A stretch of 64,000 nt of DNA from assembly GCA_043755535.1 (NCBI GenBank), contig JAYUSS010000131.1:10829-74828 (forward strand). The letters are read 5' to 3'. This document shows positions 1-64,000 of the stretch, one piece after another. The notes below the pieces were generated by a model, which had not been told where the DNA came from, ran no database searches, and was given only the letters and a program-made list of their open reading frames with translations. This stretch comes from Candidatus Peregrinibacteria bacterium. GTDB taxonomy: Bacteria; Patescibacteriota; Gracilibacteria; Peribacterales; Peribacteraceae. Within the stretch, counting starts at the first letter, position 1, and the number at the start of each line of letters is the position of its first letter. The position numbers and the translations under genes were made by a program.

Positions 1-2
1 TC

Positions 3-3000
3 GCGACGAACAACATTCGTTCGTCGGGATCGTTGATTCTTTCCGGAGCGCAACCGGTGCTGACAGGCACCTATGACACAACCGGCACTGCCCAAGGAGT
101 CACCGTCGCCGGTCGTTACGCTTATGTCGCGGACGGTATAAGCGGACTCCAGATTGTTGCTACCGGTATTCCTGCATCACCGTCGCTCGTTGGTACCTAT
201 GACACAACCGGCACCGCCTACAGCGTCTCCGTTGCCGGTCGTTACGCGTACGTTGGAGACAATACGAGCGGACTCCAGGTCATCGACATCAGCACGCCTG
301 CATCTCCCACATTGGCCGGCACCTACGACACAACCGGCGACGCCTACGGCGTCACCATTGCCGGTCGCTACGTCTACGTCGGAGACGGTACGAGTGGTCT
401 GCAAGTCGTTGGCATACAGGGCATCGACGCACCCAGCGCAACCATCGGCGCAATCGAGACCCATAGCTTGAATGTCCGTGAATCCGCACGCATCAACGCC
501 AACCTGACGGTCGATCGCGGACTCACGGTGGGAGACGGCTTGTATGTCTACGGCCAAACCTCCATGCGCGCCTTCTCCGGATCGGCCCTTACCCTGTCAA
601 CACAGGATCGCGGAGGTGCACCCGCCCTCAATGTCCGCGGCACCATCTCCGGTTCGCTCATTACGCAGAACGGTGCGGGAAGCAACTACTTCTTGGGAAA
701 TCTCGGGATCGGTACTACGACTCCCAAGGCCCGCTTCACCGTCGTCGGCTCCGGTGCCTTTACGGGAACACTCTCCGGTTCTGCATTGAACATTCAAGGA
801 GGAACGAGTTACGTGCTCGGGAACCTCGGCATCGGCAAAACATCCCCTTCGACAAAGCTCGATGTGCTGGGCACCATCTCCGGCTCCCTCATTACCCAGA
901 ACGGAGCGGGAAGCAACTACTTCTTGGGGAATCTCGGCATCGGCGATACAACCCCTGCATCACTCTTTACTGTTGGGAACGGAGACCTCTTCCGAGTGGA
1001 TACAGATGGTCATCTGGGAATGGGAACGGCACCTCTCGCTCAGCAGTTAGTGCGCATTATTGCCACGACAAGCGGAGGCACTGGGCAGGCTGGTATGGTT
1101 GTTTTAGTAACTGGCGATTCAAGCGGAACATCATCAATCGATGGAATATCAGCACAAATTGCAACCTCCGCAGCCGCATATACAGTCGCCACTGCGCGAG
1201 GTTTGCGCATCAATGATGCGACACTCGGTGCGGGGTCGGCCATCACGGCGCAGGTGGGTGTGGATGTCCTGGATCAGACAAGGGGAACATCGAACTACGG
1301 ACTCCGCTCGCTGGTGACATCGGGAACCAATAAATGGAATATCTATGCATCTGGTACTGCACAGAATTACTTGGCAGGGAATCTTGGCATCGGCAAAACG
1401 GTCGCCGCCACCAAGCTCGAAGTTGTCGGTACGATCTCTGGCTCCCTCATTACCCAGAACGGGGCTGGGAATAACTACTTGATGGGGAATGTGGGCATCG
1501 GTACCACGGCACCCAAAGCCCTGCTCGACGTCGCCGGCACCATGTCCGGAAAGATTCTGGTCCTGAGCAGGCTCCAGAACATCGGCGCCACCCAGAGCGC
1601 GATCTGTGTCACCGCCACCGGTGCCATCCTCAAAAACGGCGGCACCAGCACCTGTCTCGTTTCATCTCTGCGCTTCAAGCATGACGTTGCGAGCCTTGAT
1701 AACAATGCCCTCTCCCTCATCGGCGCCCTCCGGCCTGTTTCCTACCGCGACAATGCGACAAACATTCTGAACGTCGGTCTCATCGCCGAAGAAGTGCAGC
1801 AGATCGATCCCCGTCTCGTCTTCTACGAAGCCGACGGTACGACGGTCCGCGGTGTGAAATACGAGAACTTCACGGCGCTGCTTGCCAAGGGCATCCAAGA
1901 ATTGAACACGCGCACGAGCGGCATCACCGCCAACTCAGGCACGACCATCAGCTCCTCTACCGGCAACGGTGCAGCAAGCCTTCTGACCCTCACATCCAAT
2001 GTTTCCTCCACCGGCAATACCGTGCTACGCGTCAACGCGTCGGGTTCTGTCTTCACGGACGGCACCTACAACAGTTCCGGTGCCGACTACGCAGAATGGT
2101 TCTACAGCAAGGATACTCTGAAGCAGGGCGAAGTCGTCTGTATCGATATTACCAAGAACAATGCGGTGGAACGCTGCAAGAGCGACGCCGACAGCAATGT
2201 GATGGGTATCGTCTCCACCAACCCCGCCTTCATTGGAAATAGCATTGGCGGAGCAAGTGGCATCATTCCTCCGGGCTACGCGCTCATCGGTCTCATCGGA
2301 CAGGTTCCTGCCAAGGTCATAGCCGAGGATGGTGAGGCGATCCGTCCGGGAGATGCACTGACTGCCGCCGCGATTCCGGGCTATGCACGCAAGGCAAAGG
2401 CAGGTGAATCCACTGTCGGTGTCGCCCTTGAAGGGTTGGCATCCGGCAAGGGAACGGTCAATGTATTGATCTCCCGCCGCAACAGCTCCATGACCGTCGA
2501 CGCCGTCGGACAGAAGGTCTTGGACACGATCGCGTCAATGGAAATCGAAGATGAAGTGCAGATCATGGTCAGTGCGGCACTCGGAGATCTCAATGTGGAT
2601 GATCAGATCACCGCAGAGGTGACACGGCAGATCGAGGTGATTGCTGCGCAGAATGCGGATATCGAGACGATGAAACTGGATATCGCATCCCTGAAGACGC
2701 AGATCGCCGGTATGGGATCATCTACGGGTACGGGCACCGCCGCGCTGGGCGGCGTACAGACGTTCGATTCGAACGTCTCTACATTGGAAATCGATGGCAC
2801 ACTCGTGACTGGAGGCAATGCAAGAATTGGAGGCGATCTCACCATCGACGGCACCCTCAATGCCTCTTCCCTCTTTGTCCCGAATGGCCTGACTATTGAT
2901 GGAGGAGTGGTGATGCAAGGACTCTTGGATGCACAGAATCTGCATGTATCCGATGAAGCGATCATTGATGGAACACTTACCATCAATGGAACCTTGAACC

Positions 3001-3887
3001 TTGCATCGGGTGCAACCTTGAATCTCGGTTCCGGCGCCCTGACGATGGATCAATTGATTGTCGAGAATGCACTGTTCGTGATGGGTGATATCACCATCAA
3101 GGGCATGGCCACCTTCCTGGGCGACATCAACGTGCAGGGTGAACTCGTCATGAGCAACAAGTACGCAGGCTTCGCGATGATCCCGAAAAACGGAACATCT
3201 GTGACGATCTACTTCGGATCCGGATTCAAAGCGACACCGGTGGTAAGTGTCACGCCAAATGACTTCGTCTTCACAGCCTGGAGAACGGCACCTGTCACAC
3301 AAACCGGATTTACGATCGAACTCGCAGGACCCGCAGACCGCGACGTCACCTTCTCCTGGATCGCGCTGGGTGTCTCTAACCCTGTAATGCTCAATGCAGA
3401 ACTGACGGATGAGGGAACGATCATCTTCCCGCTCGCTTCGGACAACATTCCTGTGTCCTCCAACATGGCATGGAACGCCTGCATCCGCAACATCACGATG
3501 CTCGATGAATCCGGACAGCCACTCTCCTGTGCTCGTTACCACGATGCCTACACCTGGACACACCCGGATCTGCAGATCAGTTTCGTCTGGAACACATCCA
3601 TGACTCCTCCACTCCTCCAATTGCCTGCGGGCTACACCGCACGAGTGACGGAAGATGCGCAGGGCATCATTGATGCGATTAGTGGATCGGAGAATCCGGC
3701 AGCAGGCGCCAGCCCTGATCCTGTCGTCGAAGAGACTCCTGCCGAGGAACCTGTTGTAGAACCTGTTGTGGAAGTGGCTCCTGCAGAAGAACCAGCTCCG
3801 GAACCAGAGGGAACGCCGGAGGAAGAACCTGCTCCCGAAGAAGCGCCGGTGCCGGCTGAGGGGGCAACGGAGAGCCCGGCGATCTAA
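3..3887 (+). CDS. Giant mosaic cell-surface protein, 5' end open to window edge
   Basis: No in-frame stop back to nt 3; the TTG at 33 is only the ORF-track start. LVIVD-like repeats (GRYAYVADGISGLQIV x3). At least 4 copies of a GTISGSLITQNGAGSNYFLGNLGIG tail-fibre-like repeat. Internal peptidase-S74/intramolecular-chaperone-like segment (LRFKHDV..GLIAEEVQQIDPRLV..VKYENFTALLAKGIQEL, nt ~1660-1925). Then a coiled coil, beta-helix-like repeats, an H-type-lectin-like segment and a Pro/Glu-rich tail. Confidence 0.75.
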   Translation, partial: ATNNIRSSGSLILSGAQPVLTGTYDTTGTAQGVTVAGRYAYVADGISGLQIVATGIPASPSLVGTYDTTGTAYSVSVAGRYAYVGDNTSGLQVIDISTPASPTLAGTYDTTGDAYGVTIAGRYVYVGDGTSGLQVVGIQGIDAPSATIGAIETHSLNVRESARINANLTVDRGLTVGDGLYVYGQTSMRAFSGSALTLSTQDRGGAPALNVRGTISGSLITQNGAGSNYFLGNLGIGTTTPKARFTVVGSGAFTGTLSGSALNIQGGTSYVLGNLGIGKTSPSTKLDVLGTISGSLITQNGAGSNYFLGNLGIGDTTPASLFTVGNGDLFRVDTDGHLGMGTAPLAQQLVRIIATTSGGTGQAGMVVLVTGDSSGTSSIDGISAQIATSAAAYTVATARGLRINDATLGAGSAITAQVGVDVLDQTRGTSNYGLRSLVTSGTNKWNIYASGTAQNYLAGNLGIGKTVAATKLEVVGTISGSLITQNGAGNNYLMGNVGIGTTAPKALLDVAGTMSGKILVLSRLQNIGATQSAICVTATGAILKNGGTSTCLVSSLRFKHDVASLDNNALSLIGALRPVSYRDNATNILNVGLIAEEVQQIDPRLVFYEADGTTVRGVKYENFTALLAKGIQELNTRTSGITANSGTTISSSTGNGAASLLTLTSNVSSTGNTVLRVNASGSVFTDGTYNSSGADYAEWFYSKDTLKQGEVVCIDITKNNAVERCKSDADSNVMGIVSTNPAFIGNSIGGASGIIPPGYALIGLIGQVPAKVIAEDGEAIRPGDALTAAAIPGYARKAKAGESTVGVALEGLASGKGTVNVLISRRNSSMTVDAVGQKVLDTIASMEIEDEVQIMVSAALGDLNVDDQITAEVTRQIEVIAAQNADIETMKLDIASLKTQIAGMGSSTGTGTAALGGVQTFDSNVSTLEIDGTLVTGGNARIGGDLTIDGTLNASSLFVPNGLTIDGGVVMQGLLDAQNLHVSDEAIIDGTLTINGTLNLASGATLNLGSGALTMDQLIVENALFVMGDITIKGMATFLGDINVQGELVMSNKYAGFAMIPKNGTSVTIYFGSGFKATPVVSVTPNDFVFTAWRTAPVTQTGFTIELAGPADRDVTFSWIALGVSNPVMLNAELTDEGTIIFPLASDNIPVSSNMAWNACIRNITMLDESGQPLSCARYHDAYTWTHPDLQISFVWNTSMTPPLLQLPAGYTARVTEDAQGIIDAISGSENPAAGASPDPVVEETPAEEPVVEPVVEVAPAEEPAPEPEGTPEEEPAPEEAPVPAEGATESPAI

Positions 3888-3910
3888 GTATCTCGCTGGC
3901 TTCTGGATAA

Positions 3911-4024
3911 CCTCCCCAGCTGCTAGACAACCTCCCCCACCCCTAGCCCCCGTAAAGGGGCGTTGCCCCACGGGGCTTTTACGCCCTCCCCAGCTGCTAG
4001 ACAACCTCCCCCACCCCTAGCCCC
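3911..4024. repeat. Perfect 40-bp direct repeat (3911-3950 = 3985-4024) separated by a 34-bp GC hairpin spacer
   Basis: cctccccagctgctagacaacctcccccacccctagcccc occurs twice. The last 20 nt of each copy equal the terminus of the DUF559 cassette. Confidence 0.9.
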
Positions 4025-4473
4025 TCCCCCGCGAGGGGAGGGGAACATACATATGATCGGATAGAATGAAGAACATTTTCAATATCATGAAGTACTTCTT
4101 CATTGATAAATCGGATGATTTCGATTCCCTCATTATTCATTTCATCCGTACGGATCGCATCATTTTCCTTTTGAGTTGAGTCATCATGAATGGAGCCGTC
4201 CACTTCAATACCTAATTTTGCTTTGTCACAATAGAAATCAAGGATCCTCCCTCTCACCGGGTTCTGCCGCCGAAATCGGACACCGAGCTGATCGAAGCGC
4301 AGAAATTTCCACAAATATTCTTCCGCCTCTGTCGGATTCTTCCTCATCTCACGAACATGCTGCAGCACTGATCCGTTCACCTGAGGTTTTACCTTGTATT
4401 CCTTTTCTTCGTGCTCCCTTCCCCTCGCGGGGGAAGGGCTGGGGATGGGGGAGGGCATGGGTAAAGAAGACAT
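3997..4473 (-). CDS. DUF559 (Vsr-like PD-(D/E)xK) endonuclease domain protein
   Basis: [53 protein letters not shown] matches the DUF559 pattern. The ATG (4473) and TAG (3997) both lie just outside the repeat-bounded cassette. Confidence 0.75.
   Translation of the reverse strand: MSSLPMPSPIPSPSPARGREHEEKEYKVKPQVNGSVLQHVREMRKNPTEAEEYLWKFLRFDQLGVRFRRQNPVRGRILDFYCDKAKLGIEVDGSIHDDSTQKENDAIRTDEMNNEGIEIIRFINEEVLHDIENVLHSIRSYVCSPPLAGEGLGVGEVV
4005..4454 (-). mobile_element. DUF559 endonuclease cassette, copy 1 (450 bp between CCTCCCCC / GGGGGAGG termini)
   Basis: Same outer termini and the same CCCC(T)CGCG(A)GGGG palindromic subterminal blocks as the copy at 10265-10717. The sense frame is open across the whole element. 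Confidence 0.6.
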
Positions 4474-4490
4474 AGGAAACTAATAGCAAC

Positions 4491-5156
4491 CTACCAAGTA
4501 GTCAGCGCATCAAACCCCATCAACACCCCATTCATAATCCCATGAACCCACCCCGACAAGATCGGAAACGGCAGCAACGATTCACCGAAGACAAGGAACA
4601 GTAGAATCCACTGCCCATACTGCATAAACCGGTCATAGCCCTCATGCCAGTCATCGGGCAAAAACACATAGAGGATCTTACTGCCATCAAGCGGTGCCAG
4701 CGGAAACAAGTTGAAGGCCATCAATGCCAAGTTCACATAGAGCGACGCACCGAGAATTTGACCGATGATCGTCATGACAGGAGATCCCCCGCCGATATCG
4801 AGTAGTCCGTACACTCCTCCACCCATCTGTAACGGAAGCACGGACAAGAGAATGAACGCGCCGAATGCGAGAACGAGATTGCTAAAGGGGCCGGCAAGCG
4901 CGACCAGCGACGTATCCCGTGCGTAGTGCTTAAACGCATGCGGGTTCACCGGTACGGGCTTTGCCCACCCGAACCCCACCACCAAAAACATCAACGCTCC
5001 AAGGGGGTCAATATGCGCAATAGGGTTAATCGTGAGCCGCCCTTCGTGCCGTGCGGTATCATCCCCCAACTGGAATGCCGCAAACGCATGCGCCCATTCG
5101 TGAATGGAGAGCGCGATGAGGACGGCGATGATGTAGGTGGGATTTAAAAATTGCAC
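4491..5156 (-). CDS. Site-2 protease family (M50) membrane metalloprotease
   Basis: HEWAHAF (HExxH) in the first TM segment, multiple TM helices, and an LDGS-like second motif (PLAPLDGSKI). Confidence 0.75.
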   Translation of the reverse strand: MQFLNPTYIIAVLIALSIHEWAHAFAAFQLGDDTARHEGRLTINPIAHIDPLGALMFLVVGFGWAKPVPVNPHAFKHYARDTSLVALAGPFSNLVLAFGAFILLSVLPLQMGGGVYGLLDIGGGSPVMTIIGQILGASLYVNLALMAFNLFPLAPLDGSKILYVFLPDDWHEGYDRFMQYGQWILLFLVFGESLLPFPILSGWVHGIMNGVLMGFDALTTW

Positions 5157-5168
5157 GAGGGGAGGATA

Positions 5169-5265
5169 CAGAAGATCCAGAGGATCCAGAAGACTCAGAA
5201 GATCTGCTTCCTGCCCCCTCCTCTGGATCCTCTGGATCCTCTAAGTCCTCTGAGCCCTCTGAGTC
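5169..5265. repeat. Inverted arms of a 9-nt-period word repeat in the divergent M50/rpmB intergenic region
   Basis: Left arm: cagaagatc cagaggatc cagaagact cagaagatc (5169-5204). Right arm: ctctggatc ctctggatc ctctaagtc ctctgagcc ctctgagtc (5221-5265). The arms are imperfectly complementary. Confidence 0.85.
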
Positions 5266-5327
5266 TTCCCATCTCTTGAAAGTTCCCGTTGACTCTTAGG
5301 TAAACCCCCATTAACCTGCCAGAACTT

Positions 5328-5537
5328 ATGGCAAGGATCTGCGCTAAAACCGGCAAGAAGACGACGTTCGGTAACACCCGAAGCCACTCGCTGCGCTCCA
5401 CACGCCGCACATGGAAGGTGAATCTCATCAAAAAGCGTGTGTTTGACCCTGCAACAGGTGAATTCAAGACAATGCGCGTTGCCGCTTCGTACCTCCGCAC
5501 GCTCGCGAAGAGGATGCAGCAGGGGAAGCGAGTATAA
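5328..5537 (+). CDS. rpmB: 50S ribosomal protein L28
   Basis: MARICAKTGKKTTFGNTRSHSLRSTRRTWKVNL is the typical L28 N-terminus; 69 aa. Confidence 0.9.
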   Translation: MARICAKTGKKTTFGNTRSHSLRSTRRTWKVNLIKKRVFDPATGEFKTMRVAASYLRTLAKRMQQGKRV

Positions 5538-5538
5538 A

Positions 5539-5617
5539 GTATTGGGTATTGAGTATTAGGTATGATGACGATGCTCTTTTTCGTATACCCAATACCTAAT
5601 ACTCAATACCCAATACT
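5539..5617. terminator. Perfect 26-bp inverted repeat (bidirectional terminator-like hairpin) between convergent rpmB and arfB
   Basis: agtattgggtattgagtattaggtat (5539-5564) is exactly complementary to 5592-5617, with a 27-nt loop. The arms are built from a 7-nt period (gtattgg/gtattga/gtattag). The right arm overlaps the arfB 3' end. Confidence 0.75.
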
Positions 5618-6022
5618 ACCACCATCCACTGACCCTTTTCGTGTTTGCTTAATAACACCGCGATCCCGTTTTTCAGCAACCATCTTCTCTTTCGCACGCT
5701 TGGATCGCCTTTTCTTTTGCTTACGGATCTTAAACGCAGCCTTGGTAATGCGCGACTCCTCCCCTTTCTCCTTCTCTTCCAGCTTGAGAATCAGGAGCTT
5801 CCACGCACTTAAGCGGTTTTTGCTCTGTTCGCGGTGCTTCTGCATTTTTACTTCGATGCCCGTTGGCAGGTGAATAAGCTGAACGACGCTCGATGTCTTA
5901 TTGATCTTTTGCCCCCCATGACCGCTCCCACGGACAAAGCGCTCCTCCACGTCTTCTGGCTGAATCTTCAACTCCTCCGCCAAAGCCAGAAGGTCTGGCG
6001 ACAATTCGATGGGAAACGACAT
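5603..6022 (-). CDS. arfB: Peptidyl-tRNA hydrolase ArfB (class I release-factor-like GGQ protein)
   Basis: About 139 aa, GSGHGGQKINKTSS (GGQ motif), basic C-terminal tail. Confidence 0.8.
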   Translation of the reverse strand: MSFPIELSPDLLALAEELKIQPEDVEERFVRGSGHGGQKINKTSSVVQLIHLPTGIEVKMQKHREQSKNRLSAWKLLILKLEEKEKGEESRITKAAFKIRKQKKRRSKRAKEKMVAEKRDRGVIKQTRKGSVDGGSIGY

Positions 6023-6218
6023 ACGCCAATCGTAGCATGAGACGGCTTGTCGGCCGTAGCCCAGAGGCGAAGGCTGAGGAAGGGCATGGGGAGAAGGCGG
6101 ATCGCCTTGGAGTATAGAGCAAATTGCCTATACTATGCCCCGCCTTGGAGAGGTCGCATAGATGGCGCCTTGTGCGCCATCGCACATCCTCATCATTGGT
6201 CGTTCTGTCTTAATCTTT

Positions 6219-6308
6219 GGAGAGGTCGCATAGTGGCCTAGTGCGCACGCTTGGAAAGCGTGTAGATCCGCAAGGGTCTCGGGAGTTCGAATCTCCCCCT
6301 CTCCGCCA
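6219..6308 (+). tRNA. tRNA-Ser (anticodon GGA), CCA encoded
   Basis: Folded by hand. Acceptor GGAGAGG/CCTCTCC, 3-bp D stem, anticodon stem CACGC/GCGTG with loop TTGGAAA, long variable arm (GATCC..GGGTC), T arm GGGAG TTCGAAT CTCCC. Confidence 0.9.
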
Positions 6309-6442
6309 TTCGACTCGCAGCCGCTGCGCGGCAATGCTCGCTCATGGTCGTCGCGCCTCTTGGCGCTCCGGCCATTCCTTTACTGAATCGAATGACCCTG
6401 AGCGAAGCCGCAGCGGAGTCGAAGGGCCCTTTTCGATTACAA

Positions 6443-6467
6443 CAAAAACAGCCCCGAAGGACTGCTT
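6443..6467 (-). terminator. Intrinsic terminator downstream of the 6488-6808 gene
   Basis: The minus strand reads agcagtccTTCGgggctgttttt: a stem with a tetraloop followed by a T-run. Confidence 0.65.
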
Positions 6468-6487
6468 TATAATCGCTGAATGTAGAA

Positions 6488-6808
6488 TTATTTCTTCTTC
6501 ACCTCACACGAGCAGCCGCAACACTTCATCGCAGTCTTTTGCAGGAAGAACAAGCACAAGACCAACGCGACAATGGAGAGCGATCCTGTGGATGTACCGA
6601 ATGCAAAGCCGCTCGAAAGCACGTGCGCCTTAAAGACACCGACTAGTGCAGCGAGGGTAACAACGGCATTCAGCACGAGTGACACGAGGGACAATGCATC
6701 GCACGCGGCACAGGCCATACCTTTTTTCTTAGACTTACCAAACATAGAGAGGAGGAGGAAAGTGGATAAAAGTGTACCACCACGGAAAATGAGAACAATT
6801 CTGTACAC
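6488..6808 (-). CDS. Small membrane protein with Cys-rich C-terminus (hypothetical)
   Basis: Hydrophobic segments; C-terminal CCGCSCEVKKK. The start may be the internal MFGKSKKKG (about 6745). Followed by a terminator. Confidence 0.45.
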   Translation of the reverse strand: MYRIVLIFRGGTLLSTFLLLSMFGKSKKKGMACAACDALSLVSLVLNAVVTLAALVGVFKAHVLSSGFAFGTSTGSLSIVALVLCLFFLQKTAMKCCGCSCEVKKK

Positions 6809-6890
6809 ATGAAACGGATTGACGAAATCCTACTTCCTTACTTCCATACCTCCTACCTTCCTTACCCCCGAATCTGTATTCTATGCTCGT

Positions 6891-9317
6891 ATGAAAATTT
6901 CTCTCGAATGGTTGGGTCAGTTTGTCACGTGGACCGATTCTGACCCTGCTGTCATCGCCGAGCGCTTAACACGTTCCACTGCCGAGGTGGAAGAACTGGA
7001 AGTACAAGGGGCACTGCTCGCACACTGCTGCGTGGGGGAAATCGTATCGCTCAAACAACACCCCGATGCAGACCGCCTCAAGTTGGCAGAAGTAAAAACT
7101 GATAAAGGGATAAAGAATGTCGTGTGCGGAGGAACAAACTTATATGAAGGCATGCTCGTGGCCTTTGCGCATGTCGGGGCGACCGTGAAGTGGCATGGTG
7201 GTGAATTGATGAAACTTGAACCGGTGAAGATCCGCGGAGTTGCAAGCGAAGGGATGATTTGTGCTGCAGAGGAGCTGGGGCTGGAATCGCTGCTACCTCC
7301 CAAACCGGAAGATGGCGAACGACCGGTTATTGATCTTTCACGAATGAATGGCGTACAGACGAGCGGCGCGCGCGTCTCTACCCCTCTTCGCGATGCCCTT
7401 CATTTAACTGATACGGTGCTGCATTTCAGCAATACCGCCATCACCGCACGACCCGATCTCTTCTCACACATCGGCTTCGCCCGTGAGTGTGTCGCACTCG
7501 GCCTCGCAAAGCCTAAAAAGACTGCTGTAAAGACGTCCCACGGGGACGTCTCTCGTCGCACCAAAAAGAGCGAAAGCCTCGCCATAAAAGTCGACTGCCC
7601 CGACCTCGTCCCCCGCTACCTCTCCGCATCGCTCTCCCTAGACTCGCTGGGGGAAACGCCCGAGTGGATGAAGCAGCGACTCGCGTCCGTGGGAATCCGC
7701 AGCATCAGTCTACCGGTCGATATCACCAACTACGTGATGATCGAAATCGGCGTCCCTATGCACTGCTTTGATGCAGACGATATCGACGGAACAGTTCACA
7801 TGCGTCTCAGTACGAAAAAGGAGAGCTTGATGACCCTCGACAATAAAAAATGGGATCTGCCCGAAGGCTGTTTAGTCTTAAGTGATGACAAAGGTGTCTT
7901 CGACCTTGTCGGCATTATGGGAGGACTTCGCAGCAGCACGAAAGATTCTACGAAGAACATTTTCCTCCATGCACTCTCAATTGATCCAGTCACTATTCGC
8001 AAAGCGATCATTGGTACAGGGCTACGCACCGACGCCTCTACCGTCTACGAAAAAGGCGTACCGGGCATCACGACAGAACAAGGCTTTTACCGGGCATTGG
8101 AGCTGATGTTGGAGCTGATCCCCGGTGCTAAACTTGCATCAGAAATCGACGAGAAAGGGCATAACGGAAAAGCTCCATCGATCAAACTTTCACTTGATGA
8201 CGTTCGTGCCACACTCGGCCTTAATATTGGTGACAAAGAGATTGTAAAAATCTTGGAGGATCTAGGATGTGAAGTAAAAGAAGAAAAAGCTAAAAGCCAA
8301 AAGCTAGAAGCTAGAAGCTCCACCGTTACACCGCCATTGCATCGATTGCGCGATCTCGTTGGCCCTCATGATATTCTCGAAGAAATAGGCCGCATTCACG
8401 GCTTCGATAAAGTAGAACCCGTCATGCCAAGCGCACCCATGCAGCTCCCCAAGCGTGACCTGCGTCTCCACAAGCTCCGTGAAGACTTGGTACGCAGCGG
8501 CTACTGGGAACTCATGCCACTCTCGTTTGTGAGCCCCCAGTTACTCGAGCGCTGTAACTTAGATCCCAAAGAAGCGATCAAGGTAAAAAACCCGATCGGA
8601 GAAGAGACGTCACTCATGCATACCTGCCCCCTGCCTCAACTCCTGGTCCATGCAGAACACATGCTGCCACGTGCCGAAGGGTCACTCAGTACGTTCCAAT
8701 GCGCCAATGTGTTTGATGCCAAGGGGAACCAGACATTTGCACTCGGGATGCTCCTCTCTGCAAAAGAAGAAACAGATTTGTTGGATGATCCACTCTTGGT
8801 GATCAAAGGACAACTCCTGGATGCCGTTGCAGCAACTGGCCAGAGTGTCGAGATCCATGAGATGAAAAAAGTACCGGCAATTGCTCACCCTGGGCGATCG
8901 GCAGACGTCGTGTTCCGCGGGAAATCGATCGGTAAGATCTACGAAATCCACCCTGTCGTGCGCCAACGCTTCGGTCTGACTCATCGGGTTGCAGGGGCGA
9001 CTCTCGACTTATCGACTCTGCTCGCCTCTCCATCGCCTGTTGCCGTGCAGAAAAAGCTCTCGATCTTCCCTGCTGTGACGTACGACGTCACGGTTACGCG
9101 AACACAGAAAGATGCACTGGGTCCGCTGCTACGTAAACTACGCAGTGGGAGCGAGCTTTTGGAAGCTGTGTCCGTCCACGATCTATACGCCGGGAAACCT
9201 CTGGAGAAAGGCTCCTACAACCTGACACTGAGATTTGTGTACCGGGCGAAGGATAGGACGCTGACGGAGGAGGAGGTGAAGAAGGAGCATGGGAAAGCGC
9301 TGGGAATGGTGCAGTGA
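6891..9317 (+). CDS. pheT: Phenylalanine--tRNA ligase beta subunit
   Basis: MKISLEWL start, tRNA-binding domain (HPDADRLKL..VVCGG), B3/4, B5 and C-terminal anticodon-binding-like regions. ATG at 6891 is preferred over the upstream TTG at 6819. Confidence 0.9.
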   Translation: MKISLEWLGQFVTWTDSDPAVIAERLTRSTAEVEELEVQGALLAHCCVGEIVSLKQHPDADRLKLAEVKTDKGIKNVVCGGTNLYEGMLVAFAHVGATVKWHGGELMKLEPVKIRGVASEGMICAAEELGLESLLPPKPEDGERPVIDLSRMNGVQTSGARVSTPLRDALHLTDTVLHFSNTAITARPDLFSHIGFARECVALGLAKPKKTAVKTSHGDVSRRTKKSESLAIKVDCPDLVPRYLSASLSLDSLGETPEWMKQRLASVGIRSISLPVDITNYVMIEIGVPMHCFDADDIDGTVHMRLSTKKESLMTLDNKKWDLPEGCLVLSDDKGVFDLVGIMGGLRSSTKDSTKNIFLHALSIDPVTIRKAIIGTGLRTDASTVYEKGVPGITTEQGFYRALELMLELIPGAKLASEIDEKGHNGKAPSIKLSLDDVRATLGLNIGDKEIVKILEDLGCEVKEEKAKSQKLEARSSTVTPPLHRLRDLVGPHDILEEIGRIHGFDKVEPVMPSAPMQLPKRDLRLHKLREDLVRSGYWELMPLSFVSPQLLERCNLDPKEAIKVKNPIGEETSLMHTCPLPQLLVHAEHMLPRAEGSLSTFQCANVFDAKGNQTFALGMLLSAKEETDLLDDPLLVIKGQLLDAVAATGQSVEIHEMKKVPAIAHPGRSADVVFRGKSIGKIYEIHPVVRQRFGLTHRVAGATLDLSTLLASPSPVAVQKKLSIFPAVTYDVTVTRTQKDALGPLLRKLRSGSELLEAVSVHDLYAGKPLEKGSYNLTLRFVYRAKDRTLTEEEVKKEHGKALGMVQ
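8285..8319. repeat. Five tandem 7-nt words (aaaagct aaaagcc aaaagct agaagct agaagct) inside pheT
   Basis: Read directly. Encodes ..KAKSQKLEARS.. in a linker. The same word family occurs at 17054-17088 and 20878-20940. Confidence 0.85.
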
Positions 9318-9377
9318 GTCAATCGACAATGTTTCCATACTTCCATAGCATCGCAAGCAACTTCTCCCCCTTAAAAC

Positions 9378-10100
9378 ATGCGCGCCGCTCTTCCTTCTTC
9401 CGCTCTTGTTGTTGCAGTGATTGCAGTGGCTTCGTCGATTGTTGTGTTTTCACAATTGACTGCGCAGATATATCCGTCAAGTACCAGCCCAATACCAATA
9501 TCAAGACCAACTCCATATTTATGTGAATATGAGGTTCCGGCGGCTACCGGTTGTACTGGTGCAGATAGAGTAATATGGCAAGGCAATTTACGAATAATGA
9601 CCATATGCAGATACGGAGTTGGTACAATACTGCCCAACAGATATGCCCCTCCCCCTTACTGCAGATGTGATTCTTATGGATATTGCAGTCCCATCACCTT
9701 ATCAACGTCGACATCAACCTCCAGTTCAGCATCCTCAAGATCATCGTCTTCTAAAGCATCATCTAAATCTTCATCTTCCAGTGTGATGGATTGTCTAAGC
9801 TTAAATGCATTGAATGCAATCCCACAATGCCCTGCAAGCGCAAAATGCTCCACACCGGGAACATCCTGCCAGACAGTTTTTATAAACAACGATTTAACGA
9901 AGCCAACCTGCGGATGCCGCACACAATCATCGTCATCTTCATCATCCTCAATAGTAGCATGTTTTGGACCGTCCTTCGCTTGTCCCACCAATGGCAATTG
10001 TTCGACAAAACCCAATACAACGTGTCGGACAAAAACGATAAATGGCGCAGCTATATGTGGATGTTATTTACCGGATGCAGCAACATATAAAGCTCGGTGA
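9378..10100 (+). CDS. Secreted/anchored Cys- and Ser-rich protein (hypothetical)
   Basis: N-terminal hydrophobic segment, poly-Ser linkers, and two similar Cys-rich modules (C..C..C.T....C.T..IN.....CGC). Confidence 0.5.
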   Translation: MRAALPSSALVVAVIAVASSIVVFSQLTAQIYPSSTSPIPISRPTPYLCEYEVPAATGCTGADRVIWQGNLRIMTICRYGVGTILPNRYAPPPYCRCDSYGYCSPITLSTSTSTSSSASSRSSSSKASSKSSSSSVMDCLSLNALNAIPQCPASAKCSTPGTSCQTVFINNDLTKPTCGCRTQSSSSSSSSIVACFGPSFACPTNGNCSTKPNTTCRTKTINGAAICGCYLPDAATYKAR

Positions 10101-10113
10101 TATAATCAAATGC

Positions 10114-11142
10114 ATGTCCATCGTCACAAAAACCGGCGACAAAGGCGAAACCGGCCTGTTTGGCGGACAGCGAGTACCCAAAGACGACGTACGGATCGAA
10201 ACGATCGGCACGGTGGATGAACTGAATGCTGTGCTTGGGATGGTCATCGCATCGCTGCGGGCGACCTCCCCCTTCCCCCAGCCCCTTCCCCCGCGAGGGG
10301 CAGGGGAGCGCCATGAGGAAGACTATAGATGCAACCATCAAATCAATGGATCGGTGCTGGAGCATGCTCGGGAAATGCGTAAAAGTCCGACGAACGCCGA
10401 AAAGTATTTATGGCATCATTTACGCTCCGATCAACTTGGCATCCGCTTTCGTAAACAGCATCCTATAGGAGGGTATATTCTGGATTTTTACTGCCCGAAA
10501 GCAAAACTCGGCATCGAAGTAGATGGCCCGATTCATGATGATCCTATGCGGCAAGAAGCAGATGATCGGAGGACAGATAAACTCAGTGACGAAGGAATAT
10601 TCATTCTGCGCTTTAAAAATGAGGAAGTGTTGTACGACACAAAAACAGTACTCAACACCATCCGCATGCACATTCATCCCCCTCCCCTCGCGGGGGAGGG
10701 GTTAGGGGAGGGGGAGGCTGTTGATGAAAAGGAAAAGTTAGGAATAGGAGAGGATTTGATCAGAATGCTCACAAAAATCCAAAACACCCTCTTCACCCTC
10801 GGTGCCGACCTCGCGACCCCCCACGAAAACAATAAAGCCGTAGTCCCGCGTATCGAAAAAGAGCACATTGAGGAAATTGAAGGGTGGATTGCGACCCTCG
10901 AAGAAACCCCCTTACCCCCCTACTTCATTTTGCCCGGGGGATCGAAATCTGCAGCCGAACTACACCTTGCACGGGCAATGTGCCGACGAGCTGAACGGTG
11001 TACTGTCACACTCTCCAGGCGCACAGAGATCGGATCAAACGTCGTACAATACTTGAATAGACTCAGTGATTTCCTATTTCTCGCGTCTTTAGAGGCAAAT
11101 CGCCTCGCAAACGTCGAGAATATTCGCGTTTCGTATTTCTAG
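10114..11142 (+). CDS. PduO-type ATP:cob(I)alamin adenosyltransferase interrupted in frame by a DUF559 domain
   Basis: N-terminus [34 protein letters not shown]-terminus [50 protein letters not shown]. About 151 extra codons lie between them. Confidence 0.8.
10265..10717 (+). mobile_element. DUF559 endonuclease cassette, copy 2 (453 bp), inserted in frame in the adenosyltransferase gene
   Basis: Bounded by CCTCCCCC..CCCCGCGAGGGG (left) and CCCCTCGCGGGGGAGGGG..GGGGGAGG (right), which are inverted copies of each other. The interior encodes [39 protein letters not shown]. Confidence 0.65.
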
Positions 11143-11231
11143 TGTCACATCCGCTTGACGGCTATCCCCTATGTTCTGTAGCCTTCACCGGCTTTTCTGC
11201 GCCCAAGAATGGACGCGTTCAACTCTTCAAC

Positions 11232-11375
11232 ATGTTAGGTAAACTCAAATGGCGTCGGCGTCTGCGTAAACACGGTTTCTTGTCTCGTATGATGACAAAG
11301 GACGGTCGCCGCGTACTTTCCCGCCGTCGTTCGGCTGGCAGAAAGCGTTTGACGGTGCAGAAGAAGACGAAGTGA
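11232..11375 (+). CDS. rpmH: 50S ribosomal protein L34
   Basis: [42 protein letters not shown] matches the L34 pattern. Internal ATG of the 11142 ORF. Confidence 0.8.
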
Positions 11376-11456
11376 GAGTAATAGGGATTAGAATACTAGA
11401 ATAATAGGATTCGTCGTTTTCCCCTATTACTCTATTATTCTAGTACTCTATTATTC
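11376..11456. terminator. Imperfect word-repeat hairpin after rpmH
   Basis: gagtaatagggattagaatactagaataatagg (11376-11408) against cctattactctattattctagtactctattattc (11423-11456). The loop-proximal 12 nt pair 11/12. Confidence 0.55.
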
Positions 11457-11464
11457 ACGCTCGT

Positions 11465-11758
11465 ATGCTCCGTTTCCTCCATACCCTCTCGGCCGTCCTC
11501 TTCTATGTCCTGGCCGGGACCTTCTTTCTCGCACTGATGCTCGCGGCCAATAACATTGCCGCACATGCATCACGTGTATGGCTGGATATCAGCGATCTGC
11601 CGCTTCTCTGCGCGGGACTCTTATTCGGGGGCCTCAGCTTGTACCGCAGCATCCGCCGCGACAGCGATATGTTCCACGCCCTGCTTGCCGGTATTGCCCT
11701 CCCCCTCCTGATTTTATTTTCCATCCTCCTGATTGCTAATTTTTTACCGATGTCCTGA
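11465..11758 (+). CDS. Small integral membrane protein (hypothetical)
   Basis: 97 aa with three hydrophobic helices. Bracketed by a perfect 20-nt direct repeat (11423-11442 and 11845-11864). Confidence 0.5.
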   Translation: MLRFLHTLSAVLFYVLAGTFFLALMLAANNIAAHASRVWLDISDLPLLCAGLLFGGLSLYRSIRRDSDMFHALLAGIALPLLILFSILLIANFLPMS

Positions 11759-11881
11759 CAATCTGTGCTGCGGCCACCCATAGCCGCGCTGATGCACCCA
11801 TAGCCGCGCTAAAATCTGTGATCTAGATTCATCACCATCCTCGTCCTATTACTCTATTATTCTATTATTCCGATCGCCCCT

Positions 11882-13144
11882 ATGTACACCCTCGACACTC
11901 TCCCCTCCGGCCTCCGTGTCCTCACTGCTCCCGTCGAAGGCACTGCGGCTATCACCGTGATGCTCTTTGCCGGTGCAGGGTCACGCTACGAAAAAGATTC
12001 TGAGCGCGGCATCAGCCACTTTTTGGAACACATGTTTTTTAAAGGGGGCAACAAATATAAGACGACCGAAGAAGTGAGTGCGGCGATCGACGGTGTGGGT
12101 GGGGATTTCAATGCATTCACCGGCAAAGAATACGCAGGCTACTACGTCAAAGTTGCCGCTAAGCAGAGCGACCTTGCGTGTGATGTGCTGAGCGACATGA
12201 TGCTGCATGCAAGCTTCCCACCGGAAGAAATTGATAAAGAGCGCGGCGTGATTATGGAAGAAGAAAAAATGTACCAAGACACCCCGATGTACCGCGCAGG
12301 GTGGGATTTTGAAGAAGTTCTCTTTGGTGATCACCCGCTTGGCTGGGACACAATCGGTACCGAGAAAGTGATTATGAGCGTACAGCAGGCAGACTTTAAA
12401 AAGCATCGCGATGCGCTGTATACCGCAGCCAACACCGTGCTCGTTTTTTCGGGAAACATTACGCAGCAGCGCGCACTGGAACTCGCTAACCAATACTTCG
12501 CGAACCTCGATGGCGATGCCAAGCAGACCTTCGAAGCGCTCACCAAGTACGGCGACAAAAAGATTTTTCTCCGCGATAAAAACACCGAGCAGGCGCACCT
12601 GGTCATCGGCGTCCCGAGCGTGTCTTCACAAGACCCCGATCACTTCACGCATAAAATGCTTGCCGTGATCCTCGGCGGCAACATGAGTTCCCGTATGTTC
12701 CTGCGCATTCGCGAAGCACGCGGGCTCTGCTATTACATCTCGACCGAAACAGATAGTTACCTGGATGCCGGTGCGCTCTCGACCCGTGCAGGCGTAGACC
12801 AGAACCGCTTGGATGAAGCGATCAGTGCCATTATTCATGAGTACGATGAATGTGCGGCGCACGGCGTCACCGACATCGAACTCAACCGTGCCAAAGAATA
12901 CCTGAAAGGGAAAATCACGCTCGACTTGGAAGACAGCGAGGAGCGCGCGCACTTCTACGGCAAACAAGTACTCCTCTACCCCGGCGTCCGCGATCTGCCT
13001 GAATACCTCGCGAAAATCGATGCCGTTACCAAGGAAGGCGTCGATGCACTGGCTAAGAGATTGCTTACACGTGATGCCCTGCGCCTTGTCGTGATCGGGA
13101 AAAAACTGGATGAGACACGGTTCGCGCATTTGATGAATGGATGA
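11882..13144 (+). CDS. M16 (pitrilysin/insulinase) family zinc peptidase
   Basis: HFLEHMFFKG (HxxEH) motif, about 420 aa, two-domain M16 layout. Confidence 0.85.
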   Translation: MYTLDTLPSGLRVLTAPVEGTAAITVMLFAGAGSRYEKDSERGISHFLEHMFFKGGNKYKTTEEVSAAIDGVGGDFNAFTGKEYAGYYVKVAAKQSDLACDVLSDMMLHASFPPEEIDKERGVIMEEEKMYQDTPMYRAGWDFEEVLFGDHPLGWDTIGTEKVIMSVQQADFKKHRDALYTAANTVLVFSGNITQQRALELANQYFANLDGDAKQTFEALTKYGDKKIFLRDKNTEQAHLVIGVPSVSSQDPDHFTHKMLAVILGGNMSSRMFLRIREARGLCYYISTETDSYLDAGALSTRAGVDQNRLDEAISAIIHEYDECAAHGVTDIELNRAKEYLKGKITLDLEDSEERAHFYGKQVLLYPGVRDLPEYLAKIDAVTKEGVDALAKRLLTRDALRLVVIGKKLDETRFAHLMNG

Positions 13145-13150
13145 TGTATC

Positions 13151-13765
13151 ATGCGTGCGCTTTCCCATACATTCATTATGACAATCACTCGCATTCTCAA
13201 CTCCGCCGTTGCCGCCATGCTCTGCATCGGTATTTCTGCCCCTGCATTCGCCGCCTCAACAACGGACGAAATCCTCGCCAAGCAAAAGGAATACCAGGCT
13301 GACGAGGTATGCACCGGCCGTACCGACAAAAACCTCGGTAAATGCATCGGGGACGCACTTAAGCGTATCAAGGCTCTACGAAAGGAATTTGCCGACGCAC
13401 TCGATGTCGAGCGCAAAGCCTGGTACGACGAACACGCAGGACTTGGTGTAAGCACCGAGTATTCCACTGCATTGCAGGAATTTATCGCCGCTACAACCGC
13501 AAAGCGTAAACTCTTCAACGACCAGCAGCGCATCATCGAGAAGCTGTTCTTCAACTCACGCAAGGATGTCCGTGAAAACGCAACGTCAACGACAACAACC
13601 TATACAACGAACGTCAATGCAGCGGCAATGGAAGCAGCAACTCTTAAGTGCGCCAAAGAATCCGATGCACGTGGGCTGCGCCTATGTCTCCGCCAGCAGC
13701 TGAAACTCATGGACCCCGCCACCCGCCAATTAAACATCAGCCCGGCAGGGACGCGGTCGAATTGA
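13151..13765 (+). CDS. Secreted hypothetical protein
   Basis: Signal-peptide-like N-terminus (..AAMLCIGISAPAFAAS) and a helical, charged body. Confidence 0.45.
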   Translation: MRALSHTFIMTITRILNSAVAAMLCIGISAPAFAASTTDEILAKQKEYQADEVCTGRTDKNLGKCIGDALKRIKALRKEFADALDVERKAWYDEHAGLGVSTEYSTALQEFIAATTAKRKLFNDQQRIIEKLFFNSRKDVRENATSTTTTYTTNVNAAAMEAATLKCAKESDARGLRLCLRQQLKLMDPATRQLNISPAGTRSN

Positions 13766-13801
13766 TCTCCGCTTGCTTTTACAGGTTCTAATGTGCACAA
13801 T

Positions 13802-13821
13802 CTGCGGCCAAGAATGGCCGC
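13802..13821. promoter_or_regulatory. Palindromic 20-mer CTGCGGCCAAGAATGGCCGC upstream of ndk
   Basis: GCGGCCA/TGGCCGC stem. A near-identical copy (19/20) lies at 15736-15755 and a related one at 11768-11790. Confidence 0.4.
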
Positions 13822-13855
13822 GCTAATATCTATCATCTGTTTCCCCCTACCCACA

Positions 13856-14290
13856 ATGGAACGCACTCTGATCCTCCTGAAACCCGACGCCGTCACCAAG
13901 CATGTCTGCGGCAACGTCATCAACCGCTTTGAACAGGCCGGGTTTTCTATCCGCGGTTGCAAAATGATGAATCTAAGCTCCGACATTCTTCGCGAGCACT
14001 ACGCACACATTGCCGATAAGCCATTTTACCCATCGGTCGAGCAGTTCATGCAGAGCGCGCCTGTGATCGCATTGGTCCTGGAAGGAGACGACATCATCGC
14101 CAAGATGCGCGAGATGCTTGGCGTGACAGACTGTCTGGCCGCTGCACCGGGTACCATCCGCGCAGAACTCGGCAGCAAAGAAGAGGGTCTCAGCAAAATG
14201 GTAAATATCGCTCATGCATCCGACTCGCTCGAGGCCGCAAATGCAGAGGTGAAGCGGTTCTTTAAAGAGGATGAACTGTTTAGCTACTGA
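13856..14290 (+). CDS. ndk: Nucleoside-diphosphate kinase
   Basis: MERTLILLKPDAV.., ..YAHIADKPFYPSV.., ..NIAHASDS (active-site His context). Confidence 0.9.
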   Translation: MERTLILLKPDAVTKHVCGNVINRFEQAGFSIRGCKMMNLSSDILREHYAHIADKPFYPSVEQFMQSAPVIALVLEGDDIIAKMREMLGVTDCLAAAPGTIRAELGSKEEGLSKMVNIAHASDSLEAANAEVKRFFKEDELFSY

Positions 14291-14309
14291 TCAACTATAA
14301 ACAACCCAT

Positions 14310-14340
14310 AAAAAAGAGGCCCCGCTGGGACCTCTTTTTT
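14310..14340. terminator. Bidirectional intrinsic terminator between ndk and the formyltransferase gene
   Basis: aaaaaagaggccccgctgggacctctttttt: a GC stem flanked by A-run and T-run. Confidence 0.8.
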
Positions 14341-14347
14341 ATACAAA

Positions 14348-15079
14348 TCAGTGTTTTGCCTGTGCAGCATCTATCGCCTCCTGCTTTGCGTCGGCAAGCA
14401 TTTGCTCAAGTGAAGGTGCGACAAGTCGTGGGCTTTGGACCTCCCTCACAGTGTCTTGAGCAATATCTCTGGCCAAACCAAGCATCAATTTCCACTCGTA
14501 AGGAAGTGCTCTGTCGGACAGAGTGTCTTTCGTATCTTTTGGATCAATATCGACGTATGCATATTTCACCACCGGACCTGCATCCTTTTCGTCAATCACT
14601 CTATGTGCGACAACAACTGAATGATTCATTGTCGCTACACCTCCATGTGCATCCAGTAACTTTTTCCTAAATCTTAACACAGCATCGTGCACTGTTTTTC
14701 CTGCCATTTTCTCGCCACCAAACTCAGGTAATGGACCCGGATGCTGGTTATAGATGTGCCCTGCGTATCGAGCCACAACATTGGGCGGTGTGTGGGGCAA
14801 CCACCCAAGCTGCATGACATCGGTGACGCCATGCTCTTCCAAAATATCGATAATCCGCTGGCCAAATCCCAGTGGATCTTCCGGATACTCCGGATAATCC
14901 ATCGTACGTACTCTTTCTACAGGGCAAAAGTACTTCATTCGATCCATCGCCCCAACATTGCTCCGGCTCGAAACTACACAAGAAATTTTGGCACCGGGGA
15001 CTTCGCCCGCGGCAACCAAGGTTGCAACATAGTTTGCTGTCGATGCCGATCCACTGGCCAGAATACCGAGACGCGTCAT
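14348..15079 (-). CDS. Formyltransferase, PurN (GAR transformylase)-like
   Basis: LGILASGSAS N-terminus and the NQHPGPLPEFGG motif, which resembles the N-x-HPS-LLP-xG formyltransferase motif. Confidence 0.6.
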   Translation of the reverse strand: MTRLGILASGSASTANYVATLVAAGEVPGAKISCVVSSRSNVGAMDRMKYFCPVERVRTMDYPEYPEDPLGFGQRIIDILEEHGVTDVMQLGWLPHTPPNVVARYAGHIYNQHPGPLPEFGGEKMAGKTVHDAVLRFRKKLLDAHGGVATMNHSVVVAHRVIDEKDAGPVVKYAYVDIDPKDTKDTLSDRALPYEWKLMLGLARDIAQDTVREVQSPRLVAPSLEQMLADAKQEAIDAAQAKH

Positions 15080-15139
15080 AGGGATACGAAAAAGAGATAG
15101 TACGCCATCGTACCGCGAGTGGCATAAAACACAATGATG

Positions 15140-15850
15140 TTACTTACACCCACATCCCTCTTCGCCCCGCAGAGCTTCTGTGGAGTGGGGGCCTTCTTTA
15201 CACTGGCAAGCTCCTCCGTTCTGACACACGCATCCTTGCGAAGCACCTTCAACGTCCAACTTAAACCTGCCATCACGATAATCGATCGTTGATCCACCGA
15301 TCACCGCCAATGTGACCGGAGATGCGCTGACCGTGATATCGGCTTTCTGAAACAGCAGATCGTCCTTACCTGCTTTTGCGACAATCTCCATACTAAACCC
15401 ACCCGTTTCATCGAGCCCGACTTGCAACACAAAGCCTGCCTTCTCTTCCGTCGCCAGAATGTTTGAGAGTGCGGTCGCAGCATCGTCTGTCACGACGATC
15501 AACTGCGGGCGCTCGGGACGCCGTGCCAAGAGAACATGAAGATCTGCAAGAAGATCATTGATATCCTCCTCTTTCATACTGTGCATGTTGGCAGCATCCT
15601 CCAGAATCTCCGCCCCCCCGATGCTGCATCCGTTGCAATGCAGTCCGTACTGCGCAAACACCCCCTCGGCCTCCGGAAGAATAGTCAAAATATCAGCCAC
15701 CCGCATCGATCGTGTAATAAGATTTTCCTGATGTTCTGCGGCCAGGAATGGCCGCTCTTGAATCTTTTTCGCAGATGTCACTGGCAAAGAAGGCATGGGT
15801 GACTTATGGTAGCACCATGTTGATGCCAAACCGCCTTCTTTCGCTGGCAA
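15140..15850 (-). CDS. DUF1858 (redox-disulfide) + HesB/IscA-like Fe-S assembly domain protein
   Basis: VADILTILPEAEGVFAQYGLHCNGCSIG is DUF1858-like. IVVTDDAATAL..GFVLQVGLDETGGFSMEI..ASPVTLAVIGGSTIDY is IscA/HesB-like. The start is uncertain (internal Met candidates near 15796 and 15706). Confidence 0.55.
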   Translation of the reverse strand: MPAKEGGLASTWCYHKSPMPSLPVTSAKKIQERPFLAAEHQENLITRSMRVADILTILPEAEGVFAQYGLHCNGCSIGGAEILEDAANMHSMKEEDINDLLADLHVLLARRPERPQLIVVTDDAATALSNILATEEKAGFVLQVGLDETGGFSMEIVAKAGKDDLLFQKADITVSASPVTLAVIGGSTIDYRDGRFKLDVEGASQGCVCQNGGACQCKEGPHSTEALRGEEGCGCK

Positions 15851-17052
15851 TTCTCCCTATCATCACCCTCTTTGTAGGGTGGCAATTGGGCGCAATCAGT
15901 CAGACGGGGCAAATTAATGACCTTAAACACCGATTAGACGGTCTCTCGGGACTCACGGCATCGGGCGCGGTTGCAGGTGACCCCGAGAAAGAAGTGGACC
16001 TGTCGCTGATGTGGAATGTATGGAGACTCCTGCAGACCAAATACATCGAACCCGGCGATCTGGAAGCGAGGAAAATGTCGCTCGGTGCCGTTGCCGGCAT
16101 GGTCAGCGCCGTCGGTGACCCATATACGGTCTTTATGACGCCCAAAGAAAACACCGACTTCCGCCAGGGGCTAAGCGGCCACTTACAAGGAATCGGCGCA
16201 CAGCTAAGCCAGAGCGGAACGTTTGTCGTGGTCGTCTCGCCCATCAAAGGCTCCCCCGCTGCCAAAGCCGGTCTGCAACCCGATGACGTGATTTTGCAGA
16301 TAGATGGAAAAGATATTACCGGCCAAAGCTTAGAAGAAGTCGTCAGCCAGATCCGCGGCCCCAAAGGCAGCACGGTGAAACTCGGCATCGGACGTGAGGG
16401 GGAAGATGACCTGCTCAATATTGCAATCGTGCGCGACGACATCACCGTCCCCAGTACCGAGTACGAAGTGAAGAGTGGGACCGGCGGTGACATCGGCTAC
16501 TTGGCCATCAACCAATTTGGAGACGAGACTATTGGAGAAGTACGGCAGATTCTCTCTGGAGTAGACGCAAAGAAACTCAAAGGATTCATCATCGATCTTC
16601 GCTACAACGGCGGAGGCTACCTGGACGGCGCCGTCGAACTGGTCTCCCTCTTCCAGAAGCAGGGTAAGGTCGTGGATGTAGCGGGCAGAGGTGATGAACC
16701 CCAGCGCCACTATGTCAACGGCAAGCCGATCTTGGCTGATATTCCATTGGTTGTCATCGTGAACGAAGGCTCTGCCAGTGCATCGGAAATTACGGCGGGG
16801 GCTCTGCAAGATAATAAGCGCGCAACGATTGTCGGCGTAAAAAGCTTCGGCAAAGGAACCGTGCAGGAAGTAATCGACCTTGCCGGCGGCACCAGCTTGC
16901 GTGTCACGATCGCCCATTGGCTGACGCCGAATGGACGCAACCTGAGCAAAGAAGGCGTGATCCCTGATGTGATCATCGAGCGAACGCGTGAGCAGATGAT
17001 CGCGGGACAGGATCCGCAGCTGGAGAAGGCGATGGAGGTGCTCTTAAAATAA
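15817..17052 (+). CDS. S41 carboxy-terminal processing peptidase (PDZ-containing)
   Basis: TM anchor, PDZ (SPIKGSPAAKAGLQPDDVILQIDG), catalytic region (IIDLRYNGGGY..NEGSASASEI..FGKGTVQ). Start chosen at MLMPNRLL; the ORF opens at 15748. Confidence 0.85.
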   Translation: MLMPNRLLSLAILPIITLFVGWQLGAISQTGQINDLKHRLDGLSGLTASGAVAGDPEKEVDLSLMWNVWRLLQTKYIEPGDLEARKMSLGAVAGMVSAVGDPYTVFMTPKENTDFRQGLSGHLQGIGAQLSQSGTFVVVVSPIKGSPAAKAGLQPDDVILQIDGKDITGQSLEEVVSQIRGPKGSTVKLGIGREGEDDLLNIAIVRDDITVPSTEYEVKSGTGGDIGYLAINQFGDETIGEVRQILSGVDAKKLKGFIIDLRYNGGGYLDGAVELVSLFQKQGKVVDVAGRGDEPQRHYVNGKPILADIPLVVIVNEGSASASEITAGALQDNKRATIVGVKSFGKGTVQEVIDLAGGTSLRVTIAHWLTPNGRNLSKEGVIPDVIIERTREQMIAGQDPQLEKAMEVLLK

Positions 17053-17053
17053 A

Positions 17054-17088
17054 GAGAGCTAGAAGCTGAAAGCCAGAAGCTATAAGCT
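17054..17088. repeat. Five tandem 7-nt words (gagagct agaagct gaaagcc agaagct ataagct) between the S41 protease and RNase H genes
   Basis: Read directly. Same word family as 8285-8319 and 20878-20940. Confidence 0.85.
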
Positions 17089-17095
17089 AACGACC

Positions 17096-17770
17096 GTGCT
17101 CCGCCTCCCCTCTTCCCTCGAACGTCGACTCGCTGAGATCTTCCCCAAGATCCGCGACCGCGAGCAGTTTGTAAAAGAAACACTCGAAGAGGCACTGCAA
17201 AAGTACGAACCGACAGAGGAGGAGAGCGACAACATCATGATCGGCGGCACCCTCCATTTGTTTTCCGATGGAGGCTCACGCGGCAACCCCGGGCAAGCGG
17301 CAGTCGCCTATATTCTGGAAGACCCTATTCGCGGCGAAGTCTTAAAAGAAGGAAAACAGCGCATCGGCGTCGAGACCAATAACGTCGCGGAGTATCGCGC
17401 GTTGATTGAAGGACTAAAAGCCGCCGAGAAATTCCACCCCAATCGCCTCATCTGCCACTTGGATTCCGAACTGGTCGTAAAACAGCTCAATGGGGAATAC
17501 AAAGTGAAGATGCCCGCGTTGCAGGTGTTTTTTGATGAAATCAAAGCGCTCGCCGACGAGCTCCCCGATGTCGTCTTTGTGCATATCCCCCGCGAAGATA
17601 ACTACCGGGCGGATGCACTGGTCAACCGCGCACTGGATGAACTGCCGGCTCCATCATTTGACGCCAACCGTCCGGGTGCGCCGCAGCAGACCTTGTTTCA
17701 TGACAGACCCGTTTCTTCGGATCGGCCCGGGGATGATTATCGCAATAGTTTAAGGGGGTCGGGGAGGTAA
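17096..17770 (+). CDS. RNase HI-like ribonuclease with N-terminal extension
   Basis: LFSDGGSRGNPGQAAVAY..NNVAEYRALIEGLK..DSELVVKQLNGEYKV..REDNYRADALVNRAL follows the RNase H fold DEDD pattern. Confidence 0.75.
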   Translation: MLRLPSSLERRLAEIFPKIRDREQFVKETLEEALQKYEPTEEESDNIMIGGTLHLFSDGGSRGNPGQAAVAYILEDPIRGEVLKEGKQRIGVETNNVAEYRALIEGLKAAEKFHPNRLICHLDSELVVKQLNGEYKVKMPALQVFFDEIKALADELPDVVFVHIPREDNYRADALVNRALDELPAPSFDANRPGAPQQTLFHDRPVSSDRPGDDYRNSLRGSGR

Positions 17771-17869
17771 AGAAAAGGCGGGAGCGAAGTCGAAGGGCTC
17801 ACCACGACATGCTGCTCTTTTCCCATTTTTCTTTTTTCATTATTCATTCCGTTCCTGCACACTATCCCC

Positions 17870-19180
17870 GTGTCCACTCGATCCTCGTTTTCCGGCCCCC
17901 TCGCACTCTTCGTCTTCCCCGTCCTCTTCGTCATCTTTTTACCGAAAGCGGAAGCCGCCCTCCCAAGCCTCACCTACCGCCACAAACATTTCCTCTACAC
18001 CATCAACGGAGGCGCAATGACCGGTTGGCAAGGGCAGAGCGAAGTATGGACCTATAGAGAGCGTGTCGTGATCCCCCCTGCCCTCCTACGAGTAGATGGC
18101 GACATCGTCCCCACTCTGCCCGAAGGATTTTCGAAGTCGCTCCAGCCATCGTGGAACCTTGATGCAATTGCTGAGACGATCCGTCAAAAAGTGGCGACGC
18201 AATTAGAACGCCCCGCCGGCAGCGTGGTTATTAGCCGTAATGCATCGGGCAGTATTATGTTTGAAGGTGTCGGATTCCCCGGGCGCCGGGTAGATCTAAC
18301 CAAGACTGCCCAGATGACGGTCGACGCACTCACGATGGGCATCACCGACATCACGCTCCCTGTCACCGAAACGCAGCCGCAGATCACGGTGCTCGATGAA
18401 GGGCTGAAAGCACAGGGCATTAAAGAAGTAGTGACCGTCGGTGAGTCGGACTTTCATGGCTCCACCCAAAACCGCATCCACAACGTTGTCACGGGCTTGA
18501 ATAGATTCAACGGACATCTAATCGCGAAAGACGAGACATTCTCGTTCGTGAAAGTGCTCGGCAACGTAGATGCCTCCACGGGCTACCGCAAAGAACTGAC
18601 GATCGTTGGGGATAAGACACTACCGGAGTACGGCGGAGGACTCTGCCAAGTAAGTTCCACCTCGTATCGCGGCATTTGGGAATACGGATTCCCCATCATG
18701 CAACGCAAGAATCACAGCTACGCCGTAAGCTACTATGCTCCGCAAGGGACCGATGCAACGGTATATCCACCAAACGTGGATATTAAATTTAAAAACGACA
18801 GCCCCGGTGCACTCCTGATACAAACTGCAATTGATATCCCTAATACCAAGGCCTATTTCATCTACTACGGCACGCGTGATGATCGCACGAGTGTCGTCAC
18901 CGGGCCCTTCAGCTGGGGATACAAGTCTGCTCCACCACCCCGCACCGAACAGACCACCGAAATCCCCGCAGGAACCAAGCGCAAAGTGGGCGAAGCGGTC
19001 CCGGGGCTCCAAGCTGCATGGTTTCGCACGGTTGTGAAGGATGGCAAAGAAACAACCCAAGGGACGTATTCGACGTATCAGGCGCGTCCGCTGTATTGGC
19101 AAATCGGGGTAGAAAATCTGACATCAAGCAGCGGGGCGTTGACGAATGTCGGTGGGGCTGAGGCAGTCATATCTGATTAA
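17870..19180 (+). CDS. VanW family protein
   Basis: Signal/anchor sequence and the VanW core (..LPEYGGGLCQVSSTSYRGIWEYGFPIMQRKNHSY..). Confidence 0.75.
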   Translation: MSTRSSFSGPLALFVFPVLFVIFLPKAEAALPSLTYRHKHFLYTINGGAMTGWQGQSEVWTYRERVVIPPALLRVDGDIVPTLPEGFSKSLQPSWNLDAIAETIRQKVATQLERPAGSVVISRNASGSIMFEGVGFPGRRVDLTKTAQMTVDALTMGITDITLPVTETQPQITVLDEGLKAQGIKEVVTVGESDFHGSTQNRIHNVVTGLNRFNGHLIAKDETFSFVKVLGNVDASTGYRKELTIVGDKTLPEYGGGLCQVSSTSYRGIWEYGFPIMQRKNHSYAVSYYAPQGTDATVYPPNVDIKFKNDSPGALLIQTAIDIPNTKAYFIYYGTRDDRTSVVTGPFSWGYKSAPPPRTEQTTEIPAGTKRKVGEAVPGLQAAWFRTVVKDGKETTQGTYSTYQARPLYWQIGVENLTSSSGALTNVGGAEAVISD

Positions 19181-19184
19181 AGTT

Positions 19185-19247
19185 CCAAGATCCAAGCACC
19201 AAGATCCAAAACGGGCGTCGTTTGGACGACTTGGAATTTGGATCTTG
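19185..19247. terminator. Imperfect word-repeat hairpin between convergent VanW and recO
   Basis: ccaagat ccaagca ccaagat ccaaaac (19185-19212) against cgtttggacgacttggaatttggatcttg (19219-19247). Confidence 0.55.
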
Positions 19248-19265
19248 TAATTTAGCTCTTGGACC

Positions 19266-19907
19266 TTACGCTTGCAGCACAAGCGTCCGCGATTTCATCG
19301 GCCTCGCCGCATGTTCATCAATAATTCCATCAAGGAGCGATGCCAATTCGTGATGCGCGGGTGCAAGTTCTGCAAGCGTATCGAACGGCAACGGTGATGC
19401 GGATGCATGCAGGAATGCACGCAAGCTATCAGATAGTTCCATAATGCGATCATCCCCGTTTTCGGTGGGAAGTAACCCGAGCAGATGAAAGAGGCGCGTC
19501 TGAAACGCCGTGAGTGCCCCGGCTTCGTCATGAGAGGAGTGATGCAAAAATGCGCACAGAAGATCAAATACTGCGGGCAAGGGCTCGCTGTCTTCGATCA
19601 ACGACAGAATGAGATCCATCCCGCTGCTGCGTTGGAAAAACGACGCAAATGTGCCGGTCTCCGTCTCGTACGTGCCATGGTCCGCGGCGCCGACAATCAA
19701 GTGATGCTCCCCGCTTTCGACAATATCCACCTTTACCCTACGCATAGGAAGGAGTGACCCCCCCATGCGACTGCCAGGTTTGCGGACGGCTTTTGCCCGT
19801 GCAGCCATACGCCCCTTCTCGCGTGTCAGCAGAATGCAAAAACGATCTGCCTCCCCCACGTCTACGGCACGCAGCACCACGGCATCAAGGCTCATTCTGC
19901 GTGTCAT
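19266..19907 (-). CDS. recO: DNA repair protein RecO
   Basis: N-terminal OB-like LDAVVLRAVDVGEADRFCILLTREKGRMAARAKAVRK; length about 213 aa. Confidence 0.75.
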   Translation of the reverse strand: MTRRMSLDAVVLRAVDVGEADRFCILLTREKGRMAARAKAVRKPGSRMGGSLLPMRRVKVDIVESGEHHLIVGAADHGTYETETGTFASFFQRSSGMDLILSLIEDSEPLPAVFDLLCAFLHHSSHDEAGALTAFQTRLFHLLGLLPTENGDDRIMELSDSLRAFLHASASPLPFDTLAELAPAHHELASLLDGIIDEHAARPMKSRTLVLQA

Positions 19908-19910
19908 AGG

Positions 19911-20864
19911 CTAAGCGGAGAACGAGAATGAAACCGGGAGCTTGCTGCGTACCCCGACAATCGTGCCGGCAAAAGAGAGCACGGGAATCACAACAATCTG
20001 GACGAGCAGGAAAATCGGAAGAGCGGTGTACAAGAGTGGAACTGCTTCACTCTGGAGCGCGCGGAAGGGCGCTTCGAGGGCGAACGCAGGCATAAAGACC
20101 GGCAACAAGAAAAGAATCGTGCCCATCAGAAGCGCCGCGATGACCGCAGCTGCAAGCAGGAGTACGGTCATCTCGAGCGCAAAGGGCAAAAGCACGTTGA
20201 ACGATGTTGCCCCCAGCAAGTGCGCCAGCCGCGGTTCATGGCCACGCCTGGCCGCCGCGCGCGAAACCCACTCAAACACCGCCGCGCAGAGCAGTAAAAA
20301 CATCACGATCATAAAGACGATACTGAGCGTCGTCAGCCCATCAGTCACTTGGAGGAGGGTGCGGATTTCCTGTTCGTGATCAGCCCCTGCAGTCAAAAAT
20401 GAGGGGTCCACCACCTGCTTCCAGCGGCTCATCTGCAAATCTGCGGCCAATGCGTTATACGATTCGAGCGAGGTGAGCGTCACCGAAAACACATCGGGGA
20501 AGGGGTTATCGAAATCGTACTGCTCCATGAATGCTATGTCTTCAGGGTGCAATGCTTTTTGTCGCTCATACACCTGTTCTTTTGAGAGGAATGAAACTTC
20601 TCGAACCGACGGATGGATGCGTAGCGCCGCATATAGTTCCTGAATATCCTGCTCCCGTGCCGTCGACAAAACCTCCAGCTGCAACGCGGAACGATCGGTC
20701 AGCAAATGCGTAACCGCCCGCACTCCCACCAGAAACGTGAAGAGCATCTGGGCCAAGAGCATGAGACACACCAGCATCGCTAACGTGAATCCCGATGATC
20801 TGTCCCGCCGTAGATGGAGCAAGACACGACTGAGTAGCGGGCCAATGGCACTGACAGAGGACAT
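19911..20864 (-). CDS. ftsX: Cell-division ABC-transporter permease FtsX-like
   Basis: One N-terminal TM, a periplasmic-type domain, and three C-terminal TM helices (FtsX topology). No ftsE is present in the window. Confidence 0.6.
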   Translation of the reverse strand: MSSVSAIGPLLSRVLLHLRRDRSSGFTLAMLVCLMLLAQMLFTFLVGVRAVTHLLTDRSALQLEVLSTAREQDIQELYAALRIHPSVREVSFLSKEQVYERQKALHPEDIAFMEQYDFDNPFPDVFSVTLTSLESYNALAADLQMSRWKQVVDPSFLTAGADHEQEIRTLLQVTDGLTTLSIVFMIVMFLLLCAAVFEWVSRAAARRGHEPRLAHLLGATSFNVLLPFALEMTVLLLAAAVIAALLMGTILFLLPVFMPAFALEAPFRALQSEAVPLLYTALPIFLLVQIVVIPVLSFAGTIVGVRSKLPVSFSFSA

Positions 20865-20877
20865 GGCGGAATTGTAA

Positions 20878-20940
20878 AGCTTCTAGCTTCTAGCTTCTAG
20901 CTTCTAGAACAGAATCCCTGAAAGCTGAAAGCTAGAAGCT
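20878..20940. terminator. 23-bp-stem hairpin built from agcttct/agaagct 7-nt words between the TPR gene and ftsX
   Basis: Pairing 20885-20907 with 20918-20940 by hand gives 19 Watson-Crick pairs, 2 GU pairs and 2 mismatches, with a 10-nt loop. Confidence 0.7.
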
Positions 20941-20942
20941 CG

Positions 20943-21566
20943 TCATACTCGCTTCGTCTCCAATTCATTCTCCAGCACATGCTGCTCAATACGCTCAATC
21001 GCGGCGACACATTCGCGCGCACGCGGGTTATCGGGCTCCAGGTCGAGTGCGCGCAAAAAGAGCGCACGAGCTTTCGAAAGGTTACGCAGTTCCAGGTATG
21101 CGGTGCCAAGGTCGCACAGTGTCAGCGGGTTTTCACTATCGAGGTTCAACGATCGCTCGAGTGTCACCACACCCTGCGGCTTTAGGTCACTACGAAGCAG
21201 TGCCCACCCCAGACATCGTAAAATTTCGGGGTTATTCGCCTTCAGTCTGTTCGCCTCTTTCAAACGCTTGAGTGCTTCGTCCCACTTTCCTTCGCGCGAA
21301 CGCAGGTACCCAAGAATATAATGACCGGTATAGCTGGAAGGGTCGAGCGCGACAGATTGCGACGCGGCGATATCGGCCCGCGAAAAACGTTCGAGTGATA
21401 ATTCATTGTCGGCAATCTCTTCGAGCGCTGCCACGTTGCTGGGGTCTTCCAAGACCAGATCCTCCAGAATCATCAGCGCATTGCTGTAATCGCCTGCGAG
21501 TTTCAGCTGTTCGGCGCGCTCCAGACGCTCCAAGACATCCGGTGGCAATTGGCCATGATCAGTCAT
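20943..21566 (-). CDS. TPR-repeat protein
   Basis: Repeated A..Y..LG....G....A...F..AL..P pattern. Start taken at MTDHGQLPP to avoid overlap with the upstream gene. Confidence 0.65.
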   Translation of the reverse strand: MTDHGQLPPDVLERLERAEQLKLAGDYSNALMILEDLVLEDPSNVAALEEIADNELSLERFSRADIAASQSVALDPSSYTGHYILGYLRSREGKWDEALKRLKEANRLKANNPEILRCLGWALLRSDLKPQGVVTLERSLNLDSENPLTLCDLGTAYLELRNLSKARALFLRALDLEPDNPRARECVAAIERIEQHVLENELETKRV

Positions 21567-21630
21567 ATGGGACTCATAATACGCCGAAAAGTGCCTCCAC
21601 AATAGTAATTGGAGGAAAAAGTAGAAGAGA

Positions 21631-21969
21631 TTAGCTTGTAAGGAAGTAATCGATGGTACGCAGAATCGCATACGCGCCAAAGACCACCGCAAGACTTAAA
21701 ACAGCTCCAATCATCAAATCCTTCCCTTTCTGCTTATAGTCTTCCTTTGCACCTGAAATAGTGACAAAAAACGCCCCGACCGTGAACATCGCCATCGCAA
21801 CCGCGGCGATCGCCCCGGCCATATAGGCAATAATACGTGTGATAATGCCCCAGAAGGTAAAGGATGTACCTGTAGAGATCGTGAGAACTGCATCCACCTC
21901 TAGCGGGAGCAGGACGAAAGCCAGCGCCAACGCAAAAGGGACAAAGAATCGGTGCAATCGGAGTGTCAT
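21631..21969 (-). CDS. Small membrane protein, tentatively TrbC/VirB2-like pilin
   Basis: Signal-like N-terminus followed by two long hydrophobic helices; 112 aa. The family assignment is tentative. Confidence 0.4.
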   Translation of the reverse strand: MTLRLHRFFVPFALALAFVLLPLEVDAVLTISTGTSFTFWGIITRIIAYMAGAIAAVAMAMFTVGAFFVTISGAKEDYKQKGKDLMIGAVLSLAVVFGAYAILRTIDYFLTS

Positions 21970-22126
21970 ACACGCCTAGGATACTCCGGTAACTGGATTG
22001 CATGAAAGCCTTTGCCGCACCTACACTGTATACCTCATGGAGGACCGTGATTTGCCACCGGAAGCATCTGGGTTCCAGAGCCGTTCCCTGAACGGGCAAA
22101 TTCCACGTGCATATGTCCGCGAGCCC

Positions 22127-25100
22127 ATGCGAAAGAGGCCGAATAACGACATGCGAGGAAGAGTCGCATCAGTTATCGCATTCCTACGCAGTCGCGGACC
22201 CAAGCGTCTGATCCGCGAAGCGTTTCTGATCGTGGTAGGACTCGGCCTGCTCTACAGCATATTCCTATGGTTCACGCTCCCCGATATTTCCGACCCTCGC
22301 AGTCTCATCGCATCCCAAAGCTCGGTAATTGCAGACCGTAACGGAACAGAGCTCTACAGACTCTACAGCGAAGAAAACCGCGCCTTCATTGAAAGTACCG
22401 ATATCCCAAACAGCCTCAAGCAAGCGATCGTTGCGATCGAAGATGAGCGGTATTACACCCGCGGATGCCTGGACCTGCGCGCCATTGCCCGCGCATTCTT
22501 CCGCTTCGGAAAGTCCGGAGGAGCATCGACCTTAACCCGTCAGCTGGCACGTAACGCCCTCGACTTGAAAAATGAAAACATCATCAGCCGTAAGTTGAAA
22601 GAAATTGTGCTCGGCTGCCAACTGGAAAGCACCTACAGCAAAGACGAGCTCTTGGCGCTCTACCTCAACTGGATTCCGTTCGGCCAGAACGCCTATGGCA
22701 TAGAGCTGGCCAGCCGCACGTACTTCGGCGTCCCGGCAAAAGATCTGACGTTGGCGCAGTCCGTGATCCTCGCATCCATCCCTCGCGCCCCATCGTATTA
22801 CAGCCCCTATGGTAACCATGTGCGAACGAGTGTTTCTGTGAGTATTCAAGAAGATATCGCTGCCGGCCGCATTACAAAGGCATCGCAAATCCCCGAGGAT
22901 GAAGCGGCAACGGGACTACTTGGAACAATGATCGGGACCGGATCAACCACCTTCTATATAGGAGGACGCACCGACCAGGTGCTGCGTAACATGCAGGACT
23001 TGGAATTTATTGATGAAGCTTTACGTCTTGCGACGCTCGAAGAATTAAAGACCATCACCTTCAGCCAGTACCGCGAAGACATTCGCGCTCCGCACTTCGT
23101 TCTCTGGGTAAAGCAGGAAGTAGAAACGCTCCTCGGCGGAGAATCTGCCGACGACAGCGTGCTTAACCAGGGGGGCCTCACCATCGAAACCACGCTTGAC
23201 TGGAAACTGCAGCAAATCGCCGAAAGCTTGATCACGGCCAAACGCGAAGACATCGGCAGAGTATACGAGGCACACAACATCGCACTCGTATCCGTACAGA
23301 CCGGCACGAATGAAATTGTCGCGTACGTAGGCAACAGCGACTACAACGATGAGGTGCATGACGGTCGCGTCGACATGGCCAAGGCCGCCAGACAACCGGG
23401 CTCCAGTTTTAAGCCGTTCATCTACGCTGCGGCATTCGAAAAAGGATTTAGCCCCGCAACGGTGCTCTATGATGTGCCGACCGCATTTGGCACCGATAAG
23501 CCGCAGAACTTTGACGGCAGCTACTGGGGGCTCACCAATATCCGTAAAGCGCTTGGGGCCTCCCGCAACATCCCCGCGATCAAAGCGTTTTTCCTTGGCG
23601 GAGAAGAAGGACCGATTCTGGACCTTGCCGCACGCATGGGAGTGACGACCCCACGCGATCAGAAGCGCACATTTATAGATGACAATCCCGACTTCCAGTA
23701 CGGCTGGCCGCTGGCCCTAGGGGCTGGCGAAGCACCTCTCACCGAAATGGTGCAGGGGTATGCGACATTCGCGGGCGGGGGTATCAGCAAGCCTCTCGTC
23801 GGTATCAAAAAGATCACGGATCGCCGCGGCAACATTCTGTACGAAGCGCCGGTTGATGACGGCACGGAAGCGATTGACCCGCGCATCGCCTACGAAATCA
23901 CCTCGGTCTTAAGCGACGTCGGTGCGCGTCCCGGTGAATACTGGCAGAGTGTGCTCTCTGTCCCCGGTTTCCAGGCAGCTGCAAAAACAGGGACCAGTAA
24001 CAAGTGTCTGGACCGAGGCGTTACCGGTGGATGCACCGAGCGACGTCCGTCTGATTTGTGGACGATGGGCTTTACGCCGAATCTTGTGACCGGCATCTGG
24101 ATAGGTAACGCCGATTCTTCTCCCCTCGCCGCAAAAGCCGAGTCGCTTTCACTCGCCTCCCCTATTTGGAAAGACTTCATGGTCAAGGCGCACAAAGAAT
24201 TAGAAACATCCGTCACGGCCTTTAGCATTCCGACGGGGATCGCGCAGCCTCAGATTTCTACCCTGAGTGGGCAGCTTCCCACCGAGTGCACACCGATTGA
24301 TCGCAGAGTGTCGGACATATTCCTGCAGGAAAACTCCCCGACACAGGACGACCCTGCGTGTGTGAAACTGACGGTCGACAAAGTAACGGGCCTCCTCGCA
24401 TCAGCCGAATGTCCGGCCGAAGCCGCAGAAGAGCGAAGCTTCTTTCAACCCCAAGAAGTGCTCGCGAGCCGCTTCCCGCAGTGGCAGGCCTCGGTGATTG
24501 AATGGGCCAAGGGACGCATGGCGAGTTACGACACCTTAACCGGCCTCTTCGGCTCCGGCGCTCCTCTCCCCTTGCCACTGGCCCCCACCGAAAGCTGCAC
24601 GCTTGCCCTGACCCCTGGTCGCCAGCAAGCACCGACGCTGCGTATCGATTACCCCGTATCGGTTGCAACCTATCCATCGTTCCAACCGCGTCTCACGTAC
24701 AGCGCCGGTTCGGGTATTCGTGAGATTCGCTTCGAGATCGACGGCAAACCCGCGGGCACATTCACGACTGAACCATTCGAAGGACCTGTGCAAGTTCCAC
24801 GATCCGTAAAAGAAGGTGGAGAGCACACGCTTACGGTCACGCTTGTCGACCAGTACTACAACACGGCAACGGACGAAGTAGATTTCCAGTTCGAAGAAGA
24901 CCGTGATAACCCTTCCGTAGAATTCACCTCACCCCGCGGTGACTTGTCCGCAAAAGCAGGAGAAGCCTTGGTACTAGAAGCAGATGCGACGGATGATGAA
25001 GGCGGTATCAAGTACGTGCAGTTCTACCTGGGTACCAGACTCCTTTCGACTAAACCGACTGCGCCGTACAAGCTTGATTGGGCGCAGACACTGGAACCTG

Positions 25101-25183
25101 GCTCCTACGAACTACGCGTGGTAGCTACGGACCTTGCGGGGAATGAATCAGAGGACAGCATTGAACTGACGATCGAAAACTAA
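22127..25183 (+). CDS. mrcA: Class A penicillin-binding protein (glycosyltransferase + transpeptidase) with C-terminal Ig-like domains
   Basis: GT51 motifs (AIEDERYY, GASTLTRQL). Transpeptidase motifs (QPGSSFKPF, SRN, KTGTS). C-terminal tandem Ig-like segment (YVQFYLGTRLLSTKPTAPY). The ORF opens at 21998; MRKRPNN is the preferred start. Confidence 0.85.
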   Translation: MRKRPNNDMRGRVASVIAFLRSRGPKRLIREAFLIVVGLGLLYSIFLWFTLPDISDPRSLIASQSSVIADRNGTELYRLYSEENRAFIESTDIPNSLKQAIVAIEDERYYTRGCLDLRAIARAFFRFGKSGGASTLTRQLARNALDLKNENIISRKLKEIVLGCQLESTYSKDELLALYLNWIPFGQNAYGIELASRTYFGVPAKDLTLAQSVILASIPRAPSYYSPYGNHVRTSVSVSIQEDIAAGRITKASQIPEDEAATGLLGTMIGTGSTTFYIGGRTDQVLRNMQDLEFIDEALRLATLEELKTITFSQYREDIRAPHFVLWVKQEVETLLGGESADDSVLNQGGLTIETTLDWKLQQIAESLITAKREDIGRVYEAHNIALVSVQTGTNEIVAYVGNSDYNDEVHDGRVDMAKAARQPGSSFKPFIYAAAFEKGFSPATVLYDVPTAFGTDKPQNFDGSYWGLTNIRKALGASRNIPAIKAFFLGGEEGPILDLAARMGVTTPRDQKRTFIDDNPDFQYGWPLALGAGEAPLTEMVQGYATFAGGGISKPLVGIKKITDRRGNILYEAPVDDGTEAIDPRIAYEITSVLSDVGARPGEYWQSVLSVPGFQAAAKTGTSNKCLDRGVTGGCTERRPSDLWTMGFTPNLVTGIWIGNADSSPLAAKAESLSLASPIWKDFMVKAHKELETSVTAFSIPTGIAQPQISTLSGQLPTECTPIDRRVSDIFLQENSPTQDDPACVKLTVDKVTGLLASAECPAEAAEERSFFQPQEVLASRFPQWQASVIEWAKGRMASYDTLTGLFGSGAPLPLPLAPTESCTLALTPGRQQAPTLRIDYPVSVATYPSFQPRLTYSAGSGIREIRFEIDGKPAGTFTTEPFEGPVQVPRSVKEGGEHTLTVTLVDQYYNTATDEVDFQFEEDRDNPSVEFTSPRGDLSAKAGEALVLEADATDDEGGIKYVQFYLGTRLLSTKPTAPYKLDWAQTLEPGSYELRVVATDLAGNESEDSIELTIEN

Positions 25184-25347
25184 CACCTCTCAGCTGCGTC
25201 ACGATTGTGTCTTTTTGCAATACCATTCGCTCGCAACCTGCATGACTGAGGGTAAAGTTGAAGGTTGCGCGAGATCCGGTCTTTCACACAAGAAGGAAGA
25301 TCATGCATGACCAGGGGCAACGGTACGACCTCGACGATGATGAACTA

Positions 25348-25891
25348 CCGCGCAGCAAGCTGACGCGGTATCGGTGCAAGTTATGAGGGAAACATGCTGA
25401 GTTGTTCTACTACGTGCGTTCGGTAGATGTTTTTGTAGTGCTGGCCTTGGTTCTGAACATACGTCTGTATGACTTGCTCATTGCCATGCTTTCCGACTGT
25501 TTGAATGTAGTAACCACTGGTCCAGAATGATCCTCCCCAGAGCATTTTCTTTACTTCCGGTCTGCGTTTGAAGATCTCTCTGGCTGTGATGCTCTTGATC
25601 GTTTGAACCATACGAGTGGGAAGCATCATCGGGACGGATTGAAGGAGGAAATGGACATGATCTTCATCGGCTCCAATCTCCACAAAACGTATTTCGTAGC
25701 GTTGTTGAATATCAAAGCAGATGTCTTTGAGTGTTTGCTCCACTTCTTGAGAGAAAACTTTCTTCCGATATTTTGCAGGACAGACCAAGTGGTACAGCAT
25801 AAGATTCACATTATGCTCTTTGTGGATGTGTTTCGTCATACGAATAGCCTACCCCCTCCACCTGACGACCGCCCGCAGCAAGCTGACGGGG
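25348..25891 (-). mobile_element. IS200/IS605-family element (tnpA only)
   Basis: Y1/HUH transposase gene flanked by GCAGCAAGCTGACG-containing hairpin-like motifs (25348-25368, 25869-25891). The exact ends are not determined. Confidence 0.6.
25381..25839 (-). CDS. tnpA: IS200/IS605 family transposase TnpA (HUH, Y1)
   Basis: LYHLVCPAKYRKKVF, DEDHVHFLLQS (HUH), FWTSGYYIQTVG (catalytic Tyr context); 152 aa. Confidence 0.9.
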   Translation of the reverse strand: MTKHIHKEHNVNLMLYHLVCPAKYRKKVFSQEVEQTLKDICFDIQQRYEIRFVEIGADEDHVHFLLQSVPMMLPTRMVQTIKSITAREIFKRRPEVKKMLWGGSFWTSGYYIQTVGKHGNEQVIQTYVQNQGQHYKNIYRTHVVEQLSMFPS

Positions 25892-26074
25892 TATTCCTCC
25901 TAGGGGAATAAACGCTGTATTATTCATTATTCTCATAGAATGATACACTACTCAATTGCAGATCAGCTGTTTCCCATTTCTAGAACTTGTAACTTCATAT
26001 TTTTGTACTATTCTGAGGTGGATGTCGAATGAGCCACTTTCTCCAGCATACTTCCATCCTCTCTCCGAACACTC

Positions 26075-26599
26075 ATGAAGCACCCCTTTGCGATTACGGT
26101 TTTTGTGGGCGTCGCCCTCTTTGCGTTCCTCATCGCTCCGATCATCGCTCCCCGCATTACCGGCGCAAACATCAACGCCGGAAATTCCAGTAGCGTCCGT
26201 GCCGCCCCATCAAGTACATCAGCCGTCGTCCTCACCTCCGCAAGCAGCAGCAAAAGAAGTAAGAGCACCGGCAGTAGCAGCACGAGCAGCACCTGCATGC
26301 AGACCGCCGTCGCTGTCCGCGAGGATGCCGTCATCAGGGGCAACGCACACTTGTTCGGTGCCATCCTCTCCTCCGGTATGGACCGCAGAATAGCCTTCGA
26401 CAGTGCATGGTTCATTACCGATGCCGAAAAGCGCAGAGCAGCGGTCATGGCCGCCTGGGTCGCCTTTCATACCAAGAAAGAGCAGGCAGAGATGATATGG
26501 GAGAACGATATCGACGCTGCATGGCAGAATTTCCAAGCCGCAGCAGAGACCTGCGGATTCCCCGACGCCGATGCCGACGGCATCCTGCTGGATCGCTGA
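26075..26599 (+). CDS. Membrane-anchored hypothetical protein with Ser-rich linker
   Basis: N-terminal TM segment and a poly-Ser/Lys linker. No recognisable domain. Confidence 0.4.
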   Translation: MKHPFAITVFVGVALFAFLIAPIIAPRITGANINAGNSSSVRAAPSSTSAVVLTSASSSKRSKSTGSSSTSSTCMQTAVAVREDAVIRGNAHLFGAILSSGMDRRIAFDSAWFITDAEKRRAAVMAAWVAFHTKKEQAEMIWENDIDAAWQNFQAAAETCGFPDADADGILLDR

Positions 26600-26627
26600 C
26601 CCATCACCCTCCGCACATCCTCCATCC

Positions 26628-28085
26628 ATGCCGTCCTTCCTCGCCGACTACCGGGATCTCCCTCATTCCACGCGGATCGTGACTGCGATTCTGCTCCCCA
26701 TCCTCCTGCTTGCAGGGGTGATCGGGGGAAGCAGCGCCACAACGTATGTCGCGGCTATCGGCGAACGCTGCACACTCGATCTGCCCATCGGCACCATCGT
26801 AGAACTGGACATCCCCGGCATCTTCGCGCAGAGAATCGCGCGGAACAAATGGGAACTTTCGTCGGATTTCATCGTGGACAACTGTTACGTCAAAGAGCAC
26901 ATGAAGCACACAAAACAGGACTGTGAACCGCAGGATCGGGCTTGCCAGCTAACATTTTCCTCGATTGGCAGAATAGTGAAGACTGATGATGGGCAGACGT
27001 GGACAAAGACGGGGATCAACGAATGGCAGAACGCGAGCGGGGACATCCGGAACAATGCCGCCATGTTCGAGCAGAGCACGACTACAAAGCACACTGCGGC
27101 AGGAATTGGTGGAGTGCCGAAGTGTAAGAAAGAGCCACCACCCCCAAAATTCTGCTCCAGTTCATCCGCGCCAAAAGAACGTGCTACCCATTCATCCTCA
27201 TCCTCTTCCTCCGCCCCCACCTGCACCGCCGTCCACTATAAATTCGACGAGGGAGCGGGGACGACAACACTCAATGCGCTCGGATCCTCCCATGTCGGAT
27301 CTCTCGTCAATAGTCCAGTGTGGTCCACCGACCATGCCCCCACCCTCTTCCAGAATAGTGGGGCCCTTGCGTTTGACGGCAGCAACAAAGTGACGATCCC
27401 GACATTGCCGACCCCGGATACTCCATACACGATCTCTTTCTGGATCAAGGCTCCCATGACGGAGAACGCCGATCAGATGATCCTGCAATGGGCCGGGTAT
27501 TCATGGAAATTCGCCATCGGACATCGGACGTTTACCCGCTATGACTGTCAGCAGAATGGGACCGTCTATCAGTTCAACAGGACTTATGACCCTTATTTCC
27601 AGGGCAGTCTATGTACCGGTCAGCATGGAACCGCAACGAATGTTCGAAATTATGCAAATTATTATTTTAACGTAGGTGCCTCTGCAAATTACTACTCCTT
27701 CAATGAAGACGCGCAAATGCCTCATGCTACATGGGTTCATTTGACGTTCGTCAACGATGGTGAGCCGAATGCTTACCCCTCCACCAAGCGTCTCTATATC
27801 AACGGAGTGGATAACGGGGATCCGAACGGGGGATTGACTGGTGGGACACAGACAGGATTGACTATCGGCAATCTGCATGACGAGGCGATCTGGCCGAATC
27901 TTTCCACACCATCCATCCAATATATCAATTACAATACGGATCAGACGCCCGCCAGGTACTGGTATCCCGCGCAAGGCTTCAACGGCCTCATCGACGATGT
28001 CCGCGTCTACAATCGCATCCTTTCCGCCTCCGAAGTCGCTGCGCTCGCTACGGGCGCAGATGTTTCTTTTGACTGCACACGGTAA
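26628..28085 (+). CDS. LamG/concanavalin-like lectin domain surface protein
   Basis: TM anchor and Ser-rich linker. C-terminal LamG signature (ALAFDGSNKVTIP..YTISFWIK..WVHLTFV..LYINGV..FNGLIDDVRVYNRILSASEV). Confidence 0.7.
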   Translation: MPSFLADYRDLPHSTRIVTAILLPILLLAGVIGGSSATTYVAAIGERCTLDLPIGTIVELDIPGIFAQRIARNKWELSSDFIVDNCYVKEHMKHTKQDCEPQDRACQLTFSSIGRIVKTDDGQTWTKTGINEWQNASGDIRNNAAMFEQSTTTKHTAAGIGGVPKCKKEPPPPKFCSSSSAPKERATHSSSSSSSAPTCTAVHYKFDEGAGTTTLNALGSSHVGSLVNSPVWSTDHAPTLFQNSGALAFDGSNKVTIPTLPTPDTPYTISFWIKAPMTENADQMILQWAGYSWKFAIGHRTFTRYDCQQNGTVYQFNRTYDPYFQGSLCTGQHGTATNVRNYANYYFNVGASANYYSFNEDAQMPHATWVHLTFVNDGEPNAYPSTKRLYINGVDNGDPNGGLTGGTQTGLTIGNLHDEAIWPNLSTPSIQYINYNTDQTPARYWYPAQGFNGLIDDVRVYNRILSASEVAALATGADVSFDCTR

Positions 28086-28124
28086 TCAGGGCTCACACTT
28101 TCGGTTCTCTTCCTTTCTCAGTCT

Positions 28125-28436
28125 ATGGCAACTACATTCCGCTCCTTTCTCTGGCCTCTCACATGCTTGTTCCTCTGTGCACTGCTTGCTGGAACTCTCT
28201 TCTCTGTCTGGACACAAGGTATCACTCCGCCGCTGGCACAGGTCGCCATCGCAGAATGCGAACCCGAGCCGAACTGCTGTGCAGGAGGCGGGGTGGGCTG
28301 CTCACCGGGGCAACTAGCGGGGTGTTCTGTTCAAGCAGCCCCTGTTCCTCCACCACCGAATCCCGGTTTTTTGCCAGCCGGCCAGGGTGCACTCACGGCT
28401 CAGCAGAATGTCGCCGCCGCCCTCAGTTCGTGGTAG
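28125..28436 (+). CDS. Small secreted Cys/Pro-rich hypothetical protein
   Basis: Signal-like N-terminus; 103 aa. Coding status is uncertain. Confidence 0.3.
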   Translation: MATTFRSFLWPLTCLFLCALLAGTLFSVWTQGITPPLAQVAIAECEPEPNCCAGGGVGCSPGQLAGCSVQAAPVPPPPNPGFLPAGQGALTAQQNVAAALSSW

Positions 28437-28457
28437 GGAAGAGGCTTATAGGAAGAA

Positions 28458-29387
28458 TCAAGCATTGATATGGATGGCCAGGATCTCCGGCGGACAAAAT
28501 AACCGTGCCCGTGCCAGCGTTTCCCCTACTCCGTGCGTGATTGCCAATATTCGATCCTCTCCAAGGTCAAACAATCCCTGGTCAAATTTATTACCGAGCA
28601 GATCGGGGATCGGATACAGCGCTCCGATAAAAGGCAGACGGATTTGTCCGCCGTGCGTATGGCCGCTGATGATGAGCGATGCGCGTTTGAATGCATCGTT
28701 CAAGATAATGTCCGGGATGTGGGAGAGCAGGATCACGGGGATCTTCTCAGGAATACCCTGTAAGGATTGTTCGAGGTCGCAACTCTCCATCAGCGTGTGG
28801 TCTGTTCCGGCGAGTGCGAATGTCTGTCCGGCATGTCGCAGAATCCGATGTTCATTTCGGAGTACCGGAATATTCATCGATTTTAAGAGTGTAATCACAT
28901 CCGTAGAGCTGTCTGGTGTTCGGTAGGGCATGAATGCGCCTCGTCCACGATCCAGCATGTGTCCGGTGTCGTGGTTACCGAGGACTGCGAATATGCCGAG
29001 TGGTGCTCGAAGATCTTTCAACGGATTCAGTGCATGGATATCGCTCACATGGTCGTAGATGAAATCACCGGGAAGGAGGATGAGATCGGGCTTGAGAGTA
29101 TTCGTTTTTTTGACCACACGTCGCATGTATGCCTCTCCTTTAAATGGCCCGACGTGCTGGTCGGCTATTACCGCAATTGTGAGATTGTGCAGACCTTTTA
29201 TCTGAATACTTTTTTTATTCACTGTGATCATTCTCGGTTCTATAAACGAGCCGTAGATCAGCACCGCAAATGCGATCAATCCAAGCCATCCAATCATTCC
29301 TCCATACACAAACACTGCAAGCGACGCGAGCATCATCAGGGCGATGAGCATGTCCCAGAAGAGTGGATGGTGAGTGAGGCGTCGCAT
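28458..29387 (-). CDS. Membrane-anchored metallophosphoesterase
   Basis: IAVIADQH, LPGDFIYDH, VLGNHD, SGHTHGGQ motifs. Start taken at MRRLTHHP, just after the uvrA stop. Confidence 0.8.
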   Translation of the reverse strand: MRRLTHHPLFWDMLIALMMLASLAVFVYGGMIGWLGLIAFAVLIYGSFIEPRMITVNKKSIQIKGLHNLTIAVIADQHVGPFKGEAYMRRVVKKTNTLKPDLILLPGDFIYDHVSDIHALNPLKDLRAPLGIFAVLGNHDTGHMLDRGRGAFMPYRTPDSSTDVITLLKSMNIPVLRNEHRILRHAGQTFALAGTDHTLMESCDLEQSLQGIPEKIPVILLSHIPDIILNDAFKRASLIISGHTHGGQIRLPFIGALYPIPDLLGNKFDQGLFDLGEDRILAITHGVGETLARARLFCPPEILAIHINA

Positions 29388-29391
29388 GAGG

Positions 29392-32325
29392 TTATTTTTT
29401 CGAACGCTGCTTCTCAAAAATCTTTTTGAGATATTGCCCCGTGTAGCTGCTTTCCACTTTGGCAACTTCTTCCGGCGTACCGGTGGCAATAATATGCCCT
29501 CCGCCATTCCCTCCATCTGGGCCAAGGTCGATTACGTGGTCGACGGATTTGATCACATCAAGGTTGTGTTCAATCACAAGCACGGTGTTGCCGAGTTCTA
29601 CAAGACGTTCCAGCACCAGCAGGAGTTTACGGATATCTTCGAAGTGCAGCCCTGTGGTTGGCTCATCCAGAATATAGAACGTCTGGCCGGTCGAACGTCG
29701 AAGCAGTTCTGTTGCGAGTTTCACGCGCTGCGCTTCTCCACCCGAGAGCGTTGTCGCGCTCTGCCCCAGGTGCAGGTAGCCCAGGCCGACGTCTTCGAGA
29801 GTCAGAAGTTTTTTGTTGAGGGTCGGAATGGATCCGAAGAATTCGAGACCTTCGGTGACGGTCATGGCGAGTGCATCGGCGATATTTTTCCCTTTATACG
29901 TGATCTCAAGCGTTTCACGGTTGTACCGTCGACCCTGACAGGCTTCGCACGTCACGAACACATCGGGAAGGAAGTGCATCTCAATCCGCTTCATGCCGTC
30001 GCCTTCACACTCTTCACAGCGCCCTCCTTTCACGTTAAAACTGAAGCGGCCGGGCTGATAGCCGCGGAGTTTGGCTTCGGGCGTCACCGCGAACAAATCG
30101 CGGATGTCGGTAAAAATTCCGGTGTAGGTAGCGGGGTTGCTGCGCGGCGTCCGTCCGATGGGGGATTGGTCGATCACGATCGCTTTATCCAAGTACTGCA
30201 ACCCCGCAATGGAGCCGACGTTCTGGGGTTTTGCATGCGCTTTGTTGAGGACACGTAGGAGCTCGGGGCCCAGGATGCCGTGAATGAGACTGGATTTACC
30301 GGAACCCGACACTCCGGAGATGCCGACGAATGTTCCAAGCGGAATCGATACGTCGACATGGCGCAAGTTGTGATGATGTGCGTCTTTGATTTCGATCGTT
30401 TTGCCGTTACCGGGTCGGCGTTTTTTCGGAATTTCAATCATCTTCTTGCCGCTCAAGTACTGGCCCGTCACGGAATCCGGATTGTTGATCAATTCTTCCG
30501 GCAGTCCCTGTGCCACCACCGACCCGCCGTATTTACCCGCGCCCGGCCCGATTTCGAGCAGGTAGTCGGCCGCTTCAATCGTTTCTTCGTCATGCTCCAC
30601 CACAATCACGGTATTCCCCAGGTCACGAAGCTTCGTGATCGTCGCGATCAGCCGTGCGTTGTCACGCTGGTGCAGTCCGATCGACGGTTCATCAAGCACA
30701 TAGAGTACGCCTTCGAGTGCGGAGCCGATTTGTGTGGCCAGGCGGATGCGCTGCGCTTCTCCACCCGAAAGGGTGGATGCACTGCGGGAAAGTGTCAGGT
30801 AGGTAAGACCGACGTTTTTAAGGAAGCTCAAGCGTGCGACGATTTCTTGGAGGACTTTTTTGACGATGGTGTATTCGTAGGTGGAGAGGGAGGAAGCAGA
30901 AGATGCAGAGGATGTAGAGGACTTAGAGGCTTTAGAGGACTTAGAAGAATCGGATGGAGTAAGACTTCGGAAAAAATCTTCAGCTTCTTCAATACTCATA
31001 TCCGTTGTCTCCACCACATTCTTCCCACCCACCGTCACGCCGAGGATTTCTTTTTTGAGACGCTCGCCGCCGCAGGACGGGCAGGGGAGTTCGAGCATAT
31101 ATTCTTCAATCTGCTGACGCACATAGCTGCTGTCCGTTTCGCTGTGCCGACGCTGGAGGTTCGGGATCACGCCTTCGTAGGTGGTTCGGTACGTGCCGCC
31201 GAAACTGCGGGTTTCCATCTCCACTTCCAGCGGTTCGCTGTAGCCGTGCAGAATAACTTGGCGTTGCTCGTCTGTGAGGTTTTGCCACGGGGTATTCATG
31301 CGAAATCCCACCACCTTTGCGAGAGCTTCCAGCACGTTATTCATGAACCCCATGCGGCTTGCAGATGTTGCCCATGGGTGAATAACTCCTTCGGCCAACG
31401 TCAAACCGGGGTTTGGCACAATTGATGATGGATCGATCTGCAGAATGGACCCGATACCGTGACACTCCTCACACGCACCCTGGGGTGAGTTAAAGGAGAA
31501 GCTGCGCGGTTCAAGATCGGGTATCTGCTGCGCGGGGTGATCGGGACAGACGAAGGACTGCGAGAATCGCCACTCTTCATTGGTGTCTGCATCCAGCACG
31601 ATAAGCGTTCCATCACTCTTCTTTAAACAGAGTTCCACGGAGTCCGCTAAGCGGGTTCTGTGGGGGTTTACTTCCCCTTCTTTTGTTTGCAGTTCGCGCA
31701 CCATCATACGGTCGACGACGATAGAGATGGTGTGAGCTTTTTTCGGGTCGAGCGTGATTTCTTCGTCGGTGGTCATGATGGTTCCGTCGATCCGGATCCT
31801 GACAAACCCTTCGCGTTTGATCGAATCCAGAATCTTCATATGCTCCCCTTTGCGCCCCTCTACTTGGGGGGCGAGCAGGTAGATCTTCTTTCCTTCGGGC
31901 AGATTGGCGATGGTCTCGACCATCTGGCTCGCAGTTTGGCGCTCTAAAAGCTTGCCGCATTCGGTGCAGTGCACTTTGCCGATTTTTGCCCAGAGCAGAC
32001 GCATGTAATCGTAGACTTCGGTGATGGTCCCGACCGTCGAGCGTGGGTTTCTTGGCGCAGTTTTTTGATCAATGGAAATGGCAGGGGATAGGCCTTCAAT
32101 CGAATCAACCTCCGGTTTTTCCATCTGGGAGATGAACTGTCTGGCATACGCAGACAAGCTTTCGACGTAGCGACGCTGTCCTTCGGCGAAAATAGTATCG
32201 AAGGCCAAGGTCGACTTGCCGGAACCCGAGACTCCGGTGATCACTGTCAGCTTATTACGCGGGATAGTGACATCGATATTTTTGAGGTTGTGCATCTTGG
32301 CACCTTTGACAACGATATTATCCAT
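29392..32325 (-). CDS. uvrA: Excinuclease ABC subunit A
   Basis: [54 protein letters not shown], Zn modules, two ABC signatures (LSGGEAQR x2). Carries an extra Ser/Lys-rich loop ([22 protein letters not shown]). Confidence 0.95.
30890..30952. repeat. Seven tandem 9-nt words (gaggaagca gaagatgca gaggatgta gaggactta gaggcttta gaggactta gaagaatcg) inside uvrA
   Basis: 63 nt, equal to 21 codons, encoding the Ser/Lys-rich loop on the minus strand. Same word family as 32333-32401. Confidence 0.85.
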
Positions 32326-32332
32326 AGGAGGG

Positions 32333-32401
32333 GAGGACTTAGAGGATGTAGAGGGTTTAGGACTTAGAGGATGTAGAAGACTTAGAGGACTTAGAAGATG
32401 G
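32333..32401. repeat. 9-nt word repeat (gaggactta gaggatgta gagggttta ..) 8-76 nt upstream of the uvrA start codon
   Basis: Shares gaggatgtagagg and gaggacttagaag strings with 30890-30952, in the same orientation. Confidence 0.85.
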
Positions 32402-32620
32402 ACGGGACGGTTGGGTACGTTGGGTTAGTTGGGTGCGAAACTAAGAATGGCGAAAAAATGTATACAACAAAAAATAGGCCCCGCGGCTGGCGGAGCGACG
32501 CCTTAGTTTATTGATTTTTGGAGGTTCTGTCTAGGCTTAGGGTAAAGAAAAAACGGGGAAATGCTTTAGTGCGCTAAAGCACTGGATTTTTGAGTGTTTG
32601 TGGTAGGTTCATAATTATTT

Positions 32621-33126
32621 ATGAACGAAGCTGCGGATATCGCCGGCTGCATTGCGTATATTGATGGCGCGAATCTCCATAAAGGGGTTCAGAGTTCGGG
32701 CTGGAACATGGACTATAAAAATTTTACCACTGGCTTTCTGCCAAGTACCGGACAGAGCGTATAACTATTTTCCTTGGATATATTGCCAAGCATCAGCCTC
32801 TTTACGACACATTGATTGATATTGGTTACAACCTGATATTCAAGGAGGTCACCACACAGAGTGGGCATATTAAAGGAAACTGCGATGCAGAAATGGTGTT
32901 GCACACAGTGAGTGATTTCTATGAAAATAAGCTCACAAAAGCAGTCATTGTCACAGGTGACGGTGATTTTGCTTGTCTCATAGATTTTTTACAAAAGCAC
33001 AGCGTGTTTCATCGACTCATTGCTCCCAATTTGCAGTATACTTCTTACCTTTTACGGAAGCGCAATCTTCCTATTGTGTATCTGGAGAATCCGCGCCTTA
33101 TTCCTCACATACAAAAAGACCCCTGA
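32621..33126 (+). pseudogene. NYN/LabA-like (DUF88) domain gene with a 1-nt frameshift in an A5T4 run
   Basis: Frame 1 (ATG 32621) gives ..CIAYIDGANLHKGVQSSGWNMDYKNF and stops at 32762-32764. The rest (FYHWLSAKYRTERITIFLGYI..GNCDAEMVLH..VIVTGDGDFACLIDFL) is open in another frame from 32719. The switch must lie within 32717-32725. Confidence 0.7.
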
Positions 33127-33304
33127 CAGGCATGATGTCCTGCGAGGGTTCTTTTCATATTGTAGATCTACAATAACAATGGTATCCCTTGAAAACAAGC
33201 ATTTTACACTCTCATGTGCCGTCGATAGGTACTTTTATATAAGTCTACCGCTGTTTGTTTTTTTAGATTCCGCATACATGGTGTTTATTGATATCTAGGT
33301 ATTT

Positions 33305-33416
33305 AACCGTGTCGAATTCGATGCCTTTAACTCATGCCAATATTTTAAATCCATCGAATTCGATGGATTTATATTACACCTATCCCATTTTTAAAGGGGT
33401 CGAATTCGACGCCTTT
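33305..33416. promoter_or_regulatory. Three spaced palindromes with TCGAATTCGA core (operator-like array)
   Basis: Site 2 (33347-33370) AAATCCATCGAATTCGATGGATTT is a perfect 24-bp palindrome. Sites 1 (33305-33328) and 3 (33393-33416) are imperfect. Centre-to-centre spacing is 42 and 46 bp. Confidence 0.55.
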
Positions 33417-33592
33417 GAATTTGAGGCGGGAGTCAAAGCCCACAAAGCCACTTTTTAGCGGCGCCGCTAAAAAGTACAGGCGGGTGCCGGGAAAAACGAT
33501 TACCCTCAAGTGCGGTCACTGATCGGGAAGATTTCTCCCAAAAAATGATCGGAAATCCTGTCAGATTCCGTCTCTCTGCTAGTCTTAGATAC

Positions 33593-34747
33593 ATGCGCAC
33601 CATTCTCCCTCTCGCTACTCTTGCCCTTTTGCTTGCCGGCTGTACCCAGCCGACTGTTCCACCAGGGCACTCGAGTTCCTCTGCCTCCTCTGAATCTTCT
33701 GCATCCTCTCCGTTAACCCTCAACTCCCCGCAGGTCGAGATCTTCGCCAAGGACTTATCCGGTGCTCGCGTGATTGTGCGCGACGGCTTCGGGAATTTTT
33801 GGGTGAGTCGCCCAAAGGCAGGGGTAGTGACGGTGCTGGAAATCGGTGATGACGGAAAAGTTCTGCAGCAGTATGACGCAATCAGGAACTTGAGAAATCC
33901 CCACGGTCTTGCATTCAACCCCGCCGGAACCCATCTGTACGTCGCCGAGGAGACTTCTATTAAGGAGTACCTCGTCTATAGCGACGCCCCGGTGAAGACG
34001 ATCGCCACACTTCCCGCCGGTGGTAGCCATGTTACGCGGACGATTGAATGGGGCCCGGATGATCGTTTGTATGTTTCCATCGGTTCTACCTGCAATTCCT
34101 GTATCGAGAAAAATCCGCTGCATGCGACGATCATCTCCATGAATCCCGACGGGTCCGACCATAAGACCGTCGCGACGGGGCTGCGTAATTCCGTCTTTTT
34201 CGATTGGAGTTATGTAGACGGACAGATGTATGCGACGGAGATGGGACGGGATGGACTCGGGAACGATCTGCCGCCGGATGAGATCAATAGGATCAAGCCG
34301 GCTTCGTCTGCGGACTCCGCCGCGCCAAGTTATGGTTGGCCGTATTGCTTTGGCGATCGCATACGCGATTCGCACGTTGCTGGTGATGTGGACTGTGCTA
34401 CAACCGAACCGCCGCATATCGCGCTCCCAGCGCACGTTGCACCACTTGGCCTCGCGTTTATCCCCGAGGAAGGCTGGCCGGAAGCATGGTGGTACGATCT
34501 TCTTGTCGCAGAGCACGGCTCAACCCAAATCGGCAGCGTAAAGGTTGGCTATAAGGTCGTGCGTATTCCTTTGGATGCGAATGGCAACCCCGAAGGAGAG
34601 CCGGTCGACTTCCTGACGGGCTTTTTAGAGGGAGAGACGGTGAGAGGCCGACCGGTGGATATTATGGTTGAACCGGGTGGGACGATGTACGTGACGGATG
34701 ATAAGGAGGGGGTGGTGTGGAGGGTGGGGGTGGGGGAGGAGATGTAG
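33593..34747 (+). CDS. Lipoprotein, PQQ-dependent sugar (glucose/sorbosone) dehydrogenase-like beta-propeller
   Basis: Lipobox MRTILPLATLALLLAGC and a Ser-rich linker. Propeller motifs (PHGLAFNP.., SIGSTCNSC, GLRNSVFFDW, YGWPYCFG). Confidence 0.7.
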   Translation: MRTILPLATLALLLAGCTQPTVPPGHSSSSASSESSASSPLTLNSPQVEIFAKDLSGARVIVRDGFGNFWVSRPKAGVVTVLEIGDDGKVLQQYDAIRNLRNPHGLAFNPAGTHLYVAEETSIKEYLVYSDAPVKTIATLPAGGSHVTRTIEWGPDDRLYVSIGSTCNSCIEKNPLHATIISMNPDGSDHKTVATGLRNSVFFDWSYVDGQMYATEMGRDGLGNDLPPDEINRIKPASSADSAAPSYGWPYCFGDRIRDSHVAGDVDCATTEPPHIALPAHVAPLGLAFIPEEGWPEAWWYDLLVAEHGSTQIGSVKVGYKVVRIPLDANGNPEGEPVDFLTGFLEGETVRGRPVDIMVEPGGTMYVTDDKEGVVWRVGVGEEM

Positions 34748-34791
34748 GGGAGAAACTTTAAGGAATAGCCAAAGTATGCAATAGTAAAAGC

Positions 34792-36246
34792 ATGTTCGAG
34801 CAAGCCTTTAAAAACATCGATGATATTCTGCGGAAAGATGCAGGGGTGAGCTCAGAACTTGATTATATTGAGCAAACATCGTGGATACTTTTCTTGAAGT
34901 ATTTGGAAGATTGGGAGGAAATGAAAAAGAAGGAAGCGGATCTTTCGGGAACGATGTACCGCGAAATTATCCATACGCCTTTTCGGTGGGAAACATGGGC
35001 GGTTCCTAAAGGGCCAGATGGGAATCCAGATCATACCAAGGCAATGACTGGTGATGACCTTCTCGATTTCGTGAATGATCAACTCTTTCCATATCTTAAG
35101 AAGTTTAAAATTGATGCTGAGAGTTCCGATACGATCCAGTATAAGATCGGCGAAATTTTTAGTGAATTGAAGAATAAAATCCAAACCGGATATACGCTGC
35201 GTAGTATTCTTGATGTTGTGGATAAGATGCACTTTCAAACAAGCGCAGAGAAACATGAATTATCTCACCTCTATGAAAGCAAAATTAAGAACATGGGAAA
35301 TGCCGGGAGAAATGGAGGAGAATACTACACACCACGCCCACTTATTCGTTCCATTATTAAAGTCGTTGATCCACACATAGGACAGACTATTTATGACGGT
35401 GCATGCGGTTCTGCAGGGTTTTTAGTCGAGGCTTTTGATTATTTAAAGGAGACGAAAGGTAAAAAATTAAGCACCGATGATCTGGAGACTCTCCAGAAAA
35501 AGACATTCTTTGCAAAAGAGAAGAAGTCCTTGGCATACATCATTGCCATCATGAACATGATTTTGCATGGTATTGATGCTCCGAATGTCGTTCATACCAA
35601 TACGCTGGCAGAAAATATTTTGGATATTCAGGAGAAGGATCGTTACGACGTGATTCTTGCGAACCCGCCGTTTGGGGGGAGTGAGCGCCCGGAGATTCAG
35701 CAGAACTTCCCGATTAAAACAGGGGAAACTGCGTATCTCTTTTTGCAGCATTTTATCAAGAAGCTAAAAGCAGGTGGCAAAGCAGGTATTGTTATTAAAA
35801 ATACATTTCTTTCGAATACAGATAACGCGTCCGTTTCGTTGCGTAAGTATCTACTGGAGAGCTGCAACCTGCATACGGTGCTAGATCTTCCGGGTGGAAC
35901 CTTTACCGGGGCAGGAGTGAAAACGGTGGTGCTATTTTTTGATAAAGGAGCACCGACAAAAAAGGTGTGGTATTACCAATTAAATTTGGATAGGAATTTG
36001 GGGAAGACAAATGCATTAAGTGAGAAAGACCTAGCAGAGTTTATAGAGTTACAGAAGGCGCAGGGTAGTTCTGCAAATTCATGGAGTGTAGATGTGGGTG
36101 ATGTTGATCAATCGACATTTGATTTGTCAGTGAAGAATCCGAATGCAAAGGGAGAGGTGGAGTTGAGGGTTCCCAAAGAGATTTTGGAGGAGATGAAGAG
36201 GCTGGATGAGGAGACGACTAAAATTTTAAGCATTATTTTGAAATGA
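34792..36246 (+). CDS. hsdM: Type I restriction-modification system, methyltransferase subunit
   Basis: HsdM N-terminal domain (FKNIDDILRKDAG..EQTSWILFLKYLED), AdoMet motif (YDGACGSAGFL), and NPPFGG catalytic motif (ILANPPFGGSE). Confidence 0.95.
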   Translation: MFEQAFKNIDDILRKDAGVSSELDYIEQTSWILFLKYLEDWEEMKKKEADLSGTMYREIIHTPFRWETWAVPKGPDGNPDHTKAMTGDDLLDFVNDQLFPYLKKFKIDAESSDTIQYKIGEIFSELKNKIQTGYTLRSILDVVDKMHFQTSAEKHELSHLYESKIKNMGNAGRNGGEYYTPRPLIRSIIKVVDPHIGQTIYDGACGSAGFLVEAFDYLKETKGKKLSTDDLETLQKKTFFAKEKKSLAYIIAIMNMILHGIDAPNVVHTNTLAENILDIQEKDRYDVILANPPFGGSERPEIQQNFPIKTGETAYLFLQHFIKKLKAGGKAGIVIKNTFLSNTDNASVSLRKYLLESCNLHTVLDLPGGTFTGAGVKTVVLFFDKGAPTKKVWYYQLNLDRNLGKTNALSEKDLAEFIELQKAQGSSANSWSVDVGDVDQSTFDLSVKNPNAKGEVELRVPKEILEEMKRLDEETTKILSIILK

Positions 36247-37445
36247 GTACTACTCCAAAGATTGGGTGGCGAACTAAAGGTTTAAGTGAACTTTCAAGTG
36301 TATTCACTGATGGTGATTGGATTGAAAAGAAAGATCAATCCATTGATGGAATTAGACTTATTCAAACTGGCAATATTGGGAATGGCTTGTTTAAGGACAG
36401 AGCGGAGAAATCTCGGTATGTTTCCGAGAAGACATTTAAAAAATTGAAATGTACGGAGGTATTTGAGAGCGATTGCTTGGTGTCTCGTCTGCCCGATCCC
36501 GTTGGAAGGGCGTGTATCGTTCCAGTGATCCAAGAAAAGTTAATAACCGCAGTAGATTGCACAATTATTCGATTTAATAATATTGATATTTTGAATAATT
36601 GGTTTATCTATTACTCACTTTCTCAGGAATATCAAAATCAAATAAATAAGGAAATTTCAGGTTCAACAAGACAAAGAATTAGTAAAAAGAACTTGGCTCA
36701 AATTCAAGTTCCTCTTCCACCACTTCCCGAACAACAACACATCGTCACCATCCTCGACGAAGCCTTTGTCGCTATTGAGAAAGCAAAGAAAAATACGGAG
36801 AAGAATTTGGAGAGTGCGAAGGAGATTTTTGAGTCATATCTTCAAAGTGCATTTAGTAATGATACTTGGGAAGCGGTATCACTAGCACAAGTTTGTGAAA
36901 TTTCTTCAAAGTTAATAGATCCTCGTGAGTATCGTTATTCTGATCTACTACATGTTGGAGCGGGCAATATTGAAATAAAAAGTGGAAGACTCCTTAAGTT
37001 ACAAACTGCAATAGATGAGAGACTTATATCAGGTAAATTTTTGTTTGATAAATCGATGGTTTTATATAGCAAGATTCGCCCGTATCTAATGAAAGTTGCT
37101 CGACCTGATTTTTCAGGCTTATGTAGTGCGGATATTTACCCATTATCCCCTAATCCAAATAAAGTAATTAGAGATTATTTGTATTATCTATTGCTGACAT
37201 CAGATTTCACCCATTACGCCATTAAAGGTTCGGGGAGAGCGGGCATGCCTAAAGTAAATAGGGATCACCTTTTTTCCTATAAATTCAACTTAGCACCATT
37301 GGCAGAGCAGCAAATCATAGTCAGTAAACTCAATATGATTTCGCAAGAATGCAAAAAACTCGAATCCCTCTACCAACAAAAAATTGCAGGCTTGGAGGAA
37401 CTCAAAAAATCTTTACTCAAAAAAGCTTTCGCTGGTGAACTGTAA
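36243..37445 (+). CDS. hsdS: Type I restriction-modification system, specificity subunit
   Basis: Two target-recognition domains separated by conserved helices (LPPLPEQQHIVTILDEAF.. and LAPLAEQQIIVSKLNMIS..). Overlaps the hsdM stop by 4 nt. Confidence 0.9.
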   Translation: MSTTPKIGWRTKGLSELSSVFTDGDWIEKKDQSIDGIRLIQTGNIGNGLFKDRAEKSRYVSEKTFKKLKCTEVFESDCLVSRLPDPVGRACIVPVIQEKLITAVDCTIIRFNNIDILNNWFIYYSLSQEYQNQINKEISGSTRQRISKKNLAQIQVPLPPLPEQQHIVTILDEAFVAIEKAKKNTEKNLESAKEIFESYLQSAFSNDTWEAVSLAQVCEISSKLIDPREYRYSDLLHVGAGNIEIKSGRLLKLQTAIDERLISGKFLFDKSMVLYSKIRPYLMKVARPDFSGLCSADIYPLSPNPNKVIRDYLYYLLLTSDFTHYAIKGSGRAGMPKVNRDHLFSYKFNLAPLAEQQIIVSKLNMISQECKKLESLYQQKIAGLEELKKSLLKKAFAGEL

Positions 37446-37465
37446 TTCTCTTCCTTTTTCCTCCT

Positions 37466-37843
37466 ATGAACATCAGCGACAAAGACCGGGAAATGCTCTG
37501 GGGCGAAGACGAGCCGTATTCGGAGGCGAAGATTGTGATGAATACGAGAATATTGGGAGATCATGTGTCTCGCGTGATGTTGGAAGTTGAGGGCAATATC
37601 AACCCGACGACGTTTAAAATCATCAAGTAACACAAGCATTTGTTTGCGGATCAACCGATGGTTATAGAACTGTTGGAAACAGCCCGATATTTTGGCAAAG
37701 GTGACGGATATCAAGTTTCCGCAGGGGTGGAAGAACTGACAGATGACCCGCAAGTGATGGAGAGAGCCAAGGTAAAACTGCGCTACATGAAAGATGCCAT
37801 GATTGTGATGCATGAGTTTGTGATGGAGTATTTGGATACGTAA
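37466..37843 (+). other. Small ORF pair in one frame separated only by TAA (37628-37630): either a 125-codon gene with an in-frame stop or two mini-ORFs
   Basis: ATG 37466 gives MNISDKDREMLWGEDEPYSEAKIVMNTRILGDHVSRVMLEVEGNINPTTFKIIK, then TAA, then HKHLFADQPMVIELLETARYFGKGDGYQVSAGVEELTDDPQVMERAKVKLRYMKDAMIVMHEFVMEYLDT. No recognisable family. Confidence 0.4.
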
Positions 37844-37864
37844 ATCTTTGTAAATGAGCATTTT

Positions 37865-37888
37865 AGCCATTAAAAGTGGCTTATTTTT
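37865..37888 (+). terminator. Intrinsic terminator after the small ORF(s)
   Basis: agccaTTAAAAGtggct followed by tattttt. Confidence 0.6.
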
Positions 37889-37920
37889 ACTATTGCGTGT
37901 GCCACTCCCAAAAATGGGTT

Positions 37921-38949
37921 ATGATGCCAACCATGCGCTTCCCACGTTCCAAAAAACTCCTGTTTACCAATAATAAGGGGGGTGTTGGTAAAACGACGCT
38001 TGCTTACAACTGCGCGGTTTCATTTGCGCAGCAAGGATACAAGACGGTGCTTGTCGATTTGGATCCTCAATGCAATCTCTCCCGTTTGGCATTGGGCGAT
38101 ATGTTATTTGAGCAAACGCTTTTTTCATCCTCAGAAAAAGACATGTACGAAATTCTTAAGGGAGTGGTGGAAGGAGGAGCGGATGTGGATGTTTCCGCGC
38201 CATTGATCCCCGTCCACAGTGCCCCCAATTTATTTTTGATCAAAGGGAGTGTGAACCTGTCCCTCTACGAAAACATTCTGGTGACCGCGTACGGTCAAGC
38301 GGCCGCAGGAGAGCGACTGGGGTATTTTCAAACGAGTGCGATCGATCGATATTTGCGCGAACGCGGGTTGAATGATGAAGTGGATATTTTCGTCATTGAT
38401 ACTTCTCCCAGTCTATCGCTTTTAAATCGAATCGTTTTTTTGGGTTCGGATTACTTTGTAGTACCCATGATGCCGGATGCGTTTAGTGTCCAGGGTATAG
38501 AGAACCTCGGGATCGTTTTTGAAAAATGGAAAAATAACTGGAAAATAACTGGCAAGGCGCTCTCGGGTGAAACGGAGAATAAATTTGTGCTGTCCGGAGA
38601 CGGTCTTTTTATCGGGTATGTCGTTAATTCCTATAATGTCTATGCTGAACAACCGATCAAAGACCATAGACACTGGATTGAGGAAATTCCAAAGAAGGTA
38701 AGACAGTTTCTTTCTGAAAAACATGGTAGGAATGGACTTGTGGAAAAGAGCTGGGTTGCTCCTCTTGCTGAAATTCAAGATTATGGGAGAATTCCTGCAA
38801 AGTGTCAGGAACTTGGCGTTGCCATTTTTGATCTTGATCCGAAACTTATAGAAGATCACCACCAGGGAACAAAGGAGAATATTGAAAAATCAAAAGAAGA
38901 GTTTTCGCATTTATCAGCGGAAATTTTGAAAATATTGCATGCATACTAA
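37921..38949 (+). CDS. ParA/MinD-superfamily ATPase with extended C-terminal region, embedded between hsdS and hsdR
   Basis: Deviant Walker A FTNNKGGVGKTT, VLVDLDPQCN, and Walker B IFVIDTSPS. ATG 37921 is preferred because the GTG at 37876 lies inside the terminator hairpin. The stop is 8 nt before the hsdR ATG. Confidence 0.8.
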   Translation: MMPTMRFPRSKKLLFTNNKGGVGKTTLAYNCAVSFAQQGYKTVLVDLDPQCNLSRLALGDMLFEQTLFSSSEKDMYEILKGVVEGGADVDVSAPLIPVHSAPNLFLIKGSVNLSLYENILVTAYGQAAAGERLGYFQTSAIDRYLRERGLNDEVDIFVIDTSPSLSLLNRIVFLGSDYFVVPMMPDAFSVQGIENLGIVFEKWKNNWKITGKALSGETENKFVLSGDGLFIGYVVNSYNVYAEQPIKDHRHWIEEIPKKVRQFLSEKHGRNGLVEKSWVAPLAEIQDYGRIPAKCQELGVAIFDLDPKLIEDHHQGTKENIEKSKEEFSHLSAEILKILHAY

Positions 38950-38957
38950 GCCCGGTC

Positions 38958-41276
38958 ATGAACGAATCTGAGACCAGAGCAGAGCTAATAGACCCCAAGC
39001 TTCACATGAGTGGTTGGGGTGAAGTCGAGGGTTCTAAAGTTCGTCGTGAATATTTGATTGCGCCCGGAAAAATTGAAGTAGGAGGAGCTCCGAGAAAAAG
39101 GGAGATTGCCGATTATATTTTAGTCTATAACAATCAAAACGTTGCTGTTATTGAAGCGAAGTCCGCAGGGCTGGACGCTTCAGAAGGCGTGGCACAGGCA
39201 AAGGCTTATGCAGAAAAGCTGCGTATTGATTTTACGTACGCGACGAATGGTAAGGAGATTTATGAAATTTCAATGAGTACGGGCAAAGAGAAAATGGTCG
39301 ATTCATTCCCGACGCCACAAGAACTTTGGAAGAGGCTATACCCAGATGCGAACAATTGGCGCGATACATTCGATGCGGTGCACTTTGAAAAAATGTTCGG
39401 GGAAATAGGTCCGCGTTATTATCAAGAAATTGCAGTGAATAAAACTCTTCATGCAATTGCAGATAATAAAAATCGGATACTCTTAACATTGGCAACAGGT
39501 ACAGGAAAAACGGTTATTGCCTTCCATATCGTATGGAAGCTTTTCCAGTCGCGTTGGAATTTGCAGAAAGACGGCGGTCGTCGGCCACGTATTCTCTTCT
39601 TAGCCGATCGCAATATTCTTGCAGATCAAGCCTTTAATACGTTCACAGCATTTCCAGAAGATGCCTTAATCCGCATTAGCCCATTGGATATTCGTAAAAA
39701 GGGTGCGGTTCCAACAAATGGCAGCATCTTCTTTACGATTTTCCAAACTTTCATGAGTGGGCCAAAGGGCACGCCATACTTTGGGGAATATCCGCCCGAC
39801 TTCTTCGACTTTATTATTGTCGATGAGTGTCACCGCGGAGGAGCGAATGACGAGAGTAACTGGCGGGGAATTTTGGAATATTTTTCACCTGCTGTTCAAC
39901 TTGGTTTAACAGCTACGCCAAAACGAAAGGACAATATTGATACCTACAAATACTTCGGTGATCCGATCTATATTTATTCTCTGAAAGAAGGAATCAACGA
40001 TGGCTTCCTGACACCATTTAAGGTGAAGCGTATCCAGACTACATTGGATGAGTACGTGTATACATCCGATGACACTATTGTTGAAGGTGAGGTTGAGGAA
40101 GGGCGCATTTATGAGGAAGAAGATTTTAATAGAATTATCGAAATTAAAGAACGTGAAGAAAAACGTGTGGAAATCATGCTTGAAGAAATTAATCAGCAAG
40201 AAAAGGCAATTGTCTTCTGTGCCAGTCAGTCACATGCGGCTGCAGTCCGTGATTTAATCAATCAGCGTAAAAAGAGTGCTAATCCCTATTATTGTGTGCG
40301 TGTCACTGCGAATGATGGAGAAAGAGGTGATCAGTACTTGCGGGAATTTCAGGACAATGAAAAGAGTATCCCCACTATTCTCACAACATCGCAGAAGCTC
40401 TCTACAGGAGTCGATGCACGGAATGTACGAACGATCGTACTCATGCGACCGGTAAATTCCATGATCGAGTTTAAGCAAATTGTTGGTCGCGGCACACGAT
40501 TATTTGAGGGAAAAGAGTATTTTACGATTTTGGATTTTGTTGACGCCTATAAGCATTTTTCAGATCCCGAATGGGATGGAGAGCCCTTAGATGAAACTAC
40601 TGAACGTGAACCACGAATTCCTGATGATTCCGAACCAGAAGAGGTGTTGGATGGGCCCTTTATTGATGAGGAAGAAGAGGAAAAACCAAAGAGGCTGAAA
40701 ATTAAATTGCGTGACGGTAAGGAGCGAGAAATCAAACATATGATTTCCACTTCATTTTGGGGCGCAGATGGTAAACCTATTTCGCTGCAAGAATTCATGG
40801 ATAATATGGTTGGAGCAATGCCAAATTTCTGTAGTTCGGAAGAGGAATTACGACAGATCTGGTCTCAGCCATCTACCAGAAAAGCCTTCCTGGAAAAGCT
40901 CGCTGAGGCGGGATATGGCAGAGATCAATTGGAAATGTTGCAAAAGGTCATTGATGCAGAAAATAGTGATCTGTTCGATGTTCTTTCGTACGTGTGCTTC
41001 TTAGTTCAGTGCCTAACCAGAGAAGAGCGTGTTACAAAAGCCAGTACAGACATCTATACCGGTCTTGATACTAATCAAAAAGACTTTCTTGAATTCGTCT
41101 TGTCCAAATACATCGATCAGGGCGTTGATGAGCTTGGTGAAGATAAATTGCCCAAGCTGCTCAATCTTAAATATCAGGCAATTGCAGATGCAGAGAAGGA
41201 ATTAGGGAGTGTCGATAAAATTCGATCGATGTTTATTGGGTTTCAGAAGTTTTTGTATAAACCGAAGTTTGCCTGA
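38958..41276 (+). CDS. hsdR: Type I restriction enzyme, restriction (helicase-nuclease) subunit
   Basis: N-terminal nuclease domain (ETRAELIDPKL..ADYILV..VIEAKS), SF2 motifs (LATGTGKT, VDECHRG, TSQKLSTGVDA, QIVGRGTR), and an EcoEI-R-type C-terminal domain. Confidence 0.9.
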   Translation: MNESETRAELIDPKLHMSGWGEVEGSKVRREYLIAPGKIEVGGAPRKREIADYILVYNNQNVAVIEAKSAGLDASEGVAQAKAYAEKLRIDFTYATNGKEIYEISMSTGKEKMVDSFPTPQELWKRLYPDANNWRDTFDAVHFEKMFGEIGPRYYQEIAVNKTLHAIADNKNRILLTLATGTGKTVIAFHIVWKLFQSRWNLQKDGGRRPRILFLADRNILADQAFNTFTAFPEDALIRISPLDIRKKGAVPTNGSIFFTIFQTFMSGPKGTPYFGEYPPDFFDFIIVDECHRGGANDESNWRGILEYFSPAVQLGLTATPKRKDNIDTYKYFGDPIYIYSLKEGINDGFLTPFKVKRIQTTLDEYVYTSDDTIVEGEVEEGRIYEEEDFNRIIEIKEREEKRVEIMLEEINQQEKAIVFCASQSHAAAVRDLINQRKKSANPYYCVRVTANDGERGDQYLREFQDNEKSIPTILTTSQKLSTGVDARNVRTIVLMRPVNSMIEFKQIVGRGTRLFEGKEYFTILDFVDAYKHFSDPEWDGEPLDETTEREPRIPDDSEPEEVLDGPFIDEEEEEKPKRLKIKLRDGKEREIKHMISTSFWGADGKPISLQEFMDNMVGAMPNFCSSEEELRQIWSQPSTRKAFLEKLAEAGYGRDQLEMLQKVIDAENSDLFDVLSYVCFLVQCLTREERVTKASTDIYTGLDTNQKDFLEFVLSKYIDQGVDELGEDKLPKLLNLKYQAIADAEKELGSVDKIRSMFIGFQKFLYKPKFA

Positions 41277-41282
41277 AAACAG

Positions 41283-41615
41283 TTAATTCCTTATTTTTTC
41301 TCGTACAGACTTCACCCACTCCTGCCCCTTATCCCCACCCCACAGTAACCACGCAATAAACCCATTGCTTGGTTTTTCCGGGTTAAAGAAATTCTTACCT
41401 CGTTTATCTACCTCATGTCGGGCGAAGTAGCTGTACATGCGGGCGATCGTTCGTGCAGAAACCGGCTTACCTGCAGCCAAGTGTTCGGCCATGGCTAACC
41501 CTACTTCGGTGCCGCCGCGTTTGAATATTTTACGCAGATCTAGTCCGCGTGAGGCTTCGAGGGAAACTTCCGGTGGGGGAATGAATTCCTGCTTGTGATG
41601 CTTTAGTGAGTTCAT
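41283..41615 (-). CDS. Small conserved-looking hypothetical protein
   Basis: 110 aa; ..RGGTEVGLAMAEHL..ARMYSYFARHEVDK..NGFIAWLLWGGDKG.. This reminds me of a small domain seen in phage/mobile-element proteins, but I cannot name it reliably. Confidence 0.45.
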   Translation of the reverse strand: MNSLKHHKQEFIPPPEVSLEASRGLDLRKIFKRGGTEVGLAMAEHLAAGKPVSARTIARMYSYFARHEVDKRGKNFFNPEKPSNGFIAWLLWGGDKGQEWVKSVREKIRN

Positions 41616-41646
41616 TGAAGGCAGTATATACCTTTTATTTTGAGTA

Positions 41647-41708
41647 GTTTACAATAGAGTTTACAATAAAAAAACATGAGGTTACAATAGAGTTTACAAT
41701 AAAAAAAC
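41647..41708. promoter_or_regulatory. Two 28/29-identical direct repeats (GTTTACAATAGAGTTTACAATAAAAAAAC vs GGTTACAATAGAGTTTACAATAAAAAAAC) in a divergent promoter region
   Basis: 41647-41675 and 41680-41708, which gives four TTACAATA boxes between the divergent genes at 41615 and 41727. Confidence 0.6.
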
Positions 41709-41726
41709 TTACGCTATACTTTGTAT

Positions 41727-42746
41727 ATGGACCAAAAAGTCGACATCGTCACGTTTATTTTAAAGCAGCGACATATCCGATCGCGCGATATTGTCGCAAA
41801 GTTCGGTGTGACTCGGCAGTATGCATCAAAATTACTCCGTGAATTGGCTAAAAAGGGTATGTTGGTTAAAACAGGTGCTGCACGTTCGTCCTGCTATGTG
41901 TTGCCTAAATATGCAAAGCCGGAGGGGGAGATCGTACGTCGGTATCGTATATCTAGCCTGAAAGAGCACGAAGTACTGGAGGAAGTGGAAGAACGATCTT
42001 CGTTCATGCCTTCTTTGCCTGATAACGTGCGAAGCATCTTCCAATATGCTTTTTCCGAGATGCTCAATAATGCAATTGATCACTCGAAATCTGTAAATGT
42101 AGAAATATGTGTGCGAAAAAACAAGAATCTGATATTTACAGTCAATGACGTTGGTATAGGTGTTTTCCGCAATATCATGAAAAAAAGAAAGCTGAAGTCG
42201 GAACTCGAAGGCGTGCAGGATCTTTTGAAAGGAAAAACCACTACGCAACCCAAAGCCCATTCCGGAGAGGGGATTTTTTTCACATCCAAGATCGCGGATG
42301 TTTTTAGTCTTGAGAGTTATGGATACAAGCTGACGATTGATAATCGCATTGATGATGTGTTTTTCGAGGAGCAAAAGCCGTCCAAGCGTGGAACAAAAGT
42401 TACCTTCGAAGTTGCCAGTACGTCACAAAAACATTTGAATGATTTATTCAAGCAATATCAAACCAACCCATCGGATTTTGCATTTGATAAGACGGAAGTT
42501 CGAGTGAAGCTCTATACCATGGGCACAATCCATGTTTCACGGTCGCAGGCCAGACGGGTACTGTCAGGCCTCGAAAAATTCAAATCCATCGTTCTTGATT
42601 TCGACCAGGTCCCCAATGTCGGCCAAGCGTTCGCGGATGAAATTTTTCGCGTATTTTTCTCCAGGTATCCCGATATTCAGATTCAACCAGTGAATATGAA
42701 CGAGACGGTGCAATTTATGGTCCAGCGTGCGATGAATTTCTCATAA
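41727..42746 (+). CDS. wHTH + GHKL (HATPase_c) ATPase + C-terminal STAS-like (DUF4325-type) domain protein
   Basis: N-terminal wHTH (IRSRDIVAKFGVTRQYASKLLRELAKKGML). N box EMLNNAIDHS, G1 box NDVGIGVF, G2 box SGEGIFFTSKIAD. C-terminus IVLDFDQVPNVGQAFADEIFRVF is typical of DUF4325. Confidence 0.65.
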   Translation: MDQKVDIVTFILKQRHIRSRDIVAKFGVTRQYASKLLRELAKKGMLVKTGAARSSCYVLPKYAKPEGEIVRRYRISSLKEHEVLEEVEERSSFMPSLPDNVRSIFQYAFSEMLNNAIDHSKSVNVEICVRKNKNLIFTVNDVGIGVFRNIMKKRKLKSELEGVQDLLKGKTTTQPKAHSGEGIFFTSKIADVFSLESYGYKLTIDNRIDDVFFEEQKPSKRGTKVTFEVASTSQKHLNDLFKQYQTNPSDFAFDKTEVRVKLYTMGTIHVSRSQARRVLSGLEKFKSIVLDFDQVPNVGQAFADEIFRVFFSRYPDIQIQPVNMNETVQFMVQRAMNFS

Positions 42747-42858
42747 CACACCCCATCACAAATCCCCCCATTCATCCAGCCCACTATAAGAAGGGTCTAT
42801 TGAACAACCAAAGTGTTCAACTGTAGCATCACACCGTTCATTTCCACCCACATTAACC

Positions 42859-44253
42859 ATGTTTCGCCGCTCCGCCGCCGTACTCGCAGCAATCGTACTT
42901 CCTTCTATAGCGCTTGCCGTAGCATTCCCCGATGTCTCCCCCAGCCATTCGTACCGCGAGCAGATCGAAACGCTTGCCGACATGGGTGTTGTGAAGGGAA
43001 ATCCTCCTTCGGCAGGCTCAGGACAGGCTCCGTTATTCATGCCTGAAAGTACAATAAACAGAGCGGAGCTTTTGACGCTCCTTTATAGGGCGGCAGGGAA
43101 GACCCCGGCAACGCCGACCAAGTCTTGCTTTAAAGATGTGAATACAGACGCCTGGTTTTCGGCCGTGGTGTGCGACAGTGCGAAGAACGGATACGTGGGT
43201 GGCTACCCCGATCCTTCGGCAGGCTCAGGACAGGCTCCACTTTTTAAGCCGGGCAACGCAGTCAACCGTGTCGAGGCTCTTAAAATGATTCATACGGTGC
43301 TCGGGCTCAACATCAATGCAACTGCTTCGACCGGGCCACTCAAGGCCTATAGCGATGTGTCCTTCTCTGCGTGGTACACGCCGTACATGACGAGTGCGTT
43401 TGTGCACAAAGTTCTGCCGGTCGCGGGACAGACGGGCAATTTGTTTATGCCCGAGGCTGCACTCAGTCGCGGTGAGGCTGCAGCGTATGTTTTCAACGGA
43501 CTCGGACTCACGCTGCGCGGATACACGGTGAGCAGTAGCAGTAGCAGCAGTACGGAAACAGAGAGGTCATCATCGTCATCATCTGCTCGCACGACTGCGT
43601 CATCCAAGTCGACGGAGTCCGCACCGATACTCTTGGATGTCGACTTCCCGTTTAGTGATGACGGAATGTTTAAGGGAAAAACGTCCAAGGTCTACAAGTT
43701 CACACAGAAGACAGCAGTCGTCGCAGAGATCACCGTGGATGTCTCGGTAAATGAATCTGCGATGTGCAGACTGTATAAGTTGGAAGCCGAAACATCGTTT
43801 GCGTTGGAGTACTACGTGGGACAAGTGGTGAATAATCACTGCTGGATGCGAGTGGCACTTGCACCTGCCAACTACCAGTTGGAAGTAGTCCCCGGTACCA
43901 AAGATGGTAACTACAAACTGTCGACAAAGAAGGTGACCGGCGACGGCAATGACGGATTCAGCCAAGCAGCGAAACTCCTCAAGGGTTCGCCAAAAACTGG
44001 GTATCTGGAAAGTGAGGATTACGGCGAATTTTATACCTTTACGCTCACAAAAACAGAGAAGCTAACAGTGGTTGTGAGTGAGGCAGATAACACCACATGT
44101 TTGATTTTCCCGATGGCGGATGTCGACTTGTTCGGCTTTAGCGGACCGGTGTGTAACGAAGAGTACGAACTGCCGAAGGGGAAGTATGTCGTGGGAGTTA
44201 CCCGTCGTGATCAGCGCCAAGGAAAAGTATCGTTCTCGATTCGGTACGAGTAA
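42859..44253 (+). CDS. Surface protein with two SLH-like repeats and a C-terminal beta-rich domain
   Basis: Signal peptide. FPDVSPSHSYREQIETLADMGVVKG..INRAELLTLL and FKDVNTDAWFSAVVCDSAKNGYVGGYPD..VNRVEALKMI. Ser-rich linker. Confidence 0.7.
   Translation: MFRRSAAVLAAIVLPSIALAVAFPDVSPSHSYREQIETLADMGVVKGNPPSAGSGQAPLFMPESTINRAELLTLLYRAAGKTPATPTKSCFKDVNTDAWFSAVVCDSAKNGYVGGYPDPSAGSGQAPLFKPGNAVNRVEALKMIHTVLGLNINATASTGPLKAYSDVSFSAWYTPYMTSAFVHKVLPVAGQTGNLFMPEAALSRGEAAAYVFNGLGLTLRGYTVSSSSSSSTETERSSSSSSARTTASSKSTESAPILLDVDFPFSDDGMFKGKTSKVYKFTQKTAVVAEITVDVSVNESAMCRLYKLEAETSFALEYYVGQVVNNHCWMRVALAPANYQLEVVPGTKDGNYKLSTKKVTGDGNDGFSQAAKLLKGSPKTGYLESEDYGEFYTFTLTKTEKLTVVVSEADNTTCLIFPMADVDLFGFSGPVCNEEYELPKGKYVVGVTRRDQRQGKVSFSIRYE
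43005..43031. repeat. 27-nt element tccttcggcaggctcaggacaggctcc, copy 1, in frame in SLH repeat 1
   Basis: Identical to 43212-43238. Encodes PSAGSGQAP. Confidence 0.9.
43212..43238. repeat. 27-nt element, copy 2, in frame in SLH repeat 2
   Basis: Identical 27-mer. The flanking codons differ from those of copy 1. Confidence 0.9.
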
Positions 44254-44254
44254 T

Positions 44255-44279
44255 CCGGCTTCGCTCTTGCTACGCCGAG
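44255..44279. repeat. 25-nt element ccggcttcgctcttgctacgccgag immediately after a stop codon
   Basis: Identical to 47501-47525; a variant lies at 48269-48295. Confidence 0.9.
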
Positions 44280-44471
44280 ACGAGACTACGTCGCAACTGA
44301 AAATAAAATACGCGGAGCAAGGCTCCGCGTTTTCAGTTTCAAAAAATTTTTGCGAACACAAAGAATCAACAACCACATCACAATTTTGCATTCACGCCGC
44401 ACCATTCACTTCACAAGTTGCGTATGTACCATACAATTTAAACCAATCTTATTTCCTTTCCCTTCAGTCAC

Positions 44472-44594
44472 ATGCCAGTAAAAAAGAAGAAGGCAGCTCC
44501 AAAGAAGAAGGCTGCTAAGAAGACTGTAAAGAAGGTCGCCAAGAAGAAGGTGGCCACGAAGAAGAAGAAGCCAGCGGCTAAGAAAAAGAAATAA
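44472..44594 (+). CDS. 40-aa lysine/alanine-rich basic protein (histone H1-like tail composition)
   Basis: MPVKKKKAAPKKKAAKKTVKKVAKKKVATKKKKPAAKKKK, followed by a hairpin and T-run. Not in the ORF track because it is under 60 aa. Confidence 0.45.
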   Translation: MPVKKKKAAPKKKAAKKTVKKVAKKKVATKKKKPAAKKKK

Positions 44595-44620
44595 TCGCGT
44601 CTCGTTATTGAATCGCGATT

Positions 44621-44652
44621 CAATACCTCCTTACGGGGGTATTGTTTTGTTT
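44621..44652 (+). terminator. Intrinsic terminator after the Lys-rich ORF
   Basis: caatacc tccttacg ggggtattg followed by ttttgttt. Preceded by the perfect 20-bp palindrome tattgaatcgcgattcaata. Confidence 0.6.
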
Positions 44653-44663
44653 AGCGCGGGAAT

Positions 44664-44741
44664 GGTTCGACAGGCTCACCATGACACTCTCGCTACAAAG
44701 ACCCTGAGCCTGCCTACCGGACAGGCAGGCCCGACGAAGGG
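44664..44741. repeat. Composite GC-rich REP-like element (module A tcgacaggctcaccatgaca + module B gaccctgagc..hairpin..cgaaggg)
   Basis: Module A resembles 17790-17809 (17/20). Module B resembles 6394-6426. Contains an internal 8-bp hairpin gcctgcct/aggcaggc. Confidence 0.7.
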
Positions 44742-44759
44742 TGAAAGGCTCTTTATTTG

Positions 44760-45755
44760 TTAGAGATGCTCATTAAAAAACGTCACCGTCGTATCCATAA
44801 AGTGCTTCCAGGTTTCGCTAAACTCATGCCCTTCTTTGGGGTACGTGACAAAGCGAATATCTTTATCTGCAGCTTCAAGATCCACATTCAGTTGGTTACT
44901 CCACTCAATCGGGACATCTTTGTCTTTAAATCCATGGAACAGGAGGATTGGAGCCTGGATATTCTTGAGGGATCCGTGTGGGGAGATCGCTGCCCAAGCC
45001 TCGGGAGCTTCCTCTTTTGTTCCGCCGAAGGTTGCAAACGTAATGGGTGCATATTCCTGGTCATCGTTCCACCTGTTAAAGTTCTCCCACGCATCCGTAT
45101 GCACCGGTGCATACAGCACGGCAGCATCGACGAGTCCAGGGTGTGCTACCAGGATCTGCATGGTGACGCCGCCTCCCATAGAGTGTCCGATCATTCCTAT
45201 GCGCTCTGCATCGATCCGTGGGTCATGCAGTGCCTTGGTAGCAAGGATCGCGTTGATGCTATCGAGTGCGTATCCAAGACCGTTTTCGTAGGGACCCTTT
45301 GCATTCGGGTTATCGTCACTCTGCGCATGGCCGCGATAATCGGTATGGAGTACCGCAAACTTCGCACGTGCGAGTGCATCCTGCTCGCGCCTAAGTCCCC
45401 GACCGTTGGTATATGTATCCGGGTCGATGTAACCGTGATTCTGAATGATCAACGGGAAGGGGCCGTTACCCTTGGGGATGGCAAGTGTGCCGCTGATCTT
45501 AAGCCCGTTACTGCGGTAGGTGATGAAGTGCTTGGTGTAGGCGGTATTGGCTTCGAGCACTTTCCCGATCCGAAGATCAGAACCGGAAAGAGTCATCGTT
45601 GAAAAATCGCTCACAGACTGCGGCCATTGCTCTAAGATCACGGGCTCTGCAATACGAGCATCATTCTCATGTTGCAGCCGGGCTATCGGCCCTGCTGTTG
45701 CTGCGCAGCTACTAAGCAGCAGACAAACAATGATGGTCGGGAGAGGGAGACGCAT
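44760..45755 (-). CDS. Lipoprotein alpha/beta hydrolase (S9/dienelactone-hydrolase-like)
   Basis: Lipobox-like MRLPLPTIIVCLLLSSC, nucleophile elbow GHSMGGG, and C-terminal ..FHGFKDKDVP..GHEF. Confidence 0.75.
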   Translation of the reverse strand: MRLPLPTIIVCLLLSSCAATAGPIARLQHENDARIAEPVILEQWPQSVSDFSTMTLSGSDLRIGKVLEANTAYTKHFITYRSNGLKISGTLAIPKGNGPFPLIIQNHGYIDPDTYTNGRGLRREQDALARAKFAVLHTDYRGHAQSDDNPNAKGPYENGLGYALDSINAILATKALHDPRIDAERIGMIGHSMGGGVTMQILVAHPGLVDAAVLYAPVHTDAWENFNRWNDDQEYAPITFATFGGTKEEAPEAWAAISPHGSLKNIQAPILLFHGFKDKDVPIEWSNQLNVDLEAADKDIRFVTYPKEGHEFSETWKHFMDTTVTFFNEHL

Positions 45756-45775
45756 GATTGCAGTATACCAGCACT

Positions 45776-46522
45776 TCACGCGATACCGAGAGTTCCGAGA
45801 GACTCTTCTGTGTGGTCCAAGAATTCTTTATAAAGTTTGTAGTGCCCTGTCTCGTAGTAGGGGACTTCCTGGTATCCGTCTTTCGAAAGAGAGTAAATCG
45901 TTGCATGCGGGTACGAGAGAAGAATGGGGGAGTGTGTTGCGATAATAAATTGACAGTCCTGCTCGGTGAGTTCATGCAGCCGCTGTAAGAGTTCCATCTG
46001 GCGCTTGGGCGAGAGTGCGGCTTCCGGCTCATCCAGTAAGTACATCCCCTTGCTGCGGAAGCGGTGATGAAAGAGCGCAAAAAACGATTCACCGTGCGAT
46101 TGTTCGTGGAGCGACTTGCCGCCGTAGTAACTTTTTATGGACGGCCCGGAGTCTGGCTCACGGTCCAGCTCATCGATATTCGTTGCGAGGTTGTAGTAAC
46201 TCTCGGCACGCAAAAAATAGGCATCCTCTGCACGCTTTACTCCTTTGGCGATGCGGATGTGATTATGAAGAGGGGAATGAGATTCTTGGGTTGCGAAATT
46301 GAAGTTCCGAGATCCACCTTCTGCATTGAGTCCGTACCGAAGGGCAATTGCCTCCATCAACGTCGATTTACCGCTCCCGTTTTCCCCTACTAAAAACGTC
46401 ACCTTGGGGTGAAACGTGAGTGTCTGTAAATGCTTTACCGCCGGCAAGTTAAAGGGATAGGCAGAACGATCGGGGATCGTGTCCTCTATTAGTTCTACGG
46501 AGCGGATGAATTGGGTGAGCAT
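45776..46522 (-). CDS. Stand-alone ABC-type (AAA_21-like) ATPase
   Basis: Walker A VGENGSGKST, signature-like SHGES, Walker B MYLLDEPEAALS, and H-loop IIATHSP. Confidence 0.75.
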   Translation of the reverse strand: MLTQFIRSVELIEDTIPDRSAYPFNLPAVKHLQTLTFHPKVTFLVGENGSGKSTLMEAIALRYGLNAEGGSRNFNFATQESHSPLHNHIRIAKGVKRAEDAYFLRAESYYNLATNIDELDREPDSGPSIKSYYGGKSLHEQSHGESFFALFHHRFRSKGMYLLDEPEAALSPKRQMELLQRLHELTEQDCQFIIATHSPILLSYPHATIYSLSKDGYQEVPYYETGHYKLYKEFLDHTEESLGTLGIA

Positions 46523-46596
46523 GAGTGAATTATAGCTGTTTCAGGTGCACGAGAGTGGTTAATTGACAAAATTAAAATGAGGTTTAATTTATACAC

Positions 46597-47499
46597 ATGA
46601 GCGAAACTTCCCAAGTGAACGGCGAGCCGGCCTTGCGCTACCCCGCATCCCTGACATTGATTCGACATGCACAGTCGAAATACAACGAGCTAAAGGGTAT
46701 TTCAACGAAGTGGGATTCCTTTCGGGTATTTCATGAGCGTTTTAAGGCAGAATTTTATAGCAATGCCAAAGAGAGGATCGTCCGACCGGACTTAGCGCTG
46801 GAAGTAGTCAGAAAAAGGTGGCCAAGCCCCGAGTTGTACGAGCTTGCTGTAGCATTTTATGAGCAGATTCATGAGTTGATGCAGGGAGTGAGTGATTCCG
46901 AAACTCCTATTACCGATAAAGGATTGCAACAGGCAACTGAAACCGGTCGGCATATTGCGGAGCATGTACCGAAGCCGGATATTATTTATCTCTCACCGTA
47001 TCTCCGAACACGTCAGACACTGGAAGCAATTCTTGCAGGAGCCCCTGCCGATTGGAGAGATGTGCAGAAGTGGGAAAATGAACCCGTGCGTGAGCAGGAG
47101 CATGGTATGAATACGGTGTTTAACGATTGGCGCTTAAGTTACGTGTTTGACCCGATGGAAATGCTCCATTCCGTGAAACAGGGTGAGTATGATTATCGCT
47201 ATAGAGGAGGGGAAAATAGGTATGATGTGCGAGATAGGGCCAGTCGTTTTATTGGTCGCTTGAGGCGTAAGCACGAAGGAGAAAATGTGCTTGTGGTATC
47301 GCACCATCTGACAATTCTCGCAACGCTTGGAGAGCTTCTCCATTGGACTCGTGAAGAATTTTTAGACTGGGATGAAAATCGTAAGCCGGCAAATTGTGGA
47401 GTGACGATTCTCCGTCGCGAGGAAGGAGTCAGTCGAACAGGAAAGGACCTTCTGATTCTTGGAGAAGGTGGTTACAGCAGGAAGTTGTATACGGAGTGA
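46597..47499 (+). CDS. Histidine phosphatase (phosphoglycerate-mutase-like) family protein
   Basis: LIRHAQSKYN (RHG-type motif) and VVSHHLTI (second His). Confidence 0.7.
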   Translation: MSETSQVNGEPALRYPASLTLIRHAQSKYNELKGISTKWDSFRVFHERFKAEFYSNAKERIVRPDLALEVVRKRWPSPELYELAVAFYEQIHELMQGVSDSETPITDKGLQQATETGRHIAEHVPKPDIIYLSPYLRTRQTLEAILAGAPADWRDVQKWENEPVREQEHGMNTVFNDWRLSYVFDPMEMLHSVKQGEYDYRYRGGENRYDVRDRASRFIGRLRRKHEGENVLVVSHHLTILATLGELLHWTREEFLDWDENRKPANCGVTILRREEGVSRTGKDLLILGEGGYSRKLYTE

Positions 47500-47500
47500 C

Positions 47501-47525
47501 CCGGCTTCGCTCTTGCTACGCCGAG
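47501..47525. repeat. 25-nt element ccggcttcgctcttgctacgccgag, second copy, again directly after a stop codon
   Basis: Identical to 44255-44279. Confidence 0.9.
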
Positions 47526-47596
47526 GCATTCGTTCATTAGCTTTGTTGTTATACAGATCTCGGCGAAGTCCTGTGGTCGGACAGGACGTAGACGGA

Positions 47597-47673
47597 TGGT
47601 GCCCGCGGCAGGATTTGAACCTACGACCCCTTGGTTCGAAGCCAAGTACTCTATCCAGCTGAGCTACGCGGGC
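47597..47673 (-). tRNA. tRNA-Arg (anticodon TCG), CCA encoded
   Basis: The reverse complement folds by hand. Acceptor GCCCGCG/CGCGGGC, anticodon stem CTTGG/CCAAG with loop CTTCGAA, T loop GGTTCAAATCC. Confidence 0.9.
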
Positions 47674-47716
47674 AGCTTGAATACAGTATAGCGGAATTTC
47701 AGAGTCTTTCCTGTTC

Positions 47717-48172
47717 TTATTTTGCAGCGCCGCAGCATTTCTTAAACTTCTTCCCACTGCCACACGGGCATGGGTCATTGCGACCAGTTTGCTTGGATGG
47801 ATCATTAAGGATTGTTTTTGATCCAAATCGTGAGGTTCTACGAATTGCGTTTGCGGGTTCTTCCAGGGAACGCACGATGTTACTGGGTGTATCTTGAGGG
47901 GCATGGTCTACTGATCGTAATTCCCGGCGGATATCCACCGTGTCTAAAATATCCGATACACTCACGGATATACCTTTTGCTTTCAGGAATTCCGAAACTT
48001 TTTGAGCGCCTTCTAAAATATTTGTTTCCTCACCAGTAAAATGTGTAAGAAGAATGAGAAGTTGCTCTCGGGTATCCTCAGTTTGCTCTAATTCCTGAAT
48101 AACTTCGGCCGGTAATGGGGTGGCGTGTTCATCAAAGAGGTTCCTATCCTCTTCAGAAGTGTTGGTACTCAT
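47717..48172 (-). CDS. SEC-C metal-binding motif protein
   Basis: C-terminal [19 protein letters not shown] and an acidic N-terminal region. The ORF opens at 48208; MSTNTSEED is the preferred start. Confidence 0.65.
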
Positions 48173-48268
48173 ATAGTAATTATGGGTATATTTTAACCAA
48201 AATGTCAAATTCTCTGGATCGAAGCGTATTCTCTGCTAGGATATCCCAGCTTTTGAGTATTGGGGACT

Positions 48269-48295
48269 CCGGCTTCGCCCGCGAGCTACGCCGAG
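48269..48295. repeat. Variant of the 25-nt element (ccggcttcgcccgcgagctacgccgag)
   Basis: Shares the ccggcttcgc and ctacgccgag ends with the other two copies. Confidence 0.7.
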
Positions 48296-48320
48296 ACAAG
48301 TCGCCAATTGATCTTTATTT

Positions 48321-49901
48321 CTATATTGGGGAGTCGCCAAGTGGTAAGGCACTTGCCTCTGGAGCAAGCATTCGGGGGTTCGAATCCCTCCTCCCCAGCC
48401 ATCTATCACTTATTATAACTTCACGACTTTTAAGCAGTGCTGCGATAATTTCGGTGTATTCGATGTTACTAATTTCTTTGTCGAGGATGGTAATGGCCTT
48501 AAAGAACAAAGATATAAGATGCTTCTTCAAATCGGGAGCAGCTTTGGTGTAAGTCTGGTGCAAGTCGTCTGTCAGCACCATTAAACGGCTGAAGGTATCT
48601 ATATTACCTTCACGCTTCTGTTCTAAGTCCTCTAATTGCTTCTGCAATTGCCCCAGTTCAACGCGGATGTCCTCCGACATGCGCTGGTAGGTATCAGAGT
48701 CTATAACCCTGTCAGCGCGGTCAGTTTCAACGTTCTGGCGACGTGTCTTTAATCGCGTAATACGGTTGTTAATAGCTTTGCCAGTCCTATCAATGCCGCT
48801 ATGTGTTTGGTCGAGTATGTCATTGGCCTTAGCTGCTATTTTCTTCATCAGGGGCGCAGTAAATTCGAGTTTGCTAAATTCATTCGCTATCAGCTTCTCT
48901 AATTCGTCAGAACGGATGTTCTGTCCTACATTGCTATGCTTCTTTTTTGTTAGTGAACAATGATAATAGGCCATGTTCTTCTTCTCATGTAGTTCGGCAG
49001 TTACTTTTCCTTGGCATATCCCGCATCGGAGAATATGACGAAGAAAGAACTTCTCGGAGTGCTTTCGTTCTCTATTTGCGTTTTGGTTGTGTTGGTTCTT
49101 CACTTCTTGGCACAGCTTGAAAGTCGGGTCATCTATGAGGGCTTCATGGTTACCGTTCTTCTCTTGTACCTTTCCTTTATATTTGATTTTGCCGATATAA
49201 AATTCGTCACCAAGCATTTTAATGAACTTGGACTTTGCCATCTTCTTACCTGACTTTGAACGTAAGCCTTTGTCGAACATGATGGTATTCAACACTGTGT
49301 GATTATAATTGCCTGTGGCATAAAGCCGAAAGGCTTCCTCTATTAAATGCCTTTTGGTTTCGTCCACTTGTATTACTCTTCGGACTTTATCGCCGTCGGC
49401 AATGGCAATATTCAGATAGCCAGGTTTTGCAGGTCCAGGCCAACCCCCACTTGCGACTTTGGCTTTCATACCTCGCTTCGTCTTTATGGATATTACCCTG
49501 CTGTAATATTGGTTCATTTCGGATACGAAGCCGTCCATTAGCTCACTCTCTGGTTCATCGGACTCCGTAAACGATTGGTTCAAAGCAACAAGTTTGCACC
49601 CCGCCTCGTTCAGTAAATTTTTTATCTGTTTGTGGTCAGATGAGTTTCTAGCAAACCTATCAGTCTCGGTTACGATAAAATACTTCACGTCATTATCAAT
49701 CACATAATCTATAGCTTCCTGAAAAGCAGTACGTCCCTTGCGGCTTGTTCCGCTTTTTCCTGCATCGGTAAATACCTTCAATATGTTGATATTCCTCCTC
49801 TCAGCAGCTTCACGACAGGCTGTCTCCTGATTTTCGGTAGACTGGCCTTTAGCCTGTCGTGAGCTACTTATGCGCGTATATATGACTCCTGAATTGTCCA
49901 T
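48321..49901 (-). CDS. Large serine recombinase (integrase)
   Basis: VIYTRISSSRQ (catalytic Ser), ..FIVTETDRFARN.., recombinase domain, Zn-ribbon (CGICQGK..YYHCS), coiled coil. The last ~27 codons (..GRRDSNPRMLAPEASALPLGDSPI) are antisense tRNA-Gln. Confidence 0.9.
   Translation of the reverse strand: MDNSGVIYTRISSSRQAKGQSTENQETACREAAERRNINILKVFTDAGKSGTSRKGRTAFQEAIDYVIDNDVKYFIVTETDRFARNSSDHKQIKNLLNEAGCKLVALNQSFTESDEPESELMDGFVSEMNQYYSRVISIKTKRGMKAKVASGGWPGPAKPGYLNIAIADGDKVRRVIQVDETKRHLIEEAFRLYATGNYNHTVLNTIMFDKGLRSKSGKKMAKSKFIKMLGDEFYIGKIKYKGKVQEKNGNHEALIDDPTFKLCQEVKNQHNQNANRERKHSEKFFLRHILRCGICQGKVTAELHEKKNMAYYHCSLTKKKHSNVGQNIRSDELEKLIANEFSKLEFTAPLMKKIAAKANDILDQTHSGIDRTGKAINNRITRLKTRRQNVETDRADRVIDSDTYQRMSEDIRVELGQLQKQLEDLEQKREGNIDTFSRLMVLTDDLHQTYTKAAPDLKKHLISLFFKAITILDKEISNIEYTEIIAALLKSREVIISDRWLGRRDSNPRMLAPEASALPLGDSPI
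48327..48401 (+). tRNA. tRNA-Gln (anticodon CTG), CCA encoded; left junction of an integrated element
   Basis: Acceptor TGGGGAG/CTCCCCA (U1-A72), anticodon stem CTTGC/GCAAG with loop CTCTGGA, T loop GGTTCGAATCC. Base composition drops sharply right after 48401. Confidence 0.9.
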
Positions 49902-49946
49902 AAACTATTTATAATAAAGGCATACAACAAAGAACAAAAATATTTC

Positions 49947-50456
49947 CTATGCACCTTCTTGATAGATATGGTCACTAAATTCATTTCCCCTTGTCTCTAA
50001 ATATTCCCCTACTTCGCAAATAACATCTCCTAACAAAAGTTGCATGCCCGTAAATCCGACGCCATCAATTTTATATGATGGAGGTAATAAAACTAATTTA
50101 CATTCAAAATCTGATAAATAATTTTGTAGCAATATTATCTCTTCTTTCGACTTACATATTCCATATCTATCACTGACAATTAAAGTAGATACTCGTCGTA
50201 CTCCCATTTCTACCAGCATTTCGTGAAAAACGTCACTTTCTGTAGTTACACAATTTTCTTCTTCGACAAATACTTTCTCAACTTTTAAATTACTTTCCTC
50301 GGCATATTCTCTGATTATTTCTTCTTGTAATTTCAGAGAATCGCCACGCTTTTTTGACGATAGTTCTCTACCGCAAGCCTTTAGAAAAATATAACATGTC
50401 TGCTGCATAAAAAAATTGGGGAATAAATAAATATATTCACACCCTAAGCTCGACAT
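49947..50456 (-). CDS. Resolvase-N-domain-like protein with Cys in place of the catalytic Ser (tentative)
   Basis: CYIFLKACGRE..SLKLQEEIIREYAEESNLKVEKVFVEE..FHEMLVEM..STLIVSDRYGICK..ILLQNYLSDFECKLVLL follows the Y-x-R-V-S..SL..Q..vf.D..f..ml..liv..dR..r..l...g pattern, with LKAC instead of ARVS. No DNA-binding domain is seen. Confidence 0.35.
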   Translation of the reverse strand: MSSLGCEYIYLFPNFFMQQTCYIFLKACGRELSSKKRGDSLKLQEEIIREYAEESNLKVEKVFVEEENCVTTESDVFHEMLVEMGVRRVSTLIVSDRYGICKSKEEIILLQNYLSDFECKLVLLPPSYKIDGVGFTGMQLLLGDVICEVGEYLETRGNEFSDHIYQEGA

Positions 50457-50509
50457 GCGCTTTGAAATGGACAGCGACGTTTGTATAAATCTGTCTTGAA
50501 CCTTCGCCG

Positions 50510-50983
50510 TTAAATTCTCACTCCAATCATCACAGGCATCCTGTCATGCCGCGTTGCTACCTGAAAATAGTGTGATGCTGGTTCGGTGAGGACATACACA
50601 TGCGGTTTGCGCTGCTCATCATGGACGAGGACGCCTTTAATGCCCTGCGTCACCTGAAGCCACACGCCTTTCTCACAAATAAACGAGGCAGGAATGTCTA
50701 CGAGTTCTGGGTGCATCCAATTCCATTTCCCTTCCTCCAAGCTCTCTTTCTTGCACCATCCTGTGTGATACAGCCTCGATAGCTTGTTATCCCTGTTGCC
50801 CCACTCAAAAATGCCGAGTTGCCCTCCGTACCACACAGGCAATAGTGCTTTCTTGTCCCTGAACTGAAACCGTATCTCCTTCTCCGCGCCCTCGTTGCGC
50901 GTTATGACATGGCTTTCCAGCTTGTGATGTTCAATCAGCTTGTCCGAGAACTCCCGATATTGGACGGATAATGCGCTGCACAT
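50510..50983 (-). CDS. Short, divergent SRAP (SOS-response-associated peptidase / YedK-like) protein
   Basis: Starts MC (Cys2), has the C-terminal HDRMPVMI motif and intermediate W/E-rich motifs (IFEWG, IPASFICEKGVW). Only 157 aa, compared with about 220 aa as I recall for typical family members. Confidence 0.5.
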   Translation of the reverse strand: MCSALSVQYREFSDKLIEHHKLESHVITRNEGAEKEIRFQFRDKKALLPVWYGGQLGIFEWGNRDNKLSRLYHTGWCKKESLEEGKWNWMHPELVDIPASFICEKGVWLQVTQGIKGVLVHDEQRKPHVYVLTEPASHYFQVATRHDRMPVMIGVRI

Positions 50984-50995
50984 GGGTATTGGAGG

Positions 50996-52261
50996 TTAGA
51001 AACACATTTTGCCTGCAACGTCGCATATTTCGTAATCGTTTGCTGCATCGTCGTATATGTCCTTCAAAGGCAACGTTTCAGCACTACGAAGTGCGAAACG
51101 TCCTATCTTGGCATTCACTAATCGCATCAGTTCTGACGACTTCATGCGGTCACTATGCTTTGTGAATAAACTTAGTTGAATCGTATTGGAACACTGCAAA
51201 CTCTCGGCAATGACATGGACATACCCAACCTTATGCCCCTTCCTCCACCCCGCTTCAAATAAATCTTTGGCTGGTGTCACTAGGCTCTCGAATTCATCCG
51301 TTGCCTCCATCAAGTCCATGCGCCCGTACCAGCTTCCCCCCTCTTTGTAGGACAAATACAGCGCAAGTCTGTCACAGGAAAAATTGTAGTAATGCAGTGC
51401 TTCTGAAAGACGTTCGACATTTCTGACAATCCATCCTCGTAGCCGCAATGGGTCGTCGGTTGCGCCACCTACGCTTCCCCCTCTCGCCATTGCCTTGTGT
51501 GGAGGCCGCGTTGTCTTCAGTGGGCTAATGGCTGTCCCTCGCATTTCCCATAACAGTTGTTCGCCTTTGATAGTGAGGAGTCGTCGAATGAGCTTAGTGT
51601 CTGCTTTCACTAGTTGGTCACAGGTGTAAATGCCGTAGCTGCTTAACTTCTCTTTGCTGCGTCCTGCAATGCCCGTGATGTCGTCCACGGGCTTATCCTG
51701 TAGAAGTGTTGCTATCTCCTCTGGTGACGCGGCTACGTGGCATCCAAAGGGCTTGTTCGTGTCTGATGCGAGCTTGGCGAGCGTCTTGCTTCGGGAAATG
51801 CCGATGCTAACAGGCATCCCTATTTCCTGAAGCATGCGTTGTTGCAATGCCTTAGCCGCTTCGGGCAACGGCAAATTGAAGGCACGCGAAAGAAACGTAG
51901 CGTCGAAAAATAACTCGTCTATGGAATAGTATTCAACGGCGGTGCTGACGGTTTTTACCATCTTTAACATCTGCTTGGAAATAACCTCGTACCAATAAAA
52001 GTCACGCTTCACGAATATTCCTTCGGGGCAGAGCTTAGACGCTTCCCAAATCGGGACACCCGTCTTCACTCCTCGCTTCTTCATTTCGTAGCTCTTGGCG
52101 ATAATGCACGCGCCTTGGTTGCCGAGAACGCCTACGGGCAGCTTTGCTAGATACGGAAAACGCACCCTTTCACATGACACATAGAAACAGTCAGCATCCA
52201 AATGTCCGATGAGAGCATGCGTCTGTGTCATAGGTCGTGCAGTGTACGCTCGTACACCCAT
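50996..52261 (-). CDS. Y-family DNA polymerase, UmuC-like
   Basis: GHLDADCFYVSCERV..PVGVLGNQGACIIAKSYEMKKRGVKTGVPIW..YYSIDELFFD..GISRSKTLAKLAS. The true start is possibly MTQTHAL (52231). Confidence 0.85.
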   Translation of the reverse strand: MGVRAYTARPMTQTHALIGHLDADCFYVSCERVRFPYLAKLPVGVLGNQGACIIAKSYEMKKRGVKTGVPIWEASKLCPEGIFVKRDFYWYEVISKQMLKMVKTVSTAVEYYSIDELFFDATFLSRAFNLPLPEAAKALQQRMLQEIGMPVSIGISRSKTLAKLASDTNKPFGCHVAASPEEIATLLQDKPVDDITGIAGRSKEKLSSYGIYTCDQLVKADTKLIRRLLTIKGEQLLWEMRGTAISPLKTTRPPHKAMARGGSVGGATDDPLRLRGWIVRNVERLSEALHYYNFSCDRLALYLSYKEGGSWYGRMDLMEATDEFESLVTPAKDLFEAGWRKGHKVGYVHVIAESLQCSNTIQLSLFTKHSDRMKSSELMRLVNAKIGRFALRSAETLPLKDIYDDAANDYEICDVAGKMCF

Positions 52262-52289
52262 AACAAGTCAAGGTTCTGCTCGGTTACCT

Positions 52290-52311
52290 ACATTTGGTTA
52301 CCCCTAAATGT
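52290..52311. promoter_or_regulatory. Inverted repeat ACATTT-N10-AAATGT upstream of the polymerase gene (candidate operator)
   Basis: Read directly. Overlaps a GGTTACC direct repeat (52282-52288, 52296-52302). It lies 29-50 nt upstream of the first ATG. Confidence 0.3.
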
Positions 52312-52418
52312 CCCTACAATGCTCTAGGCTCAATTTGAATGTATGCCACATATATTTTATCACTGAAGGTAAAATAGGTTGTTAAAACTAAACTGAGGGA
52401 TAGGCACTTAAATATCTT

Positions 52419-55001
52419 TTATTCATCCGAGTCCAATTTATCCTCAAGTTCGCTTCTAAATTCTGAGTTGATAAGGTTGCCATTTCGTAGGTAGGTAAAA
52501 AATTCAATGTAGGAGATAGGGCTGAGAAAATGAAATAGGTATCGCTGCTTAATCTGCTTTTGTTTCAATTCATTATTTAAATCTTCAAAGTGCTGTTTCG
52601 CATATTTATATTTTGCGCGATTTTCAAGAGAGTCATCGTTGTCAGCTTTTACTTCAACCACAATAAAATAATCGCATTCCTTGTTTTTAATATAAATAAA
52701 ATAATCGGGATTAAATGACTGCTGCTTAGAATGTTTTCCTCCAGTAGATGTAATTGAGTATTCAATGCTATAAAAACCTTTATCTCTCGACTTTACCCAA
52801 GCCTCAATTATTTCAGCGTTTTCCTTTTTGCATAACATTTCAAGAAACTTTCTTTCTGGTTCTGCTTTAGTAAATACAATATTCAAAGGAGTTTTAAACA
52901 AATATGGGTTAATTAGTTTGGAGGAGCTTTTCGGGAATGTCTCATCTTCAATAACTGACTGCAAAATGTCAGAGGTCTCTTTTCCTAATTCTGCTGTGAA
53001 ATCCTCAGTGTAGAACACTGTTGCATAGTGGCGTAGGTTGCCAACTGAAAGTGTCTCTTGTTCAATTTTATTCGTGTTAAGCAAATAAGGGTCGGTTATC
53101 TTTCGAATATTTACAACCGTTTTTCCTCTTTTGCGTAAGAGTGTCCCAAACATTGAAAGAATCTTTTGCTTATTTTTTTCAGTCATTACATTTCCCTTGA
53201 TACCAACCCTATTCATCGAGTTTCGTATAATCGTTTTTATTGCCTCTTTAGGAGGGAGATTTTCTTTCGTATAGTAACCCTCAGGCAACCTTAATATTTT
53301 GCCCTCCCATTCACGGATTTTAAATTCATCAAATATTTTATTTACAACTTCTTCAATCGTGTATGTGTTATATGAAATAAGTGTGTTCTTAGATGATATT
53401 TTACCACTCAAGTCTGTGTACTCTGTTTCTTTTTCTGTTTTCTCAACTTGAGCGATTAATTCGATATAACCCTTAGTATAATCAAATTCAGTATGTTCTC
53501 TCGTTGATTCTTTCTCCTGAGGTTCCTTCTCATAATTAATATTGTAAAGCTCAAAATTGAACTTGCTCCTTTTTCCAGTCCTCAGCGGTAAACTAAATAA
53601 CTTCATTTCTACTTCTAATATTTCATCCACAAGTCCCGTAATATTACGACTCCAACTATCATGATTAAATACTCTGACACGAGGCTGCGGAGATTGATAC
53701 TCAGGAGGAATCCTTAGTCCTCGTCCCAATACTTGTGCAATAAGCAGCTTTGAATTAAAAGCTCTATCCTCCCATGGAACAATTTGAAACACATTTTTTA
53801 CATCCCACCCTTCGGTGAGCATTGAAACTGATACTATCCACTCAACGGGGTTATCCGCGTTATCAACTTTAGAAAGTTTAGCAATATTCGCTCTATGGTC
53901 TTTATGCGAAGTAACAATAAGAACTTTTTTATTAATATCCTCTCTTGGTAAATTCTCCTTTTGGGTAAGGTAATCAATTAGTTCTTCAGCTAGCTGTTTA
54001 GCTCGTGTTATATCTTTTGTAACTAAAATTGTTAAAGGTTTTACTTTTCTATACATGTCTTTATTCGATTTATGATTATCATAAATTTTTTGGAACTTTT
54101 CCTGACTGTCTAAAGTATCATCCTGACTAACATAATCTACCATTTTAACCATTCTGTCGTCCTCTGCCTGCCGTAGGGAATAACGATAGATAACGTCATT
54201 AAAATATTCATCTTCGATATATGCAGTGCCTGTGAATCCAAGGATAAAATGAAACGAATAATCTGAACTTAACAAAAAATCTTTCCATTTTCGGATATCC
54301 TGATTCTGTTTATCATTCCCTGCTACTACATTGTAGATGTGATGTGATTCATCATTCAAAACTAATACTTTATCGCCGCCTCCCTTTAAGCTGTCTCGAA
54401 TTGAGGAACCAGTTTTATCATATACTGCATGAATATTTTCGATGCAAATGTCACCATTTTTTACCGTAACATTTGCATTAACAATACTTGGATTTCGAAA
54501 TTTTGCGTTATCAGGAATGGAATTCTTTAACTTAATATCACTGCTAAGAGCAGTAAATTTTTCCATTAAACCTTTTTCGATTGTAAGGGACGGACAAAGC
54601 ACCAACACTCTATCAACTAATCCCAAGCCAAGCATAATTTGCGCGATTGCATACATTACGTAACTCTTTCCAGTGCCAGTCGCTAAATCTATATTTGCAC
54701 TTAGTTTCTGCGGCAACTGCAAATGCCGACAATATTCATCAACAGTATTATAACGAGTTCTTAACTCAGTATTGTGCGGGTCACTCCAGTTTTCCCTAAC
54801 AAGGTCTTCTGTACTCTTATAATTACCTGACGCTAAAAATATTATTGCTTGTTGTATTGCTTCTTTTTGGTAGCTCCTACCATCAATAGCAATATCCAAA
54901 AACCTATCCCAGCTGCTTAAATCTAATTTTGCAGGGTCAAAGGTTTGGCTTACCTTTAATACCAGGTCGCCTGTCTTATATGTTTTAATTTCCTGAAGCA
55001 T
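52419..55001 (-). CDS. res: Type III restriction enzyme, Res subunit (SF2 helicase + PD-(D/E)xK nuclease)
   Basis: LATGTGKSYV (motif I), LNDESHH (motif II), MLTEGWDV, QVLGRGLR. C-terminal nuclease motif PDYFIY..FIVVEVK. Confidence 0.85.
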   Translation of the reverse strand: MLQEIKTYKTGDLVLKVSQTFDPAKLDLSSWDRFLDIAIDGRSYQKEAIQQAIIFLASGNYKSTEDLVRENWSDPHNTELRTRYNTVDEYCRHLQLPQKLSANIDLATGTGKSYVMYAIAQIMLGLGLVDRVLVLCPSLTIEKGLMEKFTALSSDIKLKNSIPDNAKFRNPSIVNANVTVKNGDICIENIHAVYDKTGSSIRDSLKGGGDKVLVLNDESHHIYNVVAGNDKQNQDIRKWKDFLLSSDYSFHFILGFTGTAYIEDEYFNDVIYRYSLRQAEDDRMVKMVDYVSQDDTLDSQEKFQKIYDNHKSNKDMYRKVKPLTILVTKDITRAKQLAEELIDYLTQKENLPREDINKKVLIVTSHKDHRANIAKLSKVDNADNPVEWIVSVSMLTEGWDVKNVFQIVPWEDRAFNSKLLIAQVLGRGLRIPPEYQSPQPRVRVFNHDSWSRNITGLVDEILEVEMKLFSLPLRTGKRSKFNFELYNINYEKEPQEKESTREHTEFDYTKGYIELIAQVEKTEKETEYTDLSGKISSKNTLISYNTYTIEEVVNKIFDEFKIREWEGKILRLPEGYYTKENLPPKEAIKTIIRNSMNRVGIKGNVMTEKNKQKILSMFGTLLRKRGKTVVNIRKITDPYLLNTNKIEQETLSVGNLRHYATVFYTEDFTAELGKETSDILQSVIEDETFPKSSSKLINPYLFKTPLNIVFTKAEPERKFLEMLCKKENAEIIEAWVKSRDKGFYSIEYSITSTGGKHSKQQSFNPDYFIYIKNKECDYFIVVEVKADNDDSLENRAKYKYAKQHFEDLNNELKQKQIKQRYLFHFLSPISYIEFFTYLRNGNLINSEFRSELEDKLDSDE

Positions 55002-55002
55002 A

Positions 55003-57093
55003 TTATTTAGCGGAAGGATGTATTTTTAACTCCTCCTTAAATTCATTTCCGTAGATATCAACATAGATAACCATGATTTTATTGCCACATTCATTCTTAT
55101 TAAAAGTTGGAATGATAATTTCTTTTTGATGTTTAAGTACCTTCTTAATTTCAATGGCATCTTCCTCTTCAGTATCGTTCCCTTTTTTGCCATTTTTCTT
55201 AGGTAAAAGGTCTTCTGCAAAGAAAGTAGAATCCATTTCAAATTCCTTACCGTTGTAATCTAAATCCACCAATACCATTGCTAATGATTCAAAGTTGCCC
55301 ATTTCATTCCCGCTCTCCTCTTCTGCAAAATCAGAATTGAATTTTGAGATATGCACAGTTACTGAATCCTTATTTACCACTAATTTTGAAGTAACTTGTG
55401 GTTGTCTCATAAAATGGAAACCAACCGCATCTTCTAAATCATTGATATACTTTTTGCTTTGTGGCTGTCTAAATTTCTTAAATCTAACTTTATGCAGTTC
55501 TCGAATCACATGATAAGGAACTTTTAGAAAATAATATTTAACGTTTCCAATTTCCTGATAATCGCTAATAAAATCTACGTAATTAGCTGGTGCTACGACG
55601 TAAACACGGCTGCCAATTTTATTACCAATATGCGAATGTAAGTCTTCTAAATAGTCTTTATCCACTTGCGAGTTCTTGAATTTCCAATATGGAAAAATGA
55701 TGCAATAGAATCCATCCTTCTTCTGTCCGCTGAAACTAATACCCCCAACTTTCTTATTTGTTTCTTCTATCTCAAAAAGCTCCATGACGAATTTAATAAA
55801 TTCCTCCGTTTGCAAATCAAATATTTTTTGTAAGTCATAATAACCAGTGTTTAAAGTCACGAAACTCTTTGCAAGCTGCTGATGTTTTTCCTTTTCCTTC
55901 ATTAAACTTTTACTTGTTTGAATATTCAATAATCTTTTTTGTATTGTGTAATATGAAAGTTTGCCTATGTCACAAACTATCCATTTTCTGCCCAATTTTT
56001 CGGCAACTGCGGCTGTTGTACCTGAACCTCCGAAGAAATCCATAACCAAATCACCCGGCTGTGAGGATGCCGAAATGATTCTAGCTAGTAATTCTTCAGG
56101 CTTTTGAGTCGGATATCCTACGCTGTCCTCAGGTGTATAAGCATATGTCCCTGTCGGTAAGTCATTGAAGCTCTCGGCTAACTCTTTCTTTCCCATCCAT
56201 ACGTCCCATGCTGACTGAGGTCTTTTTTCAGTTGCCTCAAGAATTGCTTCATCCTTTGTAAGCCTTGGGTTATCTGAAATATAAGTTTTAAGGTAATTGG
56301 AACCTCCGCTACTTTCTTTGCCTCTAGTGTAAAACCAGCCATTTTTATCTTTATCCAAGGCATTGGTGATGCGTTTTGAATAACCCAGTCGCAAAGGTGG
56401 GTTAAAGACTGCTGTAGGTGATTTATAGCAAAATATTAGCTCGTGAGATTTTGGGAAGAATTTTCCTGAACCCATCAACCCACAAACCCAAATGATTTCA
56501 GCGAATTGAAAACTAGGAAATATTTCATCGAGTAGAAGTTTAATAACGTGTCCTTTTCGAGAATCAATATGAACATAAATTGTTCCATCTTCAGAAAGAA
56601 TCTCTTTTGCAAGTATCAATCTTCTTCTAATAAATTCTACAAAATCAGCCCCCTTTGCCTTATCCGCATATGCTTTTTCCTGGCTAGAACCTGTGAAATC
56701 ACTGTTTGTTGCAAAGGGCGGGTCTATATAAATCAATTTTACCTTTCCTTTTATCTTATTTTTAATCACAGGATTCTTATTTTCATAAACGGTTTTTAAT
56801 AGCTGTAAATTATCACCAAATACAATCATATTTTGCCAGCCGTCATTGAATTTCTTCCTCTCACCGTTAAATATCTTTTCAATTTGAAGGGGTACAGGAC
56901 AAATACCGTCTTCATTAGAAAGGATATCCTCTTTTCGCATTTTACCTCCATAAACTACTTCATATTCCTTCTGCAGAATCGGAAACATTTTATATTTATA
57001 CTCTGCTGGAAGTGGCTCATTTTTCTGTAAACGACTAATAATGTCTTGAATTTCAAATTCATCGAGCTGGCTTGCAGAGTTATTCATGTTCAT
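55003..57093 (-). CDS. mod: Type III restriction-modification methyltransferase, Mod subunit
   Basis: [11 protein letters not shown] (motif IV) precedes [15 protein letters not shown] (motif I), the beta-class order. The central variable region is a presumed target-recognition domain. The stop abuts the res start. Confidence 0.85.
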
Positions 57094-57155
57094 GTGGGGA
57101 GTCTATCAAATAGAACGATATAAGGTAAGGTTTTATAAAACACCCTATAAGCTCG

Positions 57156-58079
57156 CTAGTACATCTTCAGGACATTCTTAGCCAAAGTAAGGGCATAGGG
57201 AATGTCATCCGCGCTCTTAAGGTCCAAGTACGAGATATTTTGGTTGTAATACTTCATGGAATTTGGGATGTCCTTCACGCGGCGTTGCGGGTCTATGGCT
57301 TTAAACGCGCTGGCCAAATTGCGCGGAAACATCAGGCGGAGCTTTGCCAGATAGACATGGAAGCTAAGTGCATTTTTCCTGCCGATACGAAGTGCGATAT
57401 ACCCTTTGCGCGGCTGTACCTCTAGGCGAGAGTCGAGCTTCGTCAGTTCTGAAAGCATTGTGTCATATAGCTCTCGGGTATCCTCCCAGCCCGCCTTGAA
57501 ATGGTCGTCCACTGTGTAGGTTTTTACCTCGCGAGCGACTTTGCGTACGCTCTCGGAGGCAGGGGCAATTTGCGCGAGCTTCGCGCCCTTCTGGCTGCTT
57601 TGTAGCTGGATAAGCGAGAGCAAGCTGTTTTCGTATTGCTGCACCTCCCAAAATTCAAACGGCAAGTCCTGAATGCCTAGAGCCTCGCGCTGGTGCGGAG
57701 TGAACGAGGCAGCAATAAACAGGACACGGGACGCTTCCCAGTTCACGTCGTCACGCTTGAGCTTCGGAATGACATCATGGGCTTTCAAAACGAATTCTGC
57801 TCGGTTGTTGAGCAAGAGGGATAGATAGGCGAACCCTTGGTCAATTAGAGGCTCATGCGTACCCCGCTTGTATTCGATAAGTACGAAGCTGTTTTGCTCG
57901 GTGTCGAATGCAACAGTGTCTATGCGTAGGCCGTTGTTCGGTGCGAATTCTGAAGCAACAAACGTCAGGCCAAACGCTTCGTCTAGGTCAGCTTCGATAA
58001 GCCGTTGCAAATCGCGCTCTATACGAAAGGGTTTTTCCTTTATTCGCTTAAGTGTGTTGTTGGCTGTAAATAGTGGCAT
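57156..58079 (-). CDS. PD-(D/E)xK nuclease-like N-terminal domain + DUF5655-like C-terminal domain protein
   Basis: RIDTVAFD..FVLIEYKR (D..E-x-K). The C-terminal half (..KGYIALRIGRKNALSFHVYLAKLRLMF..) is DUF5655-like. Co-directional with mod and 62 nt upstream of it, but GC-richer than mod/res. Confidence 0.5.
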   Translation of the reverse strand: MPLFTANNTLKRIKEKPFRIERDLQRLIEADLDEAFGLTFVASEFAPNNGLRIDTVAFDTEQNSFVLIEYKRGTHEPLIDQGFAYLSLLLNNRAEFVLKAHDVIPKLKRDDVNWEASRVLFIAASFTPHQREALGIQDLPFEFWEVQQYENSLLSLIQLQSSQKGAKLAQIAPASESVRKVAREVKTYTVDDHFKAGWEDTRELYDTMLSELTKLDSRLEVQPRKGYIALRIGRKNALSFHVYLAKLRLMFPRNLASAFKAIDPQRRVKDIPNSMKYYNQNISYLDLKSADDIPYALTLAKNVLKMY

Positions 58080-58118
58080 ATGCGGATAGTGTAACCAATG
58101 CGCCTTCGTTTAAATACG

Positions 58119-58469
58119 TCATTTTGAACCATCCTCTAAAAACCTCTTTTGAAGTTTCTGTATGCGCTCTCCTGTTAATTGATACTTGAGCAGTGCAGTT
58201 ACATCGCCGTCGCTGTATATTTTATCGAGTCCCCATGTAACGTACATATCCGACGTTTCAGTCAAGCAGTCTCTCGCTAGTTCTTGGTATTCGGCGTACT
58301 TAGCCGTATATTTTTCCACTACCGTTAGATTCTGTGCCAACGCTCTTTTATTGCCTTGAATCTGGTAATACTGAGCAACAATCGTGCCTGTCATTGCCAT
58401 GATGATGAACGCGCACGCTATCAGAATGCCGAAGGCGTGCTTCTGCATTTGAGTGTGTATCTTATTCAT
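58119..58469 (-). CDS. Small single-pass membrane protein (hypothetical)
   Basis: One TM segment (FGILIACAFIIMAMTGTIVA); 116 aa. Confidence 0.4.
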   Translation of the reverse strand: MNKIHTQMQKHAFGILIACAFIIMAMTGTIVAQYYQIQGNKRALAQNLTVVEKYTAKYAEYQELARDCLTETSDMYVTWGLDKIYSDGDVTALLKYQLTGERIQKLQKRFLEDGSK

Positions 58470-58557
58470 AAGAGTAGGCGGGAAAGGGCTAACACCTTAA
58501 GTATTACACCTTAAACATGAGGTTCTCAAGACAAGCCTGAGGTTAGAAGATAAACAG

Positions 58558-58806
58558 GTGAAAAAACAAGGAGCTTCCCATCGAGCTATAGAAGACGTTT
58601 CGTTGCAACTTAGCGATAGGATTCGTGCGCTTCGCGAGAAACAAAACCTCACTCAGCAAGCACTCGCTTCAAAGGCAGGGGTGTCCTTAAAGTACCTACA
58701 AGCCCTAGAGTCCCCGAATCCGCATAATGCGAGCGTGGTTATCCTGAACAAGCTGGCCAAGGGTTTCGACATGCCTCTCTGGAAGCTCCTAAAATTCGAC
58801 GAGTAG
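58558..58806 (+). CDS. XRE-family helix-turn-helix transcriptional regulator
   Basis: IRALREKQNLTQQALASKAGVSLKYLQALES is an XRE-type HTH; 82 aa; GTG start. Confidence 0.75.
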   Translation: MKKQGASHRAIEDVSLQLSDRIRALREKQNLTQQALASKAGVSLKYLQALESPNPHNASVVILNKLAKGFDMPLWKLLKFDE

Positions 58807-59052
58807 TTTTGATACTTATAAAGGTACATCGAGTTATTAAACTTTTGCCCCCCCTCGCGCGAACGTCTAAAAACAGGGATAAAGTGCCTTGGCTCGTTCC
58901 TGACAGAACGGAAGTCTTGGTTTCTTTCCCCCAACCCCCTAAAACCAACCACTATAACGTCATTATAAGTAGCCTGTTTAATTCTAAAGGGCGCACTTCT
59001 CTAATAGGGGCTGCGGTTTTATTGGTAATTTTATAACCTATTTAAAAACAGG

Positions 59053-59823
59053 TTATAAAATTTTAAGCTCTGGTCTGTAGAAATTAACCGTCCCATACCG
59101 TTGGAAGCCTTTATAGAACTGATTGCTAGCCACTTTCTGAACCGAAGCCGCGAACCATTTACCACCCATCGGAGCCGCGATGCCTCTTTTATTAAGCAAC
59201 TGCGCTATGTGGTGGTAACTGAGCCGCTTACCCTGCTGCCGCTTCCGTCTAAACCCTACAATGTCCCTAACCGTTGTTAATTCGGCGGGAACAGCCACAT
59301 ATTCGCTTCCTAATGTCCTGTAACCGTAGGCACAACGGCCTCCAGCGTATCCTTTGCCAGCCTCTACTTTTTTCAGTCTGCCAGCGGACATTCGCGCAGT
59401 AATCATTTCCTTTTCGTATTCGGCCATCATAGCTTTGAACTGTCTAAATAATTTCCTACTAGGCTCGTTCGATAGCAGGTCAGGTTCTTCTATAGAAATA
59501 ACGGCCAGTCCACGTTTCTGAAAGTCGGCCAATAACTGCTCTGAAACCACGAGGCTGCGCGATAGCCTGTCGAGCCGTAGAAATACCAACCCCAAGCCCA
59601 TGTCTTTATGCTCCTCTGCGTAATTCAACAATCGTAGAAGTGCGGGACGGTCTTTAAGCGAACCTGAAACTGCCTCGTCCCTGAAAATATCGAGCAACGG
59701 TAGGCCATGTTTCTCTGCGTACTCTTTAATGCGGTCTTCCTGAATCTTGATACCGAAACCGTCGCGCTGGCCTTCCGTTGAAATTCTGGAATACCCTATC
59801 AAGTGTCGGGGTGTGTCGGCCAT
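59053..59823 (-). CDS. Serine recombinase (resolvase domain + partial recombinase domain, no Zn ribbon)
   Basis: LIGYSRISTEGQ (catalytic Ser), FLRLDRLSRS, then GYAGGRCAYGY.. recombinase-domain-like segment; 256 aa. Confidence 0.85.
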   Translation of the reverse strand: MADTPRHLIGYSRISTEGQRDGFGIKIQEDRIKEYAEKHGLPLLDIFRDEAVSGSLKDRPALLRLLNYAEEHKDMGLGLVFLRLDRLSRSLVVSEQLLADFQKRGLAVISIEEPDLLSNEPSRKLFRQFKAMMAEYEKEMITARMSAGRLKKVEAGKGYAGGRCAYGYRTLGSEYVAVPAELTTVRDIVGFRRKRQQGKRLSYHHIAQLLNKRGIAAPMGGKWFAASVQKVASNQFYKGFQRYGTVNFYRPELKIL

Positions 59824-59866
59824 AGAGAGAAGTTGGTAGGAGTTATAATGGCGTTATAAGTGCGGC

Positions 59867-60070
59867 TCAGATGGCCATGATTTGCTGCGGGCCATCGGGG
59901 TACATCTCGCAATAGCGTTTGTAGTTCTTCATGATGTCCAAACATTCGATGCGTTCTAGCCCGCTAAATTCCATTACGGTTTTTATATCGAACATGTTTG
60001 TGACACCTGAACGTCGAGTGTTTTCGTAGGCATGGAATTTTTCTGGGGTAATCTGTGGCGGATAGTCCAT
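59867..60070 (-). CDS. Small DUF5049-like protein (phage-associated family, tentative)
   Basis: MDYPPQI..RRSGVTNMFDIKTVMEFSGL..IMKNYKRYCEMY. An internal ATG was chosen so it does not overlap the upstream 60087-60329 ORF. Confidence 0.4.
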   Translation of the reverse strand: MDYPPQITPEKFHAYENTRRSGVTNMFDIKTVMEFSGLERIECLDIMKNYKRYCEMYPDGPQQIMAI

Positions 60071-60086
60071 ATAAAGAAATGGGTAA

Positions 60087-60329
60087 TTAAATAGGCTTTT
60101 TGTTCTTGCGTCTCTCTGCCCTCCATAGTTTTTTGTACTGTGCATCCAGCCTCCTAAACTCTTGCCCTCCAAACTCCGCCCCACGGTGTCTTGAGAATGC
60201 TTCTTCCAATCGGCCATTCGCTTCTAAGTAGCGTTGCTCATTCCGTAACGCTTCAATTTTGGACAAAACCTTTTTAATTCTTAACAAAATTTCTTCCATT
60301 TTCGGTGTCTTCGGCAAATTCTTCGGCAT
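60087..60329 (-). CDS. Small coiled-coil hypothetical protein
   Basis: 80 aa, heptad-like charged sequence. Confidence 0.35.
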   Translation of the reverse strand: MPKNLPKTPKMEEILLRIKKVLSKIEALRNEQRYLEANGRLEEAFSRHRGAEFGGQEFRRLDAQYKKLWRAERRKNKKPI

Positions 60330-60655
60330 AAATATCTTTGAGTACGGCGAAGCCAGCCTTTCTGCTTTATTCCTGAAGCGAGGGGCTGTTCTTTCGTCTA
60401 AAATGTATCTTTATACTATATACCTATTCGTCATAGGACAAGCATATTATGGCTTATGTATGCCATTAGTTTGTTGTTCGATTTCCTATTTGTTCTAAGC
60501 CCCCCCTTATACGCGGGTATTGTCTCTTTTTCGTATATTAGGAAATTAAATGAGAATAAATAAACCTCTCCAATAAATCCAAAGTGGCTACCTATACGCA
60601 AGAATGCCGATAGTGCTTTTATCAATTATATGACTTTTAAAGTCTTATGACTTTT

Positions 60656-61672
60656 CTACTGCTCACTTTTGGCGAAATACTGAAGCTCCTCTGATAGTAA
60701 GTACTTAAATGGTGCAAGGTACTGCCTCGCAACTTGGTCTGTATTGATATCAAAGTTAAAATTTAAGGCAATGTTTAAGTGTTTCCTGTCACACAGATAA
60801 CGCATATCCCATATTTTTTCGTTCCACCTAGCATGGTCATTGGCAAACCTACTATGTACGCACCTCCAGATAGCCCTGATAAATAATTCTGGTTCTAGCC
60901 CCTGCTTGATTGATGTCCTGAGCTTCTTGTAGTCCTCCTCCAGCCATTCACATTTCCGCCCCGTTGCTAGATAGAACCCCATAACAATATGCGCCTGTTC
61001 ATCAGCTGACATATCATCGAATATTTGATGCCGCTCCAAGAGCATTTTTGTTATTTCTGAATTATAACCGTTCAATTTTTTGTCAAGCGTCGGCGGCTCT
61101 GGCGCGTTGCTATTATTCTGAATAACTAATTCATTATTCTTTTCCTCTCTCTTTTCAGTATCGTCGTCCTTCGCCCATGTCCCACCCTCCGTCCCACCTT
61201 CATTTTTAGTATTTACTTCATTAAATTTATCTAATTCTATTACCTTCTTAATATTATGTTCAGCATTTGTGCTTAGAGGGTCATTGCTTTCTTCAGCAGA
61301 GGTAACTTCATTTTTATTTATAGGCTCGTTGCAAGTCTGCATAGAGGTATCAGCATCCTTGCTGCTAGGGGTCGTATCAGGAATGACACGAGTCTTGGTA
61401 ATTTTTATATATCTCTTATTGCCTTTAGCCTTATCTATCTCAATTTCAATATAGCCTCGTTTTTGTAACTCACTTATACAACGTGTGACAGTCGCTTTGC
61501 TTAGGTTATACATCTCTGCAAAGTATCTATTGTTTGCCCAACAAAAGCCTTCTTTATGTGTTAACAAATAAATATCGCCGTACATCAGTCTTGCGGCAGG
61601 GTTTATCGTATCATCATGGGCTATATACATCGGTATCTTCATGTAGGACGGTGGTTTCTTCCTTTTATACAT
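60656..61672 (-). CDS. N-terminal wHTH replication/recruitment-type protein (plasmid/phage Rep-like, tentative)
   Basis: ARLMYGDIYLLTHKEGFCWANNRYFAEMYNLSKATVTRCISELQKRGYIEIE is an HTH typical of replisome-organiser-like proteins. Followed by an acidic low-complexity middle and a helical C-terminal domain. Confidence 0.45.
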   Translation of the reverse strand: MYKRKKPPSYMKIPMYIAHDDTINPAARLMYGDIYLLTHKEGFCWANNRYFAEMYNLSKATVTRCISELQKRGYIEIEIDKAKGNKRYIKITKTRVIPDTTPSSKDADTSMQTCNEPINKNEVTSAEESNDPLSTNAEHNIKKVIELDKFNEVNTKNEGGTEGGTWAKDDDTEKREEKNNELVIQNNSNAPEPPTLDKKLNGYNSEITKMLLERHQIFDDMSADEQAHIVMGFYLATGRKCEWLEEDYKKLRTSIKQGLEPELFIRAIWRCVHSRFANDHARWNEKIWDMRYLCDRKHLNIALNFNFDINTDQVARQYLAPFKYLLSEELQYFAKSEQ

Positions 61673-61692
61673 AAATATATTTGGTAGATAAA

Positions 61693-61929
61693 TTAATAAG
61701 GTATGTCTGAAAATAATCGTTTCTTTACAGTTGTTAGGGCATTTACAAAATCAATCGCACCTACTTTTTCATTGCCCCAGTAACGCCGATTTATTTCATC
61801 CTCTTCGATATTCATTTCAAGAATGAACTGCGCCCTTCGTTGTGTCCTATCTATGCTTAACAACTCTCCCTTTTTATCGCAGAGACACCATGCACAGAGC
61901 TGAAAGTCAGTCGTTGTAAATATATGCAT
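61693..61929 (-). CDS. Small DUF5659-like protein (tentative)
   Basis: TTDFQLCAWCLCDKKGELLSIDRTQRRAQFILE..AIDFVNALTTVKKRL matches the pattern as I remember it. Confidence 0.35.
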   Translation of the reverse strand: MHIFTTTDFQLCAWCLCDKKGELLSIDRTQRRAQFILEMNIEEDEINRRYWGNEKVGAIDFVNALTTVKKRLFSDIPY

Positions 61930-62162
61930 AAAAATAAAAGATGAATTTATAAAATATCGGCTTTTGGCGATACTAAGTTCTTATCGCTTTGAGCCTTAGG
62001 AAGAGGTTTAAGCCCATCAAGCGCGAGAAACAGATGTGCTGCTTGCGTGATAAATATTTCTAACGCATCCGATGATTTGGAGGGCTTGTCGTTTTCCATG
62101 CCACTATGAAATCACCTTCAGCCCTCCCAAACTGGACAGGGGAACTTAAATGAATCTGTCTC

Positions 62163-62975
62163 TTACTTTCGTCTTAATTGTTCATATTCTTGCTGAACTC
62201 TAGTAATCTCTTGGGTGACAGCCCCTTTAGAAACCGAGTCTGTGGTTGATAGCTTAGTGATTGAGCCAAATCCCTCATTTATTGTTTGCCATATTTCCTC
62301 GTTATTAAGCCTTTTAGTGAGGCCATCAATAATAAGATATTTCCTATAAACCAGATAGGAACTTATACCCTTCTTCTTCGGGTCTGGAGGAGCAAGTGTT
62401 GAGTGATATGCCATAATCATTGCTTCCATCTCAACTATGCTATTAAAGACACCTTTACTCTTTAGTAAAATATTCACTCCTCGTTCAGTAAGTTCTATAG
62501 AAACTTTTTCATCTTCATATTTAGAAACATCCTTCAATTCTACGCCAAGTGCCACCGCATAGTCCTTCTTGGAATCTACAGCGCGTACTAATTTGGCATC
62601 TTTGCCTACATCATGCGCTAGAGGAAAATTCAAAAATCTTCCATACCTGACAAAGTTTGCGATAGATACAAACCAATCTGGGCTTAGAGAATATTTATTA
62701 ATAAGTTCACCAATGTCGTCTTTAAAGTGTTTGTATTTATTATTTATAACGACAAAATCATCAATATCTAATTCGGTTTTATATGTATCTTTTTCAAGAA
62801 CTTTCACATATCCCTTTTCAGGAATCTCATGCTTCTGCCGAAGCTGCATAATTTCTCTTTGAATATCCATGCTTGTGATTATTCTGAAAAAATTATTTTG
62901 CCCCCTAGCATTACCCATTTGGAGGCAATTTTCCTTAATAACATCCCTATCTATCATCAATATTTTATTCATCAT
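62163..62975 (-). CDS. Hypothetical protein, no recognisable domain
   Basis: 270-aa ORF with ordinary protein-like composition. Confidence 0.45.
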   Translation of the reverse strand: MMNKILMIDRDVIKENCLQMGNARGQNNFFRIITSMDIQREIMQLRQKHEIPEKGYVKVLEKDTYKTELDIDDFVVINNKYKHFKDDIGELINKYSLSPDWFVSIANFVRYGRFLNFPLAHDVGKDAKLVRAVDSKKDYAVALGVELKDVSKYEDEKVSIELTERGVNILLKSKGVFNSIVEMEAMIMAYHSTLAPPDPKKKGISSYLVYRKYLIIDGLTKRLNNEEIWQTINEGFGSITKLSTTDSVSKGAVTQEITRVQQEYEQLRRK

Positions 62976-63179
62976 ATATATATCCCACTTTACTAGCCCA
63001 CCACTGCCATAGATAGGCTTCTCTGTCGCTGCGTTATCGAAGTATATGAGTCTATTACATCAAGTTTATGTTCCATCTGTTTCCAGTAACTCATATTACT
63101 TAACACGGTTATAATAATGTTTGAACTGAGCAGCCATGTAAAGTTAACTTTACACTATATAAACAGTCATGAAAAACAG

Positions 63180-63617
63180 TTACTCATGATGTGCTTTTGC
63201 ATGCAAGCGATGGAACAACACTTGAGTTGTTTTCCTTCGTTCTTCATAAGGTCCATCTAATTTGTCGGTTACTTCTTCGGGGAAATAGCCAAAGACTCCA
63301 AGAAAGTATCGATATGAAACTTCTTCGTAAGGACCCAAGCTATAACTACCAGAAAAATATTCTCTGCATACATCTCGCGTGTGACGCACTATTTCATAAA
63401 GATCGATAATACTGAGTTCTCGTTCAATTTGGCTGGAGATATACTCGGCAATGCCTATTCCCCATTTGTAAGCAAGTTCATTAAATTCCTTGCTCTCATC
63501 AAGAGGAAATCCATTAGGCCAATCTTTTGCAATGTGCTCAGGAGGTTGAGGCCAAGGATTGACTGTATTATTGCTCAAGATGCAGACAGGAAAGTGTGAC
63601 AGTGTACCGTAGGACAT
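63180..63617 (-). CDS. Hypothetical protein, no recognisable domain
   Basis: 145-aa ORF. Confidence 0.4.
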   Translation of the reverse strand: MSYGTLSHFPVCILSNNTVNPWPQPPEHIAKDWPNGFPLDESKEFNELAYKWGIGIAEYISSQIERELSIIDLYEIVRHTRDVCREYFSGSYSLGPYEEVSYRYFLGVFGYFPEEVTDKLDGPYEERRKTTQVLFHRLHAKAHHE

Positions 63618-63759
63618 GAGGAATATCTAAATATACACTTTTATCTCTAAAATCATCCACCAGTCCCAGCCATTACTTTTTACACTTATAAACGAATAAT
63701 TTGGCTTAATATAGGCAAAAATAATGATCTCAAATTTTGCTCTGCACCAGTCTTCTTCG

Positions 63760-64000
63760 TTATTCTTTGAGGAGCTTCAGGAACGGTTTATTGATATACA
63801 ATTTTTCTCGGCCTATTTTTACAGATTCCAAGATGCCTATTGTGGCTAATCCATCCAGGTATTTTCGTGCTGTTTGTTCTTTTGCTATTCCTGCTTCGAT
63901 TAAAAATTGTGTTTTGCAATACGGTTGCTGAAATAGAAGGTCGAGTAGTTCTTTTGAGTAGGATGGAAATTCTTTCTTCATGTGTATTTTTGTCGTTTCC
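63760..64000 (-). CDS. Fic-family protein, C-terminal wHTH part only (gene runs off the window or is truncated)
   Basis: YSKELLDLLFQQPYCKTQFLIEAGIAKEQTARKYLDGLATIGILESVKIGREKLYIN matches the C-terminus of Fic/DOC proteins. The frame stays open upstream of the ATG to nt 64000. Confidence 0.6.
   Translation of the reverse strand, partial: ETTKIHMKKEFPSYSKELLDLLFQQPYCKTQFLIEAGIAKEQTARKYLDGLATIGILESVKIGREKLYINKPFLKLLKE

What the first reader, a model, noticed from the sequence alone, without database searches (positions are those of the whole stretch)
4005..4454. Second, diverged copy of the cassette keeps the same ends and an uninterrupted frame, borrowing start and stop codons from flanking DNA
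This minus-strand copy is 450 bp, again a multiple of 3. By eye it is about two-thirds identical in amino acids to the copy in the adenosyltransferase gene. It retains the same outer 8-mers and the same CGCG-centred palindromes. The sense frame is open through the entire element. The ATG (4473) lies 19 nt outside one end, and the TAG lies immediately outside the other end (ggggagg ttg tct ag). Conservation of the ends and of the open frame despite interior divergence suggests selection on both the repeats and the protein.
Basis: seen in the sequence. Interest (0 to 1): 0.6.

Follow-up and report, generated by a model that had tools for sequence, protein, structure and literature searches.

The report
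Free-standing mobile DUF559 nuclease cassette
This is an intact, stand-alone copy of a small selfish DNA cassette, a DUF559 nuclease gene between two inverted GC-rich folded repeats, that elsewhere in this genome and its relatives sits in frame inside housekeeping genes; it shares its ends with about 30 short repeats in the genome, and I found no description of this kind of element in the papers I could search.

Summary
Window 4005-4454 (minus strand) is a 450-bp cassette: a DUF559 (Vsr-like, PD-(D/E)xK) nuclease core between 43-nt inverted ends. It is a paralogue of the 453-bp cassette in the PduO adenosyltransferase gene (10265-10717).

- **Protein:** the two cores are 61-62% identical. Synonymous sites are saturated (pS 0.89) and pN is 0.25, so the protein is under purifying selection. 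All 12 invariant family residues are kept.
- **Ends:** the right end is 92% identical in DNA, far above the core's synonymous sites.
- **New here:**
  - The ends belong to a dispersed family of about 30 copies in this 1.47-Mb genome: roughly 143-nt MITEs, solo units in frame in LepA, GuaA, UvrC and others, and an 88-nt element with both ends and 12 nt like the start of this copy's core.
  - Each end has the three-block layout of BoxC/PIT/TMECO triplex motifs.
- **Correction:** copy A's stop codon lies in a repeat-associated 20-nt module, not in unique flanking DNA.
- **Site:** copy A lies in a 3'-3' spacer, and same-genus relatives have no DUF559 there.
- **Co-occurrence:** cassettes and repeats occur together within the genus. 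In four E. coli strains, ycjD and TMECO counts also go together.

The mobility mechanism is inferred, not shown.

The parts
4005..4454 (-). Cassette copy A, 450 bp: left inverted end, DUF559 core, right inverted end
   Evidence: Inverted arms at 4005-4047 and 4412-4454, 88% complementary. Aligns with copy B.
3997..4473 (-). ORF of 158 aa (alternative start ATG 4458 gives 153 aa). The start codon is in unique flank. The TAG stop is at 3997-3999.
   Evidence: The 153-aa form is the public gene call. A TAG at 4480-4482 closes the frame upstream.
4054..4362 (-). DUF559 (PF04480) nuclease domain, residues 38-140
   Evidence: Pfam E 5.2e-29. 3HRL E 2.5e-13 by sequence. AlphaFold core pLDDT 83-97. 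Foldseek: 3HRL TM 0.84, I-Bth0305I TM 0.75. All invariant residues kept.
4412..4454 (-). Left (5') inverted end, translated as PSPIPSPSPARGRE. On the + strand it reads C-stem 4416-4424, loop 4425-4429, G-block 1 4430-4438, loop 4439-4441, G-block 2 4442-4450, GAGG 4451-4454.
   Evidence: three-block triplex-type motif found at this place.
4005..4047 (-). Right (3') inverted end, translated as [13 protein letters not shown]. On the - strand it reads C-stem 4043-4035, loop TCGCG 4034-4030, G-block 1 4029-4021, loop CTA 4020-4018, G-block 2 GGGGTGGGG 4017-4009, GAGG 4008-4005.
   Evidence: 93% match to copy B's right end.
3985..4004 (-). 20-nt end-extension module TTGTCTAGCAGCTGGGGAGG, which holds copy A's stop codon
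   Evidence: Identical copy at 3911-3930. A copy with one mismatch follows a MITE end on C127:64-83.
3951..3984 (-). 34-nt hairpin module (plus strand CGTAAAGGGGCGTTGCCCCACGGGGCTTTTACGC), itself a dispersed repeat
   Evidence: The same module follows an end unit on contigs C64 and C122.
3911..3950 (-). Second, partial end (G-block tail, CTA, G-block 2, GAGG at 3931-3950) plus a second copy of the extension module (3911-3930). Together this is a perfect 40-nt repeat of 3985-4024.
   Evidence: family D5, 100% identity.
10265..10717 (+). Cassette copy B, 453 bp, in frame in the PduO-type adenosyltransferase gene (ORF 10042-11142). Paralogue of A.
   Evidence: The PduO genes found in 25 relatives, including the closest (84% aa identity), lack it.
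4491..5156 (-). M50 peptidase gene immediately upstream of copy A on the same strand (17 nt between its stop and ATG 4473). Context, not part of the element.
   Evidence: Pfam. Orthologues in 6 same-genus genomes have no DUF559 downstream.

Best explanation
Copy A is an intact, free-standing member of a family of mobile cassettes. Each cassette consists only of a DUF559 (Vsr-like PD-(D/E)xK) nuclease gene between two inverted, structure-forming GC-rich ends. Each end has a C-stem, a loop, a G-stem, a 3-nt loop and a mirror G-block. That is a hairpin with a third block, the layout of bacterial intrastrand-triplex (BoxC/PIT/TMECO-type) repeats.

**Shown**
- The cassette lies in a 603-nt spacer between two convergent genes. 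Same-genus relatives have no DUF559 there.
- It is a paralogue of copy B and of a PduO-resident cassette in a sister organism.
- Its protein has evolved under purifying selection and keeps all conserved residues.
- Its ends are shared with about 30 non-coding derivatives in the same genome: 143-nt MITEs, solo units, and an 88-nt element with both ends and 12 nt like the start of A's core.
- Cassettes and derivatives occur in frame in many housekeeping genes.
- Repeats and cassettes co-occur among genomes.

**Inferred**
- The nuclease acts on the folded ends, on target sites, or on both.
- Host repair or replication then copies the element, and the short derivatives are moved in trans.
- The ends are almost free of stop codons, and this cassette's length is a multiple of three. 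Insertions that land in phase are therefore read through as Pro/Gly-rich linkers plus an extra domain, and they survive in essential genes.
- Copy A landed in non-coding DNA. It is translatable only because an ATG lies upstream in frame and a variant end-extension supplies a TAG. It may serve as a free source of nuclease.
For: **Anatomy and chance.**

**Nuclease identity and integrity.**

**Purifying selection.**

**Insertion status.**
- Six same-genus M50 loci have no DUF559 nearby. In two of them a convergent ORF ends 0-45 nt after the M50 frame.
- The uninterrupted PduO genes found in 25 relatives have no insert at copy B's place.

**Mobility between genes.** Full-length relatives sit in frame in MurD, GT4, CofE-like, RibE, RecG, RsmG, TsaC and ELP3-like genes. 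In the core tree the CofE cassette nests among RibE cassettes, and A nests with PduO cassettes.

**Dispersed derivatives sharing the ends.**
- 31 nhmmer hits in the genome, versus 0 triplex-type motifs in a shuffled genome.
- Several are in frame in GuaA, LepA, UvrC, RsmB/F, a TsaB-like gene and GT4.
- C44:39174-39261 has both ends plus 12 nt like A's core start, GAGCACGAAAAG.

**Structure constraint on the ends.**
- Within-element stem pairing is 0.95, against 0.79 when arms are swapped between elements.
- The third block mirrors the stem: 0.77 against 0.72, reached by 0 of 1000 shuffles.

**Co-occurrence.**
- Within the genus, hairpin counts are 19 and 14 in the two genomes with cassettes. 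They are 0, 0, 0, 0, 1 and 2 in the six without.
- Free-standing DUF559 genes elsewhere in the class also carry inverted hairpins.
- In E. coli a strict TMECO lies 168 nt from ycjD. Counts are 23 and 29 in two strains that have DUF559, and 1 and 2 in two strains that lack it.
Against: - No nuclease activity, cut site or transposition intermediate is known for any DUF559 protein.
- No target-site duplication was found at A, B or the MITE copies.
- A PD-(D/E)xK nuclease alone is not known to carry out strand transfer.
- A and B are old copies, with saturated synonymous sites. No recent cassette movement is documented in this genome.
- Some genomes have many hairpin repeats but only end-less or no DUF559 hits: G019 has 23, G018 has 9, G023 has 6.
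- The E. coli co-occurrence rests on four strains from two related pairs.
- No promoter or Shine-Dalgarno sequence is evident for copy A.
- The hairpin statistics select the best hairpin near each end, which inflates the within-element pairing value.
Confidence: 0.55

Rival explanations
1. Passenger or landing-pad model. The triplex-type repeats are the mobile entity, spread by a host process or an unidentified enzyme. The DUF559 ORF is either cargo caught between two repeat copies, or a homing gene whose target is the repeat itself. The 'inverted ends' would then simply be the two halves of the invaded repeat.
For: - Solo units and MITEs far outnumber cassettes: about 27 against 2 in this genome.
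- Some relatives have many repeats without an end-bearing DUF559.
- Partial or degenerate extra ends lie next to both cassettes: 3911-3950 beside A, and about 10730-10754 beside B.
- The 88-nt C44 element could be an uninvaded repeat rather than a deletion product.
Against: - The same gene family is tied to this end architecture in many genera, in free-standing and in-frame copies alike.
- The CCTCC stem variant is seen almost only in cassettes of one clade of the core tree, which includes cassettes in two different host genes (my reading).
- Strong purifying selection on a mere passenger needs another explanation.
- Cassettes and repeats co-occur within the genus and in E. coli.
Confidence: 0.22
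2. Classical site-specific homing endonuclease gene. The nuclease cuts one cognate empty allele, and the cassette is copied in by homologous repair. Copy A would be a stray copy.
For: - The fold matches the homing enzyme I-Bth0305I: TM 0.75 by Foldseek, E 0.017 by sequence.
- The same PduO loop is occupied in a syntenic sister organism by a cassette closer to A (73%) than to B (62%), while the closest relative has it empty.
- The RibE site holds two cassette clades.
Against: - There are many unrelated host sites, an intergenic copy, shared structured ends and dispersed non-coding derivatives. Simple allele homing does not predict these.
- No similarity is apparent between the A and B insertion flanks.
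Confidence: 0.12
3. Ordinary cellular gene. Copy A is a host Vsr-like repair or restriction-type nuclease kept for the cell's benefit, and the flanking repeats are incidental intergenic repeats.
For: - Purifying selection and intact conserved residues.
- DUF559 genes are common in the class: 138 of 401 genomes.
Against: - Five of seven same-genus relatives have no DUF559 at all, and none has one at this locus.
- The inverted ends are the same as on the in-frame copy B, and the same frame runs through them.
- Related cassettes interrupt essential genes.
Confidence: 0.06
4. RNA-level intervening sequence. The two ends pair in the transcript, and the long stem is processed (RNase III-like), so that the insert is removed or regulated as RNA.
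For: The minimum-free-energy fold of the 491-nt RNA pairs the left and right ends in a terminal stem of about 45 bp (-187.7 kcal/mol, z -4.95).
Against: - Frame continuity, a length that is a multiple of 3 here, and stop-free ends in copies that sit in genes are unnecessary if the RNA were excised.
- No intron or other Rfam family was found.
- Cleavage without ligation would destroy host mRNAs.
Confidence: 0.03

Closest known systems
Rickettsia palindromic elements (RPEs) and other intragenic MITEs (review PMC10969869)
   Same: Short palindromic mobile repeats that insert in frame in unrelated housekeeping genes and are translated as part of the host protein. Here the solo units and 143-nt MITEs do this in LepA, GuaA, UvrC, RsmB/F and GT4.
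   Different: RPEs have no known autonomous, protein-coding partner. Here 450-bp members carry a complete nuclease domain in the same frame, and the ends have a three-block triplex-type layout.
BoxC / PIT / TMECO intrastrand-triplex repeats of E. coli and other bacteria (Holder et al. 2015, PMC4666352)
   Same: The block order and sizes are the same: a 9-nt C-stem, a loop of 3-6, a 9-nt G-stem, a 3-nt loop (TTA or CTA), and a 9-nt G-block with T or A opposite the stem's A. They are dispersed, often occur in inverted pairs, and vary in number between close strains. In E. coli one such repeat lies 168 nt from the DUF559 gene ycjD.
   Different: The strict TMECO consensus gives 0 hits in this genome, because the T sits at a different stem position. 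TMECO repeats were described as intergenic with no associated enzyme. Triplex formation by the present ends is untested.
Vsr-like (EDxHD) homing endonucleases such as I-Bth0305I (PDB 3R3P; same PD-(D/E)xK clade as DUF559 in PMC3424549)
   Same: Same catalytic fold (Foldseek TM 0.75, E 1.4e-4). It is also a selfish nuclease gene living inside other genes.
   Different: I-Bth0305I sits in a self-splicing group I intron. Here there is no intron and no intein domain, and the element has structured inverted ends with non-coding derivatives.
Inteins carrying homing endonucleases, and the unspliced ShiLan insertion in a phage methylase (PMC11855218)
   Same: A nuclease-bearing insertion kept in frame inside a host protein gene. 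ShiLan likewise shows no splicing domain and is thought to be tolerated as a loop.
   Different: Inteins splice themselves out through Hint domains, which are absent here. ShiLan's HNH nuclease is read in a different frame from its host, and no inverted structured ends or MITE derivatives are described for it.
REP/REPIN repeats with their RAYT transposase (REPtrons; from my own knowledge)
   Same: A single-copy enzyme gene flanked by inverted copies of a hairpin repeat that is also dispersed through the genome as singlets and inverted doublets.
   Different: RAYTs are HUH/Y1 transposases acting on single-stranded hairpins. The enzyme here is a PD-(D/E)xK nuclease, and the repeats are tolerated inside coding sequence.

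Membership tests
DUF559 (PF04480) / Vsr-like PD-(D/E)xK nucleases | Match to the family profile above the curated cut-off | tested here: met
   100.8 bits against a cut-off of 20.6, E 5.2e-29, residues 38-140. NCBIfam NF007294 (the YcjD equivalog model) scores E 2.3e-16 but 60 bits against a cut-off of 218, so copy A is not a YcjD equivalog.
DUF559 (PF04480) / Vsr-like PD-(D/E)xK nucleases | Conserved core residues (D...E-x-D...H motif) and fold | tested here: met
   E51, W55, Q70, D79, F80, E90, D92, G93, H96, D105, R121 and N124 are invariant in 29 sequences and present in A. The AlphaFold core has pLDDT 83-97. 3HRL TM 0.84; Vsr 1VSR and 1CW0 are also hit.
Homing endonuclease gene in a group I/II intron | Surrounding self-splicing intron RNA | tested here: not met
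   No intron family in Rfam at E up to 1 over 3600-11300.
Intein | Hint / splicing domains flanking the nuclease | tested here: not met
   Pfam finds only DUF559 (plus weak MTES_1575) in A, and only PduO plus DUF559 in B. The end-encoded tails are predicted to be unstructured.
MITE / RPE-type intragenic repeat | Terminal inverted repeats and many dispersed copies | tested here: met
   43-nt inverted arms. 31 family hits in 1.47 Mb.
MITE / RPE-type intragenic repeat | Small and non-coding (no enzyme of its own) | tested here: not met
   Copy A encodes a complete nuclease domain, so it is not itself a MITE. The 143-nt, 88-nt and solo derivatives do fit.
MITE / RPE-type intragenic repeat | Target-site duplication | tested here: inconclusive
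   No direct repeat flanks A, B or the MITE copies. Flanks often read ..AA | ..TT, which looks like an extension of the inverted repeat.
BoxC / PIT / TMECO triplex motif | Three consecutive blocks: C-stem, loop of 3-6, G-stem, loop of 3, mirror G-block | tested here: met
   A right end: CCCCTCCCC TCGCG GGGGAGGGG CTA GGGGTGGGG. A left end: CCCTTCCCC TCGCG GGGGAAGGG CTG GGGATGGGG. There are 23 such motifs in the genome and 0 in a shuffled genome. The mirror block covaries with the stem.
BoxC / PIT / TMECO triplex motif | Strict TMECO consensus CCCTCNCCC N3-6 GGGNGAGGG N3 GGGNGAGGG | tested here: not met
   0 matches in the window's genome, against 23 in E. coli MG1655.
BoxC / PIT / TMECO triplex motif | Formation of an intrastrand triplex | not testable with these tools
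   Needs CD/NMR or footprinting, as in PMC4666352.
Insertion sequence / transposon | A recognised transposase (DDE, HUH, serine or tyrosine) | tested here: not met
   Only DUF559 was found by Pfam and NCBIfam. PADLOC gives only weak nuclease-domain hits.

The most novel reading that the evidence does not exclude
DUF559 nucleases are the missing enzyme partner of bacterial GC-rich intrastrand-triplex repeats (BoxC/PIT/TMECO and relatives). A structure-specific Vsr-like nuclease recognises the folded three-block ends. It drives copying of its own cassette and, in trans, of the short non-coding repeats. The cassette represents a third lifestyle for selfish nuclease genes besides introns and inteins: it stays in host genes by being translated through.
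Probability: 0.35. Interest if true: 0.85.

Novelty: new variant of a known kind. Interest (0 to 1): 0.62.

Why it matters
1. **A different way for a selfish nuclease gene to persist.** In-frame selfish DNA is known for short repeats (RPEs). Nuclease genes inside genes are known as introns and inteins. A cassette that is neither spliced as RNA nor as protein, yet carries an intact nuclease under purifying selection through essential genes, shows how much insertion bacterial proteins tolerate.
2. **A missing link between cassette and repeats.** This copy ties the coding cassette to a dispersed family of triplex-type repeats in the same genome. It does so through shared ends and through an 88-nt element with 12 nt like the start of this copy's core.
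3. **A testable candidate for an old puzzle.** BoxC/PIT/TMECO repeats have had no assigned enzyme or function since the 1990s. The co-occurrence of DUF559 and these repeats, in this lineage and in E. coli (ycjD), gives a candidate that can be tested directly in a laboratory strain.
4. **Annotation.** Such cassettes inflate and split gene calls in uncultured bacteria, and assemblies break inside them, as in the L066 contig.

Tried and rejected
- **Chance or low complexity.** Rejected. There were 0 pattern hits in shuffles of the window and 0 three-block motifs in a shuffled genome against 23 observed.
- **Remnant host gene interrupted by 3997-4473.** Rejected. The frame closes two codons upstream. 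Only 36 nt of flank lie on one side and 117 nt on the other, and the 117 nt is mostly repeat modules. The M50 C-terminus is full length compared with orthologues.
- **Strict empty-site proof for copy A.** Only partly achieved. The convergent ORFs in relatives have a similar Pro/Glu/Val-rich tail. tblastn with the last 500 residues of the window's large protein found no significant match in those loci.
- **Target-site duplication.** None found.
- **Promoter or terminator for copy A.** Nothing above the shuffle background.
- **Known RNA family or intron.** None.
- **Defence-system membership.** Only weak nuclease-domain hits in PADLOC.
- **Literature.** Five searches found no description of DUF559 cassettes in frame.
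- **Exact multiple-of-3 rule for all derivatives.** Not upheld. The C44 mini element measures 88 nt between the outer 8-mers, so the true termini may include 1-2 further bases.
- **dS-based dating.** Not possible, because synonymous sites are saturated.
Full report
**1. What is there**

On the minus strand, 4005-4454 is a 450-bp unit bounded by 43-nt inverted arms (4005-4047 and 4412-4454, 88% complementary). ORF 3997-4473 gives 158 aa. Residues 38-140 match DUF559/PF04480 at E 5.2e-29.

A second copy, B, lies at 10265-10717 on the plus strand. It is 453 bp and sits in frame inside a PduO-type cob(I)alamin adenosyltransferase gene.

The palindrome CCCCTCCCCTCGCGGGGGAGGGG, with up to 3 mismatches, occurs four times in the window, only at the four cassette ends. 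None was found in 100 shuffles.

**2. Formal comparison of the two copies**

| Comparison | Codons | pS | pN | pN/pS | Other |
|---|---|---|---|---|---|
| A vs B, core | 123 | 0.89 (saturated) | 0.25 | 0.28 (bootstrap 0.21-0.37) | identity by codon position 68/81/36% |
| A vs B, right end | 13 | 0.09 | 0.07 | n/a | 92% nucleotide identity |
| A vs L066, core | 112 | 0.75 | 0.15 | 0.20 (0.13-0.29) | n/a |

- Overall amino-acid identity between A and B is 61-62%.
- The A vs B figures are and the A vs L066 figures.
- The protein has therefore been under purifying selection. The ends are conserved as DNA far beyond what the age of the copies would allow.
- All 12 residues invariant among 29 family members (E51, W55, Q70, D79, F80, E90, D92, G93, H96, D105, R121, N124) are present in copy A.
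- With a 40-sequence alignment, AlphaFold gives a confident alpha/beta core (pLDDT 83-97) and unstructured end-encoded tails.
- The best fold matches are the DUF559 structure 3HRL (TM 0.84) and the catalytic domain of the homing endonuclease I-Bth0305I (TM 0.75), followed by Vsr. Sequence search agrees.

**3. Context of copy A**

It lies in the 603-nt spacer (3888-4490) between an M50 peptidase gene (4491-5156, minus) and a convergent 1,284-aa surface-protein gene (33-3887, plus).

- The DUF559 frame is closed by a TAG two codons upstream of ATG 4473. It is out of frame with M50, so the cassette interrupts no larger ORF.
- Six same-genus genomes have the M50 orthologue with a full-length C-terminus and no DUF559 downstream. 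In two of them a convergent long ORF ends 0-45 nt after the M50 frame.
- Homology of those convergent ORFs to the window's surface protein could not be shown. The empty site is therefore well supported but not base-exact.
- No promoter, terminator or Shine-Dalgarno signal stands out. Co-transcription with M50 is plausible but untested.

**4. The cassette is a recurrent in-frame insert in relatives**

- The genome (1.47 Mb, 153 contigs) has only these two copies.
- Among 401 genomes of the class, 138 have a DUF559 match.
- Of the listed full-length matches that include the end-encoded residues, nearly all in the standard-code family lie in open frames of 342-1,388 aa.
- Hosts that I read directly include MurD, a GT4 glycosyltransferase, a CofE-like ligase, riboflavin synthase, RecG, RsmG, TsaC/Sua5, an ELP3-like enzyme and a secreted protein.
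- Uninterrupted PduO genes were found in 25 of the 40 relatives searched, including the closest at 84% amino-acid identity. Copy B is therefore a lineage-specific insertion.
- A free-standing copy with both ends in frame, like A, is the exception in this family.
- Free-standing DUF559 genes flanked by inverted hairpins (not necessarily in frame) are nevertheless common across the class, including lineages that read TGA as sense.

**5. Closest relative of A**

A JGI metagenome contig (L066) is syntenic with the window downstream of PduO. Its PduO gene carries a cassette at the same loop as copy B. That cassette is 73% identical to A but only about 62% identical to B. In a tree of core domains, A, L066 and B form one clade with A and L066 as sisters.

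So the intergenic copy belongs to a PduO-associated cassette lineage. Either the PduO site has been occupied by two lineages, or there has been exchange between species. In the same tree a CofE cassette nests among RibE cassettes, and the RibE cassettes fall in two clades. Both patterns are consistent with movement between genes.

**6. The ends belong to a genome-wide repeat family (new relative to the finding)**

- With the whole genome in hand, a profile of the end unit finds 31 copies on many contigs.
- About 14 copies belong to a roughly 143-nt MITE whose termini match the cassette ends.
- Others are solo units lying in frame in long ORFs. Pfam confirms GMP synthase, LepA, UvrC, RsmB/F, a TsaB-like protein and a GT4 enzyme.
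- One element, C44:39174-39261, consists of an A-type left end, the 12 nt GAGCACGAAAAG and a right end. Copy A's core starts GAGCACGAAGAAAAGG. This is what an internal-deletion derivative of an A-type cassette would look like.
- A solo on the same contig matches B's left end over about 46 nt by my count.
- The 20 nt after A's right end, TTGTCTAGCAGCTGGGGAGG, carries the TAG. It recurs at 3911-3930 and after a MITE end on contig C127.
- Most family ends are followed by TT(G)(T). The stop codon is therefore repeat-associated sequence, not unique flank.
- The 34-nt hairpin at 3951-3984 is also a dispersed module.

**7. Structure of the ends**

- Across cassettes from many genera the stem sequence differs (CCCCTCCCC, CCCTTCCCC, CCCCTCTCCC, CCCCTTCCTCC and others), but each is matched by its partner.
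- Within-element pairing is 0.95, against 0.79 when arms are swapped between elements; 0 of 2000 shuffles reached the observed value. The caveat is that I picked the best hairpin near each end.
- An earlier scan note pointed to BoxC/PIT/TMECO. I read the published definition: CCCTCNCCC N3-6 GGGNGAGGG N3 GGGNGAGGG.
- The cassette ends have the same block plan. The right end of A reads CCCCTCCCC TCGCG GGGGAGGGG CTA GGGGTGGGG.
- The third block mirrors the G-stem, with T or A opposite the stem's A, and it covaries with the stem across relatives (0.77 against 0.72, reached by 0 of 1000 shuffles).
- A generalised three-block scan finds 23 motifs in the genome and none in a shuffled genome. The strict TMECO consensus finds none.
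- As RNA, the two ends of A can also pair with each other in a stem of about 45 bp (z -4.95). No Rfam family matches.

**8. Do nuclease and repeats go together?**

Within the window's genus:

| Genomes | Cassettes present | Hairpin-pattern counts |
|---|---|---|
| Window genome, G005 | yes | 19, 14 |
| Six other genomes | no | 0, 0, 0, 0, 1, 2 |

The link is not perfect family-wide. G019, G018 and G023 have 23, 9 and 6 repeats with only end-less or no DUF559 hits.

As an independent test I looked at E. coli:
- The K-12 DUF559 gene ycjD has a strict TMECO/BoxC 168 nt downstream.
- A degenerate hairpin lies over its stop codon, and a duplicated copy of its last codons lies in between.
- With 23 TMECO copies in 4.64 Mb, I estimate the chance of one falling that close to ycjD at about 0.004.
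- ycjD is present in 3,378 of 5,426 complete E. coli genomes.

| Strain | Strict TMECO count | PF04480 match |
|---|---|---|
| MG1655 | 23 | yes |
| 55989 | 29 | yes |
| IHE3034 | 1 | no |
| CFT073 | 2 | no |

The four strains form two related pairs, so this is suggestive, not proof.

**9. Interpretation**

The descriptive core is well supported: copy A is an intact, selected, free-standing member of a mobile DUF559 cassette family whose ends are triplex-type repeats shared with many non-coding derivatives.

How it moves is inferred. I favour a nuclease that acts on its own folded ends or on targets, with host repair doing the copying and the short repeats riding in trans. In-phase insertions would survive in genes because the ends are nearly stop-free (four of six frames open) and this cassette's length is a multiple of three.

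The main rival is that the repeats move by other means and the nuclease is a passenger, or homes into the repeats. Classical allele homing, a plain host gene and RNA-level excision are less likely, for the reasons given under the rivals.

**10. Novelty**

Five literature searches found no description of such cassettes. The nearest published items are:
- RPEs and other intragenic MITEs (PMC10969869);
- TMECO/BoxC repeats (PMC4666352);
- the Vsr-like homing enzyme I-Bth0305I, in the same PD-(D/E)xK clade as DUF559 (PMC3424549);
- the unspliced ShiLan insertion (PMC11855218).

Earlier notes of this scan report the same kind of cassette in many genomes. I treated them as leads and tested the ones I used.

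**11. Limits**

- There is no biochemistry, no target-site duplication and no base-exact empty site for copy A.
- Divergence is saturated, which prevents dating.
- The organism is probably a Peregrinibacteria-like member of the Patescibacteria. This rests only on the names attached to homologues.

Noticed in passing
window 3911-3984: Beside copy A's right end lie a perfect 40-nt repeat of the end-plus-extension junction and a 34-nt hairpin module that is itself dispersed (contigs C64 and C122). The arrangement looks like nested or tandem insertion at the ...GGGGAGG|TT junction, or like a slipped duplication.
   Followed up: partly
window 10730-10754: Just after copy B's right end, AAGGAAAAGTTAGGAATAGGAGAGG matches the end block GGGGAGGGGTTAGGGGAGGGGGAGG at 15 of 25 positions. 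Nine of the ten mismatches are G-to-A. The host loop here is about 10 residues longer than in relatives. This may be a decayed older end at the same site.
   Followed up: partly
genome contig C105, around 9026-9061 (UvrC gene): The 799-aa UvrC ORF reads through a whole MITE of about 143 nt (...KQPPPNPQPPFPRGGQGGF...[10 protein letters not shown]...). Its UvrC RNase H domain also matches Pfam in two separate stretches, which suggests a further insertion.
   Followed up: partly
genome contig C31 (1,283-aa IleRS-like ORF): Besides a solo end unit in frame, the ORF appears to carry two histidine-phosphatase-like segments (RHGQAEHN..., VRHGETDWN...) inside the synthetase. Not checked with Pfam.
   Followed up: no
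L024 (G003) 2163-2310, downstream of the M50 orthologue: A different palindromic element of about 100 nt is inserted at the 3' end of the M50 gene. It comes with a duplicated copy of the gene's last codons (WVHGIMN...), so the gene keeps a functional-looking C-terminus.
   Followed up: no
L067 (E. coli K-12) 6206-6440: Downstream of ycjD there is a duplicated copy of its last ~13 codons (ETVLENI...), a degenerate hairpin over the stop codon, and then a strict BoxC/TMECO. The layout resembles the junction duplication beside copy A.
   Followed up: partly
related genomes of families f11, f22, f30: DUF559 matches in these lineages contain several in-frame TGA codons and no other stops. This is consistent with TGA being read as an amino acid there. 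The same hairpin-flanked cassettes occur in them (L044, L046).
   Followed up: partly
genome contig C9 9985-10016 (GMP synthase) and window 44248-44279, 47494-47525: A second small palindromic module (..GATCAGCCTTCGCTCTTGCTACGGCCGAC..) is nested in the loop of end units inside guaA. Related words recur in the window. This points to at least two interacting repeat families.
   Followed up: no

Follow-up and report, generated by a model that had tools for sequence, protein, structure and literature searches.

A nuclease cassette inside a PduO-type adenosyltransferase gene

Analysis of a 64-kb stretch of Peregrinibacteria DNA (hereafter the window) revealed a PduO-type adenosyltransferase gene carrying an in-frame insert, which we interpret with moderate confidence as a member of a family of selfish DUF559 nuclease cassettes that would enter, persist in and be lost from coding sequence by the mechanism proposed below. 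The best reading is of an old but dynamic element, tolerated as a linker-tethered domain insertion. The original prediction, made from the window alone, was of a mobile, unspliced in-frame cassette as opposed to an old fusion; the many hosts, the empty sites and the lack of splicing signals bear it out, while the mobility and its mechanism we infer. The features discussed are as follows.

10114-11142, plus strand: 342-aa PduO-type ATP:cob(I)alamin adenosyltransferase with the cassette inserted in frame (PF01923)
10114-10264, plus strand: first part of the host enzyme (aa 1-50), comprising the ATP-binding N-terminus and helix 1 (alignment to insert-free orthologues; AF2 helix 26-50)
10265-10308, plus strand: left terminal unit of copy 1, C-rich tail (10265-10281) and hairpin (hairpin analysis; orthologous to the solo unit of locus L002)
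10360-10671, plus strand: DUF559/Vsr-like PD-(D/E)xK nuclease core, ORF aa 83-186 (PF04480, PDB 3hrl, AF2)
10677-10717, plus strand: right terminal unit of copy 1, hairpin (10678-10701) and G-rich tail (10702-10717)
10718-11142, plus strand: host C-terminal part, PduO helices 2-5 (Pfam, alignment, AF2)
3997-4473, minus strand: copy 2, free-standing 158-aa DUF559 ORF reading through both terminal units (PF04480)
4412-4454, minus strand: left terminal unit of copy 2, tail and hairpin
4005-4047, minus strand: right terminal unit of copy 2, hairpin and tail
3911-3950, no strand assigned: solo tail, a perfect 40-nt duplicate of 3985-4024, 74 bp from copy 2

Regarding the host gene, the Pfam match to PF01923 (Cob_adeno_trans, E 7.8e-54) is split into two stretches with DUF559 between them, in keeping with the normal PduO ends recognised earlier, and alignment with orthologues shows that all family-invariant PduO residues are retained. 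The insert spans 453 bp from outer end to outer end, which is 151 codons with no stop in the host frame, so that its predicted length, divisible by three, and the preservation of the frame both stand. In the AF2 model of the chimera helix 1 and helix 2 are separated by the insert, which occupies the loop after helix 1 that had been proposed for a structural check; the nuclease and PduO domains are both modelled with confidence and the linkers have pLDDT <50. The model superposes across the insert on the solved structures 3ke5, 3ke4, 2zhy and 2r6t (Foldseek, target-normalised TM 0.89-0.91), and the PduO fold is thus predicted to be intact despite the insert. The same DUF559-to-PduO right junction occurs in syntenic context on an independent metagenome contig (L001, JGI 3300020195), and this recurrence in a separate assembly makes a chimeric assembly a very unlikely source of the insert. 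Between the window and L001 the host C-terminal part has 71% amino acid identity, with pN 0.20 and pS 0.68.

The nuclease core and a free-standing second copy

The DUF559/Vsr-like domain of the insert is complete, as predicted: PF04480 is matched over profile positions 5-107 of 109 (Pfam, E 2.7e-31), and the corresponding match of copy 2 has E 5.2e-29. The NCBIfam model PRK09767 is also matched (E 4.5e-21), under its equivalog cut-off. The core of copy 1 matches PDB 3hrl (E 5.4e-16), its ILDFYC... aligning with YIVDFMC...LIVEADGGQH of that structure in a D...E.D..H motif, and its per-block pLDDT in the AF2 model is 86-97. The profile matches of both window copies, and for copy 1 also the predicted catalytic motif and fold, place them among the DUF559/Vsr-like nucleases. 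Comparison of the copy 1 core with other copies gave pN of 0.22-0.24 and pS of 0.70-0.86, and across the cassette copies compared pN was 0.14-0.24 against saturated pS, suggesting that the nuclease is kept functional under purifying selection. A defence-system role was considered and set aside, PADLOC giving weak matches alone, to DpdF and mREase_II. Among viral contigs six distant DUF559 relatives were detected, flanking hairpins being present only in L212, and these contigs gave no evidence of a phage vector.

The second copy with the same termini that had been predicted at 4005-4454 was confirmed as to its termini, with the qualification that it is free-standing and lies on the minus strand. 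Its inverted ends (4005-4047 and 4412-4454) are 43 nt long and 88% complementary and lie 450 bp apart from outer end to outer end. Copy 2 takes both its start and its stop codon from the flanks, the ATG lying 19 nt outside the left end and the TAG beginning at the sixth base outside the right end and ending 8 nt from it, and the proposal that the cassette itself supplies neither start nor stop codon therefore holds for this copy as well. The two window copies share 60-63% amino acid identity; internally their identity is about 64% and synonymous sites are saturated, whereas the ends are nearly identical. The segment duplicated as the solo tail beside copy 2 consists of 20 nt of flank and the outer 20 nt of its right tail.

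Terminal units and evidence for selection on nucleic acid

The ends of the cassette had been described as inverted copies of each other that are also self-palindromic, and the present analysis agrees, with arms of 32-43 nt and a hairpin at each end. In copy 1 the arms at 10265-10298 and 10684-10717 are 71% complementary over 34 nt, and the best arms, at 10276-10307 and 10677-10708, are 81% complementary over 32 nt. The left hairpin consists of a 5' arm (10282-10292), the loop GCGA (10293-10296) and a 3' arm (10297-10306), and the right hairpin of CCCCCTCCCC (10678-10687), the loop TCGC and GGGGGAGGGG (10692-10701). Each 'TIR' is better described as one copy of an inverted unit of about 40 nt, made up of a C-rich tail and a GC hairpin of 9-11 bp. 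Such tail-plus-hairpin ends were found at the DNA level in both window copies and at five further host loci, and in all seven cassettes the left stems are of the CCCCTTCCCC type, the right stems are of the CCCCTCCCCC type and the orientation relative to the ORF is fixed. Within the 64 kb, matches to the 18-mer core CCCCTCGCGGGGGAGGGG with no more than 3 mismatches are confined to the four cassette ends; their expected number in 64 kb is 0.01, and 5 matches were reached in none of 100 shuffles.

At the protein level the units translate into Pro-rich and Gly-rich stretches that are disordered in the structure model (on the left side, pLDDT <50 at aa 52-74). The left unit is stop-free in all three sense frames, the right unit has one out-of-frame TAG, and all three frames of the left unit are used among the seven cassettes, the two window copies already differing (PLPPRGAGE in copy 1, SPSPARGRE in copy 2). 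The DNA of the C-terminal linker is 82-89% identical among copies (40 of 45 nt between copies 1 and 2), and synonymous sites of the core are saturated. The stems are preserved through compensatory T-to-A changes. Since loop lengths differ, a MAFFT alignment of the hairpins falls out of pairing register, and covariation was tested by partner shuffling in its place: the complementarity of a stem to its own partner exceeded that to shuffled partners, a result not equalled in any of 20000 permutations. The compensatory changes, together with the reading of the left unit in three frames, indicate that selection acts on the nucleic acid.

Distribution across host genes, filled and empty sites

A search with a cassette profile was run over 1.84 billion proteins and the best 150 representative matches were examined; 65 of these proteins have at least 250 aa, as have 22 of the best 25, in a ranking that favours linker-bearing matches because the query contained the linkers. 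Thirty of the 65 were run through Pfam, and all but one (29/30) have an unrelated host family beside DUF559, in many cases matched on either side of the insert. The hosts include MurD, RsmG, RibD, riboflavin synthase (RibE), TsaB, TsaD, Sua5, GT4, OMP decarboxylase, an aminoacyl-tRNA synthetase anticodon-binding domain, an epimerase, UvrC and LTD proteins, as well as HsdS, HsdR, Type ISP, Eco57I-type and N6_N4 methylases; where the host is a restriction-modification enzyme, DUF559 may contribute to its function. The carriers with a named source are mostly Peregrinibacteria or Peribacteraceae. Some sites recur, with six occurrences in RsmG (including P0184, P0187, P0191, P0196 and P0209), six in riboflavin synthase (P0195, P0200, P0201, P0210, P0212 and P0248) and the PduO site filled in both the window and L001; such recurrence might stem from homing to specific sites or from ancient vertical descent instead of transposition.

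The original prediction depended on close PduO orthologues not all being filled and on further copies or empty sites existing, and both were found, in orthologues and in many hosts, the many hosts being the strongest evidence. Among the five closest PduO orthologues one has the insert (P0002) and four are without it (P0003-P0006, 68-79% identical in the C-terminal block). At the insert-free orthologue locus L002 a solo hairpin unit, orthologous to the left terminal unit of copy 1, lies exactly at the insert site, and this was the only solo unit in about 150 kb of related loci. A metagenome scan with the whole chimera was dominated by the generic PduO pattern TKTGDKGE; its best 80 PduO loci were all ordinary insert-free genes of about 500 bp, and they added neither a further filled site nor a closely matched pair with and without the insert. 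Two other candidates were rejected: P0335 (206 aa, in the 90% cluster of an RsmG chimera) is a shorter gene call starting inside the nuclease and not an empty-site partner, and the differences within cluster 6 are start-codon differences only. A word-indexed protein search with the insert alone returned 58 distant matches, missed the protein of the query itself and was uninformative on hosts.

Grouping of the nuclease cores does not follow the host gene: those of TsaB and TsaD are nearest neighbours (62%), and the nearest core to the L001 PduO copy is the free-standing window copy (74%). This 74% is the closest pair compared, and synonymous sites are saturated throughout; every copy in the comparison is old, with nothing pointing to recent movement. 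Between copy 1 and the L001 PduO copy the cassette has pN 0.24 and the host gene pN 0.20, and divergence of the cassette so near that of the host fits long vertical co-inheritance at the PduO site. No target-site duplication was consistent across the seven cassettes, and the comparisons yielded no pair of closely related filled and empty sites.

Beyond Peregrinibacteria, the 18-mer core and an extended consensus of about 40 nt matched at least 120 loci in Beta-, Alpha- and Gammaproteobacteria, Planctomycetaceae, Anaerolineae and others, and judged from these matches the tail-plus-hairpin unit occurs in other phyla too, as a REP-like repeat scattered through the genome. Among the matches listed the units are mostly solo or clustered, with a DUF559 gene adjoining in 4 of 120 loci; at L116 and L039 near-identical units flank DUF559 genes in distant phyla. 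The matches listed from the 18-mer genome scan are mostly proteobacterial, the window genome and other Peregrinibacteria not being among them. Extra or tandem units were found in P0184, P0194, P0181, P0210 and P0188.

Alternative explanations

The insert could be a classical homing endonuclease gene, the nuclease recognising the uninterrupted host site and being copied in by double-strand-break repair, with the hairpins as linker-coding or expression elements instead of substrate. We consider this unlikely, even though indirect signs of the homing-gene class exist: orthologues are both empty and filled, sites recur, and two homing-endonuclease models are matched weakly (PADLOC HEase, E 1.2e-4; PHROG 3339, E 1.6e-4). 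The same sites are filled in orthologues of different lineages (RsmG, riboflavin synthase, PduO), cassette and host have diverged similarly at the PduO site, and the DUF559/Vsr clade holds the proven homing endonuclease I-Bth0305I and the Vsr-like 'fractured gene' homing genes (PMC3424549, PMC2677866). However, the nuclease cores are not clustered by host gene, copy 2 has the same ends outside any host gene, near-identical units lie beside DUF559 genes in distant phyla, and a pure linker role leaves the nucleotide-level conservation of the ends, the compensatory stems and the variable frame unexplained.

The dispersed repeats raise the question of whether the hairpin units belong to a REP- or MITE-like family of their own, self-spreading or moved in trans, with DUF559 nested in or homing into the repeats; the cassette would then be a composite and the L002 solo unit at the PduO site the original insertion. 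The mostly solo or clustered units across phyla, so rarely beside DUF559, speak for this, as do the extra and tandem units in the five proteins named above and the solo tail beside copy 2. Against it, in about 150 kb of sequence, made up of the window and five related loci, units lie at cassette ends only, and the systematic difference between left and right units and their fixed orientation in seven cassettes are expected of one integrated element, so that we regard an independent repeat family as rather improbable.

An old functional fusion, with DUF559 recruited for a host function and inherited vertically and the repeat ends being coincidental low-complexity linkers, is very improbable. 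It would account for the purifying selection on the nuclease core, for the like divergence of host and insert between the window and L001 and for a nuclease domain being functionally sensible in restriction-modification hosts, but the hosts are unrelated in function (cell wall, riboflavin, tRNA modification, rRNA methylation, cobalamin), the insert is absent from four of the five closest PduO orthologues and from the best 80 metagenome loci, the conservation and stem covariation of the ends at the nucleotide level are not expected of linkers, and free-standing copy 2 has the same ends.

Regarding splicing, the predicted lack of splicing motifs was upheld by Pfam, by Rfam and by the junction residues. 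In the chimera Pfam detects neither a Hint nor an intein family at E up to 0.01, the junction peptides (...RAT|SPFPQ... and ...GEGE|AVDEK...) are without Cys, Ser or Thr at the N-junction and without His-Asn at the C-junction, and about 40 residues lie outside the nuclease fold, too few for a Hint domain. At gathering scores Rfam found three tRNAs only in the window and no group I or II intron or ribozyme, and at E up to 1 the region 10150-10800 gave three chance-level hairpin matches and again no intron or ribozyme. Post-transcriptional or post-translational removal of the insert, or an artefact of assembly at its junctions, can hardly be credited: the insert is in frame like an intein, and as a single strand its ends pair in a stem of about 40 bp by which the junctions become adjacent (MFE -177.8 kcal/mol, z -4.65), but these negative results, an ORF that fills the entire insert, a reading frame that in dozens of hosts continues without a stop into the host sequence downstream, which RNA splicing would not need, and the right junction recurring in L001 all stand against it.

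Proposed mechanism of entry, persistence and loss

For a selfish cassette, our preferred reading, the element would enter coding DNA and persist only where it falls in frame within a permissive surface loop, since it would be translated as a flexibly tethered extra domain and not be spliced out. The nuclease may act on the palindromic units, recognising either the symmetric duplex or a hairpin extruded from it, and a second cassette would serve to mend the break, as the template for copying or as a partner in recombination, with the conserved ends as homology arms. Loss could proceed by recombination or slippage between both ends, by which a solo unit can remain. A shortage of intergenic space in compact CPR genomes may account for the predominance of in-frame copies there, and in larger genomes free-standing copies and solo units would predominate.

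Comparison with known elements

Like inteins with a homing endonuclease, the cassette is a selfish nuclease in conserved housekeeping genes with the frame continuous on both sides, patchy among orthologues and found at recurrent sites; it differs in having neither Hint domain nor splicing residues, the mature protein being predicted to retain the insert, in its DUF559/Vsr-like nuclease where inteins have LAGLIDADG or HNH nucleases, and in its inverted hairpin ends, a feature absent from inteins. One homing endonuclease of the VSR/DUF559 clade is I-Bth0305I (PMC3424549, PMC2677866), and known Vsr-like homing endonucleases reside in group I introns, between split-intein halves, or in genes that they split into two separately started and terminated ORFs (PMC2677866). 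The cassette shares with these EDxHD enzymes the VSR/DUF559/DUF2726 clade and the selfish insertion inside protein-coding genes, whereas it is fused in frame on both sides, without start or stop, and is surrounded by inverted hairpin units.

Insertion sequences with TIRs and MITEs resemble the cassette in that its inverted ends of 32-43 nt, 81-88% complementary, bound a single enzyme frame and that a solo end may be a footprint; the cassette, in contrast, has no DDE or other known transposase, DUF559 being its sole domain, no target-site duplication was found, and it lies in the host frame, its length being divisible by three and its start and stop codons lacking. The RAYTs are relatives of HUH/Y1 single-strand transposases, and REPs and RAYTs are intergenic. 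REPtrons are like the cassette in that a nuclease gene lies between inverted short GC-rich hairpin repeats, which are dispersed, solo or clustered, in some genomes and are homogeneous within and variable between genomes; here, however, the enzyme is a PD-(D/E)xK nuclease and not Y1/HUH, and the cassettes are translated inside genes. As to dispersal, the units are scattered in Proteobacteria and other phyla and not in the Peregrinibacteria loci (about 150 kb). Rickettsia palindromic elements (RPEs) are short non-autonomous repeats encoding no enzyme, whereas the palindromic units of the cassette flank a conserved nuclease ORF; these were compared by description. The RPEs were reportedly described by Ogata et al. 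in 2000 and are cited in PMC1779305.

Implications

In the DUF559 literature examined, the Peribacteria genome paper (PMC4736985) and PMC2677866 no description of in-frame TIR-bounded DUF559 cassettes was found. We tentatively raise the possibility that the cassettes form a separate class of mobile element, as yet undescribed and able to colonise coding sequence with no splicing machinery, its hairpin repeats acting both as recognition and recombination ends and as largely stop-free Pro/Gly linkers, which would be a third route of gene parasitism beside introns and inteins and an engine of domain insertion in compact CPR genomes. Known gene-resident selfish nucleases spare the host through RNA splicing, protein splicing or two working halves, and this element apparently uses none of these, seeming just to be translated along with its host. 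If confirmed, it would represent a new strategy for the persistence of mobile DNA in coding sequence, with linkers made from its own terminal repeats, and would explain many annotations of CPR housekeeping proteins as 'DUF559 domain-containing', for example RibE (P0195, P0201) and GT4 (P0336). The large uncharacterised DUF559 family would gain a testable substrate, the palindromic units, and would be tied to a widespread REP-like GC-rich repeat, and the cassettes would offer natural permissive insertion sites and linkers for protein engineering.

A DUF559 cassette within the PduO gene

Two cassettes were found in the window, for which the following features were identified:

10114-11142, forward strand: ORF encoding 342 aa, carrying copy 1
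10265-10298 and 10684-10717: inverted repeat arms of copy 1, 34 nt each
10276-10307 and 10677-10708: best-paired arms of copy 1, 32 nt, 81% complementary
10265-10281: copy 1 left end, tail, CCTCCCCCTTCCCCCAG
10282-10292: copy 1 left end, hairpin 5' arm, CCCCTTCCCCC
GCGA: copy 1 left end, hairpin loop
10297-10306: copy 1 left end, hairpin 3' arm, GGGGCAGGGG
10678-10701: copy 1 right end, hairpin, mirror image of the left end
10702-10717: copy 1 right end, G-rich tail
3997-4473, minus strand: free-standing ORF of 158 aa, copy 2
4005-4047 and 4412-4454: terminal inverted repeats (TIRs) of copy 2, 43 nt, 88% complementary

The copy 1 ORF matched the Pfam family of PduO-type adenosyltransferases (PF01923, E 7.8e-54) in two separated stretches, with DUF559 (PF04480, aa 83-186, E 2.7e-31) detected between them, confirming the original prediction of a DUF559 domain in frame inside a PduO gene. 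The predicted inverted ends and open host frame were likewise borne out by the paired arms and by an outer-to-outer span of 453 bp, equal to 151 codons without a stop. A second copy with the same termini had been proposed near 4005-4454, together with the lack of a start or stop codon in the insert itself; both hold for copy 2, in which the ATG lies 19 nt beyond the left end and the TAG, the sixth to eighth base outside, just beyond the right end, and as both codons are in the flanks the cassette supplies neither. Each cassette end is a single unit of ~40 nt, comprising a C-rich tail and a hairpin, and both ends as single strand could pair with each other in a ~40-bp stem closing the whole cassette (z -4.65). 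With up to 3 mismatches allowed, the core 18-mer CCCCTCGCGGGGGAGGGG has no matches in the 64-kb window other than the two ends of copy 1 and the two of copy 2 (chance expectation 0.01).

Beside copy 2, a perfect direct repeat of 40 nt (3911-3950 and 3985-4024), each copy of which consists of 20 nt of flank and the outermost 20 nt of the right tail, may be left over from a duplication or from a second cassette end. In the palindromic spacer (3951-3984, 34 nt), a GCCCC-AC-GGGGC hairpin with TTTT behind it resembles the terminator of the large ORF 33-3887.

Regarding the nuclease, comparison of the cores of copy 1, copy 2 and JGI contig 3300020195 (L001) gave pN of 0.14-0.24 with saturated pS, and the nuclease is under purifying selection; its D...E.D..H motif could be aligned to that of 3hrl, a DUF559 protein of solved structure (E 5.4e-16). 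All residues invariant among 12 PduO sequences are present in the host. The AlphaFold2 model of the chimera (mean pLDDT 86.7) has the insert between PduO helix 1 (residues 26-50) and helix 2 (from residue 205), in agreement with the loop after helix 1 suggested originally, with linkers modelled as disordered at 52-74 and ~195-204 (pLDDT <50 in 52-70, 72-74 and 195-199) and a confident nuclease domain at ~79-187. The PduO part superposed across the insert on solved PduO enzymes with TM 0.89-0.91 (target-normalised), and the PduO fold is predicted to be intact around the insert. No second PduO gene was found within the window.

The PduO site in related genomes

The nearest PduO proteins derive from uncultured bacteria, those with names being Candidatus Peribacteraceae. 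P0002, encoded on L001, which shares downstream synteny with the window, has a DUF559 cassette at the same PduO site; as L001 begins within the nuclease, the right junction alone is visible, and this start is consistent with an assembler break at a repeated element. The insert is absent from P0003-P0006, the orthologues without insert that the original prediction called for, whose C-terminal block shares 68-79% identity with that of the window protein and of P0002. The closest relative of either filled gene is not clearly the other one, and the best 80 PduO loci of a metagenome scan are all ordinary genes of ~500 bp. At the P0003 locus (L002) a solo unit without nuclease, TCTCCCCCTATCCCCCAGCCCCTTTCCCTCGCGAGGAGAAAGGGGGGG, orthologous to the window left unit, lies exactly at the insertion site. 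The PduO site occurs filled, empty and with a solo unit. As the window and related loci (~150 kb) yielded no further solo unit, the L002 unit is most simply a footprint of loss and less likely a precursor.

Conservation of the ends as nucleic acid

For comparison of the ends, five cassettes were added as DNA from other host genes and assemblies: L203 (TsaB), L205 (MurD), L206 (Sua5), L207 (GT4) and L208 (RibE). All have the identical layout, with tails directed outward, a left stem of the CCCCTTCCCC type and a right stem of the CCCCTCCCCC type. Complementarity is retained across stem variants (e.g., TT/AA, TTT/AAA, TCT/AGA, TCCT/AGGA), stems matching their own partner at a mean of 9.6 of 11 positions vs 8.65 with other partners, and the observed own-partner total was reached by none of 20000 partner shuffles. 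Across cassettes, each of the three codon phases is used to read the left unit (e.g., PLPPRG, SPSPARG, PFPPRG); the left units of copy 1 and copy 2 are almost identical as DNA and differ in phase. Since C-terminal linker DNA is 82-89% identical between copies despite saturated synonymous sites in the nuclease core (pS 0.70-0.86), and since the phase varies, the constraint on the ends is on nucleic acid and not on peptide. The hairpin ends are thus under selection at the nucleotide level. Stem pairs were Watson-Crick only, G-T being absent (small numbers), which is slightly more in keeping with a palindrome at the DNA level than with an RNA helix.

The cassette family across hosts

A profile built from three cassette copies and searched against 1.84 billion representative proteins retrieved 27848 DUF559 relatives, of which 22 of the best 25 and 65 of the best 150 have at least 250 aa. 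Including its linkers, the profile matches internally in most of these 22; the exceptions among the best 25 are the tandem DUF559 arrays P0180, P0186 and P0199 and the N-terminally cut P0193. P0180 (377 aa) has three and P0186 (297 aa) two DUF559 domains. The cassette lies in frame in many unrelated hosts, with Pfam placing DUF559 inside or beside metabolic and cell-envelope proteins (MurD, RibD, riboflavin synthase, GT4 glycosyltransferase, OMP decarboxylase, NAD epimerase, amidohydrolase, LTD proteins), translation and RNA-modification proteins (RsmG, TsaB, TsaD, Sua5, an aaRS anticodon-binding domain, a radical-SAM/TRAM enzyme) and proteins of DNA repair or restriction-modification (UvrC, HsdS, HsdR, Type ISP enzymes, Eco57I-type and N6_N4 methylases). 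At the junctions, the N-side peptides are rich in Pro and the C-side ones in Gly, in tandem in some. Named sources are Candidatus Peregrinibacteria, Peribacteraceae and the Patescibacteria group; the UvrC host comes from Ignavibacteria.

The nuclease cores do not cluster according to the gene that carries them: TsaB P0192 is nearest to TsaD P0197 (62%), TsaB P0190 to GT4 P0194 (57%), and the PduO copy of L001 to the free-standing copy 2 (74%, vs 62% to the window PduO copy). As most other identities are near 50%, the core tree is shallowly resolved.

Several proteins have further inserts. The Eco57I-type methylase P0181 (1214 aa) is interrupted by DUF559 at two separate places, and both inserts carry linker repeats in tandem arrays (RERGLGDHAL four times; PSPREGVGEGSGVRAEL three times). 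Riboflavin synthase P0210 (433 aa) and LTD protein P0188 (aa ~24-45) have, at a second position besides the DUF559 cassette, nuclease-free Pro/Gly-rich unit-like inserts such as PQPPSPEGSLSPQPPSPRGRGG; solo units can therefore also occur in frame within coding sequence. In P0177 (264 aa), VPIESLYPGDFVLARDGRLHRVQRV...WLAESHCVL upstream of DUF559, preceded by Pro/Gly repeat peptides, resembles the N-terminal part of a putative Hint/intein domain.

The hairpin unit beyond this lineage

In a species-representative genome collection the 18-mer was found at at least 120 loci (L003-L122), most of the matches listed being from Beta-, Alpha- and Gammaproteobacteria, Planctomycetaceae and Anaerolineae. 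Chance may explain part of the matches in GC-rich genomes, but not the extended consensus of ~40 nt, CCCCTCTCCCCCAGCCCCTCCCCCGCGAGGGGGGAGGGG, which is common to most matches listed and often clustered (L076 at 6137-6466, L098, L108, L109). This repeat is dispersed or clustered in many Betaproteobacteria (Accumulibacter, Rhodocyclaceae, Gallionellales) and in Azospirillum, with an AAGGG variant in Planctomycetaceae and Anaerolineae. A DUF559 gene adjoins the unit in only four of the matches listed, including L116 (Sulfurisoma), where it lies between inverted units with tails facing inward, and L039, where several units flank it. In those genomes the unit behaves like a dispersed repeat of REP/BIME type, occasionally associated with DUF559; in Peregrinibacteria loci it was seen as cassette ends only, apart from the L002 solo unit. 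A viral DUF559 gene (L212, IMG/VR UViG_3300025304_000157, 1906-2400) has CCTCCCCC...GGGGGAGG hairpins on both sides, and such hairpins are absent from five other viral DUF559 relatives.

Within the window, a solitary G-rich, cassette-tail-like stretch (34719-34739, GGAGGGTGGGGGTGGGGGAGG) lies in the 3'-terminal part of ORF 33545-34747, shortly before a gene that by eye is a putative type I restriction-modification methylase (34792-36246), with no hairpin or DUF559 nearby. G+C is about 0.50-0.58 in 1-32000 vs 0.34-0.50 in 32000-64000, with a sign reversal of the GC skew near 30-32 kb; a genomic island, a replication landmark or a mis-join might each explain this shift, which is without effect on the cassette region.

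Nature of the element

Known Vsr-like homing endonucleases lie in group I introns, between split-intein halves, or split a gene into two ORFs (PMC2677866). In the literature searched, no DUF559 cassette that is both in frame and TIR-bounded is described; functionally, inteins, Rickettsia palindromic elements and REP/RAYT systems come closest, and each is set apart by a defining feature.

Two alternatives remain live, classical site-specific homing and an independent hairpin-repeat family, because a simple transposon is opposed by the lack of recent copies among those compared, by the recurrence of the same host sites across lineages and by PduO-resident copies that diverge much like the host gene. 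Neither a known transposase (Pfam) nor, in seven cassettes, a target-site duplication was detected. The element is in frame like an intein but is not one, and the original prediction was right that splicing motifs are missing, as Pfam has no Hint family here and splicing residues are lacking at the junctions. It is neither an intron nor a ribozyme, for which Rfam gave nothing relevant, nor part of a defence system, for which PADLOC gave weak matches only, and an assembly chimera is very unlikely as the right junction is reproduced independently in L001.

The cassette is best explained as a selfish nuclease element, old yet dynamic, which permissive loops accommodate as a translated domain tethered by linkers. 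The nuclease may act on its own palindromic ends, the conserved ends would let copies spread or be exchanged by recombination or the repair of breaks, and compact genomes would favour in-frame survivors.

Follow-up and report, generated by a model that had tools for sequence, protein, structure and literature searches.

What is a ParA/MinD-class ATPase doing between the specificity and restriction genes of a type I R-M operon, and does it belong to the restriction enzyme whose gene it precedes? We addressed this question at one locus in a 64,000-nucleotide stretch of DNA from a Candidatus Peregrinibacteria bacterium (the window). The type I R-M system is intact in this single locus, with hsdM, hsdS and hsdR all recognised by Pfam and PADLOC (Table 1), and HsdR aligns full-length with its relatives. 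The coordinates agree with the gene order read in an earlier note on this DNA (hsdM, hsdS, a small ORF, the ATPase and hsdR) and bear out both the 4-nt overlap between hsdM and hsdS and the 8 nt that separate the ATPase stop from the hsdR ATG.

Table 1. Features of the R-M locus, in positions of the window.
Feature	Coordinates	Strand	Evidence or remark
Low-GC island	34750..42800	.	Composition profile: GC 0.37-0.45 vs flanks 0.52-0.55
hsdM, type I methyltransferase, 484 aa	34792..36246	+	Pfam HsdM_N + N6_Mtase; PADLOC MTase_I 4.9e-159
hsdS, specificity subunit, 400 aa, two TRDs	36243..37445	+	Pfam Methylase_S in two stretches; PADLOC Specificity_I
Conserved hypothetical gene, 125 aa, TAA-interrupted	37466..37843	+	32 full-length homologues, codon comparison
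Weak hairpin and T-run	37865..37891	+	Between the 125-aa gene and the ATPase
Candidate -10 box TATGAT	37920..37925	+	7 nt upstream of the ATPase ATG; leaderless-type promoter
ParA/MinD-class ATPase, deviant Walker A, 338 aa, DIP2308 (3pg5)-like subfamily	37933..38949	+	Pfam AAA_31/CbiA; 3pg5 profile match
hsdR, restriction/translocase subunit, 772 aa	38958..41276	+	HSDR_N_2, ResIII, Helicase_C, EcoEI_R_C; PADLOC REase_I 2e-138

The whole hsd block, together with the 125-aa gene and the ATPase gene that it encloses, falls within the low-GC island, and GC3 is 0.32-0.44 in the hsd genes and ParA compared to 0.57-0.64 in the other genes of the window. The same island also includes a minus-strand ORF of 110 aa and a wHTH-HATPase_c-DUF4325 gene.

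The ATPase starts at the ATG at 37933 (MRFPRSKK), as in all homologues. The GTG at 37876 is not the start. The motifs KGGVGKTT, DLDPQ and IDTSPS, which had first pointed to a ParA/MinD-type protein, are all present. NNKGGVGKTT, corresponding to the deviant Walker A with its N-terminal signature lysine, does not vary across 33 aligned family members, and VDLDPQ (switch I / Walker A' aspartate) and FVIDTSP (Walker B aspartate) are likewise invariant in the family alignment. In a PDB profile search, positions 9-305 of the family profile align to residues 4-320 of 3pg5 (DIP2308) at 8.5e-28. Foldseek also places 3pg5 first, followed by Soj, PF-32 and McdA, with a probability of 1.0 to 3pg5, Soj, PF-32, delta and McdA; the AlphaFold model of the ATPase, generated from a shallow alignment, is moderate (pLDDT 62), with low confidence for residues 228-313.

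The earlier note had described a C-terminal extension of roughly 100 aa. The span of the 3pg5 alignment shows that this is not an appended domain. As we read the canonical ParA elements, they reach the C-terminus, and the extra length appears to consist of internal insertions common to the DIP2308 subfamily. DIP2308, a structural-genomics ParA-like protein of Corynebacterium diphtheriae, is the best match in both sequence and fold, nearly over its full length and including the extra segments of the C-terminal third, while the identity is just ~28%. DIP2308 is itself uncharacterised, so the match names a subfamily, not a mechanism. Beyond generic ParA/AAA_31, no specific family for the ATPase was found in PADLOC, NCBIfam or Pfam: all NCBIfam matches are far below the family cut-offs, and PADLOC, where the gene had been expected to be unclassified, matches only the Walker-A stretch (residues 10-63) to PDC-M28B at 3e-7. 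By analogy with the wider family, the ATPase would be expected to dimerise as an ATP-dependent sandwich; the dimer would bind a surface, DNA being the likeliest, and hydrolysis would switch it off.

The ATPase does not have the space between hsdS and hsdR to itself. The small ORF noticed there is real, but it is not a separate small gene; it is the front half of a 125-aa gene cut by one stop. The ORFs at 37466-37630 and 37640-37843 share one frame, split by a single TAA (37628-37630), and reading through both yields a protein of 125 aa, to which 32 full-length homologues are 51-76 % identical. The TAA sits at codon 55, where the homologues have Lys (AAG or AAA). Since the homologues are full-length with Lys at this codon, the gene is, on such a codon comparison, either nonsense-disrupted or affected by a sequencing error at the TAA. 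The 125-aa protein is modelled confidently by AlphaFold (pLDDT 91). A structure search of the read-through protein, proposed earlier for the small ORF, gave no fold match in PDB or BFVD, and no match was found in PADLOC, NCBIfam or Pfam. Its homologues are found upstream of Fic, adjoining HTH-Panacea, or 12 nt 5' of another type I hsdR. The 125-aa gene is a second cargo gene in the hsdS-hsdR slot.

To what transcription unit does the ATPase belong? In 23 of 25 homologous loci a -10-like hexamer (at least 5 of 6 positions matching) has its end 5-11 nt upstream of the ATG, compared to 0-5 of 25 at control positions. The -10 box of the family, 6-7 nt before the ATG and retained whatever the genomic context, predicts a leaderless transcript beginning at the ATPase ATG. 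The earlier note had the ATPase co-transcribed with hsdR rather than with hsdM and hsdS, the two units being separated by a hairpin and T-run (37865-37888). The hairpin exists, with 7 pairs at 37865-37881 followed by TATTTTTACT, but as a separator of hsdMS from the ATPase and hsdR it is weak and at chance level: the number of terminator-like sites in the region (6) is that expected from shuffles (6.4 +/- 2.5) and the fold z-score is -0.86, and we therefore rejected it as a terminator. Given the gap of 8 nt, the lack of a terminator in it and a promoter that the ATPase seems to possess on its own, the co-transcription of hsdR with the ATPase is plausible. Because of this short, terminator-free gap, the ATPase promoter is predicted very probably to read through into hsdR at the window locus, and hsdR would gain a second transcription start that is independent of hsdMS.

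Genes embedded in type I R-M operons are known, among them PrrC and the rlo genes of Campylobacter. TgvAB is embedded in a type I R-M operon of V. cholerae VPI-2 (PMC11411939) and DarTG2 in the EPEC RRDM island (PMC12255303), and these studies, together with the 'guilt-by-embedding' gene sets of Payne et al. (bioRxiv 10.1101/2024.01.29.577857), describe the hsdS-hsdR site as an embedding hotspot. Among relatives of the window R-M system, 35 out of 63 have cargo of more than 250 nt on the same strand between hsdS and hsdR, and 19 out of 47 have cargo between hsdM and hsdS. Among the cargo are Fic, Schlafen/AlbA_2, RhuM, Bro-N, DUF3800, AbiJ, NucS-like, HNH, AAA_13, Zeta toxin, M78, RES and DUF559. 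The ATPase gene resembles PrrC, rlo, TgvAB and DarTG2 in its slot, its strand, the operon-like order and its recurrence in independent lineages, as well as in the many alternative genes that the slot accepts. It differs from them in having no nuclease, toxin or modification-sensing domain, in its unusually conserved sequence, in its own promoter, in the location of most of its homologues outside R-M loci, and in matching no known or candidate defence family in PADLOC beyond the Walker-A stretch.

The suspected linkage of ATPase homologues to R-M genes is indeed recurrent. ParA occupies the hsdS-hsdR slot at eight distinct loci (the window, L001, L014, L016, L022/L038, L044, L048 and L221/L222) and adjoins R-M genes at three more, upstream of hsdM in L216 and L010 and after a type ISP-like enzyme in L021. 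The ParA-bearing loci are dispersed over at least six branches of the hsdR tree, where their sisters have other cargo or none.

The family extends well outside these loci. More than 100 clusters at 75-91 % identity are spread across CPR phyla, spanning Parcubacteria, Microgenomates, Saccharibacteria and Peregrinibacteria, with a more divergent form in Gracilibacteria (a check of the Gracilibacteria-labelled locus L014 for an alternative genetic code, with UGA read-through, was uninformative). Of 31 other family loci, sampled by pattern with a possible bias toward relatives of the window copy, 8 are embedded in or adjoin R-M genes, 5 of these 8 in the hsdS-hsdR slot. About three quarters of the family (23 of the 31 loci, counting only the local neighbourhood) have no R-M neighbour and are solitary among unrelated genes. 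Mean ParA identity is 80.5 % within the R-M-linked copies, 80.7 % within the unlinked copies and 80.1 % between the two, and the R-M-linked copy of L022 is 91 % identical to the unlinked copies of L009 and L017. Copies in and out of R-M loci are thus indistinguishable and no R-M-specific ParA subclade was found. Only hsd genes and a GT2 + DUF2304 pair recur as neighbours; AbiE was considered as the identity of this pair and discarded, as Pfam identifies it as a GT2 glycosyltransferase with DUF2304. The gene downstream of the ATPase is variable or convergent in most CPR homologues and is hsdR, 8 nt away, in the window. No conserved downstream flanks were found between family loci, and no direct or inverted repeats flank the ATPase as marks of a mobile unit.

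ParA also persists where hsdR decays. In L001 an intact ParA (dN/dS 0.034, dS 1.67) lies beside an hsdR with internal deletions, and in L216 only a 9-codon stub (MNESETRAE-stop) is left of hsdR after ParA. A search for hsd remnants beside solitary ParA copies found these two loci only.

The slot is a cargo site, and ParA recurs there untied to HsdR, outlives the R-M genes, has its own promoter and is of foreign composition. For these reasons we consider that the ATPase is probably autonomous cargo of a type I R-M operon that was acquired horizontally and whose hsdS-hsdR slot is promiscuous, and that it is neither a subunit nor an obligate partner of HsdR. The family would circulate among CPR bacteria, often within type I cassettes, and would outlive the cassettes as their R-M genes decay, leaving solitary copies. 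Several observations weigh against an autonomous cargo gene. The 8 of 31 loci in or adjoining R-M genes, including another type I arrangement and a type ISP-like enzyme, are far above random placement and could mean a functional tie to translocating restriction enzymes, not shared mobility. Moreover, the ATPase lacks any effector or toxin domain, and its conservation is far above that of typical defence cargo.

As a rival explanation, the ATPase may be an orphan ParA with a housekeeping role in CPR bacteria, where it would position cellular cargo or the chromosome; the gene would be largely vertically inherited and would have been trapped repeatedly in the R-M slot. The spread over CPR phyla and a dN/dS of 0.034 are consistent with such a role, as are within-taxon identities (83-85.5 % in Moranbacteria, 91 % in Magasanikbacteria, 90 % in Peribacterales) above the family mean of ~80 %. 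The solitary copies sit among housekeeping genes, which make up most of the neighbours, and IMG/VR viral contigs hold no close homologue (best 31 % identity). We nevertheless find this explanation unlikely: it is hard to see how a resident core gene could have entered the interior of a mobile operon in at least six lineages, an R-M adjacency of 26 % lies far beyond chance, ParA has systematically lower GC3 than its neighbours (mean difference -0.075, Wilcoxon p = 0.0025), and the composition of the window ParA fits the island, not the host.

Could the ATPase instead be a partner or regulator of restriction, whose nucleoid-bound ATP dimer controls, localises or triggers the HsdR translocase-nuclease, perhaps by marking self DNA or forming a roadblock? 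The ATPase is repeatedly found directly upstream of hsdR, at a distance of 8 nt in the window, L001 and L014; the eight embedded loci belong to several CPR lineages; and the ATPase also adjoins other R-M types (the type ISP-like L021, L010 and L216). A partnership would parallel the NTPase-plus-effector pairs formed by distant relatives of the ATPase, whose genes overlap those of SIR2, toxSAS or HEPN effectors by 4 nt. Such a partner or regulator, as had been suggested, is however quite improbable, and the ATPase is not a dedicated HsdR partner. Only 3 of 80 close HsdR relatives carry ParA and the other 77 work without it, about 75 % of the homologues have no R-M neighbour, no R-M-specific subclade exists, purifying selection on ParA continues after hsdR decay, and in L016 Fic separates ParA from hsdR. 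We found nothing specific in the literature on a ParA-like partner of type I R-M or a ParA-like defence ATPase, in line with the view of the earlier note that the arrangement is not a described one.

A remnant of a plasmid or chromosome ParABS partition system, also suggested before, would have the ParA fold and motifs but is largely refuted and hardly credible: no ParB-domain gene lies beside the ATPase in the window or in the gene tables of the homologous loci, canonical parS, to which the search was confined, has 2 matches at 3 mismatches in the 64-kb window compared to 1.7 expected and none near the locus, the gene is intact under strong purifying selection, and it belongs to the DIP2308-like subfamily and not to Soj or the type Ia/Ib partition ParAs. 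A link to restriction was said to fail if the homologues were never linked to R-M genes and sat beside parB/parS; R-M linkage recurs and no ParB/parS partner was seen, so the link does not fail on this ground.

What an autonomous cargo ATPase might do is suggested by its relatives. Distant relatives pair with RelA_SpoT (27 loci), SIR2_2 (13 loci), HEPN or SIR2, and one adjoins the c2 repressor in P22-like phages. These two-gene modules of prophages and plasmids have the same long DIP2308-like architecture (324-387 aa) and a location in accessory or mobile regions in common with the CPR family. Their identity to it is 25-35 %, and while the module ATPases overlap the downstream effector by 4 nt, the CPR family lacks any constant partner downstream. 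No description of ParA-like + toxSAS/SIR2/HEPN modules was found in PADLOC v2 or in the literature searched. Given guilt by embedding and the translational coupling of distant relatives to toxSAS, SIR2 or HEPN effectors, the ATPase could well be a conflict-related NTPase switch, acting in defence or element stabilisation. Somewhat more tentatively, it may be a cell-biological positioning ATPase. With McdA, MipZ, PpfA, ParC, PomZ and Soj it shares the deviant Walker A and signature lysine, the switch aspartates, the ParA fold and the lack of an adjacent ParB; it differs from them in having no conserved adjoining partner or cargo gene and in carrying extra insertions.

A broader proposal, which we regard as a long shot, is that long DIP2308-like ParA ATPases form an undescribed class of NTPase switches of prokaryotic conflict systems that gate toxSAS, SIR2 or HEPN effectors in prophages and plasmids. 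The CPR family would be a single-gene version cooperating with ATP-dependent, translocating restriction enzymes (type I, type ISP), for example by coating self DNA or as a roadblock, with control over the site of HsdR cleavage or over its occurrence at all.

Embedding between hsdS and hsdR now serves the discovery of defence systems, and the cargo types described so far do not include a ParA-class ATPase. Its recurrence at this slot, on six or more branches of the hsdR tree, thus makes it a concrete and testable candidate. The analysis also revealed an unusually conserved, self-promoted orphan ParA family across CPR phyla and, as a second by-product, the pairs of related ATPases with toxSAS, SIR2 or HEPN in prophages and plasmids, which are apparently unlisted in current defence catalogues. 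If the ATPase is irrelevant to restriction, the locus still illustrates how cargo genes outlive the R-M cassettes that carry them. If the ATPase does act as an NTPase switch with translocating restriction enzymes, this would represent a new control of restriction in minimal-genome organisms.

The earlier observation of a ParA-like ATPase gene within a type I R-M locus holds, with corrections. Pfam and PADLOC confirm that the R-M system is intact. The coordinates give the order hsdM, hsdS (overlapping), small ORF, ATPase, hsdR, with 8 nt between the stop codon of the ATPase gene and the ATG of hsdR.

Features of the type I locus (window positions)
Feature	Position	Strand	Evidence and remarks
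hsdM	34792-36246	+	HsdM_N + N6_Mtase (Pfam, PADLOC)
hsdS	36243-37445	+	4-nt overlap with hsdM; Methylase_S in two stretches (Pfam, PADLOC)
Two short ORFs, one frame	37466-37630 and 37640-37843	+	Single TAA between them
ParA-like ATPase	37933-38949	+	AAA_31/CbiA; 338 aa
hsdR	38958-41276	+	HSDR_N_2, ResIII, Helicase_C, EcoEI_R_C (Pfam, PADLOC)

The proposed hairpin with a T-run is present as 7 pairs (37865-37881) followed by TATTTTTACT, but it stands at chance level: the region has 6 terminator-like sites compared to 6.4 +/- 2.5 in shuffles, no excess, and shuffled versions of the segment fold equally well (z = -0.86). Positions 41283-42746, in the distal part of the low-GC island, hold a 110-aa ORF without family match, on the minus strand and convergent with hsdR, and the gene of a 341-aa protein with wHTH, HATPase_c and DUF4325 (STAS-like) domains. 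Shortly before the island, an NYN-domain gene (32621-33126) in a patch of low GC is apparently split into 47-aa and 104-aa ORFs and is probably a frameshifted pseudogene.

The small ORF reported between hsdS and the ATPase is real but is not a complete gene. The read-through product of 37466-37843 (125 aa) has 32 full-length homologues with 51-76 % identity, and these carry Lys (AAG/AAA) where the window has TAA; the ORF is thus the first half of a gene that is conserved elsewhere and here carries a nonsense codon, unless the TAA is a sequencing error. The alpha/beta fold predicted for the product is modelled confidently (pLDDT 91) and finds no significant counterpart in PDB or BFVD. Among the loci retrieved for comparison (L-numbers), homologues are found upstream of a Fic gene in L123 and immediately before an HTH-Panacea gene in L126; in L127 one precedes, by 12 nt, the hsdR of another type I system, of EcoR124 type. 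This gene, too, has the look of an island or cargo-type gene.

The ParA/MinD-type assignment of the ATPase (hereafter ParA) is borne out by its AAA_31/CbiA match and by the motifs NNKGGVGKTT, VDLDPQ and VIDTSP. All homologues begin with M[KR]FPR[ST]KK, which sets the start at 37933 and the length at 338 aa. In a family profile, positions 9-305 align to residues 4-320 of DIP2308 (PDB 3pg5), an uncharacterised ParA-like protein of Corynebacterium diphtheriae, and Foldseek ranks 3pg5 first, then Soj, PF-32, delta, McdA and P1 ParA; the AlphaFold model is poor at residues 228-313. The extra length is therefore common to the DIP2308 subfamily; by our own mapping of canonical ParA elements, the supposed C-terminal extension of roughly 100 aa corresponds to insertions and not to an appended domain.

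Distant full-length relatives (25-35 % identity) turn up in mobile elements of several kinds. In the P22-like phages ST160 and SE1 a relative directly follows two genes, those of the c2 repressor and of a DUF3024 protein matching PADLOC candidate PDC-S43; the DUF3024 and ParA-like genes (L120:3524-5077 in Salmonella phage ST160, same arrangement in SE1) occupy a rexAB-like, lysogeny-expressed position. Others lie near the att end of the Pf1 prophage, near the integrase of a Helicobacter prophage, and on plasmids of Burkholderia glumae and Vibrio ponticus, overlapping a downstream HEPN and SIR2 gene respectively, the latter plasmid having a separate ParAB. Long DIP2308-like ParA genes in IMG/VR show translational coupling (gap -4 to +9) to a downstream gene, which encodes a RelA_SpoT-domain protein at 27 loci and a SIR2_2 protein at 13. 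The ATPases of such pairs (L135-L214 in IMG/VR, for example L162:6001-7745 and L183:6001-7853; also L128:3998-5637 and L129:3998-5853) measure 324-387 aa, and the RelA_SpoT effectors are toxSAS-like. PADLOC v2 matches these distant ATPases at the Walker A level only, and our literature searches found no description of them. Given this coupling, the subfamily seems to supply the NTPase that accompanies toxic effectors on mobile elements, and long ATPase plus effector is an apparent module family. The CPR branch differs in having no constant downstream partner. A conflict-related NTPase switch is the role we favor for ParA, tentatively and at somewhat less than even likelihood; a positioning ATPase is possible, with a little less weight.

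A search of 5.8 billion proteins placed ParA in a family of more than 100 clusters (338-340 aa, 75-91 % identity) from Wolfe-, Pace-, Moran-, Kaiser-, Falkow-, Kerfeld-, Portnoy-, Shapiro- and Peribacterales bacteria, with a more divergent branch in Gracilibacteria (about 46-50 %). Pattern-based scanning and a few look-ups supplied the loci, whose genes were called by a simple ORF heuristic. Beyond the window, the sample comprises 31 loci of the family, 22 of them in GTDB genomes and 9 from look-ups. ParA sits between the hsdS and hsdR genes of a type I system of the window's family in five (L001, L014, L016, L022, L221), directly 5' of hsdM in L216, two genes 5' of another type I operon in L010 and 25 nt after a type ISP-like enzyme in L021; an hsdR-based metagenome scan added two embedded cases (L044, L048). 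Elsewhere in the sample ParA is solitary, next to SpoU/NTP-transferase, His-kinase/aaRS, ATP synthase, MreBCD/PBP2, pyrG/L27/pyrH, Obg/RuvX/RbfA or glycosyltransferase genes. A GT2 glycosyltransferase and DUF2304 pair adjoins it in three otherwise unrelated loci (L002:6869-7897, L008:9084-10209, L020:5128-6262).

The suggestion that the ATPase is a partner of HsdR fares poorly. Mean ParA identity is 80.5 % among copies with R-M neighbours (linked), 80.7 % among unlinked copies and 80.1 % between the two; the L022 copy, itself linked, shares 91 % identity with L009 and L017, which are unlinked, but only 82-84 % with the other linked copies. At the sequence level this argues against an R-M-linked ParA clade. 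The ATPase precedes hsdR in only 3 of 80 metagenomic relatives of the window HsdR (61-74 % identity), and in the hsdR tree (trees are neighbour-joining, near-star phylogenies) the loci with ParA belong to the branch closest to the window but are scattered among sisters with Fic, AbiJ, DUF3800, RhuM or nothing. In L001, the closest relative (at 90 % aa identity), about residues 34-428 of hsdR are missing while ParA is intact, with a dN/dS of 0.034 (dS 1.67). Behind ParA in L216 stands ATG AAT GAA TCA GAA ACA AGA GCG GAA TAA, the first nine hsdR codons and a stop. Selection thus maintains ParA even where it has no functional HsdR as a neighbour. A role as restriction modulator is unlikely. At L216:6021-6135 the stub (MNESETRAE-stop) is succeeded by a T-run and a TATAAT box, after which a separate, different type I operon (hsdM-OLD/TOPRIM-hsdS) begins; this looks like the fossil junction of a lost R-M cassette. 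That the gene is a remnant of plasmid partition is very improbable: no ParB domain gene was found among the window neighbours or in any looked-up gene table of family loci, and no parS was found at the window.

Flanks 3' of ParA show no conservation between loci, and L005, L009 and L017, from different lineages, have in common a TTCTAACATCGTC[TC]ACGACT motif 10-80 nt past the stop. The sole upstream feature evident by eye is a -10 box, often TGnTATAAT, ending 6-7 nt before the ATG at 23 of 25 loci, compared to 0-5 of 25 at control distances. Such spacing is the predicted layout of a leaderless transcription unit, so that ParA would have its own promoter in every context. Similar boxes 6-8 nt 5' of the ATG, with no Shine-Dalgarno, are common at window gene starts (for example 19911-20864, 45776-46522 and 41283-41615, all minus strand), which suggests that leaderless transcription may be widespread in this genome.

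The hsdS-hsdR interval often carries extra genes. In the R-M family of the window it exceeds 250 nt in 35 of 63 loci, as does the hsdM-hsdS interval in 19 of 47. The intervening ORFs, most of which share the strand of the hsd genes, encode Fic (7 loci), Schlafen/AlbA_2, RhuM, Bro-N, DUF3800, AbiJ, NucS/PDDEXK, HNH, AAA_13, HATPase_c_3, Zeta toxin, M78 peptidase, RES and DUF559 families. The window has two cargo genes there, the broken 125-aa gene and ParA; L016 has ParA and Fic. This is the same site as the embedding hotspot of the literature: TgvAB of VPI-2 is embedded there (PMC11411939), DarTG2 in EPEC lies at what was termed a potential recombination hotspot (PMC12255303), and genes embedded in BREX, DISARM and type I systems number in the thousands (bioRxiv 10.1101/2024.01.29.577857).

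The block at 34.7-42.8 kb has a GC content of 0.37-0.45 compared to 0.52-0.55 in its flanks, and GC3 is 0.44 for ParA, 0.44 for hsdM and 0.40 for hsdR compared to 0.57-0.64 for other window genes. Across 20 loci, GC3 is lower in ParA than in the neighbouring genes (mean -0.075, p = 0.0025), with which it still correlates (r = 0.60); within-taxon ParA identity is somewhat above the overall mean. Composition and within-taxon identities fit a mobile gene that often travels with R-M cassettes, mostly among related hosts, and then persists. Taken together, the evidence best supports reading the ATPase as an autonomous, self-promoted cargo gene lodged at a known embedding hotspot. On this reading it recurs at that site, does not depend on HsdR and can outlive the R-M genes, and we infer that its promoter probably provides hsdR with an extra start independent of hsdMS.
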